From an uncultured Ruficoccus sp. (GTDB lineage Bacteria; Verrucomicrobiota; Verrucomicrobiia; Opitutales; Cerasicoccaceae): DNA of 64,000 nucleotides. Positions 1 through 64,000 of the stretch are shown piece after piece. The DNA lies in NCBI GenBank assembly GCA_965140785.1, contig OZ223517.1, forward strand, positions 1-64,000, written 5' to 3'. Both the position numbers and the translations under genes were made by a program. Position 1 is the stretch's first letter. Every line of letters starts with the position of its first letter. The notes under the pieces are model-generated. The model ran no database searches, was not told the DNA's origin, and worked only from the letters and a program-made list of their open reading frames with translations.

Positions 1-1414
1 AGATCAGGAACTTGAGTTCAGCCACTACCGGCGCCAGTTTCATCTTTTCGGGGAAAATCGCCTCTCTCACCCTTTGCGGGAAGGTCACGTCAGCCCCCGC
101 GATGGTGGTGTAGGCAGTCTGTCCCGTGCTCAGGGGATCCCCCCCTCCCTCACTGAAAAGGTAGGGAATGCCGAGGTCCGGATCCTCCGACGGCAGAGGC
201 GTAACCAGGTCCGCTTCGATATTCGGGGCCGTCGCCGGGTCCTCGATGCGCTCGTAAAGACGGTAGTAGTCGCGCAGGAGCGCCCACTTCGGACCGTAAA
301 TGCCGTTGTAGCGGAATACGTGCCCGTCCTCGCTTTCGCTGATCAGAGCCGTGTTATCGAAATCCGCATCCGCTATTTCGAAGGCCAGCGAAAGATCGGT
401 TTTCAAGCCGCCGCGCAAGGTGTCCGTTTGCAGCCCCTGGCTGAGCACGGTGATATCGTGCCAGCGATTTTTCCGGATATTGTCGTACCCGCTGTCCATC
501 GCTCCGAGACTCGAGAGATCGTTCAGCCGTCCCAACTGGTCCACGAAGGACGAGTTGGTCAAATCGTAGTCGCTCCATCGACTGTTGCCGCTCTGGTCGG
601 TGGCGATCAATCCGGCGGCGGTACCGGTCGCCTGGTTGGCCAAGACCCGAGAAAGACCCGCACTGCCAAGCGCACTGCCCGCCGGAGACAGCATTAACGT
701 GGCGCCCTCGACCAGCCCAACGTTGCCCTTAACACCCTCGTCGCCCACCCAGAACGCATAGCCTCCCTCCAACACATTGTCGTCCGCCGGAATAGTCACG
801 ATCGGCACCGCGACATATTGGTCGGTGTCGGCCACGCTGCCCTCCCCAACCAACACGGCAGCGCGCTCACCGTTGATCGTCGCGGCGGATGCATTCAGCA
901 CAATCGCGTCATCCGGCGAGTAGCTGACCGCGGCGGCCTGCGCCGAGGCAATGCTGCCGTCACCCGCATTGAGATTCAGGGCGACGTTTTCGTTCCCGCT
1001 GACCAGCCAATTGAGCAAGACCGGCGAACTGCTATCGCTGTCAGGAGAATTCGCATTGCCCCAGACACCAGTCCAGTAGCGGGAACCGTCCGCCGGAGAC
1101 ACCAGCCCATTCATGGCGTCGGCCCCGGCGGCGTCATAGAGGCTGGCCGTTCCAGTCGCCCGCTGGTCTGGACCCGCGAATTTTTGCAATTCGCCAATCG
1201 CCACCGACAAACCGCACATCGCATTACGCATCGCCGCCATACGCAGGGACTCGTTCTGCGTCGCTTGCAGTTCGATTTTCACCATGGACGACAGCGCCAG
1301 CGAAAGCAGTAGCACGAAGGTCATCAGCATCAAAGCGATGATGACGGCGAACCCGTGACCGTCGGACTGGCAGTCACGCTTCCAGCGCGAAATACGAAGA
1401 GGGGTCGGCTTCAT
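1..1414 (-). CDS. PilX-like N-terminal cassette protein (Verru_Chthon cassette protein A-like), 3' end runs off the window
   Basis: Translated by hand from ATG at 1414: MKPTPLRISRWKRDCQSDGHGFAVIIALMLMTFVLLLSLALSSMV..., then ELQKFAGPDQRATG, YAFWVGDEGVKG and GGLKTDLS motifs. Absent from the ORF track because it has no stop in the window. Confidence 0.7.
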   Translation of the reverse strand, partial: MKPTPLRISRWKRDCQSDGHGFAVIIALMLMTFVLLLSLALSSMVKIELQATQNESLRMAAMRNAMCGLSVAIGELQKFAGPDQRATGTASLYDAAGADAMNGLVSPADGSRYWTGVWGNANSPDSDSSSPVLLNWLVSGNENVALNLNAGDGSIASAQAAAVSYSPDDAIVLNASAATINGERAAVLVGEGSVADTDQYVAVPIVTIPADDNVLEGGYAFWVGDEGVKGNVGLVEGATLMLSPAGSALGSAGLSRVLANQATGTAAGLIATDQSGNSRWSDYDLTNSSFVDQLGRLNDLSSLGAMDSGYDNIRKNRWHDITVLSQGLQTDTLRGGLKTDLSLAFEIADADFDNTALISESEDGHVFRYNGIYGPKWALLRDYYRLYERIEDPATAPNIEADLVTPLPSEDPDLGIPYLFSEGGGDPLSTGQTAYTTIAGADVTFPQRVREAIFPEKMKLAPVVAELKFLI

Positions 1415-1980
1415 GCCATTTTTAAAAGTCGGGATATCAAAAACGTTGGCCATGGCGGAGAGTCAGCATGGCCAAAGTGCGTATCTCCATCGGGAGACAG
1501 ATCATGCCGACGTTGCAATCTTGCATGGATAGATACAATACTCTCTTGTAGCGTAAAGTCGCCTTGGCCTTTGTGCAAAATCCAAGCATAATCGTGCCAG
1601 TATTTTCGATTGTGTAGAATCAACCGACGGACGAGCCAGCCATGACATGGAGGATGCCGGTATGGTGGGATACTCAATGAAAAGCTTCTCAGCGACCAAC
1701 CCTCCCTATTATGCATTCAGGAGCTAATCTCGCTTACATCTGACTGAACAACGAAACGCCCTGCCCTCCTCGTGGCGATGTCCAGGTGAACCCCAAGGTC
1801 CCATTGGCCTTCTTTGCTACCTCATCTCCGCTGCGCTCTGTCAACCTCAATCCCCGTTCCTCTTCGGTAATCGTACGACCCTTTACGCGATAACACACGA
1901 CAGCATTCATTATCGTCGATCCGTAGCAAGCACGTGATTGAAATGACAGAGCCTCCCAACTCGCGGATGCTGAGACCGCG

Positions 1981-3150
1981 TTGAGCCATACCCCTGGGCA
2001 GTCCTTGACCGAACAGGTCCTGGAATTGAAGGGCATGAAGGAGCGCGTTGCCAAGGTCAGTAATATAGGGCTGGAAAACGCGGTGGCTTTTTTCGAGAAA
2101 CACTACCGGCCCGAGATTGCCACGATAGGCATCCATCAAGCTTGCGAACAGTTTCTGGCTTCGCGGACGGGCCGTTCAGAACAGACGGTCGAGTATTACC
2201 GCAAGTGCTTGAGACTGCTGATAACTCCCGACCCCAACAAGCAGGTTCACGGGTTTACGACTTGGGATATGGCCACTGCCCTGTCCGGCTATGACCACAT
2301 TGGAACCCAGCGCACCTACCGTCGCGGACTGAATGCCTTTTTCAACTGGGCAGTCCGGGCAAAATATTGCCTGGAAAACCCCTGTGACCATCTGGAAGCC
2401 TTACCCCGTCAAAAGCGCGATGTCGTCATTCTTCGATTAGGGGAAGTTCGGCAACTGCTGTCTGCCTCCTGTCGCTACCAAGAGGGGGTGATGGCTGCTT
2501 CGATTGCCATCATGCTCTTTGCAGGATTGCGTCCCAGCGAGCTATCCGACCTGACTCCCGCAGATGTACGGGAGGGGAACCTCATCATCTCAGGGGGCAA
2601 GATGGAAGGTAAGATCAAGCGCCGGGTACCGATTGTCCCCGTACTGGCATCGTGGCTGGAAACGTATCCGTTTACGGGGGTTCCGAAAAACTGGTATAAG
2701 AAGGTGGAAGTCCTCAAGAGGGCAGTCCAGCCCGAGCAATGGGTCAGCGATATCCTGCGGCACACCAGCATCAGCTACCAGATCGAACGCGACGAGGACA
2801 TAGGCAAGGTGGCGACCCGGAACGGTACCAGCGATAGCATGATTACCCTGCACTACCGCGATGTGGTTGAGGACCCGGCTGATGTTACTGCCTTTTGGGC
2901 GCTGACACCCGAATCCGTCAAGGACGTTGTTCTTGCCGGGGCCTTACCTGCCCGACACAGTGTCTCATGGCCATCCGACTCGGACCTCAAGGCGCTGGTC
3001 TGGGAAAAGCCCTTGTCTCGTCTGGCCGATGATCTCGGGGTGTCAGACCAGGCCATCCGCAAACGCTGCCTCAAGCGCGGGATAGAGCTGCCCAAGAATG
3101 GGCACTGGCAGCGGCGGGCGCAGGGAAAGCTGAACGATGCGCAGTGCTGA
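1981..3150 (+). CDS. Tyrosine recombinase/integrase with C-terminal HTH extension
   Basis: FAGLRPSEL (catalytic R), DILRHTSISY, MITLHY (catalytic Y); C-terminus LVWEKPLSRLADDLGVSDQAIRKRC. Start codon uncertain. Confidence 0.85.
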   Translation: MSHTPGQSLTEQVLELKGMKERVAKVSNIGLENAVAFFEKHYRPEIATIGIHQACEQFLASRTGRSEQTVEYYRKCLRLLITPDPNKQVHGFTTWDMATALSGYDHIGTQRTYRRGLNAFFNWAVRAKYCLENPCDHLEALPRQKRDVVILRLGEVRQLLSASCRYQEGVMAASIAIMLFAGLRPSELSDLTPADVREGNLIISGGKMEGKIKRRVPIVPVLASWLETYPFTGVPKNWYKKVEVLKRAVQPEQWVSDILRHTSISYQIERDEDIGKVATRNGTSDSMITLHYRDVVEDPADVTAFWALTPESVKDVVLAGALPARHSVSWPSDSDLKALVWEKPLSRLADDLGVSDQAIRKRCLKRGIELPKNGHWQRRAQGKLNDAQC

Positions 3151-3689
3151 CATGGGCGGCAGCATTTTCATCCTCAATCTTCGAGAGCACATCCTCGAAA
3201 AAATAACTTGCACGGGCGCCCATTCCTGTCTATTTGGCTGCTTATCATCGTAAAATAGCTCAGCTACTTTCGGGCCGATGATCATCAAGAATGGTTCCAG
3301 CTATTCCGGGACCAATATGTTTCCTCTTTGCTGAAAAGAGGCATAAATTGCAAGCAACCCGAAAGATCATGCAGACTTAAATAATATCCATAAATGATTG
3401 CGAGACGCTTTCAATCGCAGTCAAGGTAGGGCTTGCTGGACGAAAAACGCCACCAAGTCCTTCGATGCGTGGGGCCACTATCGAGTCCCCTCCTAGAAAT
3501 CACTGGCAGTCAGCGCATAGTGGGTCTCCCCATGCGTGCAAGTACTGCGCGTTGCCGACTTTTTTCAGGCAACACATCACCATAATCATAGAAAATGACT
3601 ATCGGAAGCCCAATGTCACAAAAAATAATAGAGCTATCCCGACAGAAAACCAGAGTACAAACCAAGCCTCCAATATTTCATGACACGCT

Positions 3690-4547
3690 TCAATCTTCAT
3701 CGGGGAGCATCAAAGTCGTAACCATTGTACCATCATCATGGGGGCCATAATATAGCCTGAATTTGTGTGTTTTCGCAGCAACCGCCACAGAGAAATCAAT
3801 GAGGTCATATTTTACCTCAAGTTCACGGTAGCGCTGCCTTGCCGCATTAAGGATTGCAGCTACCAAATCTTCAAGACTGACATTAGCATCACGCATAACA
3901 CCCCCCATGTAGTCTGATGCCCCAGGCGTGCATGCCAATGGTAGTTTCAGCCCCGGCAGGTGAGATAAATCAATAAAAAAACCATCACGAATAGCGTTCT
4001 CACGAGAATACGACACTAAGGGCTGAATCCCAACAGGCTGTACCAATCTCTGCATACACGGAATCGAATCAGCAATTTGAATAACCGCTTGCTTGCGGGC
4101 TGCACAAAAAGCGTCCTGAAAGCCCATCGAACGATAATCAGGCCCATCTTGCATCCAAAAAGAAAGTTGCATCGATTTACCATGCGCGTCCTGAGGCATC
4201 TTAAAATTAGCCATGGAATCAGAAACCGCAATCCCCCATGGATTGGCGGTTTCGTCATAACAGGCGATTTCATACAAAGACCGGTGAGGGTCATCAACAG
4301 AAGGCCCATAACTAAGGACGACCTCGGACGCATTCCGAATGAGAAAAAGATCATTCTCCAGTTCCGGGGAAAGCAATACTCGGCATACATCATCGACGAA
4401 TGATAGATAAAATAGACGCTCCAACCTAACTCCCGTTGGTATGTCCTTTCGCTTGCGAGTAAGGTGCAAGGCGGGCCAGAAGGTACTTGAGCCAACATCC
4501 TTACCATCATCCGAAATGACAACATAATCCGAGATAACATCTTCCAT
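3690..4547 (-). CDS. Hypothetical fusion protein: domain paralogous to 4711-5154 plus a C-terminal DUF6573-like domain
   Basis: C-terminus SYSRENAIRDGFFIDLS...GPHDDGTMVTTLMLPDED; N-terminus FYLSFVDDVCRVLLSP aligns with the neighbouring ORF. Confidence 0.65.
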   Translation of the reverse strand: MEDVISDYVVISDDGKDVGSSTFWPALHLTRKRKDIPTGVRLERLFYLSFVDDVCRVLLSPELENDLFLIRNASEVVLSYGPSVDDPHRSLYEIACYDETANPWGIAVSDSMANFKMPQDAHGKSMQLSFWMQDGPDYRSMGFQDAFCAARKQAVIQIADSIPCMQRLVQPVGIQPLVSYSRENAIRDGFFIDLSHLPGLKLPLACTPGASDYMGGVMRDANVSLEDLVAAILNAARQRYRELEVKYDLIDFSVAVAAKTHKFRLYYGPHDDGTMVTTLMLPDED

Positions 4548-4710
4548 GAGTGATCAACATTGTATACGCATGATTACAAAAACCAATAATATTATTCCAT
4601 CTTCCAATAACTCAATACCAACCCCGAGCACCGATTTTCCATCATATAGCAATCCACCTTGGTGGCAGCCGAAAAAGGCCGACCACCACCAAGAATACAT
4701 GGCGTCCAAA

Positions 4711-5154
4711 TCACCGTCCCCACGGCTTGAGGCAGGGAATGGATACCGGCGTTCGAATAAAGGCTTTTCGCCTGAAGACACATCGAGCCTTCAGCTTTCC
4801 TGTATTCTTCTTGGGAAGCCATACAGATAGTTCAATTTTCCTCCCATTATCGCAGGCGGGAAGAATACAATCGGACGCAGCGGTTGACGTCAAAAGACAA
4901 TAGGGACTCGAACTCCCATCATCAAACATCACCTCATACATTGGGGTGGTAGAAATGGCTCCACTGCCAAGTCCATATGAGATCACAATCTGCTTTGCGG
5001 CTTTCATGTCAGCCAAATCCTTCTCGTAGCAAGGCGACAGAAGAATTCGACAGGCCCCAGCGTTAAACGAAAGGAAGAATCGATCCTGAAACATCGGCAT
5101 GTTCCAGAAGTTCGTTTCAACGATATTTTTATCATTATTTACTATTTTTAACAT
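4711..5154 (-). CDS. Plasmid/ICE-type conserved hypothetical protein
   Basis: ETNFW...FFLSFNAGACRILL...EVMFDDGSSSPY...PCLKPW pattern, recalled from conjugative element backbones; Shine-Dalgarno AAAGGT upstream. Confidence 0.65.
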   Translation of the reverse strand: MLKIVNNDKNIVETNFWNMPMFQDRFFLSFNAGACRILLSPCYEKDLADMKAAKQIVISYGLGSGAISTTPMYEVMFDDGSSSPYCLLTSTAASDCILPACDNGRKIELSVWLPKKNTGKLKARCVFRRKAFIRTPVSIPCLKPWGR

Positions 5155-5332
5155 ATTTTACCTTTATTTTATTGTTCATTTTTGTGTTGTGTGGGCTTCG
5201 ATCCTCTAGCCCCCAAGCCAACACTCATCCCAAAAACAAACCTGCCCGCTTACAACCCAGCCTTGCGTAGACAGAGACCTCTCACTCCCATTAAACCACC
5301 ATCCCCCTCATCTACCTTTTAGCCGCCTGATT

Positions 5333-5603
5333 GCGGACACGGACATACCCCTTATAAGGGGTATGTCCGTGTCCGCGTATGGGCGGCGGCAGCTTGTCAC
5401 GGTTTTGTTTAAAAACACCCCAAGCCAGTCCGGCTTGGGGTGTGATCCATCAACCTGAAGGTTGATGGATAGCGTGGATGAGAAAACATTCTCATCCACG
5501 CCCTACGCAATCGCTCTGCGATAGCTTTTTTTTGGGGACGGACAGGCAGGTTTAACTGCCTGTCCGTCCCCAAAAAACATTGCCCGGTCACAGCCGGGCA
5601 ATG
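5333..5603. repeat. Array of six inverted repeats, including a perfect 44-bp palindrome
   Basis: Inverted repeats at 5333-5376, 5415-5443, 5445-5470, 5472-5501, 5528-5577 and 5578-5603, each checked base by base. Confidence 0.9.
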
Positions 5604-5633
5604 CCGATAAAATGATAGAAAGGATAAAGGGGG

Positions 5634-6503
5634 TTATGACTCCCCCTCGCTTATTCCCAAGATGAGGTTGGCGGCTTTCTGGGCCTGACTGGCCGCGATA
5701 ACAACCAGCTTACTGTCGCCTTTGAGAATGTTGATCCAGCCCTGAAGGTAAGCGGCTGAGTTCTCAATGACGCTGTTATCAATGCCACAGTGGGCGCAGA
5801 GGAAGGCAGAGGTCATTTCGGCAATGAGTTCCTCGCGGGAGTAGTCCTTATCTCCGAAGTCTCCCTCAAGTTTGCGGTCAAGTCGATGCTTGGCCCCTGT
5901 CGAGTGCCCTAGCTCATGGAACCTCGTTGCGTAATATTCCTCCACGGAGTCAAAGCGAGCCTTAGGCGGGAGCTGGATTTCATCGGTAGCCGGGAGGTAA
6001 CAGGCGTGTTTGTAGCCGTGCAAGACTTCCGGGCCATCCTTCCAGCCTGCAATAATCTGCTCGGCGGCTTCGATAGGTGAGAAGGCCAGAGGGTCTGATT
6101 CGGGCAAGTCGGGGAATTCGATCCCTTCAACCTGACAGGCGTTAAAGACCGTGTAGGATTTGAGAAAGGGGATTTTCCGGGTCTCTCCGTCCTTGTCGGT
6201 GGCGGGTTTGTCGTTGTTCTCGTCGTCGCGTTCAAACGTGCCCCAGTAGACCACGGGCAAGCCCTTGCTGCCTTTGGTAATGCTCCCTCCTTTGGCCTTC
6301 ACCTGGTTAAAAGTCATGAAGTAAGGCAGGTCGAAACTGGCGGTCTGCAAGAGAAACCAGTTTATGCCGGAGTAAGGCCGGTCACTGGCAAAATTGCGGG
6401 GACGGCCTGCAATGCGGCTCCAAGGCTTGCGCCAAGGGCAGACGCCCTTTTCCAGCAGTTCGATCATACGTTCGGTCACTCGGTCGTAGGCGGATTTTTT
6501 CAT
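5634..6503 (-). CDS. ardC: ArdC family antirestriction / ssDNA-binding protein (DUF1738 plus zincin-like domain)
   Basis: PWRKPW, RPYSGIN, FMTFNQ, YTVFNACQ, FHELGHSTG, YSREELIAEM and SAAYLQGW motifs. Confidence 0.92.
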   Translation of the reverse strand: MKKSAYDRVTERMIELLEKGVCPWRKPWSRIAGRPRNFASDRPYSGINWFLLQTASFDLPYFMTFNQVKAKGGSITKGSKGLPVVYWGTFERDDENNDKPATDKDGETRKIPFLKSYTVFNACQVEGIEFPDLPESDPLAFSPIEAAEQIIAGWKDGPEVLHGYKHACYLPATDEIQLPPKARFDSVEEYYATRFHELGHSTGAKHRLDRKLEGDFGDKDYSREELIAEMTSAFLCAHCGIDNSVIENSAAYLQGWINILKGDSKLVVIAASQAQKAANLILGISEGES

Positions 6504-6528
6504 GGGTAATGTTCCTTTCGGGTTAACC

Positions 6529-6763
6529 GGCCTTCTTCATTGAAAGCCTGATTTTCCCTGCCAAGCGGCGAGCGGAAGCTACCGTGTGCCCGTAGCGAGG
6601 GACCGAAGGTCCCCCGTCAAGGTGGAGATTTTCAAGGAACGCTAAAAATGGGAGGCTCCGTCCTCGGATACCCATTATTATGAAAATACAACCTTTATCG
6701 GGTCTGAGCAAAGGGCTGGCATAATCCTTTTTCGCGGGGCGGAAAAGCAGGCTGAAGAGTGCC
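6529..6763 (-). promoter_or_regulatory. Candidate single-stranded-DNA (Frpo-like) promoter upstream of ardC
   Basis: Nested complementary arms 6546-6557/6741-6752, 6613-6623/6691-6702, 6628-6634/6681-6687 and 6647-6652/6671-6676; TTGACG on the minus strand at 6615-6620. Confidence 0.55.
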
Positions 6764-6876
6764 TCTTCTGGCATTGAGGGGCGCTGCCCCTACGGCACTT
6801 CGTGCCTACCCCACGCATCGTGGCATACATGAAAATGCCACAGGACTACCTCTGCCGTGTATTCATGCACGGATAC

Positions 6877-6903
6877 AAAAAGAGCCTGCGTTGAGCAGGC
6901 TCT
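6877..6903 (-). terminator. Intrinsic terminator-like hairpin
   Basis: AGAGCCTGC-N5-GCAGGCTCT with a T-run on the minus strand. Confidence 0.5.
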
Positions 6904-6970
6904 AACAGGCGTCAGGCAATAAGAGATTTGATAGCTGGATTACCCAATTCGGGGGCAACCGCCACCGAAC

Positions 6971-7675
6971 ATGGGACCCCAAAACATCAGACGCGTCTTA
7001 ATCGCCTTAATCGTCGGGCTGGTTTTTACCGCCCTCGGACGAGGCTACGAATATGCCCGCATGTGCGTAAAATATCCGCATACGCTGACCCGCACAAGCT
7101 TCACCGTCCACGAGAATCCGAACGCCACGACCGTCATTATGGTCAATATGGATGGGCAGTTTTTCAGCGTATCCGCGCAGGACTACACCCCGCTTTTACG
7201 GGCGATGGAGTCTGAACTTTCCGACTGTTCCGAGGCGGCGGTTTACGTCGTCAAGGGCGAAGCGGATGCCGCCGCCATGCTGGCCAAGCATACCGGCATT
7301 AAGCGCTTCATCTACATCGCTCATGGCGTGGACCCCGGTTTCTTTCAGGGGCAGACGTCGGAGACAACCATCCAAGAGGACATGTACTACCCGCAGATTT
7401 CCTACGGGGTAGCCTTCTCGATCAGCCCGATGTGGGAGGCCTTCAAGGAGGCTTCCGCCCCGGATGCCCAGCTTGAGCTGATTTCCTGCCGGGTGGGCGG
7501 CAATGCCGACTACCTGCACCAACTGGCCGACGCGACCGACGCCCAAGTCACCGCCTACGCGGGCACGATTATGAGCAATTCCGTTTTCCTTCACAAGCCC
7601 GGCAAAGTCGTTGTCGAGCCCACCCAACCTACCCATGAAGACATTCCTCAACCCCTCGCATACTCGGCGCAATAG
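6971..7675 (+). CDS. Membrane-anchored hypothetical protein, DUF4347/clan-CD peptidase-like
   Basis: N-terminal hydrophobic helix; FIYIAHG and LELISCRVG...LHQLADATDAQVTAY give a His/Cys dyad pattern. Confidence 0.55.
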   Translation: MGPQNIRRVLIALIVGLVFTALGRGYEYARMCVKYPHTLTRTSFTVHENPNATTVIMVNMDGQFFSVSAQDYTPLLRAMESELSDCSEAAVYVVKGEADAAAMLAKHTGIKRFIYIAHGVDPGFFQGQTSETTIQEDMYYPQISYGVAFSISPMWEAFKEASAPDAQLELISCRVGGNADYLHQLADATDAQVTAYAGTIMSNSVFLHKPGKVVVEPTQPTHEDIPQPLAYSAQ

Positions 7676-8219
7676 CCACGCCTTTACCCTGATTGAGCTG
7701 CTGACGGTGATAGCCGTCATCGGTATCCTGGCGGCAATCCTGATCCCCGTGGTTGGCAATGCCCGTACCTCTGCTCAAGCCGCCAAGTCACGGGCCATGT
7801 TCACGCAGATTGCCAGCGCATGCCTTACGTTCAAGGCCGACTATGGCTACTGGCCCTGCGACGACGGGGACTCACTGGAAACCGATGGGGTTATCGATAT
7901 TCTCTCCGCCTCGGATGCTTCTGGTGTGCGCGACAAGAACCGCCGCATGATCACTTATTACAGCCCCAGCGAATACTCCGAAGACGGCAATTATGTCATC
8001 GATGCGTTTGGGAACAGCGACATCAGGATTGTTTTTGCGGATACCAAGACGAAGATTCCAACCATCTCCATCAAGAGCAAGAAGCTCCAGACGGGCAACC
8101 CGGATGACAACCCATCTGGACGTGAAAATCTCACCGTCAATAAGTCGGACATCCATGCCAAGATCGCGGTTTTCTCAGCGGGCGACGGAAAGAAAGCCGT
8201 TGGCTCATGGTCCGATTAG
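7635..8219 (+). CDS. Type IV pilin / pseudopilin 1
   Basis: Class III signal RRNSHA|FTLIELLTVIAVIGILAAILIP; DYGYWP and DAFGN motifs. Confidence 0.88.
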   Translation: MKTFLNPSHTRRNSHAFTLIELLTVIAVIGILAAILIPVVGNARTSAQAAKSRAMFTQIASACLTFKADYGYWPCDDGDSLETDGVIDILSASDASGVRDKNRRMITYYSPSEYSEDGNYVIDAFGNSDIRIVFADTKTKIPTISIKSKKLQTGNPDDNPSGRENLTVNKSDIHAKIAVFSAGDGKKAVGSWSD

Positions 8220-8254
8220 CCGGGCCGAAAAACCACTCATCAAAGGAAGACACG

Positions 8255-8911
8255 ATGTTTACCCTACGCCAGAAAAAGCCGGGCTTTACGCTGATCGAAC
8301 TGCTCACGGTCATCGCCGTGATCGGCATACTTTCGGCCATCCTGATCCCCACGATTGGAGCTGCCCGCAAGTCAATGAACAAGGCGTCGGCCAAAGGTCT
8401 TTATACGACCATCGCCAACGCGCTTGAAGCCTATCGGATGGACATGGGCTCGTACCCACCGATCAACTCCAGATTCAGCCATACGGCGGAAATTGATGGG
8501 CGTGACGTGACATATTATGCCTTCGAAATCGACGAGAGCGTCAAGAACGGGCTGACCATTATCGACTACCTGACGGACCCCGATGAGAACCGCAAGCGCA
8601 GGCAGTATCTCGAACTGGACGGCAGCAACCTGAACGAAGACGAGGAGCTTTGGGACGCGTTTGGAAATACGACGCTGGGGGTCGTTATCGCGCCGGAAGG
8701 CACCGTCACTAATGCCATGTTGTCCACCGTCAAATTACCGGAAGCCGGTGCCACCAGCCCGACCTACAAGTTTAACTCAAGCGCCGCGCCGTTCTCCACC
8801 CGCGTTTTTATCTGGGGGCTCGTGGATGTCTCCAAGAGCGGCAACAACAAGACCGCAAGCTTCGTCGCTTCAACCGCTTTGTCCGGTTCCGAAGCCACCA
8901 CCAAACAGTAA
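8255..8911 (+). CDS. Type IV pilin / pseudopilin 2
   Basis: KKPG|FTLIELLTVIAVIGILSAILIP; DMGSYP and DAFGN motifs; Shine-Dalgarno AAGGA upstream. Confidence 0.9.
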   Translation: MFTLRQKKPGFTLIELLTVIAVIGILSAILIPTIGAARKSMNKASAKGLYTTIANALEAYRMDMGSYPPINSRFSHTAEIDGRDVTYYAFEIDESVKNGLTIIDYLTDPDENRKRRQYLELDGSNLNEDEELWDAFGNTTLGVVIAPEGTVTNAMLSTVKLPEAGATSPTYKFNSSAAPFSTRVFIWGLVDVSKSGNNKTASFVASTALSGSEATTKQ

Positions 8912-8944
8912 TCCTTTCCGCAAACCTTAACTCACAATCACCCC

Positions 8945-9124
8945 ATGAAAGTATCCATCAACGTCCTCACTATCTCGTATCTGATCCTCGCACTCGGAGC
9001 CGCAGGCATGGCGATCTACGCGCCCTATCTCGACCAAAAACTGATCTTCTCCGGGCTGGCTTGCATCGGCCTGGCCGGACTGCTCACAGCCCGCAAGAAG
9101 CACTGTAGTACCGCCAACAGCTAA
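8945..9124 (+). CDS. Small two-TM membrane protein (59 aa)
   Basis: MKVSINVLTISYLILALGAAGMAIYAPYLDQKLIFSGLACIGLAGLLTARKKHCSTANS*; fills the gap between pilins 2 and 3; below the ORF track length cutoff. Confidence 0.6.
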   Translation: MKVSINVLTISYLILALGAAGMAIYAPYLDQKLIFSGLACIGLAGLLTARKKHCSTANS

Positions 9125-9130
9125 GCAACC

Positions 9131-9802
9131 ATGCCCATGAAACGCCACCGCCACGGATTTACCTTGATCGAACTTCTTGTCGTGATGGGTGTTATCATCA
9201 TCCTTGCTAGCCTGACAGTCGGCATTCAGCGCTATGTCTATTCTATGCAGTCCACTACCAAGGCCCGAGCGGATCTGCATGCCATTGCCACCGCTCTGGA
9301 GACGTACAAAATGAAGTACGGAGACTATCCGTGGCTCGGCTCGGCCAACGATTCCAAGATCAGTGACGGCTTGGCCTCAGACACTTCGGGCGATCTCTAC
9401 CTGGTCCTGACCGGGCAGAAGGTATTTGTTAGGGATGGCGTTGACGAAGCAGGGAAGCCCAAATGGAAGATGGGCAACAACTCCGGCACACAGGTGCCGT
9501 TCCTCGCTCCGAAACTCCTCTCGGTAACCGAAGTCAATGGCGTTTCCTATATCGTGGACCCATGGGGGAATCCGTACAAGTATTCCTACAAGTCAGGCTC
9601 AAAGGATACATCGTGGCAAAGCGCGGGCTTCACCCTCATCTCCATGGGACCGGACGGAAAGGTAACGGACTCGATTTTTAATCGAGTCAAAGTCGGAGAC
9701 ATGCCTACCGAGGCTGAATTCCGCGCCGAGACAGAGGCACTCAAAGACAAAACGCCAGATACCTGGCCCAGCTTTGACGACGTTGTTTACGGCATGCAGT
9801 AG
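9131..9802 (+). CDS. GspG-like pseudopilin 3
   Basis: HG|FTLIELLVVMGVIIILA; LETYKMKYGDYP, DPWGNPYKY and LISMGPDGK motifs. Confidence 0.9.
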   Translation: MPMKRHRHGFTLIELLVVMGVIIILASLTVGIQRYVYSMQSTTKARADLHAIATALETYKMKYGDYPWLGSANDSKISDGLASDTSGDLYLVLTGQKVFVRDGVDEAGKPKWKMGNNSGTQVPFLAPKLLSVTEVNGVSYIVDPWGNPYKYSYKSGSKDTSWQSAGFTLISMGPDGKVTDSIFNRVKVGDMPTEAEFRAETEALKDKTPDTWPSFDDVVYGMQ

Positions 9803-9867
9803 CAAGCATCCCTCGGAAGAGTCTAACCAGCGACAGAACCACACGGACATCCTACCTTTCTAACGCG

Positions 9868-10632
9868 ATGAGTCTCCCCGCACACCCTTGGGACATCCCT
9901 ACCGTTGCCTTTGAAAACAGCCAGGCGCTCGCAGACCACAAGTCAGATCGTATCGTGCGTTTTATAAGCATTTTTGTTCTTCCCCTCATCGTAGCTGCGG
10001 TGGTGGGAATCCTTGCCGGTATCCATTACCTGATGCCGGAGGAAAGCTTCATGGAGAGCTTGTTAGCGATTATCGGTTTGATCATAATCGGAGTCGGTCC
10101 CTTTCTTCTTGGTCTTGTTGAAATCGGGCTTATTTGGTCTGTCACCTTCGGCTACTGGCTCAGAATGAAAGCTGTGCGTGCACAACACTACGCAGAAAGA
10201 AAAGAACAGGTCATCCAAGCCATCGGCAACAAATTGCCCAACAATGGCCACTACTGGTGGACAACCCCCCTTAACTGGAACGAAGCCACCCTCATCTATT
10301 CCGACGGTGCCCTGGCCATCGTCAGCTTCTCGGGCAACTGGATCAGCTACATCAACGCGCAGGATGTGCGGGACATGAACGTCCAGGGAATTGAAACCGG
10401 CAGCTCCAGCCAAAGCCGGGGCTACTCAAATTCGGTTGGCGGACTCATCGGTCAGCTTTATCTGGGCACCACCCGCAGCAACATCAATACCCAGACCGTC
10501 AACCACTACGACTACATCATCGACATCTACACCCGCAGCATCGGCCACGAACACCTCATCCTCAACTACGGGGCCGACAGCAATGCCGCCAAAAAGACCT
10601 ACGCCACACTGCAAAACTGCGTCTTCAATTAA
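9868..10632 (+). CDS. Hypothetical membrane protein (N-terminal TM helices plus soluble beta-rich domain)
   Basis: Long hydrophobic segments at about aa 30-55 and 65-95; co-oriented with the pilin genes. Confidence 0.65.
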   Translation: MSLPAHPWDIPTVAFENSQALADHKSDRIVRFISIFVLPLIVAAVVGILAGIHYLMPEESFMESLLAIIGLIIIGVGPFLLGLVEIGLIWSVTFGYWLRMKAVRAQHYAERKEQVIQAIGNKLPNNGHYWWTTPLNWNEATLIYSDGALAIVSFSGNWISYINAQDVRDMNVQGIETGSSSQSRGYSNSVGGLIGQLYLGTTRSNINTQTVNHYDYIIDIYTRSIGHEHLILNYGADSNAAKKTYATLQNCVFN

Positions 10633-10899
10633 CCGAAAACCTACCGGGCCATAGACGACTAACGGCCCAAAACCGGCACTAACTAACCGTCCATTTGTTA
10701 GCCAATTTACCCAACCGGAGTATGCCTTTATACTGGCCCAGAATGGGGACGAAGTCAATCGTACAGATGTTATAGATAGTGCTTTTCAGATGGTTTACAT
10801 TTTATTTAACCTCTCTGGGAGCGACAACAACCCCCTGATTCGTTACCAGAATTCAGGCATTTTTTAACTAATACCCCAGTAGCCCTGAAATAAACCGCC

Positions 10900-13800
10900 A
10901 TGAATAGTCTGTTTACCTGGATTCCTATACACTCTGAAACAACGGCCAAACTCCTCACCTTTGCGGAAGATCGCACTCGACTGATCCATGTACTATCCGG
11001 CATGGCTGAAGCAGGCTTAATGGTGGGTAATTTGACTGATCAACCCCAAAAGGGTGTTCAGGAAGAGATGCTATCCGACGTTGATCCATTCACCTTCTTG
11101 GCGGTATTCAACCGCACGATCACAGACGACAACCGTCGATCCCTGTGGAGTTGGCTGAAATCGGCTTGGGAGCTAAAATCCGAGCTACCCAAAGATTTCA
11201 ACGGGATTCCTAGAATCTCAGCCCTGAACTTCCGGTTTATGCCTTGGCGCCATGACCAGAAAGATGGCGATTGTGAATGCTTGTGGGATTTTGCCAAACG
11301 CGCCTGCGAGCATCCCGATGCCGTCAGTAACAGCCTTTTTCAGAATGCCCTCCGGGTAAAAACGGTAGGGCTGGCCAAACTCACAATGGGACTGTACTGG
11401 ATGAAACCGGAAACGTACCTGTCGCTGGACAAAAAGAACTGTGCCAGCCTGCAAACGCTTGGCCTGAACCCAAGCGTCAATACATGGGACGAATACAAGG
11501 CTCTACTCTCAGAGTTCAAAAAGCGGTCGAAGCAAAGCATCCCCGAGTTTACTTACGCTGCTGATTCGTCCATCATCGCCCCTTTGATGGCGAAGTTCAA
11601 AAGGATTATGCCCGATTTTGTGGACTTCCAATATCCGGGAGAAAAACTCAAAGAAAACGAACTCAACTACAAGCGAAAGCTACTTTCCGATTTTCAGCTC
11701 AAGCAAGCGGATATTGAGTCAGCCTTGGATAGAGGCGACGCATTAAGTGCAATTGAGGAACTGAAATCCTTAATTGTTCCAAGTCATTTAATTAATTGGC
11801 GTACGTGGGATTTAGCTTTCGGGAATCCGATCCAAGAAAACTCAGCGCTAGCGATACTCAATTCCATTCGCCAAGTCAGCCACCAGCCCTACACCAGCCC
11901 TGATTCGCTGGCTCCGGTGTTTGACGCTATGAAAACGCATGACAGTAAGATCGGCTGGGGCTTGCTGACCATGCTGCTTTGGCTATGGAATCCCCAAGAG
12001 TATTACCTGATCCGCAGTACAGCGATAAGAAACTTCGCCAGCCAACTGGGTCATAAGCTTAAAAAGGTTTCCCCCGACCCAATACATTTCGATGAATTCA
12101 TGCAATTGGGCAAAGAAGTCCGACAATTACTCGCCCCGTGGAAACCCCATGATGATTGGGTAGACGTACAATCTTTCATTTGGGTCACGACCGTATGGGA
12201 AGATACCAGTGAAAAAACCACAGCGGACAGCCACATCTGGGTAGTCGCTCCCGGCGAAAACGCTTATCTATGGGATGAATTTTATGAAGATGGAATCATC
12301 GCTATCGGATGGGATGAACTTGGAGATTTATCAGAGTATTCCAACAGAGATGACATTCAGAAGGCACTAACATACGAGCAACCTGACAAAAATCCTCGAA
12401 ACAACAGCTTAGCCTGCTGGCAATTTGTTCATGCGATGCGCAATGGGGACTGGGTCCTCATAAAGAATGGAATGCGAGAAGTTTTAGGGATAGGGATCGT
12501 AACATCTGACTACCAATTTGACACAGACCGCGACACATACAAGCATGTGAGGACCGTAAATTGGCTTAAGCGTGGTAATTGGGATGTATCACCAATTACC
12601 TTTCCAATGAAGACACTGACCGACTACACCTCCGACACGACAAGGGTTCGTCAGGTTTTAAAACAAATGAGCGTTACACCGTTACCGCCGTTTATCTCAG
12701 ATGGTGCGATTACGGATGACCCCGGTCTGGCTCCTCCGTTTGACCGCTGTTTTTCCAGCAGAGAAGAGGCCGAATGCTTACTGGACTTGGGAGCAACGGC
12801 ACTGATGTCGCTAGGTCTGGACATGGAATCCGGGGATGACCCACGCATAGCAATCACTCTGCCCGAGACTATCGCTGGCAGCAATGGCGCATTACGCGTC
12901 AACTTCGGCAAAGCGGTAGCTTTCAGCTATCTACTGGGGACGAAGGAAGGGGCTACTTTTCAGTTCTCTTGCCGCCGTGACCTTCTTCCTGCCAATGTGG
13001 CCGATCAACGTGTAGATACAACTTTTAGCCCATGGGGAGAGGATACTTATCTACTGGTAAGAATGCCAGTCGAGTGGACAGCAGATGACCATGCACAAGA
13101 GATCATTTGCGCGTCAATGGACGGATTAAAAAAACACTTCTCGGCATGGAAAGGAACGCCTTACCGCCAGTACCATAATCCCAAATTATTCGATCTTTTC
13201 TTCGATGAGGTTCGTCGGGCCGAGTTGCTGGGCAAGGGACTACGTGATCCAATTGTAATGGACCCGGATACTGAATTAAACGAACCCTACCAGCCAGCGG
13301 ATGCATTACAGGAACTCTTCATTAGTGAGGCCGTCTATCAGCGTATGGCGACTCTGCTGCGTAGGAAAAAGAACCTGATCCTGCAAGGCCCCCCCGGAGT
13401 AGGTAAAAGTTTTCTCGCCAAGCGACTGGCCTATTCGCTCATGGGTGAAAAGGACAAAAGGCGGGTTACCATGATCCAGTTCCACCAATCATACGCTTAC
13501 GAGGACTTCATCCAAGGGTATCGGCCCAGTGGCGGTGACGGGGCCAGTTTCGAGAAAAAGGATGGAGTCTTTTACCGTTTCTGCAAACGGGCACAGGCAA
13601 ACCTCGACCAAGATTACTACTTCATCATAGATGAAATCAACAGGGGCAATCTCAGCCGTATATTTGGCGAGTTAATGCTGTTGATCGAGCACGATAAACG
13701 CGGCAGCGACTATGAACTCCCGCTTACGTACACGCCGGATGAGCATTTTCACGTTCCTCAGAACGTACATATTATAGGGATGATGAATACTGCCGACCGA

Positions 13801-14163
13801 TCCCTGGCGATGGTAGACTACGCTCTGCGTCGTCGTTTTGCTTTCATGACCCTTGAGCCAGAATTTGGTAGCAATAAGTTCAACCAACACTTATCGGCCA
13901 TGCAAGTTAGCGAAGCCGTTATTGGCCGCATATGTGAACGCATGACCTCATTGAATAAGCTGATTGCCAACGAGTCGCGTGACCTCGGGCGAGGTTTCTG
14001 TATTGGACACAGCTTCTTTTGCCCCACCAGCGTCGTCGAAGACTCAGAAATGTGGTATCAAGAGGTGATTGAATCCGAAATCCAACCGCTTTTGGAGGAA
14101 TATTGGGCAGACGGAGCCCAAGACAAGGTGGAACAAGAGATAGAAAAGCTGCGCCATGGCTAA
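10900..14163 (+). CDS. mcrB: McrB-like AAA+ GTPase with a long multi-domain N-terminus
   Basis: GPPGVGKS, QFHQSYAYEDFIQG, IIDEINRGN, MNTADRS, DYALRRRF and IGHSFF motifs. Confidence 0.92.
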   Translation: MNSLFTWIPIHSETTAKLLTFAEDRTRLIHVLSGMAEAGLMVGNLTDQPQKGVQEEMLSDVDPFTFLAVFNRTITDDNRRSLWSWLKSAWELKSELPKDFNGIPRISALNFRFMPWRHDQKDGDCECLWDFAKRACEHPDAVSNSLFQNALRVKTVGLAKLTMGLYWMKPETYLSLDKKNCASLQTLGLNPSVNTWDEYKALLSEFKKRSKQSIPEFTYAADSSIIAPLMAKFKRIMPDFVDFQYPGEKLKENELNYKRKLLSDFQLKQADIESALDRGDALSAIEELKSLIVPSHLINWRTWDLAFGNPIQENSALAILNSIRQVSHQPYTSPDSLAPVFDAMKTHDSKIGWGLLTMLLWLWNPQEYYLIRSTAIRNFASQLGHKLKKVSPDPIHFDEFMQLGKEVRQLLAPWKPHDDWVDVQSFIWVTTVWEDTSEKTTADSHIWVVAPGENAYLWDEFYEDGIIAIGWDELGDLSEYSNRDDIQKALTYEQPDKNPRNNSLACWQFVHAMRNGDWVLIKNGMREVLGIGIVTSDYQFDTDRDTYKHVRTVNWLKRGNWDVSPITFPMKTLTDYTSDTTRVRQVLKQMSVTPLPPFISDGAITDDPGLAPPFDRCFSSREEAECLLDLGATALMSLGLDMESGDDPRIAITLPETIAGSNGALRVNFGKAVAFSYLLGTKEGATFQFSCRRDLLPANVADQRVDTTFSPWGEDTYLLVRMPVEWTADDHAQEIICASMDGLKKHFSAWKGTPYRQYHNPKLFDLFFDEVRRAELLGKGLRDPIVMDPDTELNEPYQPADALQELFISEAVYQRMATLLRRKKNLILQGPPGVGKSFLAKRLAYSLMGEKDKRRVTMIQFHQSYAYEDFIQGYRPSGGDGASFEKKDGVFYRFCKRAQANLDQDYYFIIDEINRGNLSRIFGELMLLIEHDKRGSDYELPLTYTPDEHFHVPQNVHIIGMMNTADRSLAMVDYALRRRFAFMTLEPEFGSNKFNQHLSAMQVSEAVIGRICERMTSLNKLIANESRDLGRGFCIGHSFFCPTSVVEDSEMWYQEVIESEIQPLLEEYWADGAQDKVEQEIEKLRHG

Positions 14164-15205
14164 ACCAATCCCCATTGAAAACATCTACTACCTGCTTTGC
14201 TACGCTTGGGACAAGCTCGATGAAGGGGAATTGGCCGCAGCCAGCCATGAGCAATGCGAAACCCTGCAAGACCTTTTCGCAAAGGTCCTTGTCAGCGGCA
14301 CACAACGATTAATTCGTCGCGGATTCCACCGAAACTATCAGGAGAAAATCGAAGATGTACCCGCCCTACGTGGGCGCATTGCCTTTTCTCCTTCAATCCG
14401 TGGTCTGACATGGACGCGAGGGCGCATGACATGTGAGTTCACCGAGCTTAGCTATAACACGATTCCCAACCGGATTCTCAAGACAACCCTGCGCAACCTG
14501 CTCTATTGCCGGGGCATATCCATCGATAACAAAAATGGTATCGTGTCTGTCCTTCATCATCTGCACGAGGTAGAGTCTATCCGCATCAGCAAGCCCATTT
14601 TTCGACGCATTCAATATCATCAGAACATAAGTTCATATCGCTTTCTTATGCATGTCTGCGAGTTCATACACGATCAGCTTTTGCCCTCCGAAACACCGGG
14701 GGAGTCAGTTTTTCGCGACTTTCTAAGAGACGAAAAGAAAATGGCTGACTTGTTCGAGGAATTTGTGCGCAACTTTTACCGACATAAAACCGAGTTTAAT
14801 GTCGGTCGTCGCAATTACAAATGGGAAGGCTTCGAGGGGCCGGATATCTCTCGGCAAGTGCTGCCGACGATGAAGACAGATGTAGAACTTCGCGACGGGG
14901 AACGGCTTATTATCCTGGACTGCAAATACTACTCACAAGCATTGACCGCACAGTATGACACACAAAAACTTCGGTCAGCCAATCTTTACCAACTCTTTGC
15001 CTACTTAATGAATGGCCAAATTCGGGACAGCAGGGAACGAGGCCACGACACCCCCATCACAGGCATGTTACTGTACCCCGTCGTTGATGAAGCCTTTCGG
15101 CATGATTTTACTCTCCAAGGTCACCCGGTTCGTATCTGTACGCTCAACCTGAATCAACCTTGGCAAGATATTGAACAGGATTTACTGGATTCCGTAGTTT
15201 TCTAG
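14156..15205 (+). CDS. mcrC: McrC restriction endonuclease subunit
   Basis: IENIYYLLCYAW, LFEEFVRNFY, MKTDV...ILDCKYY (PD-(D/E)xK) and NLYQLFAYL motifs; overlaps the mcrB stop. Confidence 0.92.
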   Translation: MAKPIPIENIYYLLCYAWDKLDEGELAAASHEQCETLQDLFAKVLVSGTQRLIRRGFHRNYQEKIEDVPALRGRIAFSPSIRGLTWTRGRMTCEFTELSYNTIPNRILKTTLRNLLYCRGISIDNKNGIVSVLHHLHEVESIRISKPIFRRIQYHQNISSYRFLMHVCEFIHDQLLPSETPGESVFRDFLRDEKKMADLFEEFVRNFYRHKTEFNVGRRNYKWEGFEGPDISRQVLPTMKTDVELRDGERLIILDCKYYSQALTAQYDTQKLRSANLYQLFAYLMNGQIRDSRERGHDTPITGMLLYPVVDEAFRHDFTLQGHPVRICTLNLNQPWQDIEQDLLDSVVF

Positions 15206-16870
15206 CCGCATGGCTTCGGCCTCAATGAGGCGGCTGTCGTCGAACAGGTCGAGGGTGGCGCCGTTGCGGTAGTGGATGCGGATGAAGCGCTGGAGTTTCA
15301 TGTATTTGACCAACTCGCGATTGTGGGCGGCATTCCTGCCCGTCAGGCCCTGCTGGATTTGGGCACGGTCGGCAATGTAAGCTTCGTCGTCGCCCTCGAA
15401 GAAAACTTCGATTTTTGAGAATGTCCTCTCAAGTATGGCCCGGTACTTGTTGCGCAGGACGGAATCAGACCGTAGCCGGGGGCCAAGCCCTTCGTCGAAG
15501 GCGAACAGGAACATCTCCTCGTCGCTGGCACACTGACTCAGCAGGAAGCGATTGAGGGTCTGCTGACGCTCAGTGAGGCTACTTTCTAGTTCGACTAGTT
15601 GCCGTTTGAGGGATTCGGATGGGCCGACCTCAGCAATGGCCCGAGTGACATTATCAAGCTGCGATTTCAGGGTGTCGATCTCAGCCCGGATTTTATCGAT
15701 CTTGGACGCCTGCCAAGAGTCGGCCTCGTGCATGAGTTCGAGGTACTCCTCGTTGAGGGCATGAACCAGAAACAGCCTCTCGAAGTCGGCATACTCCCAA
15801 GCCATGTAGTAGTCAACCTTGCCTAATTTGCAGTACGATGGAGAGAGGTACTGCCAGCGCCCCTTATTCAAGAAGTGGACCGGACAGCCCGTGTAGGCAT
15901 CGGTCAGTAAGCCAGTGAAGAGGTTGTTGACGGTCCTGTCCTTGGCGTAGCCGCGCCTGCCGCCTTTGCCTTTGCGGCTGGCAAGGGCAGCCTGAGCCCG
16001 ACGGAAAGTTGCCTCGTCGATGACAGACGGGTAGTAGTTTTCAATCTCGACGCCGTTGGTTTTACGGCCACCGGTTTTGTCGTCGCGCCTATGCTGCACG
16101 TAGGTACCAAGCGCGGCCTTGGTGGTGAGCAGGCGCTGGACATAGCACTCCTGCCAGGCCTTGCCTCGTCCCCATACGGGTTCATTCCGCTTGTTTAGCG
16201 TATGAGTGATGGTGTAGACGCCAAAGCCATCTTCGATGCACATAGCATAGATTTCCCGGATGAGCTTCACCCGGTCCTCCAAGAGGATGAAGCGATCTTT
16301 ATCCTCGCTAAGGATCATCCACGCGGGGCATTGAGAGGTAAGGATTTCACTGCCAGCTTTTCGTTGTTTTTCGGCCCAGACCTTTCGGAGTCGGTCGCTC
16401 TTAACGGCGCTTTCTTCGTTGGCCCTGACGAATGCCAATTGAACCTCAAAAATGGCGAAGCGGGATTCGTTGAGTTCGGCCTTGTTGTAAATTTTCGCTG
16501 GGGGCTGAGAGACCCCAATGTCCACGTAGTCGATGATCTCCAAGAACAAGGTCGTGGCCTCAACAATCTGCTGCCGGGACAAGCGGTCCAGATTCTCGAC
16601 GATGAGAACGCTTCCACGCTCGACCTTGCCTTCCTGGCAGGCTTGCAGAAAGGCACGCAGATTCCCGGCGTGAGCGTTTTTGCCCCGAAGGGCTGACACG
16701 CCAAGATCCTGATACGTCTCCGTACTCAACTCCAAGTTGAACCGCTCACAAAAGTCCTGAGCGGCTTTGGTCTGGCGTCTCAGGCTGTCGCCCTGTTCCT
16801 GTTTTTTGGATGAAAAGCGGATGTAGGAATACGCCTTCCGTTTTGGTTTTGTCGTCGTTTTTGTTTCCAT
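15182..16870 (-). CDS. Large serine recombinase
   Basis: AYSYIRFSSKKQEQGDSLRRQ, LIVENLDRLSR, recombinase domain ending YYPSVID and a coiled coil; start at 16870 preferred because of the promoter motif. Confidence 0.9.
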   Translation of the reverse strand: METKTTTKPKRKAYSYIRFSSKKQEQGDSLRRQTKAAQDFCERFNLELSTETYQDLGVSALRGKNAHAGNLRAFLQACQEGKVERGSVLIVENLDRLSRQQIVEATTLFLEIIDYVDIGVSQPPAKIYNKAELNESRFAIFEVQLAFVRANEESAVKSDRLRKVWAEKQRKAGSEILTSQCPAWMILSEDKDRFILLEDRVKLIREIYAMCIEDGFGVYTITHTLNKRNEPVWGRGKAWQECYVQRLLTTKAALGTYVQHRRDDKTGGRKTNGVEIENYYPSVIDEATFRRAQAALASRKGKGGRRGYAKDRTVNNLFTGLLTDAYTGCPVHFLNKGRWQYLSPSYCKLGKVDYYMAWEYADFERLFLVHALNEEYLELMHEADSWQASKIDKIRAEIDTLKSQLDNVTRAIAEVGPSESLKRQLVELESSLTERQQTLNRFLLSQCASDEEMFLFAFDEGLGPRLRSDSVLRNKYRAILERTFSKIEVFFEGDDEAYIADRAQIQQGLTGRNAAHNRELVKYMKLQRFIRIHYRNGATLDLFDDSRLIEAEAMRLENYGIQ

Positions 16871-16975
16871 GAAGCTAGTGTACCTCATGAAGGAGGTTTA
16901 CGTCGGCTTCAGCCTGGGCAAAAATCAGGCACAGCTAAAATAACTGTGCCTCACGATGGGAATTGGCCTCGGGGC

Positions 16976-17650
16976 TTATATATCATGCCCCAAATCCTTG
17001 CTGCGGGAAGGAGGGGGCAATTCCGTACTGTACGATATCCGCCGAAGAATGCTCTTACCGCGAAGACTCTGCTGGGGGTCGCAGAAGTGAGGCCGAATGG
17101 CAGTCGCCCCAAACCGGTTATCCGGCATCAGGCCGCAGTAGCCGGACCTCCTCACACTGTAGTGACGGGGCGGATACTTCACATCTGCCCATTTTTCAAA
17201 CACCTCCTCAAGCTCTGACATTTTCGCAGACACTTCAAAGGTCACATGGGCAAAGACAAATCGCAGTGAAGCACGCGTAAAAGCAATCGCCAGCAGGCCC
17301 GTCGATGGCCAGCAATACCACTCCATGGCCGTCTCAAAGAGCAGCCACCCGGCAGGAACAAAAGACTGGTATGGCGTCGATTTCACAACCCCTTTGGGAA
17401 GGCGCTTGCCCCGGCGAATGTTGTTCGCCTGCCACGCCAAAGGTGCTCTCGGAGTTTGGGGAACGACACTGATCTTCCGACACTGCCCATTAAGCAGGTC
17501 GATGACGCAGTGGTGAAGGCCACGGCCTTCGACGAGCAGAGAATCGCCCGGCGTCAGGAAGGCCACCGTTCGGTTGGCATAGACGAAAGGGACCAGCGCG
17601 TTCGGAAAAATGTGCGTGGTGCCGATGGAAAGCGGATGTTCAAAGGGCAT
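16976..17650 (-). CDS. Hypothetical protein
   Basis: ORF overlapping the stop of the upstream mob-operon gene; no recognisable motif. Confidence 0.4.
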   Translation of the reverse strand: MPFEHPLSIGTTHIFPNALVPFVYANRTVAFLTPGDSLLVEGRGLHHCVIDLLNGQCRKISVVPQTPRAPLAWQANNIRRGKRLPKGVVKSTPYQSFVPAGWLLFETAMEWYCWPSTGLLAIAFTRASLRFVFAHVTFEVSAKMSELEEVFEKWADVKYPPRHYSVRRSGYCGLMPDNRFGATAIRPHFCDPQQSLRGKSILRRISYSTELPPPSRSKDLGHDI

Positions 17651-18107
17651 AGGTCAAAGCTCCTTTCTGGGACTCTGAGTGAGCCTCGTCATTGCTGGCG
17701 TCGGGCCAGAACAAAACAATCGCCGCGACAATCAGCCCAATGACGGCAAGGGCACAGCCCATCTTGACTTTGAAGATGAGCAGCTTCTCTTTGATGCGCT
17801 GGTCAACATCTGCCTCGGTAAGTTGTTGTGGCGTGGGAGTGGGCTCCGGCCTCGATTGCTCCAGTATCTGCGTGATCTTCTGCTGGCCATCAGCCAGTGA
17901 ATCGATCTGAGTACGGTGCTGTTCTTGCGCCTCTTCCTGACTGGTAACTTGACGGACGAGAACGGCCTCCCGCTGCGCCATTTCGCCAAGCTCCTGCACG
18001 ATTTTTTGCATGAGAACGTCGGGAACATCCGGCCCCGCGTTTGCTTGCTGGTGGATATCCTCGATACGTCGCTGGATATTATCGTCGCCCATTAGAGTCT
18101 CCTCCAT
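17640..18107 (-). CDS. Coiled-coil protein with C-terminal TM helix (MobB/MbeB-like accessory protein)
   Basis: Gln/Glu-rich coiled coil followed by GCALAVIGLIVAAIVLFW; immediately downstream of the relaxase. Confidence 0.6.
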   Translation of the reverse strand: MEETLMGDDNIQRRIEDIHQQANAGPDVPDVLMQKIVQELGEMAQREAVLVRQVTSQEEAQEQHRTQIDSLADGQQKITQILEQSRPEPTPTPQQLTEADVDQRIKEKLLIFKVKMGCALAVIGLIVAAIVLFWPDASNDEAHSESQKGALTYAL

Positions 18108-19207
18108 ACATGCTTAGCCCGGTAGAACGGGGGTGGTGAGGCGAAGGCATCATCGATGTCGTCAAGTCCGTCCAGCAGACCTGAAGCGATACCAAGGAAG
18201 GTTTTCTTGAGTGCTTTTTTCATCTTTTCTTTCTGGTTGAGGTTAAAATGGATTGCAGGGTTTCGATCTGCGTGAGCTGCACATCCAGCAGCATTTCTAA
18301 GTTCTGGTTGAGCCGCTGCACCTGCTGGTGAAGCTCGGCCAAGCGCTCCGACTGTTCGGCCAGTGGCTCCTTCAGGGCGTTTTCCAGTTCGCGGGTTAAC
18401 GCCTCGATCCAAGCGGGAATCTGAGCGGCAGGGGTGAGAGTGGTGAGTTTTTCCATAAAAGTTGATCGTTCGGTTCAGCCGCGAAAGGGGCATACCCAAA
18501 CGGGTGCCCGTGAAAAAGATGGGGCTACCAGCCTCTCCGAAGGACACGCCGACACGGTGGCCGTCCTGCCCCCAACGCCAGCGGACAGTGATGCCCTGAC
18601 GCTGGCAGCGTTTGATAAAGTCGGCATGGTCACGGGCCAGATAGGCGTTGGCCCGAACCTGCTCCGCAAGTATGAGCTTTTGCGGGACCGGGTGGGTACG
18701 TTTCCCCTCCCGGTAAAGACGATCTGAGCATTCAAGCTCGTCTTTGTTCACGCGGAGACGCTGCGAATGCTGGGCGGTCTGGCCCAAGCTGTAATCCTTT
18801 TCCGCCTGCTGGCAAAGTGCCCGCATCCGGTGCCTGTCATTGCTGGTGGATACAGCTTTTCCATTGAGCTGAATCCGATTGCCGACAACATGGACATGCT
18901 CACAGTCGGTGTCGTAGTGGCGGATCACTACATACTGCTCAAAGCCGTACTCAGAGGCGACACCGTGAGCGAAGTCAGCCCACTGGTCAGCGGTGAGCGT
19001 TTCGCCCTTGGCCAGTGAAAATGCAAGGTGCGCAACGGGCTTCTTGCATCGGGTGTTGAGCGCCGCCAACAGACCAAACTCCCCGATCATGCTGTTCGGG
19101 TCGCGAGCGGTTAGATTGCCCCCAACTAACTCAGGAGACTTGTCCCGCTTCATCGCATACCCAACCACACGGGCGAACGACTCGCGGTAGTTGATCCGAG
19201 CAATCAA
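18092..19207 (-). CDS. Relaxase / mobilization nuclease (MOB_P, VirD2/MbeA-like)
   Basis: N-terminal VVGY, HLAFSLAKGE and HUH motif RHYDTDCEHVHVVGNRI. Confidence 0.9.
   Translation of the reverse strand: MIARINYRESFARVVGYAMKRDKSPELVGGNLTARDPNSMIGEFGLLAALNTRCKKPVAHLAFSLAKGETLTADQWADFAHGVASEYGFEQYVVIRHYDTDCEHVHVVGNRIQLNGKAVSTSNDRHRMRALCQQAEKDYSLGQTAQHSQRLRVNKDELECSDRLYREGKRTHPVPQKLILAEQVRANAYLARDHADFIKRCQRQGITVRWRWGQDGHRVGVSFGEAGSPIFFTGTRLGMPLSRLNRTINFYGKTHHSHPCRSDSRLDRGVNPRTGKRPEGATGRTVGALGRASPAGAAAQPELRNAAGCAAHADRNPAIHFNLNQKEKMKKALKKTFLGIASGLLDGLDDIDDAFASPPPFYRAKHVWRRL
18220..18456 (-). CDS. MbeD/MobD-like coiled-coil protein nested out of frame within the relaxase gene
   Basis: ATG-started 78-aa heptad-repeat ORF (LAELHQQVQRLNQNLEMLL) lying within the low-complexity relaxase tail. 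Confidence 0.6.
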   Translation of the reverse strand: MEKLTTLTPAAQIPAWIEALTRELENALKEPLAEQSERLAELHQQVQRLNQNLEMLLDVQLTQIETLQSILTSTRKKR

Positions 19208-19584
19208 TTCACACCTCCCGCTTTACCGCCGAGAAGGGAACTCCGCACCTGTGACAGAATCTGGCTTAGCTCGTCAAGCGTAGCCTGCGCACGTGCTGAG
19301 CCGGGATGATCGTTCCCGGTATGGCAGCGATGGGCGAGTTGGTTCAGGTTGGATGCGGCCTTCGATAGTTCTCGCCACTGGTCCTGATTGACCGCTGGGA
19401 TGGGCACACTGGCCTGCACGGTTGAGCCAAGGGCGGCATCCCGCAAGTAAGTGCTGAGGGTCTTGCCCGCAGCCGTGGCCTTGGGCTGCACAACTTCAAG
19501 GTCGGCGGGGCTTAGTTTACTGGTGACCGGTATCCGGCGACTATAAAAATTTATGGGGTTCGGGTTCTTGCATGGGGTAGTCAT
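19204..19584 (-). CDS. mobC: MobC relaxosome accessory protein (RHH)
   Basis: AAGKTLSTYLRDAAL and ASNLNQLAHR motifs; its stop overlaps the relaxase start. Confidence 0.85.
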   Translation of the reverse strand: MTTPCKNPNPINFYSRRIPVTSKLSPADLEVVQPKATAAGKTLSTYLRDAALGSTVQASVPIPAVNQDQWRELSKAASNLNQLAHRCHTGNDHPGSARAQATLDELSQILSQVRSSLLGGKAGGVN

Positions 19585-19640
19585 GCAAATAGTGTAACCC
19601 GAAATGGGTATACGTGATTGAATTATTTTTCACAAAAAGC

Positions 19641-19670
19641 GTTTTAGGTACACCTAAAACATATCTTGCT
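19641..19670 (+). other. Putative oriT
   Basis: Inverted repeat GTTTTAGGT-AC-ACCTAAAAC followed directly by ATATCTTGC (RP4-like YATCCTG^Y nic variant), upstream of mobC. Confidence 0.7.
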
Positions 19671-19806
19671 GAAGATCCCAGAGTCCAGTGTCGGAGAAGA
19701 CCCTACGGGCTAGCGCACGCCAATCACTCTTCGTCCTCAACCAAAACCAAATCCAAACCCATTTGCCAAAGATCGATGCGAACCTGCGAGGGGAAGTTCA
19801 TCTTAT

Positions 19807-20469
19807 TCATCCTGATGGCGAAGCTGTAATCACCCTCGATCCCCGTATGGTCCTCAACCGGAAGCCAACCTCAGAGGAAATAAAGTCGGCCAGGTCTCCC
19901 ATCGAGTAGCTCGTGAATGTTATACCATCCCACGCATTTTCGAACGTTGTATCGCTTTTGCTACCAAGCTGCTTCAGCACCTCCTCTGTACTGCCCTTGG
20001 GGACAAGCAAGAAACGAATACTGGTTTGCTCATTCACTGCAATCTCACTCGTCGTAGCGGGATTAAGCAGATACACATTCCCATTGATCTGCTTGCAGTA
20101 AAAATCTGACGTAAGTGTGGTAGTCCCAATCTTTCCGGGCGGGCCATCTTGAGCTACGATGAATATGTATCCCTCGGCATCGAACTTTATTGGGATACCC
20201 TCGGCGTTGAGGCTCGGGTATAGCTCCGTCTCGTATATCTTGTATTCGTTTTCCGCCCAAAATTGGCACATTTCCTTGAAAAGGTCAGCCCCATCATCGA
20301 GTCGAACTGGCGGGGTCTCATAGAGCACCCCTAGCTCTTTTACGTCAGCATCCTCGATAGCTGACTTTAACCGCTGAACAAGCTGAGCGGTATCTTTAGG
20401 CCCATCACTGCGTTCCGCAGAACACCCGGTTAAAAACAGAACTACGCACAGTAGACCACAGAGACGCAT
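19807..20469 (-). CDS. Lipoprotein of unknown function
   Basis: MRLCGLLCVVLFLTG|C lipobox, starting at ATG 20469. Confidence 0.7.
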   Translation of the reverse strand: MRLCGLLCVVLFLTGCSAERSDGPKDTAQLVQRLKSAIEDADVKELGVLYETPPVRLDDGADLFKEMCQFWAENEYKIYETELYPSLNAEGIPIKFDAEGYIFIVAQDGPPGKIGTTTLTSDFYCKQINGNVYLLNPATTSEIAVNEQTSIRFLLVPKGSTEEVLKQLGSKSDTTFENAWDGITFTSYSMGDLADFISSEVGFRLRTIRGSRVITASPSG

Positions 20470-20540
20470 GTCATCTTTTGAAACAGGTTTCGCCCCATGC
20501 GTAAAGAGTAAGTCGTTCAACCAATCATACCGAAAAGCGA

Positions 20541-21959
20541 TTACTTCGAGGGCTTCTTTTTGCCCGGTCTTCCACGCTTCAGGGACACGCCTAGTTTGCA
20601 GACATAGCGGGAGATTTGGGAACATGAGAGTTTGATCCCATGCCCCGCCTTCAATCCGGCCTGAATGGTGGCGAGGGTGGAATCCGCCTTGAGTAATCCC
20701 TTGATGGCGGCAGCAAGGGCCTCCCGATCAAGGGCTCGACTGCCCTTCTTTTTCTCGGCGGCAATCTCCTCGGTGTAGATGGTGCCCAAGCCCATCGTCC
20801 GGCATTCTGCGGTGGACAGCCCAAAGAACTTGGCCAGCCCAATCGCCGTATGCCGGGGAACCTCTGACGCTGTAAAAGCCAGTTCGACTAAATCCTCGGG
20901 CGGTGTGTCGTTCGCCTCACAGGGATAGGCCGGGAGGCATTTGCGGGCGTGCTGATTCAGCAGGTCAACTGTGGCTGGTTTGCTCCAGCCTGCCGCCCTT
21001 GCGGTAGCGGCCAAAATCAGCAGGGTCTTGTACCGAAACCCGTGTTTGACCGGGTGGGCGGCAATCACCGACTCCAAGTCGGTCAGCCTGCGAGCGCCAA
21101 GAGCGAGTTGGCCTTGCTTGCCCGCGCACTGCCGTTGGTAGCGTAAGCGCGGACTCACAGTCTTCTTTGGCAGGGTTTCGTCGGGCCTGACCACCTGCAA
21201 CACGGGCAACACCACAGTCGAAGATGAGCCAGGTCTCAATCCAAGCCTCTCGGCCAACAACTCCATCTTGTAGGGTGGACGGTCGCCAAGGGTGTATTTG
21301 ACCGTCGTTCCCGATTTCCCGTTGGTGCTGCCGGGGAGCCGTAAAACACGGGCGGCGTCATGGATGCCATCGGGACAAAGCTCGGGGGCATGGTCTGCTA
21401 TATGGCCAGCCAGAGCCCGGTTCAGTAACTTGTACAAGTCCACATCCCGCGCATGGGAGCTGTGAGGGTACAGCATCCACAGGGCATACAGGCCACGGCC
21501 CGAATCGGCCACCAGCGACGCTTGAGGGAGAGTCGCCTTAGCGATGGCTCGCTCCAAGGCATCAGCGGCGGCATCCCAACCAGCCAACCGACAGGAGTGG
21601 TAAAAGTCCATGTCCACATACAGGAATCTCAGGTCTTGCAAGTTCACCTCCTGACGCTGGCCCGGCAGGGCTGCTCCGGTACGTCGGCAGGTGCCTTTGT
21701 TATAGACCCGGTGGAAGCCGTTCGGCTGCATGGGGCCGACCCGGTAGAATGTATTCAGCGTAAAATACACATCGGTCAATTCAGTCGGGGGAAGCAGCTC
21801 GTACACACGGCCCACGTCCTTAACCGGCAGAGCCCCGATGTGCTGCCAGCCGGTGCCGGTGGCTGACTTTCTGGCGAAGATGACGTAGCCTTCGCCCAGT
21901 CCGGCGATTTGCTCAAAGAGCTTCTTGGGGTTGGATAGGGTATCAGCGTGGTAAACCAT
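20541..21959 (-). CDS. Replication initiator with RepB-primase/AEP-like domain
   Basis: YFTLNTF, LYVDMDF, DSGRGLYALW and DAARVLRLPGSTNGKSG motifs; HTH-like C-terminus. Confidence 0.75.
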   Translation of the reverse strand: MVYHADTLSNPKKLFEQIAGLGEGYVIFARKSATGTGWQHIGALPVKDVGRVYELLPPTELTDVYFTLNTFYRVGPMQPNGFHRVYNKGTCRRTGAALPGQRQEVNLQDLRFLYVDMDFYHSCRLAGWDAAADALERAIAKATLPQASLVADSGRGLYALWMLYPHSSHARDVDLYKLLNRALAGHIADHAPELCPDGIHDAARVLRLPGSTNGKSGTTVKYTLGDRPPYKMELLAERLGLRPGSSSTVVLPVLQVVRPDETLPKKTVSPRLRYQRQCAGKQGQLALGARRLTDLESVIAAHPVKHGFRYKTLLILAATARAAGWSKPATVDLLNQHARKCLPAYPCEANDTPPEDLVELAFTASEVPRHTAIGLAKFFGLSTAECRTMGLGTIYTEEIAAEKKKGSRALDREALAAAIKGLLKADSTLATIQAGLKAGHGIKLSCSQISRYVCKLGVSLKRGRPGKKKPSK

Positions 21960-22243
21960 CCTATGGTTTACCTCATTTTAAAAATCACGTAAGCGACCCC
22001 GGACGCGTCACTTCATCTCACAGAAATCTACTCCAGATATAATCCTCCCTCCCTCTCCTATATTGGCAAAATCGTGCAAGATTTTGCCGGGGGGGGGGAA
22101 TAGGCTCAGTTACCCCTCATTCCTAACGGTCAACATACACCTTTTAGGCGGTAAAAACGGGGCATTTTTCCACCCTCAAAATGCCCCTTGGGCAAATATC
22201 GTGTCCACATTTGGCCACAGAAGGCCCGTTTAGAGGAACTAAA

Positions 22244-22265
22244 AAGTGTGACAGAAGTGTGACAG
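22244..22265. repeat. 11-bp tandem direct repeat (AAGTGTGACAG x2), candidate integrase arm-type sites
   Basis: Exact duplication about 70 bp from the tRNA 3' end. Confidence 0.55.
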
Positions 22266-22298
22266 TGATTTTCAGGCCCCTCAAAACCCGGAAAAGAA

Positions 22299-22330
22299 AA
22301 ATCCCGTAAATCGTTGAATTCACGGGATTT
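22299..22330 (-). terminator. Hairpin terminator downstream of tRNA-Thr
   Basis: AAATCCCGT...ACGGGATTT arms followed by a T-rich tract on the minus strand. Confidence 0.65.
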
Positions 22331-22334
22331 AAAG

Positions 22335-22410
22335 TGGAGCCGGGGGACGGAATCGAACCGACGACCTACTGATTACAAATCAGTTGCTCTACCAACTGAG
22401 CTAACCCGGC
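22335..22410 (-). tRNA. tRNA-Thr(UGU)
   Basis: GCCGGGTTAGCTCAGTTGGTAGAGCAACTGATTTGTAATCAGTAGGTCGTCGGTTCGATTCCGTCCCCCGGCTCCA; 76 nt, anticodon TGT, encoded CCA. Confidence 0.97.
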
Positions 22411-22606
22411 GTTGTTGATCGGGGGCTGATTGGGCTCCGGATCGGGTGGGTTGCGAAGGGGCCCACCATGGGAGGGCTGCCAGCAACAAGGGCGCATAAT
22501 AGTATCGAGCAGGAGTCCGTCAAGCGGGTTTAAGCCATGACGGAAGTAAAGCCTATTGCACTTCGAAATATTTGTATTTTGTAACGTCTTTCTTATACAT
22601 CAGGGT

Positions 22607-23494
22607 ATGAAGACCGTTCTCTGCCTCTCTGTATTTTTACTCGGTATCTTCTGCGCGCAAGCGGAGGTTAATTTCCGGGGCGTCAAGTTTGTCATCGGCC
22701 CCAGCGCGTTTCGCGAGGGCGATTTGATCGAGATCGACGAGGTTTATGCGACCGATGACGACTTCGAAGCAGGCGACCAGGTCGTCGTGCGGGGGCAATA
22801 CCGATTGGGGAGTCACGAGGCGGCCAAGCTCAGCCTGTTCGTGACTCAGACAGAGGGGGACGGGCGCAGCCAGATTCAGCCCGCCCAGCAGTTGCGGATC
22901 GAGAGTGGCAGCGGCCCGTTTGAGTTGCGGGTAAAAATGCCGGCAGACGGCTACCTGCATGTCACGTTTTATAGCTTGGGGGAAGGTAATCCTTTTGGCG
23001 GGGTGTACTTCGGCACGCGGGAGCAGATGCAGAAGATTAATTACTGGACGCTGGATCGCTATCTGGCAAACACGACTACCCCCACGCCCCGCGCCAAGGT
23101 CCATCCAGTCAACTTTACGGACGGACCCAGCGCGTTTCTACCCGGGGATTTCATCAAGGTCGAATCGGTGGAAGCCTCCAGCGACGACTTCAGAAAAGGC
23201 GACACCGTCGTCGTGCACGGACGCTACCGATTGGAGAGTTATGAGGCGGCGAACATGATGTTGACGGTTACGCAGACCAGCGGCAGTGGAAAAACACAGG
23301 TTCAGTCTGACCAGCAGAAGCACATCGAGCGCGGCAGCGGGGATTTTGAACTACGGATCACCATGCCAGCCAATGGTTATCTGCACCTGGGCTTTTATCC
23401 CACCGGCGGCAAGGGCCGCGGCAGCGCGTACATCGGGACGAAAAAGCAGATGCAGGCGATCAAAGACTGGCCACTTGAAGACCGGTTAAAGTAA
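22607..23494 (+). CDS. Secreted protein with a tandemly duplicated ~130-aa domain
   Basis: Signal peptide MKTVLCLSVFLLGIFCAQA; two copies of GPSAF..GD.I...DDF..GD.VVV.G.YRL.S.EAA...GYLH..FY...GT..QMQ.I..W.L. Confidence 0.8.
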   Translation: MKTVLCLSVFLLGIFCAQAEVNFRGVKFVIGPSAFREGDLIEIDEVYATDDDFEAGDQVVVRGQYRLGSHEAAKLSLFVTQTEGDGRSQIQPAQQLRIESGSGPFELRVKMPADGYLHVTFYSLGEGNPFGGVYFGTREQMQKINYWTLDRYLANTTTPTPRAKVHPVNFTDGPSAFLPGDFIKVESVEASSDDFRKGDTVVVHGRYRLESYEAANMMLTVTQTSGSGKTQVQSDQQKHIERGSGDFELRITMPANGYLHLGFYPTGGKGRGSAYIGTKKQMQAIKDWPLEDRLK

Positions 23495-23753
23495 GATGGG
23501 TTCATGGTTGGACCGGTGGGGCGCCTGATTTTATCGCTGAGGCGCTGGCACGGCTGACGGTCAGATGTTCTGGTGAGTCAGCCGGCCCTCTCCCCGGCAA
23601 GCGGTTGTCAGTGAATCGCTTGATGAGGTGGGAATAAGCCCGAACCGCGAATCGTCTGCCGCGACAGGGCGGTCCCCTTTTTGCGGATGCGCAAACTCGG
23701 CGCTCGCTTTTTACGGAAAAACTGTCACGTTGGCCCGCTTTATCCAGATTTCC

Positions 23754-25592
23754 ATGAGCGCAACAGCCCTTCCAGCAACGGCGGAAAAAATCCGCAACAT
23801 CGCGATTATCGCCCACGTCGACCACGGCAAAACCACCCTGGTGGACTGCCTGCTGCAACAATCCGGCACCTACCGGGAGAACCAGGCCGTGCCCGAACGG
23901 GCCATGGACAGCATGGACCTCGAGCGCGAGAAGGGCATCACGATTAAGGCCAAGAACACCGCCATCCAGTGGAACGGCTATACGATTAATATCGTGGACA
24001 CGCCCGGGCACGCGGACTTCGGCGCCGAGGTCGAGCGTGTGATGAAGATGGTGGACGGCGTGCTCCTGCTGACCGACGCGGTCGGCGGCCCCCAGGCCCA
24101 GACCCGCTGGGTCCTGCGTAAGGCGCTCGGCCACGGCCTGAAGACCATTTGCGTGGTCAATAAGGTGGACCGCGAGACCTCGCGCTCCCACTGGGTGCAT
24201 GACAAGGTGCTGGAATTGTTCCTCGACCTGGAGGCTTCCGAAGACCAGTTCAACGCCCCCTTCCTCTACGCCTCGGCCAAAAACGGCTGGGCCGACCGCG
24301 AACTGGACGGCCCCCGCGAGAACATGACCGCGCTCTTTGAGACGATTGTCGAGCACGTGCCTGCTCCGCAGGTAGAGGAGGGCGAATTCCGCATGCTCGT
24401 TTCCAATATCGACTGGGACGACTTTGTGGGGCGTCTGGCCATCGGCCGCATCCTCTCCGGGCGCGTTTCGGCCGGAGACACCATTTACGCCCTGCGCAAG
24501 AACGGCCAGCGCGAGCGCGTCAAGATCACCAAGCTGATCCGCTTCACCGGTCTGGGCGTTCAACCGGTCGAGGAGATGGGCGCGGGCGACATCGTCGGGA
24601 TCGCCGGGTTTGAGGAGATCGACATCGGCGACACCCTTTCGGGAGAAAAAGAAGCCGAGCCCCTGCCCTTCATGACCATCGACCCGGCCACGATTGAGAT
24701 GGAGTTCCATGTCAACGACGGCCCGCTGGCCGGCAAGGACGGCAAGAAGGTGACCTCACGCCAAGTCCGCGACCGTCTCATCCGCGAGACCAAGAGCAAT
24801 ATTTCCATCCAGATCAAGGACACCGAGGAGGGCACACGCTTTCTCGTCGCGGCGCGCGGGGCGATGCAGATCGCCGTGCTGCTGGAGACGATGCGCCGCG
24901 AGGGTTACGAGGTCATGGCCTCCCGCCCGACCGTGCTCTACAAGGAGATTGACGGCACGATTTGTGAGCCGTACGAGCAGGTCTGGGTCGAGGTCCCCGA
25001 GGACATGCTCGGCTCCATCATGGAGAACCTCTCCACCCGCAAGGCGCAGATTACCAACATGGAGCATCACAACGCGGGCGTGACGATCGAGGCCGTCATC
25101 TCGACCCGCGGGCTGATCGGCTTCGAGAGCGACCTGGTCACGCTGACCAGCGGTCACGGGGTGTGCTCGCACATGTTTCTAGAATACCGTCCGCGCGGCG
25201 GCGAAATCGTCACCCGCCAGACCGGCACGCTGGTCTCGATGGAAACGGGCACCAGCATGCCCTACTCCCTGGACATTATCCAGGCGCGCGGGAAGTTATT
25301 TGTCGGCGTCGGCGAGGACATTTACAATGGCCAGATCGTGGGCGAATGTCCGCGCAAGGAGGACCTGCCCGTCAACCCGTGCAAGGCCAAGCATCTGGAC
25401 AACATGCGCTCCTCGGGCAACGACAAGAACATCCAGCTTGCCCCGCCCATCCGCTTCTCACTGGAGCGGGCGATCGAGTACATCGCCGCCGACGAGCTGG
25501 TCGAGGTCACCCCGCACCACCTGCGCCTGCGCAAACGCATCCTCGACGCCGAAATGCGCCGCAAGATCACCAAGCGCATGAAGCGCGACTAA
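23754..25592 (+). CDS. typA: Translational GTPase TypA/BipA
   Basis: IRNIAIIAHVDHGKTT, DTPGHADFG, NKVD and DELVEVTP motifs. Confidence 0.97.
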   Translation: MSATALPATAEKIRNIAIIAHVDHGKTTLVDCLLQQSGTYRENQAVPERAMDSMDLEREKGITIKAKNTAIQWNGYTINIVDTPGHADFGAEVERVMKMVDGVLLLTDAVGGPQAQTRWVLRKALGHGLKTICVVNKVDRETSRSHWVHDKVLELFLDLEASEDQFNAPFLYASAKNGWADRELDGPRENMTALFETIVEHVPAPQVEEGEFRMLVSNIDWDDFVGRLAIGRILSGRVSAGDTIYALRKNGQRERVKITKLIRFTGLGVQPVEEMGAGDIVGIAGFEEIDIGDTLSGEKEAEPLPFMTIDPATIEMEFHVNDGPLAGKDGKKVTSRQVRDRLIRETKSNISIQIKDTEEGTRFLVAARGAMQIAVLLETMRREGYEVMASRPTVLYKEIDGTICEPYEQVWVEVPEDMLGSIMENLSTRKAQITNMEHHNAGVTIEAVISTRGLIGFESDLVTLTSGHGVCSHMFLEYRPRGGEIVTRQTGTLVSMETGTSMPYSLDIIQARGKLFVGVGEDIYNGQIVGECPRKEDLPVNPCKAKHLDNMRSSGNDKNIQLAPPIRFSLERAIEYIAADELVEVTPHHLRLRKRILDAEMRRKITKRMKRD

Positions 25593-25685
25593 GGTGCGTG
25601 CCCGCACAGGACATTAAGGAACTACGCCCCTATGCGCCAGAACGGCGGCTACTCAGGGGATATCGGGCACCGAGAGCATTGCCTG

Positions 25686-25854
25686 CCACGGCCAAGGCCC
25701 TTTCCCGGTACTTTGCGCGGCTCCCGACCTGCTGGAAGCTCTGCGAGACCTCAAGCATGCCATCACCGAAATCCTGCTCCGGCCAGGCATCCAGATATTC
25801 TTCTATGAGGAGCTAAACAAGGCCACCTCCGTGCTGGCCAAGACGGTGGATTAA
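25686..25854 (+). pseudogene. Frameshifted phage-like gene remnant
   Basis: ATAKALSRYFA, then a frame change to AAPDLLEALRDLKHAI...LNKATSVLAK*. Confidence 0.35.
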
Positions 25855-26030
25855 GCGGTCTTAGCTGTGGCATGGGCTGAATACCTGAGGCATCGCCTCC
25901 GGCCCGGACTCCGCATTCCTGTCTTGCTCCGCGGCACCGGGCGCGGTAGAGCGTAGGCGAATTCTTTAACCTGCATCAATGCCTCTCGCGGGCACAGTCA
26001 CCGGACGCCTGACGCGATACCCAGATTGTC

Positions 26031-27119
26031 ATGAAATTACTCATCACCGGCGGGGCGGGATTTATCGGCTCAAATCTGGTCCGGTATCTTCTCAAAGAGG
26101 TCGGCGCCGAAGTGGTGAATGTGGACAAGCTCACCTACGCGGGGAATTTGCAATCGCTAGCCGACCTGGAGAGCGAAGCGGGCTATGCCTTTGAACACAT
26201 CGACCTGGGCGAGCCGGAGGCGGTGCGAGCGGTTTTTGCCAGACATCAACCGGATGGCGTGCTACACCTCGCGGCCGAGTCCCATGTGGACCGCTCCATC
26301 GACGGCCCCGAGGCCTTTATCCAAAGCAACATTCTCGGCACCTATCACCTGCTGCAAGCGGCGCTGGAGTATTTTCAGTGCCTGCCCGCCGGGCGGAGGG
26401 AGAGCTTCCGCTTCCTCCATGTGTCCACGGACGAGGTTTACGGGGCGCTGAGCGCGGACGGGCCGGGCTTCGTGGAGAGCAGTCCCTACCGGCCGCACTC
26501 GCCCTACGCCGCCAGCAAGGCCGCCTCCGATCACCTGGCACGGGCCTGGCACGATACCTACGGTCTGCCCGTCGTGGTGACCAACAGTTCCAACAATTAC
26601 GGTCCTTTCCAGTTTCCCGAAAAGCTCATCCCGCTCACGATCCTCAAAGCCCTGCGCGGCGAGCCCATCCCGGTCTATGGCCGGGGCGAGAACGTCCGCG
26701 ACTGGCTCTATGTGGAGGATCACTGCCGCGCCCTGTGGGAGATTTACCGCCGGGGCCGCACAGGCGAAAACTACAACATCGGCGGCGGGAGCGAATACCG
26801 CAATATCGACCTCGTGCGCACCCTCTGCGGGCTGCTGGACGAGTTGGCCCCCTCGCCTGAGTGCCCGCGCCGGGAGACACTGATATCCTTTGTCGAAGAC
26901 CGGCCCGGGCACGACCTGCGCTATGCCATGGACACGACCAAGCTCGAAAATGAACTGGGCTGGAGGCCCTCCGAGAGCTTGGAGAGCGGTCTGCGCAAAA
27001 CCGTCCGCTGGTACCTGGACAATCGCCCCTGGTGGGAAGCCATCCTCAATGGAAACTATCAACTGGACCGGCTCGGCCTGACCGAGGACGCCCTCACCGC
27101 CCCCCGCAAGCACTCATGA
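26031..27119 (+). CDS. rfbB: dTDP-glucose 4,6-dehydratase
   Basis: [35 protein letters not shown] and DRPGHDLRY motifs. Confidence 0.97.
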
Positions 27120-28030
27120 AAGGCATCATCCTGGCCGGCGGGACCGGCACCCGGCTGCACCCGATCACACTGGCCGTCTCCAAGCAGTTGCTCCCGGTTT
27201 ACGACAAGCCGATGATTTACTACCCGCTCTCGGTCCTCATGCTGGCGGACATCCGGGAGATTCTCTTCATCACCACGCCGCAGGATCTGCCGAAGTTTCA
27301 GGAGCTCCTTCAGGACGGCAGCCAGCTGGGCTGCTCCTTTCGCTACGCTGTGCAGGAAGAGCCGGACGGGCTGGCCCGGGCCTTCATCATCGGGGAGGAA
27401 TTTCTGGCCGGGGACAAGGCCGTGCTCATCCTCGGCGACAATATCTTCTACGGCTCCGGTTTGGGCGAGCTGTTGCGCCGGCAGCGGCAGGTGAAGGGCT
27501 GCACAATCTTCGCCTCGCACGTCAACGACCCCGAGCGCTACGGAGTGGTGGAATTCGACGAGCAGGGCCAAGCCGTCTCCATCGAGGAAAAGCCCACCCG
27601 GCCCCGGAGCAACTACGCCATCCCAGGCCTGTACTTTTTCGACGAAACGGTCTGCGACCTTGCCAAGGGCATCCTCCCCTCGGCCCGCGGCGAATATGAA
27701 ATCACGCACCTGATCAATGCTTACCGGGAGCGGGGCGCGCTGACGGTCCACCCCTTCAACCGCGGCATCGCCTGGCTGGACACGGGCACCTTCGCCTCGC
27801 TCAACGAGGCCTCGACCTTCGTCCGGGTGATCGAGGAGCGACAGGGCACCAAGATCGGATGTATCGAAGAGGTGGCCTGGCGCATGGGCACCATCGACGA
27901 CGCCCAGCTCTTCGCCCTGGCTGACCGGTACGCCCAGAGCGGCTACGGCCAGTATCTGCGCACGATACGCGACCAACACGTGGACACGCCGGAGCAGCGG
28001 CACCAGCAGGGAAGGCCGCCGGGCGCTTAG
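27116..28030 (+). CDS. rfbA: Glucose-1-phosphate thymidylyltransferase
   Basis: [33 protein letters not shown] and AWLDTGT motifs. Confidence 0.97.
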
Positions 28031-28195
28031 GGCGCGTGGACAAAATAGCCCGTGAGAGCGGGATATTTCCCTCAAACCCTTGCCAATAAGCAAGTTTCAT
28101 TCAATTTTGGTTTTTGCCTCCCCCCTCTTACTGTTTTGTTGCTCCGCCTTTTGAGGTTGCATGGGGAGTCCTGAAACCAGACATTTTTCACAAAC

Positions 28196-29950
28196 GTGTT
28201 TAAACGAGTCTTCAACTACGCCAAGTATCTCAAGCCCCACTGGAAGCTGTTCACTTTCGCTTTCGTGTGCGGGATTATTTACAGTGTCCTGAGCGGCTTC
28301 GGCCTGCCGGTCATCACCGACAAGCTGATCAAGAACTTCCTGCCCGAGGCCGGGGAGGAGGCCATTGTGCGCGAGACCTGGAAAATTCTGGGGGTGGCGG
28401 CCCTGATGCCGGCGGTCTTCTTCCTGCGCGGCCTGACGAACTTCGCCAGTTCGTACCTGATGAGCGTGTGCAGTTGGCGCAGTATGCGAGCCCTGCGCAA
28501 CGAGATATTCCACAAGCTGCAGGAGCTGCCCATGGCGTACTTCGACGGCAGCTCGACCGGAGACATTCTGACGCGTATCAGCAGCGACACCGGACGCGTC
28601 CAGACCCTGGTCATGGCCTTCTGCACGGAGTTGCTGCGCCAACCGGTCATCATGCTCTCCGGTGTCGGCGCTCTGATTTACCTCTCCTGGAACAGCCGGG
28701 AGTCGATCTTCTTCCTGGGTTTCCTACTGGCCAGTGTCCTCTTCGCAGTCCCCGTCATTATCCTGCGCAAAAAGATGAAGAACCGGGGCAAGGAGCTCCA
28801 GGAAAACTTCGCTTCGATGACCCAGATGACCAAGGAGAATATCGACGCGGTGCAGGAAGTGCGCGCCTTTAACCTGCAGGATCAGCAGCAGGCCTTTTAC
28901 GATGAGTATATGAGCAAGTACATCAGCAGCGAGCTGAAGCTGATCAAGTACCAGCGGATTCAGAACCCGGTCATGGAGATCATGGCCATCACCGTGGTGG
29001 CGGGGCTGTTTCTGTATGCCTATTACTTTCAGATGGACTACGGCACCTTCGCCGGACTGGGCGTCGCCCTGTACATGACCTTTGATCCGCTGAAGAAGAT
29101 CCTCGCCATCGTCAACCAGTTCCACGGCTCCTACGCCTCCTTTGACCGGGTCGAGCATATCCTGCAAATGGAGAACCCGATCACCGACCCGGCGGAGCCG
29201 GTGCAGATCGGACGGGCCCGGGGCGACGTCACCTTCGAGGCGGTCTCCTTCGGCTATAAGGCTGACACGCCCGTACTGCATGATATCTCGGTCAAAATCC
29301 CCGCCGGTGAGCACTGCGCCCTGGTCGGCGCGAGCGGCTCCGGCAAGTCCACCTTCATGAAGCTGATCCCGCGGCTCTACGATCCCACCTCGGGCACGAT
29401 CTTCATCGACGAGACGCCCAATCGGAACCTGAGCCTGGAAGCCCTCCGCAATCAGACCGCCCTGGTTTCGCAGCATCCGGTCCTTTTCAACATCTCCCTG
29501 CTCGAAAACATTCGCCTGGGCCGTCCGGGTGCGACGGATGAGGAGGTTGTCCAGGCCGCCCGCGAAGCCTATGCCCACGACTTCATCGACCGCTTCGAGC
29601 GGGGCTATCACACCCTGGCCGGGGAAAACGGACGGCTGCTCTCAGGCGGGCAAAAGCAGCGCATCGCCATCGCCCGGGCCATCCTGCGCGACGCCCCCAT
29701 CCTGCTGCTGGATGAGGCCACCTCGGCGCTCGATGCCGAGAGCGAAGCCAGCATCCAGGCCGCCCTGGACAAACTGATCCAGAATCGCACGGTGATCACC
29801 ATCGCCCACCGGATGAGCACCTTTAAGCACGCCGAGCGCATCCTGGTCTTTGAGGCCGGTGAGATTATCGCCTCGGGCAGCCACGAGGAACTCGTGCGTG
29901 ACTGCGGCGTCTATCAGCGACTGGTCAGCACCCAGCAACCTATCGTTTAA
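28196..29950 (+). CDS. MsbA-like ABC exporter (TMD plus NBD)
   Basis: TM domain; GASGSGKST, LSGGQKQR and LLDEATSALD motifs. Confidence 0.9.
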   Translation: MFKRVFNYAKYLKPHWKLFTFAFVCGIIYSVLSGFGLPVITDKLIKNFLPEAGEEAIVRETWKILGVAALMPAVFFLRGLTNFASSYLMSVCSWRSMRALRNEIFHKLQELPMAYFDGSSTGDILTRISSDTGRVQTLVMAFCTELLRQPVIMLSGVGALIYLSWNSRESIFFLGFLLASVLFAVPVIILRKKMKNRGKELQENFASMTQMTKENIDAVQEVRAFNLQDQQQAFYDEYMSKYISSELKLIKYQRIQNPVMEIMAITVVAGLFLYAYYFQMDYGTFAGLGVALYMTFDPLKKILAIVNQFHGSYASFDRVEHILQMENPITDPAEPVQIGRARGDVTFEAVSFGYKADTPVLHDISVKIPAGEHCALVGASGSGKSTFMKLIPRLYDPTSGTIFIDETPNRNLSLEALRNQTALVSQHPVLFNISLLENIRLGRPGATDEEVVQAAREAYAHDFIDRFERGYHTLAGENGRLLSGGQKQRIAIARAILRDAPILLLDEATSALDAESEASIQAALDKLIQNRTVITIAHRMSTFKHAERILVFEAGEIIASGSHEELVRDCGVYQRLVSTQQPIV

Positions 29951-29985
29951 CGGCCATTCTCAGGCCCGCCCCCCCAACCCACCGA

Positions 29986-30780
29986 ATGAGCAAACTCACT
30001 GAAAGCAAATTTCGCCTCAAGCTGCGCGAAACCCTCGCCCGCGAAGCCTGGCGGTTCCTGATGTTCCTAGAGCACGGCCAGAGCGCAAGCGTCAGCCAAA
30101 ACGGCGAATGGCGCTTCCTGCAGGGCTGGCTCCGGCTCCAGGCGGAGCAGGGACGGGAGCGGCTCGTCGTCCTGGACTGCGGGGCCAACAACGGCGGCTA
30201 CTCCAAAGCCCTGCTGGAAATCGCGGCACAGACCCAGGCTCCTCCACTGGAGCTGTTTCTGTTTGAACCCCAGCCGGACCTGCAGGCCACCATCCGGCAG
30301 AATCTCCCCCAGTTGCCCGAGGGGGCGATCATTGAGGCCGGCGTGTCCTCGTCCGACGGTACCGCCATCCTGAACCGCCCGGCCAGCGGAAGCACCCACG
30401 CCTCCCTCTACCAGCGCGACGAACGCTTCACCGATCACGTGGAGATCCCCCTCGTGCGCCTGGACAGTTTCCTGCAAAAGAGGGGCATCGCCCAGGTGGA
30501 CCTGCTCAAGCTGGACGTCGAGGGTCACGAACTGGAAGCCCTCAAAGGATTAGGCGAGTTCTGTCACCCGGACAAAACCAAGGTCATCCAGTTCGAGTAC
30601 GGAGCCACCACGCTGGATGCCAATTCGAACCTGAAGTCTCTTTTCGATCACCTCAACGGCCGTGGCTATCAAGTGACGAAGATCGTCCCCAAGGGCCTTT
30701 CACCCCGCTCGTACAAGCCGTGGCTGGAGACCTACCAGTACAGCAATTTCGTCGCCTGCGGCCCGAATCTGCTGAAATGA
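29986..30780 (+). CDS. FkbM family methyltransferase
   Basis: LDCGANNG, FEP and LKLDVEGHELEALKG motifs. Confidence 0.88.
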   Translation: MSKLTESKFRLKLRETLAREAWRFLMFLEHGQSASVSQNGEWRFLQGWLRLQAEQGRERLVVLDCGANNGGYSKALLEIAAQTQAPPLELFLFEPQPDLQATIRQNLPQLPEGAIIEAGVSSSDGTAILNRPASGSTHASLYQRDERFTDHVEIPLVRLDSFLQKRGIAQVDLLKLDVEGHELEALKGLGEFCHPDKTKVIQFEYGATTLDANSNLKSLFDHLNGRGYQVTKIVPKGLSPRSYKPWLETYQYSNFVACGPNLLK

Positions 30781-31742
30781 GCCCGGCAACCTCGGCATCC
30801 ACCCCTCCGGCCGTCCTGTGGATTCATCAGGGCGACAGTTTTTACCTGGCCCACTCCCTGGCTCAGGCCCGACAGAGCAATCCCGGCTCCCGGCTTATCC
30901 TGCTGGGAGATCAGGCCAACCGCTACTACCGCGGGGTGGAATTCTACCCCTACCAGGACTACTTCCAGACCGCCGAGAAGCTGGGGAAACTTTACCGGCA
31001 TCGCAATCCCGTCCCCGAGCACGAAGACTGGCTGCGGTTTTGCTTTCAAAAGTGGGCCGTGATGCGGGACTTCATGAAAGCCGAGGGGGTAAAAAGCTCC
31101 TTCATCGTGGACACCGACACGCTCATTTTCGGTGATTTGGGCCAGCTCGAAGCCGAACTTTCCGACTGGGGGTTCACGGTCAGCCGCCTGCCCAACGGCA
31201 AGCTCGCTGCTTCCGCCGCCCTGACGCTGGAACGGGACATTTCTCTCATGGATCAATTGGTCGAGATCATGTTTGAGATGTTCGAACCCGGCGAGCTTTC
31301 CCGCCAGTTGGACGAGGAGTTCGAGCAGCACGGCGGCCACGCGAATATTAAAAACCCCGCCGCCGTCACCGAAATGGTCGCCCTCGGCCTGCTCTATGAG
31401 CGTAATCGTGACCGGGTGCTCAACACCTGCCCCGGTAACTACTTCGGCTCACAAGCCATCGACCACAACATGATGGTAGATATGGGCTGGGCCATGCAGG
31501 ATGATTCCCTGCGCCTGAGCTGGAAAGGTGACCTCCCGCACGGAACCTGGCTGGCCGACAGCCGGGAGATTCCCCTGCTGGCCCTGCACTGCAGCGGCAA
31601 GGGAAAGTGGATGATGAAGGACTTGATGCGCTTGCGCGACCCGGGCGTCATCCGGGACTGGAAACGCAATTATCGCGTCTTTCTGCTGCGCAAGTATGCC
31701 CGCAAGCTCCGCCAGGCAATGTCCGGCGGTAAGCCCCGCTAA
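30777..31742 (+). CDS. Hypothetical GT-A-like glycan-modifying protein
   Basis: DTD (DxD) motif, CFQKW and C-terminal LHCSGKGK; glycan-cluster context. Confidence 0.6.
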   Translation: MSPATSASTPPAVLWIHQGDSFYLAHSLAQARQSNPGSRLILLGDQANRYYRGVEFYPYQDYFQTAEKLGKLYRHRNPVPEHEDWLRFCFQKWAVMRDFMKAEGVKSSFIVDTDTLIFGDLGQLEAELSDWGFTVSRLPNGKLAASAALTLERDISLMDQLVEIMFEMFEPGELSRQLDEEFEQHGGHANIKNPAAVTEMVALGLLYERNRDRVLNTCPGNYFGSQAIDHNMMVDMGWAMQDDSLRLSWKGDLPHGTWLADSREIPLLALHCSGKGKWMMKDLMRLRDPGVIRDWKRNYRVFLLRKYARKLRQAMSGGKPR

Positions 31743-31829
31743 TCCCCATCGGTCTCAGGGGGCACATGGGTGGGATCAACTTTGATTTGCCCTGGTCCGG
31801 CTCGACTCATGTAGTAAAGGCATTCGATT

Positions 31830-32744
31830 ATGAGTTCCTCCACCAACTCAAAACCAACCGTCCCCAGTCACTACGCTGGTAAACCGATTCTCAGCATCCC
31901 TGAGACGATCGAGAAAATTCGCCAGACCGTCGCTGACGGCACGCCTGCGGCGATTGGAAAAATCGGCGGCACCGAGTGCAAGTGCCTGCGCTTCGGTGAA
32001 CGCTGGTTCCGCCCGCCTTTTCCCTACAATCTGAGCTGGAAGCGCCCCGGTCGTACGCTCTACGAGCTCTCCGGCGTCTATCCCATGCGCAAGGATATCT
32101 TTTACCGTATGGTACGGCTGTACCGGGAACTATTGCCGAAAATGGACCTGCTGATCGCCTGGTTTAACAAGGGCGAAGAGCACCTCATCCGCAAGTACGC
32201 CCCGGCAGCGACCCTCATCCCCTTTCGCGGGATGGACTGCATCAACCAAACAGAAGTCCCCCCGTGGACTCAGGCGCTGGCGGGCAAACGCGTCCTGGTG
32301 ATCTCGCCCTTTACCGAGAGCATTATTGAGCAGTACCGCAAGCGGGACTTGATCTGGGAGCGCCATCCGCATTGCGTGCTGCCTGAGTTCGAACTCAGGG
32401 GGTTGAAGGTGCCGCTGTATTCCCACATGCTTGATCAGCCGCCCTACCCCGACTGGTTCAGCGCTCTCGACGCCCTCAAGAGACAGATAGACCAGATCGA
32501 ATATGACATCGTACTGGTGGGAGCCGGAGCCTGGTCGCTTCCCCTGTGTACCCACGCCCGCGATAACGGCAAGATCGGCATCCACCTGGGTGGCTCCACC
32601 CAGGTCTGGTTCGGCGTAGCCGGCAAGCGCTGGACCGAAGCTGATACCCCCTTCACCCCCTATATCAACGAACACTGGACCACGCCCAGCGGCGAGGAGA
32701 AACCCACCCGGATAGACGTGGTCGAACATGGCTGCTACTGGTAA
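31830..32744 (+). CDS. Hypothetical glycan-cluster protein (possible GT-D-like fold)
   Basis: GKIGGTE, WTQALAGKRVLVISPF, YDIVLVGAGAW and IHLGG motifs. Confidence 0.6.
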   Translation: MSSSTNSKPTVPSHYAGKPILSIPETIEKIRQTVADGTPAAIGKIGGTECKCLRFGERWFRPPFPYNLSWKRPGRTLYELSGVYPMRKDIFYRMVRLYRELLPKMDLLIAWFNKGEEHLIRKYAPAATLIPFRGMDCINQTEVPPWTQALAGKRVLVISPFTESIIEQYRKRDLIWERHPHCVLPEFELRGLKVPLYSHMLDQPPYPDWFSALDALKRQIDQIEYDIVLVGAGAWSLPLCTHARDNGKIGIHLGGSTQVWFGVAGKRWTEADTPFTPYINEHWTTPSGEEKPTRIDVVEHGCYW

Positions 32745-32874
32745 ATGCTTCGGACGCCCGCACGGTCTCCCTCCCACCCGCCAATAAGCCATTGACCCGG
32801 AAAAATGGCCGCCCATCATGCCCTCAACGTCCGCCCTCCCCCAATGAGCTGCGAGACCTCACCGATCTGATAAC

Positions 32875-33795
32875 ATGACCCGCCCGTTTTCCGTGGAGAC
32901 ATCACCACCCGCATTCGTCTTTTTCCATTACGGCAAGCTGCCCACCTACCTCAGGTTCGCTATCGAGAGCGTTCGCAGCTCCCACTCCGAGGCGGAAATC
33001 ATCCTGGTCAGCCAACACTCCGCCCCCTGGCTCGAACAGTACGGGGTCCAGCGACGCGACTTCGCCTCGCTGCCTTCCCCGGAACTTGAACGCTTTAAAA
33101 AGAGCTACCGGCACATCTCTGTCTTTGACGAGTTCTACGAGCGCTTCGTACTGGAGCGCTGGTACATGCTGGAAACCCTTCGGCAGGAACGCAACGGGCA
33201 GATCCTGATCCTGGCCGACAGCGATGTAATGGTCTTCGGCGACGTCCGGCCCTTTCTGGCCGAATTGGGTGATAAATCTCTTTATTGCTGCGGATGGTCG
33301 CCGCACTTCTCCGTCGTCAAAGGGCCATTAACCGGCTTTCTGGACCACATCCAGTCCCGTTACGAAGACGAGGAATACCTCGCCAACGCGCAAAGGCTCT
33401 TCGACGAGGCCCGAAAAAAGAAGCAGCTCAAGACGCTCGGCGAAATGCAGCTCTTTTACGAATACATCTCTTCCGGACAAGACGGCCAGCACTACAACAA
33501 AGTCTCCGGCGCGGGCTATCTGGACATCAACATCCATGTGCCGGACGGCTACGTCAGCGCAAAAATCGGACGCCGCCGAATCAAGTGCGTCCGCTGGCAA
33601 GAGCAGGATGGCCGCCTCATCCCGCTGCTCAAGCATGAACAAACCAACGAGATTATCCCCGCGCTGACACTGCACTTCCAGGGCCCGGCGAAGAAGCGCA
33701 TGCGCAGCTTCAACCCGTGGCCCGCTCCCGCCAAGTCCCCCTCCGGCTGGCAGCGTTGGCGCCTCAACCGAGCCCTGCCTGCCTGGCCCGCCTAG
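32875..33795 (+). CDS. Hypothetical GT-A-like protein, distant paralog of 30777-31742
   Basis: LERWY, DSD and LHFQGPAK motifs at equivalent positions. Confidence 0.6.
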   Translation: MTRPFSVETSPPAFVFFHYGKLPTYLRFAIESVRSSHSEAEIILVSQHSAPWLEQYGVQRRDFASLPSPELERFKKSYRHISVFDEFYERFVLERWYMLETLRQERNGQILILADSDVMVFGDVRPFLAELGDKSLYCCGWSPHFSVVKGPLTGFLDHIQSRYEDEEYLANAQRLFDEARKKKQLKTLGEMQLFYEYISSGQDGQHYNKVSGAGYLDINIHVPDGYVSAKIGRRRIKCVRWQEQDGRLIPLLKHEQTNEIIPALTLHFQGPAKKRMRSFNPWPAPAKSPSGWQRWRLNRALPAWPA

Positions 33796-33806
33796 AACAC
33801 CCAGCC

Positions 33807-34751
33807 ATGAGCGAAGCGCCCGCGCAAACTCCAGCCAACCGGGAAAATCCCACGCCTGCCCCCCCCCGGAAGCGCCCCGTGTCGACGCCCACCGTCGCCA
33901 TCATCAACCGCAGCGGCCGCTTCGGCAACCGTCTCCAGTGCAGCGCCTATGTCCTGGCTGCCGCGCTTGAGTACGGGTTCAAGGTCAAACTATTCAGCCT
34001 GGAGGGCTATGAGCGCAGCCTGAGCCAGTACGCCCGCCGTCCCCTGCGTACACTCTTTAACCGGCTGCAACGCAAAATCCTCGACCAGGTGGCGCAGTCG
34101 GATACATTCCAGCGCCTTCTCGGCATCCGCCTGCTTGAGGGGGAAAAAGACGCGCCGCTTATCCTCTCCTCGCAGGAAGCGCTATCCGAGGTCTTCAGCC
34201 ACCGTCTGACGCTCTTGACCAGTTTCTACGTTTACTGTCACCCGAGTATTTTACAAAAGCACCGCCCCGAACTCGAAAAGCGCCTCGGGCTGCGTCCCGC
34301 CCGCACCGAGCGCAAGTACGTCGAACAGGTCCGAGCCGAGGCGCGTGGCCATCTCATCGGCATCCACATCCGCCGGGGCGACTACAAAGAGTACGGCGGG
34401 GGCGAGTTCTACTACCCGCTGAGCCAGTACGAGAGCCTGGCCCGCTCCCTCGAACAAGAAGCCGGAGCAGACGGTGCGACCTTCCTCATCTGTTCGGACG
34501 AGAAAATCCCCGAGACCGCCTTCAGCGGGCTGGACTGGCGGCCAGGCCCCGGTTCGCTCACCGGCGACATGTACGGGCTGACCCGGTGCGATTACATCAT
34601 GGGTCCTCCCTCCACTTTCAACCGCTGGTGCGCCTTCATCGCCGGTGTTCCCCGCTATCAGATAACCAAGGACGATCACCAATTGCGCTTTGAAGATTTC
34701 AAGCCCCAGGGCGACCTGGAATCCCAGGGCTACTGGGACGCGACGGGCTGA
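33807..34751 (+). CDS. GT11-like (alpha-1,2-fucosyltransferase-like) glycosyltransferase
   Basis: GRFGNRL, IGIHIRRGDY and GPPSTF motifs. Confidence 0.8.
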   Translation: MSEAPAQTPANRENPTPAPPRKRPVSTPTVAIINRSGRFGNRLQCSAYVLAAALEYGFKVKLFSLEGYERSLSQYARRPLRTLFNRLQRKILDQVAQSDTFQRLLGIRLLEGEKDAPLILSSQEALSEVFSHRLTLLTSFYVYCHPSILQKHRPELEKRLGLRPARTERKYVEQVRAEARGHLIGIHIRRGDYKEYGGGEFYYPLSQYESLARSLEQEAGADGATFLICSDEKIPETAFSGLDWRPGPGSLTGDMYGLTRCDYIMGPPSTFNRWCAFIAGVPRYQITKDDHQLRFEDFKPQGDLESQGYWDATG

Positions 34752-34794
34752 GATAAATGTTCTACAACCCTCTTTTCGACCAACCATTCTTGCC

Positions 34795-35580
34795 ATGAGC
34801 ACCCAATCCACCTGTCGAGTCTGCGGCACCGAGGCTGTGCCTTTTTTCCAGAAGCAACTGGCGAAAAAATATCAGGTTGATTTCTACCGCTGCCCCGACT
34901 GCGGTCATATCCAGACCGAACCGCCCTACTGGCTCGAAGAGGTTTACGCCAACCTGAGCTTCGCCCCCGACACGGGCATGGTCTCGCGCTCAGTCGGCAT
35001 GGGGCAGTTGACCGTAGCGCTGGCCAGCCGGTTAGGCATTAGCGGAGAGGAGCCCTGCCTGGATTTCGGCGCGGGCACCGGCATGATGGTGCGCCTGTGC
35101 CGGGACTACGGCATGAACTATCATTATTATGACCGCTACGCCACGAACGTGTTTGCCATCGGCTTCGAGGCGGACCGTCTACCGCCGGGTACGAAACCGC
35201 GTCTGGTCACAGCTTTTGAAGTGGCGGAGCACTTCCCCGATCCGCTGGAGAATTTTAAGGAGATCTTCGCCTTCGAACCGGAGCACGTGTTCATCAGCAC
35301 CTGCCTCTACACCGGCCAGGGGCCGGACTGGTGGTACTTTCTGGACGACGGTCAACACGTAGCCATCTATACCGAGGAGAGCCTCCGTCGCGTTGGGCGT
35401 CACTTCGGCTACAGCCTTTCCAGCGATTACGACATCCACCTGTTCTCCAAAAGCCCAGTCCCCTCCAGCATACTCAAGAAGATCCGGCGCAATACCCCCA
35501 AGCAGTGCAAACGTTACTGCAAGCGCCATGGCAGCCGCACCGTGGACGACGCCGAATACGCGCGTAAACACCTCTGCTGA
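34795..35580 (+). CDS. Class I SAM-dependent methyltransferase with N-terminal zinc finger
   Basis: CRVC...CPDC, LDFGAGTG and FEVAEHF motifs. Confidence 0.85.
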   Translation: MSTQSTCRVCGTEAVPFFQKQLAKKYQVDFYRCPDCGHIQTEPPYWLEEVYANLSFAPDTGMVSRSVGMGQLTVALASRLGISGEEPCLDFGAGTGMMVRLCRDYGMNYHYYDRYATNVFAIGFEADRLPPGTKPRLVTAFEVAEHFPDPLENFKEIFAFEPEHVFISTCLYTGQGPDWWYFLDDGQHVAIYTEESLRRVGRHFGYSLSSDYDIHLFSKSPVPSSILKKIRRNTPKQCKRYCKRHGSRTVDDAEYARKHLC

Positions 35581-35604
35581 GCCTAGGTCGGTGCCCGAAG
35601 ACGC

Positions 35605-36507
35605 TCAACGCCGGAAGAGCATGGCCACCCGGTAGGAAAGCCATCGACGCCAGCTCTTGAAGAAGCCTCCGTCATCCACCGCATGAGCGGCACCGACAGC
35701 GGCGTCGATTTGCGGGTCGCTCGCAGGTTCGGGCAGAGTGGCTACGTCATGAGTGGGCATAGTCGGCTCCCCGAAGGTCTGGGCCTCGTCCGCGCAATTC
35801 TCCCCCGACCCGTCAAAGCCGACATTCTCGACCAGGATGTCCCGGCAGCACAGGTGCCTCCAGTCCCGTGCCAATGTGTGCAGCGCGACCTTGAAGGCCC
35901 ACAGGTTGGCATTCCTGCCCAGGTAATGGCTGCGGACCAACCACGGAAAATCCCCCCCGCTGTGGGTGGGAACCTTCCAGTACTGGCGGTAGGGGATACG
36001 GCCCGCCGTCACCTCTGCGGAGATTTCGTGCCAACGGTCAGCCCAGGTGGCCCAGCCCCAGCAGAAAAACCGTCGGCTCAAAAACAGCTCGGGTAAAGGT
36101 CTGTCGTAATCTTTGAGCGCGTGATAAGCGCTGACCGAAAAAATCTCCTTGCGCAGAGCAAAGCGTTCCAGCGCCGAGGTCATGTACTCAAAAAAACCGG
36201 CCCGCGGCACAATGTCGTCTTCCAGCACGATAATCGTCTCGTGTCGGGCCAGGACATGGTTCAGTCCTCCGACCAGATTCCCGGCCAGACCCACATTTTT
36301 CTCGCGCAGAATTACCTCCTGCGGGAACCCGCCGTCGAAGGCCTGGACGACCCGGCGATTTTCCTCCACCGCTTCCCGGTCGGTCTCGCTGCGGGGGCCG
36401 TCACAGAAATGATAGAGGCGGTCGATTTTGGCACCTTCGAGTGCCCGCAGGACTGTCCGGAGCTTGTCCGCCCGCTTGTAGGAAAAAACTGCTACTACTG
36501 TCTCCAT
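35605..36507 (-). CDS. GT-A fold glycosyltransferase
   Basis: FCDGPR, IIVLEDD, WGWATW and NVGFDGSG motifs. Confidence 0.85.
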   Translation of the reverse strand: METVVAVFSYKRADKLRTVLRALEGAKIDRLYHFCDGPRSETDREAVEENRRVVQAFDGGFPQEVILREKNVGLAGNLVGGLNHVLARHETIIVLEDDIVPRAGFFEYMTSALERFALRKEIFSVSAYHALKDYDRPLPELFLSRRFFCWGWATWADRWHEISAEVTAGRIPYRQYWKVPTHSGGDFPWLVRSHYLGRNANLWAFKVALHTLARDWRHLCCRDILVENVGFDGSGENCADEAQTFGEPTMPTHDVATLPEPASDPQIDAAVGAAHAVDDGGFFKSWRRWLSYRVAMLFRR

Positions 36508-36748
36508 CCGACTCTGGTCCAAAGTGTTTACGCATGCCCACAGGGCCGCATCCGCAAAACAAAAGACTCTATAGCAGGGTTATGTCAAAATCCAGCACAA
36601 CCTTGACCGCGGTTTCACACAGGCACCGGACGCCCGTGCGCTATAGGCTTGCCTTAACCGTCCGAAAAAAAGGATGCTGAACGTTTAAAATGCCCCGAGC
36701 ACCTTTCGCCGGCCAGCGCCGAGACTCCGGGCCTTTCCGAGAAGCGCC

Positions 36749-37867
36749 GTGAAGTGGTTGAGAAAAATTAAGAGCATACGGGCCTATGACCGGCTCTACG
36801 GGCGCATCCCTACGGCTGCCGTCGAGAAAGAATACGCCCGCATCATCTTCAAACCCGACCGTTTGGGCGATCTTGTTCTGTCCTCGGGCAGTATCCGGGC
36901 CGCTGCCGCCGGCTTACCGCCGGAGCGTTGCCTGCTCATTGTCTCCGAAGTAGCCGCTCCGCTGGCCGACATGCTATTCCCGGAGTTTCCCCAACTGACC
37001 ATCCCCTTCGACTGTCGCCCGCGCAAAGAGCACGAAAAGACGGCTCGCGTGCGCGACCTGCTCAGCGCGGTCGCCTGCGACGAACTGGTCTGCCTGCGCC
37101 ACCAACGCAGCGATTTCTTTTCCCTGTGCCTGAGCTGGATACGGGCCAGCCATACCTATGCCCTGGCCCTGGCCCCCAGTCCAGATGAAGACTGGCTGCG
37201 CCGCCGCGAGGACGAGCGGCTCTCGCCCCTGACCTTCACCGCTCCCGAGCCCCCCACTCAACCCGTGGAGATTCACCGGCACTTCGCCGTGCTCTCACAG
37301 CTTTCTCCCTGCCCGGCAAGCGCGGATGCGCTGCTGCCTCAGCTCCCAACTCCAAGCGAGACCGACGATACCCTGATCGTATCTCCGCTGGGCTCCCAGC
37401 CAATCCGGGACATCCCGCCCGAGTTGCTGCTCAAGCTGCTGGCTCCGTTTGAAAAAAAACGTATCGGGCGCGCTCTGCTTTGCGGAGGCCCCCCCCAGGA
37501 GGCGAAACTTACCGAACTGGCGGCACGCTTGCGCCGCGAACGTCCGGACCTGCTTTTCGAGGTCTCGTCTTCGGCACCACTGAAAACATTTGTCCAGCAA
37601 GTCGCCCAGGCGAATGCGGTAATCAGCACCGACACAGTGACCGCTCACCTGGCTACGGCGATGGACAAACGCGCCTTCATTGTGCTCGCCGGAGGCCAGT
37701 ACGGGCAGTGGGGACCCTGGAAACGGTCCGAGCGGCAGGTCTGGCTCACGCATCCGCTCCCCTGCTTTCACTGCGACTGGAACTGCCCCTTCCCGGTCCC
37801 CCGCTGCATCCACGAAATCGACGTCGGCGCCTTCGCCGAGCCGATGCGCCGGAGCCTGGAAGCCTGA
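36749..37867 (+). CDS. GT9 (heptosyltransferase-like) glycosyltransferase
   Basis: DRLGDLVL, STDTVTAHLATA and C-terminal PCFHCDWNC motifs. Confidence 0.85.
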   Translation: MKWLRKIKSIRAYDRLYGRIPTAAVEKEYARIIFKPDRLGDLVLSSGSIRAAAAGLPPERCLLIVSEVAAPLADMLFPEFPQLTIPFDCRPRKEHEKTARVRDLLSAVACDELVCLRHQRSDFFSLCLSWIRASHTYALALAPSPDEDWLRRREDERLSPLTFTAPEPPTQPVEIHRHFAVLSQLSPCPASADALLPQLPTPSETDDTLIVSPLGSQPIRDIPPELLLKLLAPFEKKRIGRALLCGGPPQEAKLTELAARLRRERPDLLFEVSSSAPLKTFVQQVAQANAVISTDTVTAHLATAMDKRAFIVLAGGQYGQWGPWKRSERQVWLTHPLPCFHCDWNCPFPVPRCIHEIDVGAFAEPMRRSLEA

Positions 37868-37916
37868 ACGAACTGGAAGATACAGCACTCGTTGGCGGGC
37901 GGAAACAGATCGCCTA

Positions 37917-38747
37917 CTAGCCGCCCCGCAGGTCCTGGCGGACCTTCAGGCAGGGGCGCTCGACGGTGTGCGACTCCAGCTTGCCCGCGCGGAACTGCTC
38001 GTACCGCACCGGCTCGGGCCGGTAGCCCCCGGCCAGCCACTTGCGCAGGCGGAAGCGGTGCTTGGCCAGCTTGATAGGCAGGGACTTGCGGTCGATGTCG
38101 GCCAACGCGTCCTCGGAAGAGGTCTTGCCCTCGGAGCTGCTCAGGTTGTCCGCGTGCCAGGTGAAAATCCCGATCGGCTCGCGCACGGCGGCGAGCTTCA
38201 TGCCGCGCTCCATCTGGTGGCGGAACCAGACATGGTCGGCCACCAGGCGGTAGGAAGTGTCGTAGGGCTCGCGCTCCCAGCAGCGCCGCCGGTACAGCAG
38301 CGAGACGGACTGCACCGGCATGTGCCAGTGCGTGTCGATGACCCGCGGCACCACGACCTGCTTGAAGAGTTGGATAAACTCCCCCTCGGCATCGACCATC
38401 ACGGTCGGGCTGAACACCGCGTCGAGCGCCGCGTCCGACTCGAACAGCTCCAGCGCTGCCCGCAGGCCCGCCCGGTTGTACTGCTCGTCGGTGTTGAGGT
38501 GGCCGATGATGTCCCCGTCGGCGCGCGAGACGGCCTTGTTCAGCGCCTCGTACATGCCCCCGTCGGGCTCGGAAATCCAATTCAGGTCCGGCTGGGCCCG
38601 CAAATAATCCACGGTGCCGTCGGTGCTGCCGCCGTCGGCAATGACGTGCTCGAAATCGAGCCCTTCCAGCGCGTGGCGCACCGAGGCCACCGCGTCGGGC
38701 AGGTAGCGCAGGCTGTTGAAACAGGGAGTGACGACGCTGAACTTCAT
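37917..38747 (-). CDS. GT2 glycosyltransferase
   Basis: FSVVTPCFN, DGGSTDGT and EPDGGMYEALNK motifs. Confidence 0.9.
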   Translation of the reverse strand: MKFSVVTPCFNSLRYLPDAVASVRHALEGLDFEHVIADGGSTDGTVDYLRAQPDLNWISEPDGGMYEALNKAVSRADGDIIGHLNTDEQYNRAGLRAALELFESDAALDAVFSPTVMVDAEGEFIQLFKQVVVPRVIDTHWHMPVQSVSLLYRRRCWEREPYDTSYRLVADHVWFRHQMERGMKLAAVREPIGIFTWHADNLSSSEGKTSSEDALADIDRKSLPIKLAKHRFRLRKWLAGGYRPEPVRYEQFRAGKLESHTVERPCLKVRQDLRGG

Positions 38748-39790
38748 CCTGCGGCCAGCGCCTCCCGCGCCTTGTCCAGCATGGCGTCCACACTGATGCC
38801 TTGCAGGCCCTGCTCGCTGGCCTCACCGATTACCTGCCAGTGCTTGTCGCCAGCGGGCATCCATTCGACCAGGTTCTCGTACTGGCGGAACCAGGTAAAG
38901 GTCGGCGTGCCCACCATGAAGGCCAGGTTCATCGCCCCGGAGTCTCCGCCCAGGTGCAGCCGGGCTCCGGCGATGACGGCGGCCACCTCCAGCAGGGACA
39001 AGTCCCCGGCAAAGGCCCGCCACGGCTCGAACTCCAGCCCGTCCAGCAGCGTCCGAAACCGCCCAAGCTCGCGTTCGCTGGGCGCGCAGGAGAGGACGAG
39101 CTTACGCGCCGGCTCGGCCTCGTGGAGGCGGTTCAGAAAATCCGTCAGCAGCGGCAGGGGCAGCTCCTTGGTGTCGAGGGTGGTAAAGGGGCTGACGTGC
39201 AGGTACTCGCCCGGCTCGCCCAGCTTCTGCGCCACACGCTGACGCAGCTCGTCGGGGATTTCCACCCCGAAGCCCTCGTTGAACGGCGGGAAGCCCGCCC
39301 GGTCCAGGCACTGGCAGCGGGCGCGATAGACGGGCATCTTGCCGTGCGCGACGCTGACCCAGTCCGTGTAGCACCATTTCCAGAACATCGGCACCTTCGG
39401 CGGCACCCGCCCCAGGCGGTGAGGGGCGCGGCTGAAGGCGGTCAGGATGCTGGAGCGATCCGAGCCGTTGAGGTTGATGACGGCGTCGTAGTGGGTCCGG
39501 CGCAGTTGCCGCACGCGGGGCAGGTCGCGGACCAGGTTTTCCGACTTGGGAAAGCGCGGGTAGCCCAGCACCTGGTCGATCCAGGGGGTGAGCTGGAGGA
39601 TTTCCTTGATGTGGTCGGCCACCATGACGTGCAGCTCGGCCTCAGGAAGTGCTTGCCTGATACGGTGGCAGGCCGGTATCAGTTGAACCGTGTCTCCGAG
39701 AAAGCCCAGATCCAGCACCAGCACCTTGCGCGCCTCGCGGATCTTTTCATAAAAAACTCCCGCCCCCGGGCTGTCAGAAACGATATTCAC
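38744..39790 (-). CDS. GT9 glycosyltransferase
   Basis: LGFLGDTV and GGDSGAMNLA motifs; GTG start at 39790 is uncertain. Confidence 0.85.
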   Translation of the reverse strand: MNIVSDSPGAGVFYEKIREARKVLVLDLGFLGDTVQLIPACHRIRQALPEAELHVMVADHIKEILQLTPWIDQVLGYPRFPKSENLVRDLPRVRQLRRTHYDAVINLNGSDRSSILTAFSRAPHRLGRVPPKVPMFWKWCYTDWVSVAHGKMPVYRARCQCLDRAGFPPFNEGFGVEIPDELRQRVAQKLGEPGEYLHVSPFTTLDTKELPLPLLTDFLNRLHEAEPARKLVLSCAPSERELGRFRTLLDGLEFEPWRAFAGDLSLLEVAAVIAGARLHLGGDSGAMNLAFMVGTPTFTWFRQYENLVEWMPAGDKHWQVIGEASEQGLQGISVDAMLDKAREALAAG

Positions 39791-39791
39791 T

Positions 39792-40826
39792 GTGAAGAAG
39801 CTGAGGATTCTCGCCATCAAGTTCAAGTTTCTTGGTGACGTAATAATTATGCTGCCAGCCCTGCGCATGATCCGGCGTCATTGGCCGGAGGCCGAGCTGC
39901 ACGTGCTGGTAGCCGACGAGGCCGCCCCCTTCCTCCAGCGCCTGGACTGGATCGACCGCGTCTGGTCCTTCCCCCGCACCCGGGGAAAAATCCGCCTCGG
40001 CGACAGCTGGCCGAAGATCCGTGAGCTGCGCCGCCAGCAGTTTGACCGCTCGGTGGACTTCGTCGGCAACGACCGCGGCGCCATCCTCAGCCGCCTCATC
40101 GGGGCAAGCGAACGCCTCGGGGTGAGCGCCCCCAAGGGCTTTGCCGGGCGCAAGTGGTGCTACACCACCACGGTGGAGGAACTAGACCTGACCCGCCATG
40201 AGGTCGTGCGCGACGCCCATGTGCTCAGCGGCTGGGAAGTGCCTTTCCTACCCGAGGAAACCGTGGCCCGCCTGGCCCCGCCCCCTCCCGACCCGGAGGC
40301 GGAAAACCTCCTGCCCGCACCCCGGCCGGACTCGCCACAGGCCGGAACCGTCCTGTGCCACCTCTCCACCAGCCAGCCGAAAAAGGAATGGCCCGCCGCC
40401 CGCTGGGCCGAGCTGGGCCAAAAGCTGGCCGCAGCCGGCCACGCCGTCGCCTTCACTGCCGGGCCGACCGAACGCGAGCAGGCCCTCCTGCAAGCCCTGC
40501 GCGAGGCCGACCCGCAGGCCAAGGTCTTGCCCCGCTTCTCCACGCTGGACGCCTTCATCGCCGCCGTGGCCCGCGCCCGGCTCTTTATTTCGCCCGATAC
40601 CGCCCCGCTTCACCTGGCCGCCGGGCTCGGCGTACCCACGCTGGGGCTCTTCGGCCCGACCGCCTCCAGCCGCTGGGCTCCGCTGGGCGAGCGCAACCGC
40701 CACCTCCAGGGCGGCCTCTGCCCCTGCTCGGGGCACCTGCACACCTGCGCCCAGCCCGAACGCTGCCTGGACAGTATTTCGGTCGCTCACGTCCATGAAA
40801 CCGCGCTGGAGATGCTCGCCTCATGA
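39792..40826 (+). CDS. GT9 glycosyltransferase
   Basis: KFLGDVI and SPDTAPLHLAAGLGVPTLGLFGPT motifs. Confidence 0.9.
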   Translation: MKKLRILAIKFKFLGDVIIMLPALRMIRRHWPEAELHVLVADEAAPFLQRLDWIDRVWSFPRTRGKIRLGDSWPKIRELRRQQFDRSVDFVGNDRGAILSRLIGASERLGVSAPKGFAGRKWCYTTTVEELDLTRHEVVRDAHVLSGWEVPFLPEETVARLAPPPPDPEAENLLPAPRPDSPQAGTVLCHLSTSQPKKEWPAARWAELGQKLAAAGHAVAFTAGPTEREQALLQALREADPQAKVLPRFSTLDAFIAAVARARLFISPDTAPLHLAAGLGVPTLGLFGPTASSRWAPLGERNRHLQGGLCPCSGHLHTCAQPERCLDSISVAHVHETALEMLAS

Positions 40827-41623
40827 CCGCCCTTCCCTCAAAAAAGCTCCCCCTGAGCGTGTGCGTGATCGCCCACAACGAAGCCGAACGCATCCGGCGC
40901 TGCCTCGACAGCATAAAGCCCCTGGCCGACGAGATCGTGCTGGTTTACAACGACTGCACCGACGGCACCGAAGCCATCGCCCGCGACGAGTACGGGGCGA
41001 CGATTTTTGCAGAAACCTGGCACGGCCACCGCGACCAGAAGGCTATCGCCCTGGCCAAGGCCACCCGCCCCTGGGTGCTGTGCATCGATGCCGACGAGGT
41101 GCTCTCGCAGGAGCTGGCCGCCTCCATCCGGGCCTTTGTCGAGGCCGACGACCCGGCCTTCGCCGGGGCGATGTTCCCGCGCAAGGTGTGGTTCCTCGGG
41201 CGCTGGATCACCCACGGAGACTGGTACCCGGACACCAGCCTGCGCCTCCTGCGCAACGGCAAAGGCCGCTGGGGCGGCTCCCGTGAGCACGACAAGATCC
41301 TCCTCGACGGCCCGGCGAAAAAGCTCGCGGGCGACCTGCTGCACTTCAGCTTCCGCGACCTCAACCACCAGGCGAGCAAGATCACCTACTTCGCCGACAT
41401 CTTCGTCGAGCGCAAGGCGGCCAAGACCAAGCGTTGGCGCACCTTTCCGGTCGTCTTCCGCTCCTTCTGGCGCTTTTTCCGCGCCTACTTTATCCGCCGG
41501 GGCTTCCTCGACGGTTTCCCCGGTTTCTACATCGCGTTTTTCCAGGCCTTCGCCACCTTTTACCGCTACGCGCGGATTTATGAGACGAAGTTCGTGCGCC
41601 ACCCGAACCCGCCCCATGAGTAA
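40823..41623 (+). CDS. GT2 glycosyltransferase (WaaE/KdtX-like)
   Basis: IAHNEAERI, IDADE and RGFLDGFPG motifs. Confidence 0.88.
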   Translation: MTALPSKKLPLSVCVIAHNEAERIRRCLDSIKPLADEIVLVYNDCTDGTEAIARDEYGATIFAETWHGHRDQKAIALAKATRPWVLCIDADEVLSQELAASIRAFVEADDPAFAGAMFPRKVWFLGRWITHGDWYPDTSLRLLRNGKGRWGGSREHDKILLDGPAKKLAGDLLHFSFRDLNHQASKITYFADIFVERKAAKTKRWRTFPVVFRSFWRFFRAYFIRRGFLDGFPGFYIAFFQAFATFYRYARIYETKFVRHPNPPHE

Positions 41624-42782
41624 ACTTTCCGGCAAAAAAATCCTCTTTTACGAACCGCGCACCGAGGGGCACCACATGCTCTGGACCGGCCTCATCGTCG
41701 AGGCCCTGGCCGACAAGGGCTACGCCGTCACCGTGGCCGCCGACCTGCGCGACAACAAGGCCCTCACCATCCTGACCGAGAAGCACCCGCGGATAGCCGA
41801 GCGCAGCCGCTTCATCAGCCTGTACGGCCCGAATGGCGAGTTGCACGGGGGTGACGCCATGGCCGCCCTCGTCCACGCCTACGAGGAGGTCCGGCCCGAG
41901 GCGGTCTTCGTCAACAGCCTGGACGAGTTCGGCTCGCGCCTGCTGCGCAAGGCCACCTTCGGCGGCAACCCGCTCAAAAGCATCCGCTGCGGCCTCTCGG
42001 GTATCTACCACCGCCCGCGCTTCCTGGAGCCGGGCCTGAGCCCGCGTAACCTGAGCAAGAAGCTCGGCTTCGCCCGGCTCGACCGCGCCGGGATGTTTCG
42101 GCACGTTTTTTTGCTCGATGACACCCTCATTGGCCGCCCGGCGCTGGAGAAGCTCCGCACGCACTTTCACTATTGCCCGTGCCCGGCGGAGGGGGAGTTC
42201 ACCGCACCCCGCCAGGAGGCCCGCGCCCGGCTCGGCCTGCCCGACGACGTGCCTGTACTGCTACACTACGGCCTCGGCGCTCGCCGCAAAGGCCTGCACC
42301 TGTTGCTCAAGGCCCTGGAAAAGCTGCCTGCCTCGCTCGATTACCGGCTCGTGGTGGCCGGACGCCAACCCGCCGACGCCGAGTGGCTGCCCGCGCTTGA
42401 GCGCCTGGAAAAATCCGGCAAGGGCAAGGTGCTTAACTACTACATCTCCAGCCAGGAGGAGGCCGACTGCCTGCGCGCCGCCGACCTGGTGACCATCCCG
42501 TACCTCGGCCACTACGGCGTGGCCAACCTGCTCTCCCAGTCCGCCCTGGCCGAGCGCCCCGTGCTGGCCAGCGACCACCACCTGATCGGCAAAACCGTCG
42601 AAAACCACCGCCTCGGCTTCACTTTCAAGGATCAGGACGAGGCCGACCTGCGCCGCGTCCTGAGCGAGGTTTTAACCGACTTCCCAGCCTGGCGCGAACG
42701 CTTCACGCCCCAACTGCAAGCCTACGCCCGGCTGGTCAGCGTGGAAAACTTCCGCGCCGTCATCCAGTCGGTCGATTATTGA
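41616..42782 (+). CDS. GT4 (GT-B) glycosyltransferase
   Basis: EGHH, RRKGLHLL and ADLVTIPY motifs. Confidence 0.8.
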   Translation: MSKLSGKKILFYEPRTEGHHMLWTGLIVEALADKGYAVTVAADLRDNKALTILTEKHPRIAERSRFISLYGPNGELHGGDAMAALVHAYEEVRPEAVFVNSLDEFGSRLLRKATFGGNPLKSIRCGLSGIYHRPRFLEPGLSPRNLSKKLGFARLDRAGMFRHVFLLDDTLIGRPALEKLRTHFHYCPCPAEGEFTAPRQEARARLGLPDDVPVLLHYGLGARRKGLHLLLKALEKLPASLDYRLVVAGRQPADAEWLPALERLEKSGKGKVLNYYISSQEEADCLRAADLVTIPYLGHYGVANLLSQSALAERPVLASDHHLIGKTVENHRLGFTFKDQDEADLRRVLSEVLTDFPAWRERFTPQLQAYARLVSVENFRAVIQSVDY

Positions 42783-43014
42783 GCCTCATAACAAAAACGG
42801 TAAATTCAAAGTCATCCTGACCTGATGCTCTTTAACAGGAAGGGCGGGAAGTCCGCAAAAATATCCGTGTTTCATCCGCGTTCATCCGTGGCTAACTCTT
42901 TTATTTTATCTGCTGAAAGATGGTACGATTGTGCGACGGGCTTTTCCCCAGAACAACCTCGTGGGCTTCCTGTCTTAGGCGAGAGCTTCGTGACCCAATC
43001 GACTTTATAAGACC

Positions 43015-43752
43015 ATGACGACGAACCCCTTTGCTGGCATCCGCGCGGTCACCTTCGACGTGGCCGGGACGCTGCTGGTCCCCCACCCCTCGGTGGGCGA
43101 GCTCTACGCCCGCGCCTTGCAGAAGTTCGGAGGCCGCGCTGAGCCGGACGAGATTCAGCAGCGCTTCGGGCGGGCCTTCAAGCAGGTCAATGCCGGACCG
43201 CGCGGCGGCATTCTCGACCGCCCCGGCTGGCACGAAATCGTCGAGCTGACCTTCGCGGGCCTGTGCCCGCCGGAAAAGGTGGATGACCTCTTCGAGGCGC
43301 TCTGGGAGGGCTTCGCACGGGCTGAGAGCTGGCGGGTACTGCCCGGCACGCGCGAGCTGCTGACCGCGCTGCGCGGCCACGACTACAAGCTCGGCATCCT
43401 CTCCAACAACGACGAGCGCCTACGCCGCCTGCTCGCCGCGCTGCAGCTGGACGCCACCTTCGACGCCCTCATCCTCTCAGCCGAGGTCGGGGCGGGCAAG
43501 CCCGACCGGGCGATGTTCGAAGCGGCTGAGCAGGCCCTCGGCGAGGAGCCCGAGCACCTGCTCCACATCGGCGACACTCCGCATGAGGATATCGCCGGGG
43601 CCCTGGCGGCGGGCTGGCGGGCGATCCAGATCGGCGAGCGACTTTTCCCGTCCGACAAACCAGGGCCGGAAACGAACGACACCAGCGAGCTTCCGGCCAA
43701 CCTGTGGCGCGTGAAAGATTTGGGCGAACTCGCCGATTGCCTTGCAGACTAA
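43015..43752 (+). CDS. HAD-superfamily hydrolase (subfamily IA)
   Basis: FDVAGTL, ILSN, GKPD and HIGD...DIAGA motifs. Confidence 0.9.
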   Translation: MTTNPFAGIRAVTFDVAGTLLVPHPSVGELYARALQKFGGRAEPDEIQQRFGRAFKQVNAGPRGGILDRPGWHEIVELTFAGLCPPEKVDDLFEALWEGFARAESWRVLPGTRELLTALRGHDYKLGILSNNDERLRRLLAALQLDATFDALILSAEVGAGKPDRAMFEAAEQALGEEPEHLLHIGDTPHEDIAGALAAGWRAIQIGERLFPSDKPGPETNDTSELPANLWRVKDLGELADCLAD

Positions 43753-43776
43753 GGCAAAAGCTACTTGGTTGGAGAC

Positions 43777-44145
43777 ATGCACTTCCGGCGCGATGTCGAA
43801 AACCTGATTGCGACCCTGCGGGGGCTTCCCGCCAATCGCAGTCGCGCCAAACTGCGGAACACGACCAACCTCGACAACCTGGTCGAGGTGATCTTCGAGC
43901 GCCACCAGATCGGCAAAGACAACATCGAGGATGTCGTCATGGCCCACTGGAAGGAGATCGTGGGCGAGCGTACCGCCCACCGCTGCCGCCCGCAACGCCT
44001 GGTGCAGGGCCGCAAGCTGATCATCCTCGCCGGCAGCCCCGTCATCCGGCAGGAGTTGCAGTTCAACCAGAACCGCATCCTGCGCAAGCTCCACGCCCTG
44101 CCCGGCTGCCACACCATCAACGAGGTCGTCATCCTCAACGGCTGA
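43777..44145 (+). CDS. DUF721 / DciA family protein
   Basis: WKEIVGERTAHRCRP...IRQELQF pattern. Confidence 0.8.
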   Translation: MHFRRDVENLIATLRGLPANRSRAKLRNTTNLDNLVEVIFERHQIGKDNIEDVVMAHWKEIVGERTAHRCRPQRLVQGRKLIILAGSPVIRQELQFNQNRILRKLHALPGCHTINEVVILNG

Positions 44146-44609
44146 CCCGGGCATGTCCTGGACCCTCGGTGCTTCGCACCGGGATGCCTTTGTTGGGACA
44201 AAGGTATGATCTGTCGCCAGCAGTCCCATCTCCCGGCGGCGAACCGCAACCGGCTTGCATTACATAAAAATAGCTAATAAGGACTAAAATTACAGCTAAG
44301 TATGCCGATATACAGGTAGCGCGCAGTCGGAGTTCCGAAAGCCGCGCATCTACCCCTCACCCCTGATAATCACAATCCCCCATAGCACACCGCATACCAA
44401 CTAGGTTAATGGGAATCTCGCCAGTGCGTCCTAGCCGCTTCGGTTAATTCGTATCTGGCAAGCGGGCCGTAAGCACGCATACGGCCCGCTCCCGCGCTAC
44501 CGGCTTTAAACCGGTCACCTGTAAACTAGCGTGCACGCCGCTCCACAGGCGTATTTACGCGATAAGTAAAATACACCCGAAACGGCCGCCGCATCACCCC
44601 ACACCGCAC

Positions 44610-46235
44610 TTAGCGGGAGGACTTCCTCGTCGCCTTTTTCACGGCGGGAGGTTGCTTGACGCGGTTGAGATTTTTCAGCATCCCGTAGGCGATAAAAAGT
44701 AGGATGACTGCGAAAGGCAGCCCCGTGGCAATGGACGCCGTCTGCAAGGCAGTCAGGGCATGCTCGCCACCGACCAGCAGCAGGACCGCGGCCACCGCCC
44801 CCTCTGTCACCGCCCAGAAGATGCGCTGACGCACGGGCGGATCGGTGTGCCCGCCGGCGGTGATGATGTCGATCACCAGCGAGCCGCTGTCCGAGGAGGT
44901 GACGAAAAACAGCACGATCACCCCCACCGCGATGACGGACACGACCTTGACGAACGGGTAGCTCTTCAGCAGTTCGAACAGAGCGGTCGCCACGTTGGTA
45001 TTGACCGCTTCGGCCAAGGCCGTGTTGCCGTTCAGAAGTTCGAAGAGGGCGGCGTTGCCGAAGACGCTCAGCCAGAGGAAAGTCAGTGCCGTGGGCACAA
45101 AGAGCACGCCGAGCGTGAACTCCCGCACCGTGCGCCCCCGCGAAATACGCGCGATGAACATCCCCACAAACGGCGACCAGGCGATCCACCAAGCCCAGTA
45201 AAAAATGGTCCAGCCCTCGCGCCAGCCGTCACTCTGATAGGTATCCATCCAGGTGCTCAGTTCGAGCAAATGCTCCCCGTAAGCGCCCAGATTCTGAACG
45301 AAGCCGTCGAAGAAAAAGACCGTTGGCCCGACAAAGATAATGAACAGCATCAGGCCCAGTGCGAGCAGCATGTTGATCTCGCTCAGGCGGCGGATGCCGA
45401 CCTCCAGCCCAGAGACCACGCTCAGGGTGGCCAAAGCCGTGATGATGGCAATGAGCACCGCCTGCATGCCGGGGCTCTGCTCCAGCCCGAAGGCGTAGTT
45501 AAGCCCCGCGTTGACCTGCTTGACACCAAAGCCGAGCGAGGTGGCCACACCGAAAAGCGTCGCCACGCTGGCCACGATATCGACCAAGTTCCCCCACGGG
45601 CCGTCAACCCGCTTGCCCAGCAGCGGGTACAGGGTTGAACGGATGGTCAGCGGCAGCCCCTTGTTATAGGCATAATAGGCCAGAGCCAGCCCCATCATCG
45701 CGTAGATCCCCCAGGCGTGCAGCCCCCAGTGGAAGTACGTCACCGCCATGGCCATATTGGCCGCGCGGGCCGAGTTGGCCGGGATGCCCTCCAGCGGCGG
45801 GTTCTGGAAGTGGATGACCGGTTCGGCCACCGACCAGAAAACCAGGCCGATGCCCATCCCCGCGCTGAAAAGCATGGCCATCCAGGCCGTATAGCCGAAG
45901 TCCGGACGGGCCTGCTTCCCCCCCAGGCGGATGTCACCCCGCTTGGAGAAGATGAAGTACAGACACACCACCACGAAGGCGTTGACGACCAGGATGAAGA
46001 ACCAGTCAAAGGCCCGCGCCAGCGTGTTCTTCAGGATATCGAACCCGGTCAGCGCCTGCTCGCGAAAAAGCAGCGAGCCCACCACGAACAGGATGATGAG
46101 TGCGGCCGAAACGATGAAGACAGTCGGATGAAACGAGCTGTCTTCCTTCTTAAGCGGGTAGGTATTATCCGTCAGTTCAGCCGGAGGCTCCAGCGTGGTC
46201 AGGCTTTCTTTTTCTGGTAACTCAGAATTCCCCAT
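44610..46235 (-). CDS. BCCT family betaine/choline transporter
   Basis: MLFSAGMGIGLVFW, FHWGLHAW and WTIFYWAWWIAWSPFVGMFIARISRGRT motifs. Confidence 0.95.
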   Translation of the reverse strand: MGNSELPEKESLTTLEPPAELTDNTYPLKKEDSSFHPTVFIVSAALIILFVVGSLLFREQALTGFDILKNTLARAFDWFFILVVNAFVVVCLYFIFSKRGDIRLGGKQARPDFGYTAWMAMLFSAGMGIGLVFWSVAEPVIHFQNPPLEGIPANSARAANMAMAVTYFHWGLHAWGIYAMMGLALAYYAYNKGLPLTIRSTLYPLLGKRVDGPWGNLVDIVASVATLFGVATSLGFGVKQVNAGLNYAFGLEQSPGMQAVLIAIITALATLSVVSGLEVGIRRLSEINMLLALGLMLFIIFVGPTVFFFDGFVQNLGAYGEHLLELSTWMDTYQSDGWREGWTIFYWAWWIAWSPFVGMFIARISRGRTVREFTLGVLFVPTALTFLWLSVFGNAALFELLNGNTALAEAVNTNVATALFELLKSYPFVKVVSVIAVGVIVLFFVTSSDSGSLVIDIITAGGHTDPPVRQRIFWAVTEGAVAAVLLLVGGEHALTALQTASIATGLPFAVILLFIAYGMLKNLNRVKQPPAVKKATRKSSR

Positions 46236-47025
46236 GTCAACAGGCCAGCTTTGCCGGCGTCAATCCAGTGGCGTAAACCACGTTTCATATTAGCGATATA
46301 CTCAGAATTAATGGTGGCAGCAAGCTCCTGCTCGCGCTGTTCCAGATTGTCGAGCACGGCCTGATAATGGTTGGGAAGCTGCTCACTGCAACCCTCGAAA
46401 CCGACCTTTTCCCAGCCGAGTTCCTCAGCGTAGCGGTCGTAGTCGGCCACTGAGCCCATCGTTTCCAGATGAATGCGGTCCAGCACGGGCTGTAGCTGCG
46501 TCGTGTCCACCCCGCCCTTTTGCATCGGGTCGGTGAAGACGAAGCGCCCGCCGGGCTTGAGGATGCGGTCCACTTCCTTAAAGACCTGGAAACGGTCGCC
46601 GCTGTGCAGGATCGCGTCCTGCGACCAGACAATGTCGGCCAGGTTCTCGTCGAACGGCATGGCCTCGAAGTTGCCGTCCACCACGTCGATCAGGGCCGAC
46701 AGGGTCTGCTTCTCGTTCATCTGGCGGTTGCGCATGTTCTGCACGCCGCTCAGATTGAGGCAAAAGACGCGGTAGCCGTTTTCGCGGGCCAGGTAGCGGG
46801 CGGCCCCACCGTAGCCGGCGCCGATGTCCACCACCGTGCTCCCGGCGGCGAAGTCGCTCAGCTTCGCGGCCATGCGCTCGACGGTGCGTCGGCTGGCCTC
46901 GAAGATCGACTCTTCCTGACGCAGGTAGGTCCCGATGTGGATGTCCTCCCCACCCCAGATACGGTAGTAAAACTCGTCCGCGTCCTTGCTGTCGTAGTAC
47001 TGTTCGGTTTTTTCAACAACTTGAC

Positions 47026-47029
<4 letters not shown>
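46199..47029 (-). CDS. Sarcosine/dimethylglycine N-methyltransferase (SDMT)
   Basis: YYDSKDADEFY...WGGEDIHIG, DIGAGYGGAARYLA and WSQDAILH motifs. Confidence 0.9.
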
Positions 47030-47850
<821 letters not shown>

Positions 47851-47900
47851 AAATTCCTCTGTTTTAGTCGTTAATGTTCCCGCCCCGCGGCAGGATCGGT

Positions 47901-48473
47901 TCAGGCCTTGAGGTCGGGGCGTGTTTCCAGAATCGGAGCGGCCTCGACGTGTGTTTCCATCGCCGGCATGCCCTCCATCAGCTTGAGAATCTTCTCCAGG
48001 GACAGGGCGATGGTGGCCCGCTCCAGCTCCGGCAGTTGCTCCAGCCCCTCGGCCAGGCTGTCCTGCAAGGGCGAGGGCGAAGCCGCCACCAGGGCGCGGC
48101 CTTTTTCCGTCAGGTCGAGCCGGACCTTGCGCCGGTCCCGCGCCGAGCGTCGTCTCGCGGTCAGCCCGTGAGCCTCCAGCCGGTCGATGATTCCCACCAG
48201 CGTGCTCGGGCTCAGAAAGACTTCCTCCGACAACTCCTTGAGCGTCAAAGCCCCCAGCTCGTCGAGCTTGAGCAGGCAGATCAGCTGCGGCACGGTCACC
48301 CCGTGCTCCTGCGCCAGCTTGCGCGAATACACGTCCACCGACCGGATAATCCGCCGCAGGGACCGCAGGATACGCAGGTCGTAGCGCTCCTTGGGGACCA
48401 GCGGCAATACTTCCGGGTGCTCGGGCAGAGGAGTTTCCTCAGCCGACGTATTTTCGCCGTGGGTAAGAGACAT
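47901..48473 (-). CDS. MarR family regulator (EctR/CosR-like)
   Basis: ILRSLRRIIRSVDVYSRKL, LSPSTLVGIIDRLE and DRRKV motifs. Confidence 0.9.
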   Translation of the reverse strand: MSLTHGENTSAEETPLPEHPEVLPLVPKERYDLRILRSLRRIIRSVDVYSRKLAQEHGVTVPQLICLLKLDELGALTLKELSEEVFLSPSTLVGIIDRLEAHGLTARRRSARDRRKVRLDLTEKGRALVAASPSPLQDSLAEGLEQLPELERATIALSLEKILKLMEGMPAMETHVEAAPILETRPDLKA

Positions 48474-48486
48474 AGAGTGGCAAACT

Positions 48487-48500
48487 ATTCGTACACGAAT
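48487..48500. promoter_or_regulatory. Candidate MarR operator
   Basis: Palindrome ATTCGT-AC-ACGAAT about 14 bp upstream of the marR start. Confidence 0.55.
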
Positions 48501-48921
48501 GATTCGGTCAAGAACCTTATCGGGGCGGCACCCAAACGTGACAAGGCCCCGAAGGGGCAAATCTTCCGCGCCGGAATATCCGTATGCCCGAGCCTCTCTT
48601 ATTCACAGCCAGCCCGTGATATCGAACAGTGTTGTCCGTGGCTGGTCAGCGGACCGCAGGCACGCATGCGGTCCGCGCTATTTTCCGGCAAGGGCAGCTC
48701 CAGCCGGGGCTCCCCTTGCTGGAAAAAGACGGTGAAAAAGTCCTTGAAAGCCGGCCCCAAACCCACATGCTCCTTTCCTTTGCGTTAGAAGCCGACGGCC
48801 CGTTCGTCCGCTTCCGCGACCCAGCGCCTCCGGGCGCTGTTAACGGTATTTCCGGCGAGTGGCTGGAAATACGATCCCTCCTCCGAGGCGGTCCGGGTGT
48901 CGTGCAATAGAAAAAATCATT

Positions 48922-49188
48922 ATGGCTGAAGCTGTAGACAAGAACAAGGTTATCGAAGAATACAAGGTCCACGACAAGGACACCGGCTCGTGCGAAGTGC
49001 AGATTGCGCTTCTGACGGCCCGCGTAACCCACCTCACGAACCACCTGCGCACGCACCGGAAGGACTTCCACTCGCGCCGCGGGCTGATCGCGATGACCTC
49101 GCGCCGCAGAAAACTCCTCAACTACCTGAAGCGTACCCAACTCGACAAGTACAACGAGATCATCGGTCGCCTCGGTCTGCGCCGCTAG
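48922..49188 (+). CDS. rpsO: 30S ribosomal protein S15
   Basis: [13 protein letters not shown] and [11 protein letters not shown] motifs. Confidence 0.97.
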
Positions 49189-49197
49189 TCCAGCAAA

Positions 49198-49228
49198 GGC
49201 CGCCATGCATCTGCCTGGCGGCTTTTTT
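49198..49228 (+). terminator. rpsO terminator
   Basis: GCCGCCA...TGGCGGC stem followed by T6. Confidence 0.6.
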
Positions 49229-49353
49229 ATAAACTTTGGGCTTGGCCCGTGCGCTAGCCGCATAAGCAGGCCCTGATAAAAAAACCCAAGCGTCATGCCG
49301 GCGCTTCCGACGTCCGATCCGTCCCCGGCATATCCAAGAATCATACATATCCT

Positions 49354-51606
49354 ATGAAGCAAAAATACTCGGTCACCGCTGGTGACCTCGGAATCAATAT
49401 CTCGACGGGCTCTATCGCCAAGCAGGCCAGCGGCGCCGTCACGATCTCCCTGGGGGAAACGGAAGTTTTCGTCAGCGCCACCGCCGCCACCACCATGCGG
49501 CCCGGCCAGGACTTCTTCCCCCTGACCGTTGACTACCGCGAAAAGTTCTCCGCCGCCGGGCGTTTCCCGGGCGGGTACTTCAAGCGCGAAGGTCGCCCCT
49601 CCGAAAAGGAAATCCTGACCTCGCGCCTGTGCGACCGTCCCCTGCGTCCGCTCTTCCCCAAGGGCTTCCTCAATGAAGTGCAGGTCATCGGCATCCTGAT
49701 GACCACCGACCTGGTCAACGAGCCCGACGTGCTCATGGTCAACGGCGCCTCCGCCGCCATCATGTGCTCCGACATCCCCTGGGACGGCCCCATCGGCTGC
49801 ATCCGCCTGGGCGAAGTCGAAGGTGAGTTCGTGGTCAACCCGACCAACGAGCAGATCTTCGAGTCCACCCTCGACCTCATCTACGTCGGCAACGAGCAGG
49901 AAATGATGATGATCGAAGGCTCCGCTGACCAGATCAGCGACGAGCGCTTCGTCGAGGCCCTGGAGTTCGCCCATCAGGCCATCCAGCCCATCATCGCCGC
50001 CCAGAAGGACCTCGCAGCCCAGGTGGCCAAGGCCAAGAAGGAATTCGAGCTGCACAACGCCAAGCCCGAAATCCTCGACATGTGCCGCGAACAAGCCGCC
50101 GGCAAGCTCGCCGAAGCCGTCTTCCAGGACAAGAAGCAGGACCGCGAGGCCGCTGTGAACGCCCTTAAGGACGAGTGCGCGAAGTTCGTCGAAGAAAAGG
50201 TCGGGGAGGAAGAGTTCGACGAGAACCAGATCTCCATGGCCTTCGAAGTCCTTCAGGAAGAAGTTTACCGCCAGAACATCCTCGACTCCGGCAAGCGCGT
50301 CGATGGCCGCGGCCCCGAGGACCTGCGCGAGATCTCCTGCGAGACCGACGTGCTCCCCCGCGTGCACGGCTCCGCCCTCTTCCAGCGCGGTGAAACCCAG
50401 AGCGTGGTCAACATCACCCTCGGCACCACCCGCGACACCCAGGACCTGGACGGCCTCACCGGCGGCCCCCGCTCGAAGTCGTTCATCCTGCACTACAACT
50501 TCCCGCCCTTCTCCGTCGGCGAGTGCGGCCGCTTCACCGGCCCCGGACGCCGCGAGATCGGTCACGGTGCCCTGGCCGAGCGTTCGCTCCTGCCCGTGCT
50601 CCCGCCCGAGGACGAGTTCCCCTACGCCATCCGCGTGGTCTCCGACATCATGGAGTCCAACGGCTCGACCTCCATGGCCTCCGTCTGCGGCGGTACCCTC
50701 GCCCTGATGGACGCGGGTGTCCCGATCACCTCGCCCGTCGCCGGTATTTCCTGCGGCCTCGTCACCAAGACCGACGAGAACGGCAAGATCAACCAGCACG
50801 TCATCCTGACCGACATCCTCGGCGCCGAGGACCACTTCGGTGACATGGACTTCAAGATCTGCGGCACGAGCGAAGGCATCACCGGCTTCCAGCTCGACCT
50901 CAAGATCCACGGCCTGCCCTTCGACATCGCCAAGGAAGCGATCAAGCGCAACAAAATTGCCCGCGAGAAAATCCTCGAGGTCATGACGGCCGCCATCGCC
51001 GCTCCCTCCAGCGAACTGAAGGAATACGCCCCGCGCATCGAGACCCTCCAGATCGACCCGGAAAAGATCGGCATGCTCATCGGCCCCGGCGGTAAAAACA
51101 TCAAGCGCATCACCGAAATCACCGGCGCGCAGATCGACATCGCCGAAGACAACAGCGGTCGCGTCAATGTCTTCGCCACCGATGGCGAGAGCATGGCCCG
51201 CGCCGTCAAGGAAGTCGAAATGGTCACCGCCGAGATCGAAGACGGCAAGACCTACAAGGGCATTGTCCGCTCGACCAAGGAATTCGGCGCCTTCGTCGAA
51301 TGTCTCCCCGGCCAGGAAGGCCTCGTCCACGTTTCCGAACTGGCCGACTTCCGCGTCGAAAAGGTCGAGGACGTCTGCAAGGTCGGCGACGAAATCGTCG
51401 TCAAGTGCATCGGTCGTGACGACCGCGGCAAGGTTCGCCTGAGCCGCCGCGCCGCTCTCGCCGAAGCCCAGGGTATCCCCTACGAGCCCAAGCCCAAGCC
51501 CTCCGGCGGTGGTGACCGCGGCCGGGGCCGTGGTGGCGATCGCGGCGGACGTGGCGGAGACCGTGGTGGCCGTGGTGGCGATCGCCGTCGCCGCGACGAC
51601 GACTAG
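49354..51606 (+). CDS. pnp: Polyribonucleotide nucleotidyltransferase
   Basis: [27 protein letters not shown] and DHFGDMDFK motifs; KH and S1 domains. Confidence 0.98.
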
Positions 51607-51712
51607 GCGGGTTGCACCCGCTGGCAATGAAGGGCTTCGCCCTTACGGAGCCAAAAGGCTCCTATCCCGAGAGGGACACTGCCAGCCGATAGACACACAT
51701 TCTTTAGCAAAT

Positions 51713-51742
51713 CCCGGTTCCGCAAGGAGCCGGGTTTTTTTT
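51713..51742 (+). terminator. pnp terminator
   Basis: CCCGGTTCC-GCAA-GGAGCCGGG followed by T8. Confidence 0.8.
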
Positions 51743-51784
51743 ATTGTGTACCAGTCCCCTAGGTCAATCTACTCATCTTACATC

Positions 51785-52519
51785 ATGAATAAAGGGAAAG
51801 CGTTAGATCTGGAAAGCTCAGAAAAGCTCCTCGACGTGGTATTCGGCGTTGTTGTCGGCATCAGCCTACTCGAACTACCTGATGCCTTCGGTAAGGCCAT
51901 AACGACATCAACAATCCACGAGTGGAACCGCTCGATTCTGCTAATCGCCAGCCTAATTTATGTTGCCTTCTATTGGCTTGAAGGCAGGCACTTCATCGCA
52001 CTCCAAAACGAATTCAATAAAGAGTTCAATAAAACTAGAGAAAAATCAAATAACGGAATACCGCTCGACCTCTCCGTATTTTTGATCGGCTCCTTAACCT
52101 TAATGGCATTAGCCGCTGCACAGTTAACATTCTCTAATCAGGGAAATCTGTTAATGTTCTCTTACGCAGCCGCTTGCTTCTGGTTCCTTGATGTATTCGG
52201 AAGTGTCAATTACAGGCATGAATACAAGAAATATGAGACAAGTCTCAACCTCTCTGACTCTAGAAAAACAGATGCGGAACGATGGTATATCAGCCATATA
52301 TGCACTCCTTTTTTCTATTTTTACAGCTTATCAAACTTCGCCGTATATCTTACAGGAATCATCGCCATACAAGTGCTTCGACTCTCGCCAACTGGAGAGC
52401 TCTGCTTATGCTTTTTTTATTTATTCGTCTGCTTATTTAGACATCTATACGTTCGCTCGTACCTCTTGGAAAAAGTAACCGATCATTACGAAGAAAAAAT
52501 GAAACGAACAGACATATAA
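51785..52519 (+). CDS. AT-rich multi-TM membrane protein
   Basis: About six hydrophobic segments; starts with LLDVVFGVVV; low GC. Confidence 0.7.
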   Translation: MNKGKALDLESSEKLLDVVFGVVVGISLLELPDAFGKAITTSTIHEWNRSILLIASLIYVAFYWLEGRHFIALQNEFNKEFNKTREKSNNGIPLDLSVFLIGSLTLMALAAAQLTFSNQGNLLMFSYAAACFWFLDVFGSVNYRHEYKKYETSLNLSDSRKTDAERWYISHICTPFFYFYSLSNFAVYLTGIIAIQVLRLSPTGELCLCFFYLFVCLFRHLYVRSYLLEKVTDHYEEKMKRTDI

Positions 52520-52524
52520 ACTTT

Positions 52525-53322
52525 ATGCGAAACAAACCGCTTGCACTGATAACAAACGACGACGGCATCGACTCCTGGTTTCTGCGGACGCTGGTCGAGG
52601 CGATGCTGAACGATTTCGAGGTCGTGGTGGCCGCCCCGATGGGTGAGCAGAGCTGGATCGGTCGCGCCATGAGCCGCCGCCGCGAAGTCCACCTCGCCGA
52701 AAACGAAACCCTCGGCTGCAAAGCCTACGCGCTCGACGGCACGCCCAGCGACTGCGTCAACATCGCCCTCGGACACCTCATGGACGGACGCAAGCCCGAC
52801 GTGGTCTGCTCCGGCATCAACCTGGGCTACAACGCCTGCCTGCCGCTCATCCTCTCCTCCGGCACTGTGGCCGGGGCCATGGAGGGCGCCTTCTGGGGAC
52901 TGCCCGCCGTCGCCTTCTCCCACGTCATCCCGCAGGTGGACTTCGAGGCCATTCGCGAAAAGCACGGCCAGGCCGAAGGCGAGATGGCCGACTCCGTCCG
53001 TTGCTCCGCCGCGCTCAGCGTGGACATCGCCCTCTCCGTCCTCGGGCAAAAACCCGCCTCGCCCATCGTACACAACATCAACTTCCCCAAGCGCACCACC
53101 GCCGACAGCGAGGTCGTGCGCACCATCCCCTCCCCCATGCCGATGCACTCGCTCTTCCGGCGCGCGGCGGAGAGCAGCTTCACTTTCAACAAAGTCGAGC
53201 GCGAACCCGTTCCCGACGGCCAGCTCGACGACATGCAGGCGCTCAACAACGGCAAAGTCAGCCACACCGTCCTCGACCTCGCCGCCATCGCCGCCCCGGT
53301 GCCAACGTCCATCGAGAGCTAA
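52525..53322 (+). CDS. surE: 5'/3'-nucleotidase SurE
   Basis: ITNDDGI, GTPSDCV and SGINLG...SGTVAGAMEG motifs. Confidence 0.93.
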   Translation: MRNKPLALITNDDGIDSWFLRTLVEAMLNDFEVVVAAPMGEQSWIGRAMSRRREVHLAENETLGCKAYALDGTPSDCVNIALGHLMDGRKPDVVCSGINLGYNACLPLILSSGTVAGAMEGAFWGLPAVAFSHVIPQVDFEAIREKHGQAEGEMADSVRCSAALSVDIALSVLGQKPASPIVHNINFPKRTTADSEVVRTIPSPMPMHSLFRRAAESSFTFNKVEREPVPDGQLDDMQALNNGKVSHTVLDLAAIAAPVPTSIES

Positions 53323-53407
53323 GCCAAGCTGCCCCCAAACGACAGGCATAGAGAACCGGACCTGGACTTTCCCGCGCCCGCTTCCCCTTATCGCCTTTTT
53401 CGGCCAC

Positions 53408-53438
53408 AAAAAAAGCGCCTCCAACTGGAGGCGCTTTT
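53408..53438. terminator. Bidirectional terminator
   Basis: AAAAGCGCCTCCA-AC-TGGAGGCGCTTTT between convergent genes. Confidence 0.8.
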
Positions 53439-53478
53439 GCGTAAATAACAGGATAACCGTAAACAAACCGCTTACCGC

Positions 53479-54249
53479 TTACTTGCGAAAGCGACGGCGC
53501 AGAGCCACGAAGGCCAGGGCCAGACCGCCAGCAATAGCAGCGTAGGTGGAAGGCTCCGGAACAACGTTCCCCAATATCTGGACATTGTCGATATTCAGAG
53601 TGTTGGAAGCCCCCAGACCGCTCACCGTGCCACGGATGAAGAACTCGCTGCCCGCGCCTGCGGCGGTCAGGTCAACGGATTCGGCGATACCACCGGAGCT
53701 TTCGGAAGCGGTGATATCCTGGCTGCCGAGGCTGAGCCATCCACCTTCAGTATTGAAGGAGATTTCCCACAGGATGCTGACGGTGATGCCCCCACCGTTT
53801 GTGATGGACACACCATATGTCAGCGCCTCCGGATCATAGATATCGCCACCCGACAGAGCATTCACGGCAAACGTAATGGAGCTGCCATTGGCAAGCGGCA
53901 TCAGCTGCATAGCTGTGTTATTGAGTGGCAGTTCATCCAACGGGCCACGATCATCGGAGCTCGACAGAGAGCGGTTTTTGTCAACATCTGAGAATTTCAC
54001 ACCCACAGAGTTGTCGATAAAACCGTTCTGCAATTCGGAAGAGCCATACTGGCCATCCATATGAAGGGTCGCATTCGCGCTCCCCCCCATATTCGCGTCA
54101 CCGGTCACGTCCGACCAATTGGATTCCACCGTGAGATCGGTGTAGGTAAAGTTACCGAAATCCCATCCAGCAACTAGGATAGAGGCGTGGGCGGATATAC
54201 CGCTAGCCACTGCAAGGACTGATAAGGCAATCGTCTTTTTAAGATTCAT
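53479..54249 (-). CDS. PEP-CTERM surface protein
   Basis: Signal peptide; C-terminus VPEPSTYAAIAGGLALAFVALRRRFRK. Confidence 0.93.
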   Translation of the reverse strand: MNLKKTIALSVLAVASGISAHASILVAGWDFGNFTYTDLTVESNWSDVTGDANMGGSANATLHMDGQYGSSELQNGFIDNSVGVKFSDVDKNRSLSSSDDRGPLDELPLNNTAMQLMPLANGSSITFAVNALSGGDIYDPEALTYGVSITNGGGITVSILWEISFNTEGGWLSLGSQDITASESSGGIAESVDLTAAGAGSEFFIRGTVSGLGASNTLNIDNVQILGNVVPEPSTYAAIAGGLALAFVALRRRFRK

Positions 54250-54320
54250 GTTGGTAATTGTTTTTCTGGGCAGTCTGGCGGAATCAACCGCCAGACTGCG
54301 GTTAAGCGTAGAGTATCGAA

Positions 54321-55898
54321 TTAGTCGAGGTTCTGAGCGGCGGCATTATCAACCAGCACACCACGCAGGTTCAGGGCCGTCCAACCGGTGGTGAACAGCG
54401 GAGCCAGAGTATCCGGCGGGAACGCTCCGATGTAGTTGACGGAGCTGAAGAAGGTGTTCGTCACCGGCACGCCGGCGGCAGGCAGAATCACAGCGCCGCT
54501 GAGCGGAACCGGGTTCAGGCCATTGGATACGGTCTGGTCATTGGCGAGACCGCCATTGGCAGCGCCAAAGAGCGGGTTGGTACCGACAACGTTCTTCTGC
54601 GCACCGGGGGTGATCCCCGTGTTGTTGTTCAGGAAGGCATCGGCAATGGAGTTCGCACCGATGTTGTTGGCGACGTTACCGGCCACATTGTACCAGAGGG
54701 TACCGGCGACATTCAGCGTACCGGCCTGAGCGCGAGCCTGCGGGTTGAGCGAAGGGAAGCCGACCGTGGTGGACAGCGTGCTGGCGCTGGTCTGAATATT
54801 GAAGACGTCCGTCTTAGTGCCGCCGTAGGCAAGGATCGAGTTGAAGAAGTTACCACCGAAGCCTTCCTTCATGTCGAGAAAACCGCCGAAGTCGTTGCTG
54901 TTCGGGCCGAACATGGTGATGTTGTAGATCGTGGGGCAACCGAAAGGCTGACCGGCAGGTACAATGTTGGCCGGGTCTTCACCGTCCCACTCACCCAGCT
55001 TGTCAGCGGAGATGCCGCTAGCGTTGGGAGTGTAGTTGCTGGCGATGATGAAGCCAAATTGAACGAGACCGGTATAACCCTGGTCCAGGTCGAGGCCGTC
55101 ATCGTCGAAGTAGCTAAGTATGAAGTACTTCAGATTTGCGGTACCACCAAATATTTCGATGCCATCGTCACCGGAGCAGTAGATGTCGATGTGGTCCAAG
55201 CGAGTGCCCGAACCGACGCCGCCGAGGGTCAGGCCCTGCTGTTCTTCGTCCGGGTCGGTGGTATTACCGGTGTGACGGATCGAGACATAAGCGATGCTGC
55301 CGCTGCTGTCATTGGGCAGAAGACCGCCATAGATAGTGCGGGAGTCATTCTGGGTGTAACCTTCGATGTAGGCGGTACCAGCTACACCGGTGGGGCTGCT
55401 GCTGCGGTTGACAGTCGAGTAGCCCAACAGGGTAACGGCGCCCCAGAGGTTGACATTGTCGTTGGTACCGTCACTCGGGGGGAGCGGGGCAGTCTTGGGA
55501 TCGGCGTCCAGGAAGGCATCACCCGTTGTCCAACGCTCGCGGTTGGTGTCAGCGGCAGTCGTGAAAATGATCGGAGAGCTGGGAGTACCCACAGCGTAAA
55601 TTTCGCCCCCGCGGGTAACCACGAGGCTGCCCGGCACGTCAGAAGCCGACAGCTGCGGCTGACCGCGCACAATCGTACCAGGTTGGATGGTCAGGGTCAC
55701 ACCCGGCATGACGAAGGTGTTCCCCTGCAGGATGTATTCATTATCCGAGGTCAGCGTCATATCCTCGGTGATATTGTATTCACCAACAGAGGGGCTGGTG
55801 ATTTCCGAAAAGGTCGCATTGTCCAAAGAAACAATGCCGGCAAATGCGGAGCCAGCCATCAGGACCGAACTTGTTAATAGCGTAAGCTGTTTGTTCAT
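54321..55898 (-). CDS. Secreted beta-helix-like protein of the TBDR-associated type
   Basis: Signal peptide; LTIQPGT, PIIFT, GLTLGGVGSGT, DDGIEIFGG and DDGLDLDQGY motifs. Confidence 0.8.
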   Translation of the reverse strand: MNKQLTLLTSSVLMAGSAFAGIVSLDNATFSEITSPSVGEYNITEDMTLTSDNEYILQGNTFVMPGVTLTIQPGTIVRGQPQLSASDVPGSLVVTRGGEIYAVGTPSSPIIFTTAADTNRERWTTGDAFLDADPKTAPLPPSDGTNDNVNLWGAVTLLGYSTVNRSSSPTGVAGTAYIEGYTQNDSRTIYGGLLPNDSSGSIAYVSIRHTGNTTDPDEEQQGLTLGGVGSGTRLDHIDIYCSGDDGIEIFGGTANLKYFILSYFDDDGLDLDQGYTGLVQFGFIIASNYTPNASGISADKLGEWDGEDPANIVPAGQPFGCPTIYNITMFGPNSNDFGGFLDMKEGFGGNFFNSILAYGGTKTDVFNIQTSASTLSTTVGFPSLNPQARAQAGTLNVAGTLWYNVAGNVANNIGANSIADAFLNNNTGITPGAQKNVVGTNPLFGAANGGLANDQTVSNGLNPVPLSGAVILPAAGVPVTNTFFSSVNYIGAFPPDTLAPLFTTGWTALNLRGVLVDNAAAQNLD

Positions 55899-55974
55899 TT
55901 AGTGTATCTAGTTAGGGTTATGAAGAAAGAGTCTGCATTGTAGGGCTAGCGTGCGACACCCCGATGGCATACGT

Positions 55975-55992
55975 GTTACAATATCGTGACAA
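55975..55992 (-). promoter_or_regulatory. PHO-box-like tandem repeat
   Basis: Minus strand TTGTCAC-GATA-TTGTAAC with 11-bp period, about 77 bp upstream of the ATG at 55898. Confidence 0.55.
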
Positions 55993-56264
55993 AGACTCGG
56001 GCAGGATGCGCCTCACGAAGCGCGACCGGGCCGATAGGCCCGATAATCATCCGTTTTCCACTGTTCAATTGTCCGCCCGAACGACATCCGGGAAGCACAT
56101 TTAGGATGAAGTCCTGACATGAAAGGAATAACTCCGGATTCGCCTAAAAGCCTGAGGCGGGCTGGATCAGACGATAATTTATAGCCCGGAAGAGAAGCCT
56201 CTTAAACGGAACAGGAATAAAAATAATCGAAGAAAAGCGGTGGTTCTGAGCCCAAAAACTCACC

Positions 56265-59200
56265 CTAGAACGTGTACTCCAGTGCGAAACGATAGCTCTG
56301 TCCGACACGATAACTTGCTCGGTTTACCGTACTGTTTGTGAGACTCTGGTCGTAAATTATACCCCTCGGGCTGTCGGTGATATTCTCGACCGAAAATTTA
56401 AAAACGAGGTTATCCGTAATGTTTTGGTTAAACGTCAAATCGAGTTCGTAGAAGGAATCGGTAAATTGATCGATGCTCAGGTCGGCGCCGGAACCAACGG
56501 CGGAAAGCACCTCGCTCTGCGAGAAATATGAAAGCGTAATGGCTGTTCCCCAATCGGGATTATTGTAAGTGATATACGCATTTATAATCCACTCCGGCTG
56601 GTCAAAAAGCCGCCGGGTAGTAGGCAGGTTCTTGTTACCGTAAGGCGGCCCGTCCCCCCCTACGAAAGGTCCAGACACATTGGAATCACCCGAGCCCGTT
56701 GTGCCGAAGAAATTAAAATAACTGTCAAGCACGTTTTGGGGATAGCCGACTTTGGCATCGATCATACTATAGTTAGCCCCGATAGAGAAATTCTCCAGTT
56801 CATCGGTGATGAAGCTCAAGCCCGTGACCGCCTCAAACTCCAGACCCTTAACGGTAGCCGTATTCGGGTTGTTAAAAAAGGTAAGAATCGATTGGTCCGT
56901 CTGCTGATCGACGATGACGATCTGCTCAATCGGGTTCTGGATCGTTTTATAGAATGCCGAAACCGATACCATCCCTTGGTCCCAGAAATGATACTCAAGC
57001 TTCACGTCCATGCTTTCGACGTCAGAGAGCTTGAGCTGAGTATTACCCATGACGACGTCTCCAGTACCCAGCTCACGAGAGAAATACGGTGAAAGCTCAC
57101 GGAATGACGGCTGGGCAATCGTCTGGGAATACCCGGCACGCAAAACCCACTCGTCGGTAATATCGTAAGTCACCGTTACGGCTGGTAGCGCGTAGAGCCG
57201 ATTGATATCACCGGGCTCGCTGGCGTCAGTAAATCCAATCAGCTGCCCATTCGTAATCCCGTCGTTAGGATTCGATCCCAATGCGCGTTGATCAAGGACA
57301 TCCTGCAGCGTAACAAAAGGCGTGAGCTGGGCATTCCCGGTGGAATCGATTTGAAGATTACCAAAACGGGCTCCCCCCGTAATCCGGAAACTGTCCGTCA
57401 GGTTAAACTGCATCGTCGTATAGCCGGCCAACTCCATACGGCGGTTATCAGCGAACGACGCAAAAGCCTGGGCAGAGGTACTGTTGGAGCCGAGCAGCGA
57501 ATCGACTGCGTCCTGCATCGATCCGGTCGGTGTCGTTTGTCCGGCAGATATCTGGGTATCAATCTGGTTGGTAGTACGCTCAGCCAGATTCCAAAAACCG
57601 CCCCATTTGACTGCCCCTGAAAGCCAATCCGAGCCGGAATCGTCCCAGTTGTAGTTAAAGTCGCTCCGGGCTCCGTAGGAGTCTTCGTTGATCAACCGCC
57701 AAGTCTCCAACATCGCTGGTTCCGATCCCCCCACGTTCTGTTGGGTATCGAAAAAATAGCCAGGGGTGTTGCCGGTCGAGCCAGTATCATACACGTATGT
57801 CGTGACGGATTCGTGTGGCGTGTTGCTGGTCGTGTTGGCGATGGTCGCCCCCCATGAAGCTTCGAGATCATCCAGTTCGTCGAAAAGATGATTGCCGCCA
57901 ATCTGGTAAACATACAGTTCCCGCTGCTCGTAGGAAATCGTGTCCTCAGTCAGCGTCAGTGAGTCATTGCCGCCGCGCCCGATGATGTTACGGGCTGTCT
58001 GGCCGAAGAAGGGCACGCCCCAGCCGCGGTCACGCAACTGGTTGGCTGGAGCCGCAAAAGAATTGAAGCCGGGGGGCAGATAGCCGTTATCCTTACGCTG
58101 GACGAAGTCATTGCCCGATAAACTGGCCAGGAAGTTGAACCACACCCGATTATCACCTTCAGGATCGAGGTCATAAGTCAGTCCGGTCAACATGCTGATC
58201 AAGACATTAGCCTCTGACTGGGTGACATCAAAATGCAGTGCGCTGGCTGACAGTTCCTTGAGATAAAGCGAGCCCGGCGCGTTGTTAAAAGTCGGGCTGC
58301 CAAATCCCGGAGGAGCCAGCACGTACTGACTGGGCAGGGCGTAGCGGTTCTGCTGCTCCCCAAACTGCGTCGTATAGGAACTATCATAAGTGCTGGAAAA
58401 GATAAACCCAAGGCGGCGGTTGTTGAATTCCGTGGAGCCGGATACACCAGCGCCAAAAGTTAGCCCCAAAGGGGCGGAGGCGGTTATGGGCACCACATTA
58501 TTACTGGTGCTGGCACGAATTTGGGAGATCGGAGCATTTGGATTGGGAGGGGGTGGACGATTATGAGCACCATCGGCCAACACATCGTCAAACCCTGAGG
58601 AAGGATCCTCTAAATAGCTGTCCAGAGCATTCGAGTTAAACCGAAAACCACCCTTGAACCAGACAACCGTCTCGTCCGTCGGGGTTTTGGTATTCAATTC
58701 AAAAGCAGCCCCGGAAGAGTTACTGGGCATATTCGGCAGGAAATCCTTGTTGGTAACCACACTGGAAATAATGGAGGTCGGAAACAGGTCTAGTTGGAGC
58801 CCTTGGCGAACCGGGTCCGGACTGGGTACCGGCAGCCCGTTGAGCAGCGTACTATTGTAGCGGTCCCCCAGACCACGCACGACGGCGAACTGGCCCTCGA
58901 CCACGGTCACCCCCGGCATGCGCTGAATGATGTCCGCGACATCGGTACCTCCGAATTTCGCGAAATCTTCCGAGGAAAGGTAATCAATCGAACCGGAAGA
59001 CTCGCGCTTGAGGTTCTCCAGAAATGAGACACTGTTGCTATCGGAACTCGCGGTCACCTCGAAGGCTTCCATGTCAAAAATGTCACTGGCTGTTTCAGCC
59101 GCCTTCAGGGGAAGCACGTAATCGGCCTGGGTGGTTTTACCGGCGGTCACTTTCACCTCGCGTAGCGTGGAGTATTCATAGCCGGTCTGAGAGAAATCGA

Positions 59201-59522
59201 TAGAATAGGTTCCTGTCGGGATATTCTCGAATCGATATGCGCCCTCTTCATCCGTGCTGGCCACCCGCTTGCGCAGGTTTTCGGTAGAGAGCTCCTCCTT
59301 AAGTACCTCCGGCCAATTCAGCACGACATTCACCCCCTGTATCGGATCTCCGCTTTTCATGTCGTAGACATGTCCCTCGACCACGCCGCTATCCAGCCCC
59401 TGGGAGGATTGAGACGCAGTGGGAGCTGCCTCTTGGGTTGGAGCGGGAGCTGAGCTCTCTGCCTGGACGTTAGCAATCAGCGGAAACACAGCGACGCATA
59501 GCAATCCCAGCAGGGGCTTCAT
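56265..59522 (-). CDS. TonB-dependent receptor with N-terminal carboxypeptidase-regulatory-like domain
   Basis: Plug motif VRGLGDRYNSTLLNG, QPSFREL, and terminal YRFALEYTF; start uncertain (59522-59612). Confidence 0.92.
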   Translation of the reverse strand: MKPLLGLLCVAVFPLIANVQAESSAPAPTQEAAPTASQSSQGLDSGVVEGHVYDMKSGDPIQGVNVVLNWPEVLKEELSTENLRKRVASTDEEGAYRFENIPTGTYSIDFSQTGYEYSTLREVKVTAGKTTQADYVLPLKAAETASDIFDMEAFEVTASSDSNSVSFLENLKRESSGSIDYLSSEDFAKFGGTDVADIIQRMPGVTVVEGQFAVVRGLGDRYNSTLLNGLPVPSPDPVRQGLQLDLFPTSIISSVVTNKDFLPNMPSNSSGAAFELNTKTPTDETVVWFKGGFRFNSNALDSYLEDPSSGFDDVLADGAHNRPPPPNPNAPISQIRASTSNNVVPITASAPLGLTFGAGVSGSTEFNNRRLGFIFSSTYDSSYTTQFGEQQNRYALPSQYVLAPPGFGSPTFNNAPGSLYLKELSASALHFDVTQSEANVLISMLTGLTYDLDPEGDNRVWFNFLASLSGNDFVQRKDNGYLPPGFNSFAAPANQLRDRGWGVPFFGQTARNIIGRGGNDSLTLTEDTISYEQRELYVYQIGGNHLFDELDDLEASWGATIANTTSNTPHESVTTYVYDTGSTGNTPGYFFDTQQNVGGSEPAMLETWRLINEDSYGARSDFNYNWDDSGSDWLSGAVKWGGFWNLAERTTNQIDTQISAGQTTPTGSMQDAVDSLLGSNSTSAQAFASFADNRRMELAGYTTMQFNLTDSFRITGGARFGNLQIDSTGNAQLTPFVTLQDVLDQRALGSNPNDGITNGQLIGFTDASEPGDINRLYALPAVTVTYDITDEWVLRAGYSQTIAQPSFRELSPYFSRELGTGDVVMGNTQLKLSDVESMDVKLEYHFWDQGMVSVSAFYKTIQNPIEQIVIVDQQTDQSILTFFNNPNTATVKGLEFEAVTGLSFITDELENFSIGANYSMIDAKVGYPQNVLDSYFNFFGTTGSGDSNVSGPFVGGDGPPYGNKNLPTTRRLFDQPEWIINAYITYNNPDWGTAITLSYFSQSEVLSAVGSGADLSIDQFTDSFYELDLTFNQNITDNLVFKFSVENITDSPRGIIYDQSLTNSTVNRASYRVGQSYRFALEYTF

Positions 59523-59644
59523 CCCCCCCGAAAAACGTTCTGTAAAATAGTGTCTTAAATGTTGCATCAGTAGCTTTAGGTATGGCCAACAGGACGACCT
59601 TCGCACTCGCATGAAGAGAGCAGCTCCTCACTGGCGCAGGGCCG

Positions 59645-60451
59645 CTACAGGACAGGCACAGGATGCTGCTGCTCGTAGTTCAGCACCTCTTTTCTGATTT
59701 TGGTCTCGGCTGCCTCGGCATTTTCGAGCCCCGCCCAAGAAATACGAGTTATGACATATCCGTTTCGATCGACGATCACGACGGGCCACTTTTCAGGATG
59801 ATGGGCCCAGGCATGTTGATAACCTTTGGAAAGAAAATACATCATCGTTGGGGCCGTAGGCGGATTGGCCTCCATATCCGCATCCATCTCATCCTTGGTA
59901 GCATCCAGCGGGACGATAAGGGGTTGTACCCGGCAGACTGGGTCCACCACGGAATTTTGGCTCATTCCGGCAATTAGCTGCGAGAAATTCTCCCACTGCA
60001 GCCCACCGATGTCGGCGTAGGCAATGGCGTAATATCTGCCTGTGTCATACTGCCCAGGTGTGCATTGCAAACGTGTCTCGGGATCGAAAAACGACCGTGA
60101 GATCAAGCTGGAAAAAAGCCCTCCATCTTCCTCTCTGGATCCGGGAACCACTGTCTTCGCCTGCTCGTAAAAATCAGTAACGTCAGGATCCAGCCGCATG
60201 AGCCCGTAACGTCCGAAGTCAACGAGGATAACATCCTCCTCTGCACGAATAAACACACCTCGACGGCCCTCCTGCAAGGTCTCATCAGTGGGAGAAACCA
60301 CCGGCTGCACAAGGGCAACAGATTCGGGCCAGTAATCCGAGCTACTCAGGTAATCGACTGCCCGTGTCTCTTCAGCCCATAGGCCGGGTTGAGATAGTCG
60401 CAGCGCGCATATCAAGAAGGGCACGAGTGATTTGACTCTCAAAGTTTTCAT
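59645..60451 (-). CDS. Hypothetical exported protein
   Basis: Signal-like N-terminus; in operon context. Confidence 0.6.
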   Translation of the reverse strand: MKTLRVKSLVPFLICALRLSQPGLWAEETRAVDYLSSSDYWPESVALVQPVVSPTDETLQEGRRGVFIRAEEDVILVDFGRYGLMRLDPDVTDFYEQAKTVVPGSREEDGGLFSSLISRSFFDPETRLQCTPGQYDTGRYYAIAYADIGGLQWENFSQLIAGMSQNSVVDPVCRVQPLIVPLDATKDEMDADMEANPPTAPTMMYFLSKGYQHAWAHHPEKWPVVIVDRNGYVITRISWAGLENAEAAETKIRKEVLNYEQQHPVPVL

Positions 60452-60456
60452 AAAAA

Positions 60457-61206
60457 TCAGTCCATCATATTCCACTGCTTTTTTTGCTCAGCGGTGAAGG
60501 CGTTGTTGTTCTGGGGGAGCGCATATACGCGCCGAAGCGAACGGTTGGCCGCCACCGTGTTCTCTTCACGGATAGCCACCGATTTGGGCTGAGAACTATC
60601 AACGAGCGATCCAGATTTCGCAGACTGACGACGAGCAGCATGTGCCAAGCGACGCAACTCAAGCGGCACCTCAATCCCACTACGAATCAGGACGGGAATA
60701 TACTCCGGAGCATTCAATGCGGCCTGAGCTTTAGCCGGAAGAGAGTTGAAGGGAGTTAGAGGACTTCCATCCGGTTTGACTTCCGGATAGTGGTAGCCCG
60801 GACCAGTCATCTCGATGTGATCTCCATCCGACCCCAAGAGTTTGAGGGTGTGTACTTGCCCATCGACATTCAGCTTAATGACATGGCTCTGTTCATCGTA
60901 ACCAGCTACCGTCCCTCCGAAGGAAGTCCGGTCCCCCACCTCCACCCAAGTCGATTTGCTGCTGGCAGCGTCATACAGGCTGAAGAACCAAGCGTCACCC
61001 ATGTTCATAACGCCTTTAAATTCAATGCCCTCCAAGGACTTAGTGGCAGGAGCGACAGCGGGTAGAACGTTCATGCTTTTTTGCTCATGGTAGCCCGACG
61101 GTAAAAACGGGGAGGCCTCAAGCAGCGAGGTCGCTGCCCCATGCGTCATCACAGCCAAACCAGCCGCGATCCCGCACATAAAGCCCCTCTGGAAGAAACT
61201 CGACAT
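60457..61206 (-). CDS. Hypothetical exported protein
   Basis: Signal-like N-terminus; SPFLP and FSLYD...STWV motifs; in operon context. Confidence 0.6.
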   Translation of the reverse strand: MSSFFQRGFMCGIAAGLAVMTHGAATSLLEASPFLPSGYHEQKSMNVLPAVAPATKSLEGIEFKGVMNMGDAWFFSLYDAASSKSTWVEVGDRTSFGGTVAGYDEQSHVIKLNVDGQVHTLKLLGSDGDHIEMTGPGYHYPEVKPDGSPLTPFNSLPAKAQAALNAPEYIPVLIRSGIEVPLELRRLAHAARRQSAKSGSLVDSSQPKSVAIREENTVAANRSLRRVYALPQNNNAFTAEQKKQWNMMD

Positions 61207-61231
61207 AGTAATAACTACGTAAGCGCGCTCA

Positions 61232-62626
61232 TTAACTGTTTTTCGCGGCCTTCTCGACGCGCTCCAAAAATTGCGCCACACGCTCGTCGTTCTTGTATTG
61301 GAGGGCCGTCCGAAGAAGGGGAATGGCCTCCTTAAACTTGCGCTCGCTGACCTTAATACGCGCCTGGCTCAATAAGGACTTGAATTCGAACCCATCGACC
61401 TTAGCCGCACTCTCGTATAAGAACATCGCCTTGGCCGTGTTGCCCGCTGACTGCTCATAGGAGGCCAGTTCCATGAGCGCCTCACCGTTGAGCGGATCAC
61501 GCTCGATAATGTGTGCGAAGGCCTCCTTCGCCTGCTCATCGTTGCCTTGCGCACGCGCAATGTGAGCCTTGAGCAAAAGCAATTCTACCTGATCCTCCTC
61601 GGTCAAATCCTGATAGCGATCTTCAAGGGTTCCTATCAGGGACGAAGCCTGCTCCCCCCGACCGGCCATGGTCAGGTACTTTGCGGTGCGCAGACCCGCA
61701 TCCTTGTATTGGCCCTTATTATCCTGGCTCAAAAGCTCCTCGTAGACCTCGACAGCCTTATCATAGATGCGAAGGCTCATATAAATATCGCCCAGCAGCT
61801 TCAGGCTGGCGGGTTTGAGTTCGCCGAGGCGGCGAACGACCTCTATATTGACCGCCGCCTCCCGCGGACGATCCATCCCCAACGCAGTATTAACCTGATA
61901 AAGCCACAGGTCGGCGTTGCTCGGATCGGCTTCAATGAGACTCTGAAAAAGAGTATTGGCCTCGGGATATTCTTCTTGACCAAGCAAAGCCTGAGCCAGT
62001 CCCAGCTTCCAGTCCTGAACCTCAGGCTCCTGAAGGATCGCCGCGCGGTAGGCTGATTCGGCCGCCACATAATCTTCGCTGTCCAGATAGCAATAGCCCA
62101 ACAGTCCGTAGCTGCGCCCGTCATAATCGCCTAATTCAATCGACCGGCTCAAATGCTCCGCACCGGCAGCAAGCTCCTGCTGCTGCATTTTGAGCAGGCC
62201 GAGATTTTTATGAGCACGGCGATAGTCCGGGAACTTCTCGACCGCCATGGCGTAGTACTTCTCGGCATTCTCCAAATCGCCGTCCTGAAAGTAGAGGTTG
62301 GCCAGGACAAAACACAAAGCAGCGCTACTGTCCTCGTCCATCTCCTCCTGCAGTTTCATCGCAGCGGCCTGAGGATCGACCTTGATCAGATCGACAAGAT
62401 CTCGGAACAATTCTACTTCATCATCGGTAACCTCTGGCTCGATCTGTGAATTAAAGCCATAGCTGCCCAGGAAGCGTTTAACGAAGGCCGGATTATCCCA
62501 AAATTGCTCGGCATAAACGTTGCCGGGTTCGATTCCGGGCTTCACGTCCTGTCCATAGGAAATGACCGCGGTCAGACTTCCAAGGGCCAGTGCCAGTACG
62601 ATGTTAAGCATCAGTTTATTGTTCAT
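61232..62626 (-). CDS. TPR-repeat periplasmic protein
   Basis: Signal peptide and repeated TPR helices (LANLYFQ, AHKNLGLL). Confidence 0.88.
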   Translation of the reverse strand: MNNKLMLNIVLALALGSLTAVISYGQDVKPGIEPGNVYAEQFWDNPAFVKRFLGSYGFNSQIEPEVTDDEVELFRDLVDLIKVDPQAAAMKLQEEMDEDSSAALCFVLANLYFQDGDLENAEKYYAMAVEKFPDYRRAHKNLGLLKMQQQELAAGAEHLSRSIELGDYDGRSYGLLGYCYLDSEDYVAAESAYRAAILQEPEVQDWKLGLAQALLGQEEYPEANTLFQSLIEADPSNADLWLYQVNTALGMDRPREAAVNIEVVRRLGELKPASLKLLGDIYMSLRIYDKAVEVYEELLSQDNKGQYKDAGLRTAKYLTMAGRGEQASSLIGTLEDRYQDLTEEDQVELLLLKAHIARAQGNDEQAKEAFAHIIERDPLNGEALMELASYEQSAGNTAKAMFLYESAAKVDGFEFKSLLSQARIKVSERKFKEAIPLLRTALQYKNDERVAQFLERVEKAAKNS

Positions 62627-63279
62627 TTTACGTTAAATGGGATGGGAATGCGCACGCGGGTGCGGACTTTCTCCCCGTTCTTGGTTCCAGGTTCGAATTT
62701 CCAGCGTTTAACCGCCTCCACGGCGGCATCGGCAAAGTCCTTATGCGTAGACTCGATCACCTCGATGTCTCGCACCTTTCCGTTTTCATCGACGATGAAC
62801 ATCAGCTTGACGAAGCCGCTGATCTTCTTGCGCATGAGCGCACGCGGATACTTCGGCATGGGCTGCGTGGTGGCGCGTGGCTGCTTGTCGAGGTCGTCGA
62901 GATCGAAGATAGACGAAATGTCCAGGTCGGCCTTCCCCAGGCCCATGCCCGGCAGGGCGAAGTCGCCCGCGAGATCGCCCCCCATACCGGGGTTAAGCGA
63001 GAGCTCAAGTTGTTCGAGCGAAAGCTCCGGGGTCTCTTCCATTTCCGGCGGCTCTTCCTCCTCCTCGGGGGGCGGCGGCTCTTCCTCTATCTGGAGCTCT
63101 TCGGGAGGCGTGAAGGCGATCTCCATCTGATCGACGCTGCCCTCCTCCGGCTTTTCGTCGGCGATGAACTGCGTGAGCGGCACCAGCAGGAAGACGATAA
63201 AGGTGAAGACCGCTCCCAGGATCAGCCCCAGAACGACGTGCCGGGCCTTGGTCTTCGTCGGATGATAAATATGCGTCAT
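62623..63279 (-). CDS. tonB: TonB energy transducer
   Basis: TM anchor, Pro/Glu-rich linker, PKYP and WKFEPG motifs. Confidence 0.9.
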   Translation of the reverse strand: MTHIYHPTKTKARHVVLGLILGAVFTFIVFLLVPLTQFIADEKPEEGSVDQMEIAFTPPEELQIEEEPPPPEEEEEPPEMEETPELSLEQLELSLNPGMGGDLAGDFALPGMGLGKADLDISSIFDLDDLDKQPRATTQPMPKYPRALMRKKISGFVKLMFIVDENGKVRDIEVIESTHKDFADAAVEAVKRWKFEPGTKNGEKVRTRVRIPIPFNVK

Positions 63280-63287
63280 GATCGGCC

Positions 63288-63692
63288 CTATTCCTTGAAC
63301 GCGGAGAAGTTGACCTCGCCGGCGCCGGCCAGTTTGGCCTCCGTGACGACGCGGTCGAAAACTTCCACGCTGGCGTGCTCGTCACACTGGATGTTGACGG
63401 GCACCGTGTTCTTCATGAGCGCCTGCTTGATGCGCGGGGCCACGCCCCCCACCCCGATCTCTTTGCCGCCGTAGATCACACGGTCGTCCGCGGTGATGGC
63501 GATCTGGATACTGTTTTTGTTCAGCTTGCGGTAGGTCGTTACGTCGGGCTTGTGCACGTCGGCTCCGGCCTCGTCCACAAAGACGGTCGTTACGATAAAG
63601 AAGATCAGCAGGATAAAGATACAGTCGATCATCGGAGACAGATTAATCTCCGCGACGGTGTCCTGCTCTTCGGTAATGCTTGCGCGTGGCAT
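63288..63692 (-). CDS. exbD: ExbD/TolR biopolymer transport protein
   Basis: EINLSPMIDCIFILLIFFIVTT motif. Confidence 0.92.
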   Translation of the reverse strand: MPRASITEEQDTVAEINLSPMIDCIFILLIFFIVTTVFVDEAGADVHKPDVTTYRKLNKNSIQIAITADDRVIYGGKEIGVGGVAPRIKQALMKNTVPVNIQCDEHASVEVFDRVVTEAKLAGAGEVNFSAFKE

Positions 63693-63702
63693 GGCTAGTA
63701 AA

Positions 63703-64000
63703 TCACTTGGGTACGTAGTGCACGTTCTGGGCTCCGGCGTTGACGACCTCGGCGTACACCTTGGCCAGCAAACCAAACTCCCCCTTCTTCTCGGCTTTGA
63801 CGCTCACGGGTACATCCTCGCCTACCATGAGCTGTTTGATCTTGGGGCCGACACCGTTGACGCCGATATCCTCGCCCTCGTACATGACCTTGCCATCCTC
63901 GGTCACGAGAAACTCGATCGTCTCGTTCTCATCCAGCGAGACAGAAGCAGCCGCCTGCGGCTTGTTCACATCGAGCCCGACCTCCTCGACGAAGACAGTC
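63703..64000 (-). CDS. exbD: Second ExbD/TolR protein (5' end outside the window)
   Basis: TVFVEEVGLDVNKPQAA; paralog of the neighbouring ExbD. Confidence 0.8.
   Translation of the reverse strand, partial: TVFVEEVGLDVNKPQAAASVSLDENETIEFLVTEDGKVMYEGEDIGVNGVGPKIKQLMVGEDVPVSVKAEKKGEFGLLAKVYAEVVNAGAQNVHYVPK

Follow-up and report, generated by a model that had tools for sequence, protein, structure and literature searches.

Known pilus-replacing elements and accessory proteins

The closest described counterpart of the locus analysed here is P-FimU, which is encoded by F10-like prophages of Pseudomonas aeruginosa and, in the available parts of its description, enters the pilus and blocks tip-binding phages; this element-encoded replacement of a host pilus subunit (involving one pilin, in Pseudomonas prophages) is there termed a first example (PMC12952977). 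TfpY-like accessory proteins are tied to variant pilins and aid pilus assembly, and they are reported to confer no phage defence (PMC11841053). Two further papers (PMC12378983 and PMC13723633), in the parts available, added nothing about element-borne pilins, and literature searches turned up neither a description of the present cassette nor pilin cargo on integrative mobilizable elements.

The cassette lies within a 64,000-nucleotide stretch of DNA (hereafter 'the window'). It resembles the P-FimU system, as far as the available text describes the latter, in that a mobile element with no pilus machine of its own encodes diverged homologues of host minor pilins (28% there; 37-49% here) that occur as diverse alleles. 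It differs in that the carrier is a relaxase-bearing integrative element rather than a prophage, and in that it bears three pilins of two non-FimU families, accompanied by a predicted protease and by one small membrane protein. In particular, the island pilin heads match those of the host pilins A and B (described below) and not H, and are thus not of the FimU/GspH type; nor is the cassette prophage-encoded. The original statement, that no system with this arrangement was known, was therefore overstated: the strategy has a precedent in P-FimU, and what is new is the kind of carrier, the set of three pilins and the predicted protease as partner.

Organization and conservation of the cassette

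The cassette comprises six co-oriented open frames on the plus strand (6971-10632), borne out as real genes and, as the coordinates confirm, tightly packed between ardC (on the opposite strand) and mcrBC:

g1, 6971..7675, plus strand: 234 aa; protein either exported or anchored in the membrane, its predicted peptidase fold clan-CD/DUF4347-like with His118/Cys173
p1, 7635..8219, plus strand: 194 aa; type IV pilin paralogous to host operon gene B
p2, 8255..8911, plus strand: 218 aa; type IV pilin, the most diverged of the B-family paralogues
m1, 8945..9124, plus strand: 59 aa; hydrophobic protein without a family, with one or two membrane helices predicted from hydropathy
p3, 9131..9802, plus strand: 223 aa; type IV pilin paralogous to host operon gene A, its head GspG-like
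m2, 9868..10632, plus strand: 254 aa; membrane protein of two helices, in an exchangeable final slot outside the conserved core

A search for conserved synteny in other genomes recovered the arrangement once more, in a single genome of the same genus (G003, whose proteins match Ruficoccus amylovorans records), where g1, p1, p2, m1 and p3 follow ardC in the same order on a sister element located at a different tRNA. Identity between the two elements is 91% for ardC and 83% for both g1 and m1. The gaps between successive cassette genes, from g1 to m2, are -41, 35, 33, 6 and 65 nt; the final 41 nt of g1 overlap the start of p1, and an identical 41-nt overlap is found in G003. The last slot in G003 is occupied by an unrelated 157-aa membrane protein, and the neighbouring cargo is an RHS-tip/immunity-like pair instead of mcrBC. 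A fixed six-gene core, as originally proposed, is accordingly ruled out in favour of a conserved unit of five genes and a swappable sixth. Alleles of m2 are themselves only 49% alike across residues 26-128, with flanks that are 89-100% alike. Neither m1 nor m2 belongs to a Pfam or NCBIfam family; an Atlas match of m2 to DUF4755 (0.87) is a lead only, and three weak partial matches to m2, located within long ORFs (E 2e-4 to 9e-4), were not accepted as relatives. Promoter and terminator counts at the cassette are at chance level, and PADLOC matched none of its six proteins (0/6).

The carrier element

The surrounding genes identify the cassette as cargo of a tRNA-integrated mobilizable element, as had been proposed:

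tyrosine recombinase, 1981..3150, plus strand: near the probable left border of the element
ardC anti-restriction gene, 5634..6503, minus strand: Pfam ArdcN and MPTase-PolyVal; fixed upstream neighbour of the cassette, in the same position in G003
mcrB-mcrC restriction cargo, 10900..15205, plus strand: absent from the G003 element
large serine recombinase, 15182..16888, minus strand: Pfam Resolvase and Recombinase; 92-93% in G003
MOBP-type relaxase and MobC, 18092..19584, minus strand: profile matches
probable replication/primase protein, 20541..21959, minus strand: PHROGs E 4e-6 and 2e-5
tRNA-Thr(TGT), 22335..22410, minus strand: right border of the element and insertion hotspot

A MOBP relaxase, MobC and a recombinase at a tRNA site together define what we take to be the class of integrative mobilizable elements, with which this element has core genes, tRNA location and variable cargo in common. 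It carries a relaxase, MobC and a recombinase beside a tRNA and has no pilus or secretion machine: no pilus ATPase, platform protein, secretin or prepilin peptidase was found among 20 element ORFs scanned, in agreement with the first reading of the locus, and no phage structural match among 14 proteins tested. No attL/attR direct repeat was found, the longest tRNA-derived match elsewhere being 11 nt. Different island genes border tRNA-Thr(TGT) in genomes G001-G004, and sister elements sit at tRNA-Phe.

This setting bears upon the possibility that the variant pilins confer a new adhesive specificity, aiding cell contact, aggregation or mating-pair formation for mobilization of the element. Minor pilins often have adhesion functions, and the cassette is fixed beside ardC on a relaxase- and MobC-bearing element at two different tRNAs. 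Against this, a sister element in the same genome (contig C39, at tRNA-Phe) has the same mobilization core without the cassette, and MOBP relaxases depend on a helper type IV secretion system; we regard this explanation as quite unlikely.

Ancestry and divergence of the island pilins

All three island pilins exceed the Pfam N_methyl and TIGR02532 cut-offs (3/3; N_methyl scores of 31.6 bits for p1 and 30.4 bits for p2), and the class III signal peptides originally noted are present in each (3/3), with a basic leader, G/A followed by F, Glu5 and a hydrophobic helix. The Ala at position -1 in p1 is common to 18 of the 49 pilin-like ORFs of the genome. While p3 passes the broad Pfam T2SSG domain (34 bits), the island pilins score only 38.1, 45.1 and 52.3 bits against the TIGR01710 cut-off of 88.85, and a true host GspG is found in a separate type II cluster; GspG orthology is therefore ruled out, also for p3, which had been described as GspG-like. 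The Verru_Chthon profiles (TIGR02596/02598/02599/02600) likewise do not describe them, with matches of at most 24.6 bits that are N-terminal only.

Their relatives are instead found in a host operon of five pilins, A-B-H-I-J (G000:C18:67157-70753), that occurs in 8 of the 9 host loci retrieved (B is missing from G035) and in 6 of 6 A-family metagenome loci, and whose H, I and J products are weakly like the Verru_Chthon cassette proteins D, B and C, below cut-off. The p3 protein is 49% identical to host gene A (C18:70082-70831), and p1 and p2 are 37-38% identical to the product of the gene adjoining it. The island pilins are related to the two leading genes of the host operon as old, diverged paralogues (p3 of A, and p1 and p2 of B), with helix and head motifs in common; the island departs from that operon in having no H, I or J, a pair of B-type genes and another gene order, and in adding g1 and m1. 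The motifs previously quoted as evidence of a p1/p2 duplication on the island are present, but they also occur in the host B pilin and hence mark the family; a p1+p2 clade was neither found nor rejected (p-AU 0.225). The best match of the p1 head is the island p1 of G003, followed by B-family pilins.

In phylogenetic trees the island copies form their own lineages (support 100/100, 100/100 and 100/99), and p3 groups with the island p3 of G003 (100/100) within a genus clade (94/90). Pairing of each p3 with its own host A was rejected by the AU test (p-AU 2.9e-7 and 6.8e-7), and with it recent copying of p3 from the host (p<1e-6). Values of dN/dS between the window and G003 are 0.13-0.37 across the cassette genes (0.13 for m1), indicating purifying selection. 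Identity of the island pilins to those of G003 is 75-84% in the helix and 36-58% in the head (p1, 84% and 52%; p2, 75% and 36%), and p2 occurs with three C-terminal head types that are 33-40% alike, the third accompanying a g1 N-terminus that is 92% like that of the window. Between G000 and G003, the heads of host A and B are 61-63% alike, as compared with 82% for the type II GspG head, a difference in keeping with subunits exposed on the pilus. Variable heads are not peculiar to the island: divergence comparable to that of p1 and p3 is seen in the heads of host A, B, H, I and J (with head dS near saturation).

Distribution of the cassette

The cassette has a narrow range. Among 401 genomes of the order, g1 and m1 each occur in two; g1 is found in 1 of 401 genomes of a phylum sample, and a search of 1.84 billion entries returned only two g1 representatives. 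No g1 relative was confirmed among 134, 11 and 36 pattern matches in the available metagenome, genome and viral contigs, respectively; none was found in phages, neither g1 nor p3 relatives were found in viral contigs, and a plasmid match to g1 at E 0.8 was disregarded. A metagenome scan with p3 (80 of 246 loci kept) gave no locus with g1, m1, m2 or ardC matches (0/80), six of the kept loci being host-type operons, and a search with the p2 head returned only p2 itself. Eroded versions of the cassette were recovered as a g1/p2 fusion (P0005) and as one low-depth contig without g1-p1-p2.

Such a distribution could reflect passive capture, in which host pilin copies and unrelated small cargo ride together without joint function. 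The narrow range, the swappable last gene, the deletion derivatives and the abundance of stand-alone pilins in the genome all accord with it. The frames are nonetheless intact and under purifying selection after long divergence, the trees have long private stems, and gene order and overlap are conserved; passive capture thus appears the least probable of the readings considered.

The predicted peptidase

The His/Cys pattern originally recognised in g1 (AHG...SC) is present and, at residues H118, G119, S172 and C173, invariant in 8 of 8 relatives (59-94% identity). Both the AHG (His118) and SC (Cys173) motifs follow predicted strands in the structural model. The best fold match, from one weak model (pLDDT 60; a second, trimmed model was worse, at 54.5), is Tce1 (PA0256, DUF4347, PDB 9qpe), with Z 9.0, rmsd 3.6 and 134 aligned, the next match scoring 7.7; sequence identity is 14%, and the His186/Cys240 spacing of 54 in Tce1 compares with 55 in g1. 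A Foldseek search gave nothing at E<=0.001, with caspase-4/11 at E 0.016 among Rossmann folds, and Atlas returned DUF4347 and C80 clusters at 0.88 and 0.87. No sequence match to g1 was found in the PDB, nor to Pfam PF14252 (gathering score 24.6; the relative P0004 reaches 13.8 bits), nor is g1 similar to the RHS tip of G003. Model topology and fold match suggest a clan-CD/DUF4347-like His/Cys fold, as had been proposed, and g1 is best described as a predicted, putative peptidase of that kind. The membrane anchor assigned to it holds in part: an N-terminal hydrophobic stretch exists, but it is weak (Kyte-Doolittle 1.77, with none >=1.6 in relative P0011), such that it may be a signal peptide instead.

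Tce1, in the available parts of its descriptions, is a putative cysteine-protease effector carried as type VI cargo bound to Hcp3, in contrast to the hydrophobic N-terminus and pilin-operon location of g1, and no effect on yeast growth is reported for it there (PMC13323088, PMC8262886). By analogy, the cassette could be an export or display module made up of a secreted cysteine-protease effector (g1) and of pilins acting as its dedicated adaptors on the host type IV filament machine, serving competition or anti-grazer defence. In keeping with this are the Tce1 match itself, a possibly cleavable N-terminus, the conserved g1/p1 overlap, the RHS-tip gene on the G003 element and the many locus-specific pilins of the genome (49 by pattern). 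This possibility is nevertheless unlikely: conservation of g1 (83-96%) beside turnover of the pilin heads is the reverse of what a toxin would show; the likeness of the pilins is to A and B, not to type II GspG; and Tce1, as described, uses type VI secretion and leaves yeast growth unaffected.

Proposed role in remodelling the host pilus

The host encodes PilD and a complete type IVa pilus machine; its genome has ATPases of PilB/GspE type (four) and of a shorter PilT type (three), as well as secretins and platform proteins, consistent with the expected dependence of the island pilins on host functions. We infer that the A-B-H-I-J operon is a type IVa minor-pilin set. As the favoured candidate role, to which we assign somewhat less than even confidence, element-supplied variant minor pilins would remodel the surface of the host pilus, probably against phages. 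The host prepilin peptidase would likely process the three island pilins, the host machine would likely build them into its pilus, and the altered surface would probably change what pilus-binding phages recognise; g1 (a predicted His/Cys peptidase) and m1 may act as accessory partners outside the cytoplasm or in the membrane. For m1, TfpY-like proteins offer a possible role model, by their available description only.

Several observations argue for this role: the paralogy to A and B, the separate island lineage, the conserved helices with variable heads, and the purifying selection. The ardC and mcrBC neighbours, the host machinery and the P-FimU precedent further suggest it. Counted against it are the replacement of mcrBC in G003, the lack of PADLOC matches, the eroded versions, the comparable variability of host heads, and the chance that the synteny shared with G003 stems from shared ancestry of the element and not from joint function; in addition, P-FimU mimics FimU, which the island pilins (not being H/FimU-like) do not, and no protease partner is described for it in the available text.

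Alternatively, the pilins and g1 may jam or trim the host pilus, through dominant-negative subunits or pilin proteolysis, decreasing DNA uptake or phage entry via removal of the pilus. The predicted protease fold of g1 would accommodate this, as would host genes that, recognised by eye, we take to be ComEC- and ComF-like. An imbalance of minor pilins, according to the available text on P-FimU, can also disrupt assembly (PMC12952977), but jamming by a peptide would not need three pilins of full length whose heads diversify and are kept by selection, and we judge such an outcome decidedly unlikely.

Implications

Surface remodelling by variant pilins has a more elaborate, and correspondingly doubtful, form in which a non-phage element bears a multi-subunit kit, its three swappable-head pilins replacing host subunits and its dedicated clan-CD cysteine peptidase editing the pilus or destroying its binders. 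If true, the kit would combine receptor-replacement defence with an enzymatic arm, and would give a first clue to the role of the Verrucomicrobia five-pilin operon. The narrow range of the cassette and its putative function limit its weight. The cassette suggests that subunit replacement is also practised by mobilizable elements and in another phylum, and that it can involve several subunits together and a protease partner. It further singles out two genes as worth swapping in a Verrucomicrobia pilin operon that is family-wide and unstudied, and the function of this pilus would thereby become testable in a named species, Ruficoccus amylovorans.

The cassette and its mobile element

The six reading frames that the original prediction placed between ardC and mcrBC were borne out, with two starts settled (p1 at 7635; m1 at 8945-9124) and with intergenic gaps, from g1 to m2, of -41, 35, 33, 6 and 65 nt.

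Features in the window
~1.6 to 22.3 kb: mobile element, right end at tRNA-Thr, left border approximate
6971-7675, +: g1, predicted His/Cys peptidase
7635-8219, +: p1, type IV pilin
8255-8911, +: p2, type IV pilin
8945-9124, +: m1, small membrane protein
9131-9802, +: p3, type IV pilin
9868-10632, +: m2, membrane protein

Besides the cassette, ArdC and McrBC, the element encodes two recombinases (one of the tyrosine and one of the serine type), a MOBP relaxase, MobC and what is probably a replication protein; its left border is approximate because no att repeat was found. As had been predicted, none of the 20 element ORFs scanned encodes a pilus machine. A sister element of the same genome, at tRNA-Phe on contig C39 (113830-145600), shares the mob/recombinase core and carries a sugar-utilisation locus as cargo, which bears its own pilin. 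In four other genomes (G001-G004) the tRNA-Thr flanks are occupied by other island genes. Downstream of ardC, at 5322-5387 and 5528-5577, lie two long hairpins that pair almost perfectly; both are kept in G003, a genome of the same genus, where an extra copy of the first adjoins the serine recombinase gene. Two low-GC genes without assigned family (3690-4547 and 4711-5154, both -) have a short similar stretch in common, the former with a weak DUF6573 match, and McrB (10900-14163) is unusually long (1087 aa), its N-terminal region matching PADLOC PDC-S02 models.

All three pilins exceeded the Pfam N_methyl and TIGR02532 cut-offs and none reached that of the GspG equivalog; g1, m1 and m2 had no family above cut-off in Pfam and NCBIfam scans. 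The m2 gene is a mosaic, its ends 89-100% alike between alleles and its membrane part 49%, and its Atlas lead is DUF4755.

Recurrence in other genomes and reads

A synteny check in related genomes demonstrated that G003 has the gene run ardC-g1-p1-p2-m1-p3, with an identical 41-nt g1/p1 overlap, on a related element located at tRNA-Phe; five genes of the proposed six-gene unit thus keep their order, and m2 does not belong to it there, an unrelated 157-aa membrane protein being found instead. The G003 proteins match Ruficoccus amylovorans records. Both g1 and m1 were detected in 2/401 genomes of the order, each time the window genome and G003, and protein records, grouped solely because their contigs are equally long, point to probable further carriers: one with ardC, g1, p1, p2, p3 and m2 together, a second with ardC, g1 and m2, and a third in which the 157-aa gene accompanies a fusion of g1 with p2. 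Contigs from sequencing runs X3, X6 and X7 (from three studies, none of them the one that may be the source) cross the g1-to-p1 junction, and in X3, X4 and X7 the match ends at 7855, the end of the p1 helix and the same point at which the G003 match ends; the whole cassette was not found on one contig among the run contigs.

Several eroded forms of the cassette were also observed. Record P0005 is an in-frame fusion of g1(1-88) to the p2 tail; one X4 contig (depth 2.7) joins 6949 to 8944 without g1-p1-p2; and in P0016 p1 is called without its leader, next to a g1 with a shifted C-terminus. At L036:11689-13624 the G003 element also encodes a transglutaminase/TPR-like protein, an RHS-core tip that bears a signal and in which an HG...GC pattern was recognised by eye, and a small, immunity-like membrane protein.

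The predicted peptidase

The predicted AHG...SC pattern of g1 held, in that His118-Gly and Ser-Cys173 are unchanged in 8/8 relatives. A structure model (pLDDT 60) displays an alternating strand/helix fold with His118 and Cys173 each following a strand, and a fold search of 48,161 chains returned Tce1 as the top match (Z 9.0, rmsd 3.6, 134 residues, 14% identity; next 7.7). Excerpts of two papers respectively place a DUF4347 domain in PA0256 (PMC8262886) and align His186/Cys240 of Tce1/PA0256 with a known cysteine-protease domain (PMC13323088). Foldseek on the model gave no match at E<=0.001, caspase-4 and -11 appearing at 0.016 among Rossmann folds; in the Atlas, DUF4347 (0.88, 30% of members) and C80 (0.87, 13%) came up as leads. 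A clan-CD-like peptidase fold is therefore likely, though still provisional. The N-terminus could be either the membrane anchor claimed earlier or a signal peptide. That g1 is exported as an effector, with which a signal peptide would agree, is unlikely; what connects g1 to the pilins is gene overlap and gene order only.

Origin of the island pilins

The p3 pilin is 49% identical to gene A of the host genome (contig C18), and p1 and p2 are 37-38% identical to the adjoining gene B, these being the first two genes of a five-pilin operon, A-B-H-I-J. In trees, every island pilin groups with its own G003 island counterpart with full support, and a long stem leads to the p3 pair, which falls inside the genus clade (94/90). 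Recent copying of p3 from its own host's A was rejected by forced pairing (p-AU 2.9e-7 and 6.8e-7). Duplication of p1 and p2 on the island, earlier argued from shared motifs, loses that argument, as host B has the motifs as well; a p1+p2 clade constraint is neither supported nor rejected (p-AU 0.225).

The operon, apparently undescribed so far, was found at 8/9 host loci fetched (G035 is without B) and at 6/6 A-family metagenome loci. In the host genome (C18:67157-70753; L001:11158-14754) it adjoins rho; it is family-wide, has fast-changing heads (the pilin part after the N-terminal helix), is without a K-type gene and has GC3 below that of its flanks. Two stand-alone A-family pilins lie outside the operon in G016, from another family of the order (L026:1372-2097, L034:1357-2136), and in a copy of the operon from metagenomes a 126-aa gene separates H from I (L050:2120-2500, L052:6048-6428). 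At window 1-1443 (-) is the 5' part of a giant GspK/Verru_Chthon-A-like gene, cut by the contig end; TIGR02600 has weak N-terminal matches in 8 other ORFs >1000 aa.

The host genome encodes one PilD, seven T2SSE-family ATPases, five secretin matches and four platform ORFs, together with PilA-like and PilM-Q-like genes recognised by sequence. A low-GC3 cluster (C10:438000-448000; L145) combines a secretin with genes that by eye resemble those for type III secretion.

Selection and possible function

For the single window/G003 pair, dN/dS (Nei-Gojobori, own script) was 0.20 for g1, 0.37 for p1, 0.32 for p2, 0.13 for m1 and 0.18 for p3, the pilin ratios being rough because head dS is near saturation; beside these values, the reading of the cassette as passive cargo appears the least probable of all. 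Identity is 75-84% over pilin residues 1-55 and 36-58% over the heads, versus 91% for ardC and 83% for g1. The p2 C-termini fall into three types, 33-40% alike, one of them joined to a g1 N-terminus 92% like that of the window. An island-specific arms race is disfavoured, because the heads of the host operon pilins A, B, H, I and J diverge too (60-68% alike between the same two genomes); since that of the host's type II GspG reaches 82%, we infer from sequence that the A-B-H-I-J pilins belong to an exposed type IVa pilus.

The assembly helices are conserved and the heads variable, the neighbours in this copy are of the defence type, and P-FimU offers a precedent; together these points suggest that the island pilins would probably enter the host pilus, and, more tentatively, that once incorporated they may alter a phage receptor. 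The same pilins might instead serve adhesion or mating, which is rather improbable, or jam the pilus, which is marginally more so. The literature searched, subscription papers being outside its coverage, yielded no published account of this cassette, nor one of a mobilizable element that carries pilins together with a DUF4347-like gene. To return to entry into the host pilus, P-FimU is described, in an excerpt of PMC12952977, as a prophage FimU homologue, 28% identical, that enters the pilus and blocks phage. Because its carrier is no prophage and its pilins are of another type than FimU, the cassette is not a member of that system; if the inference holds, it would nonetheless act alike.
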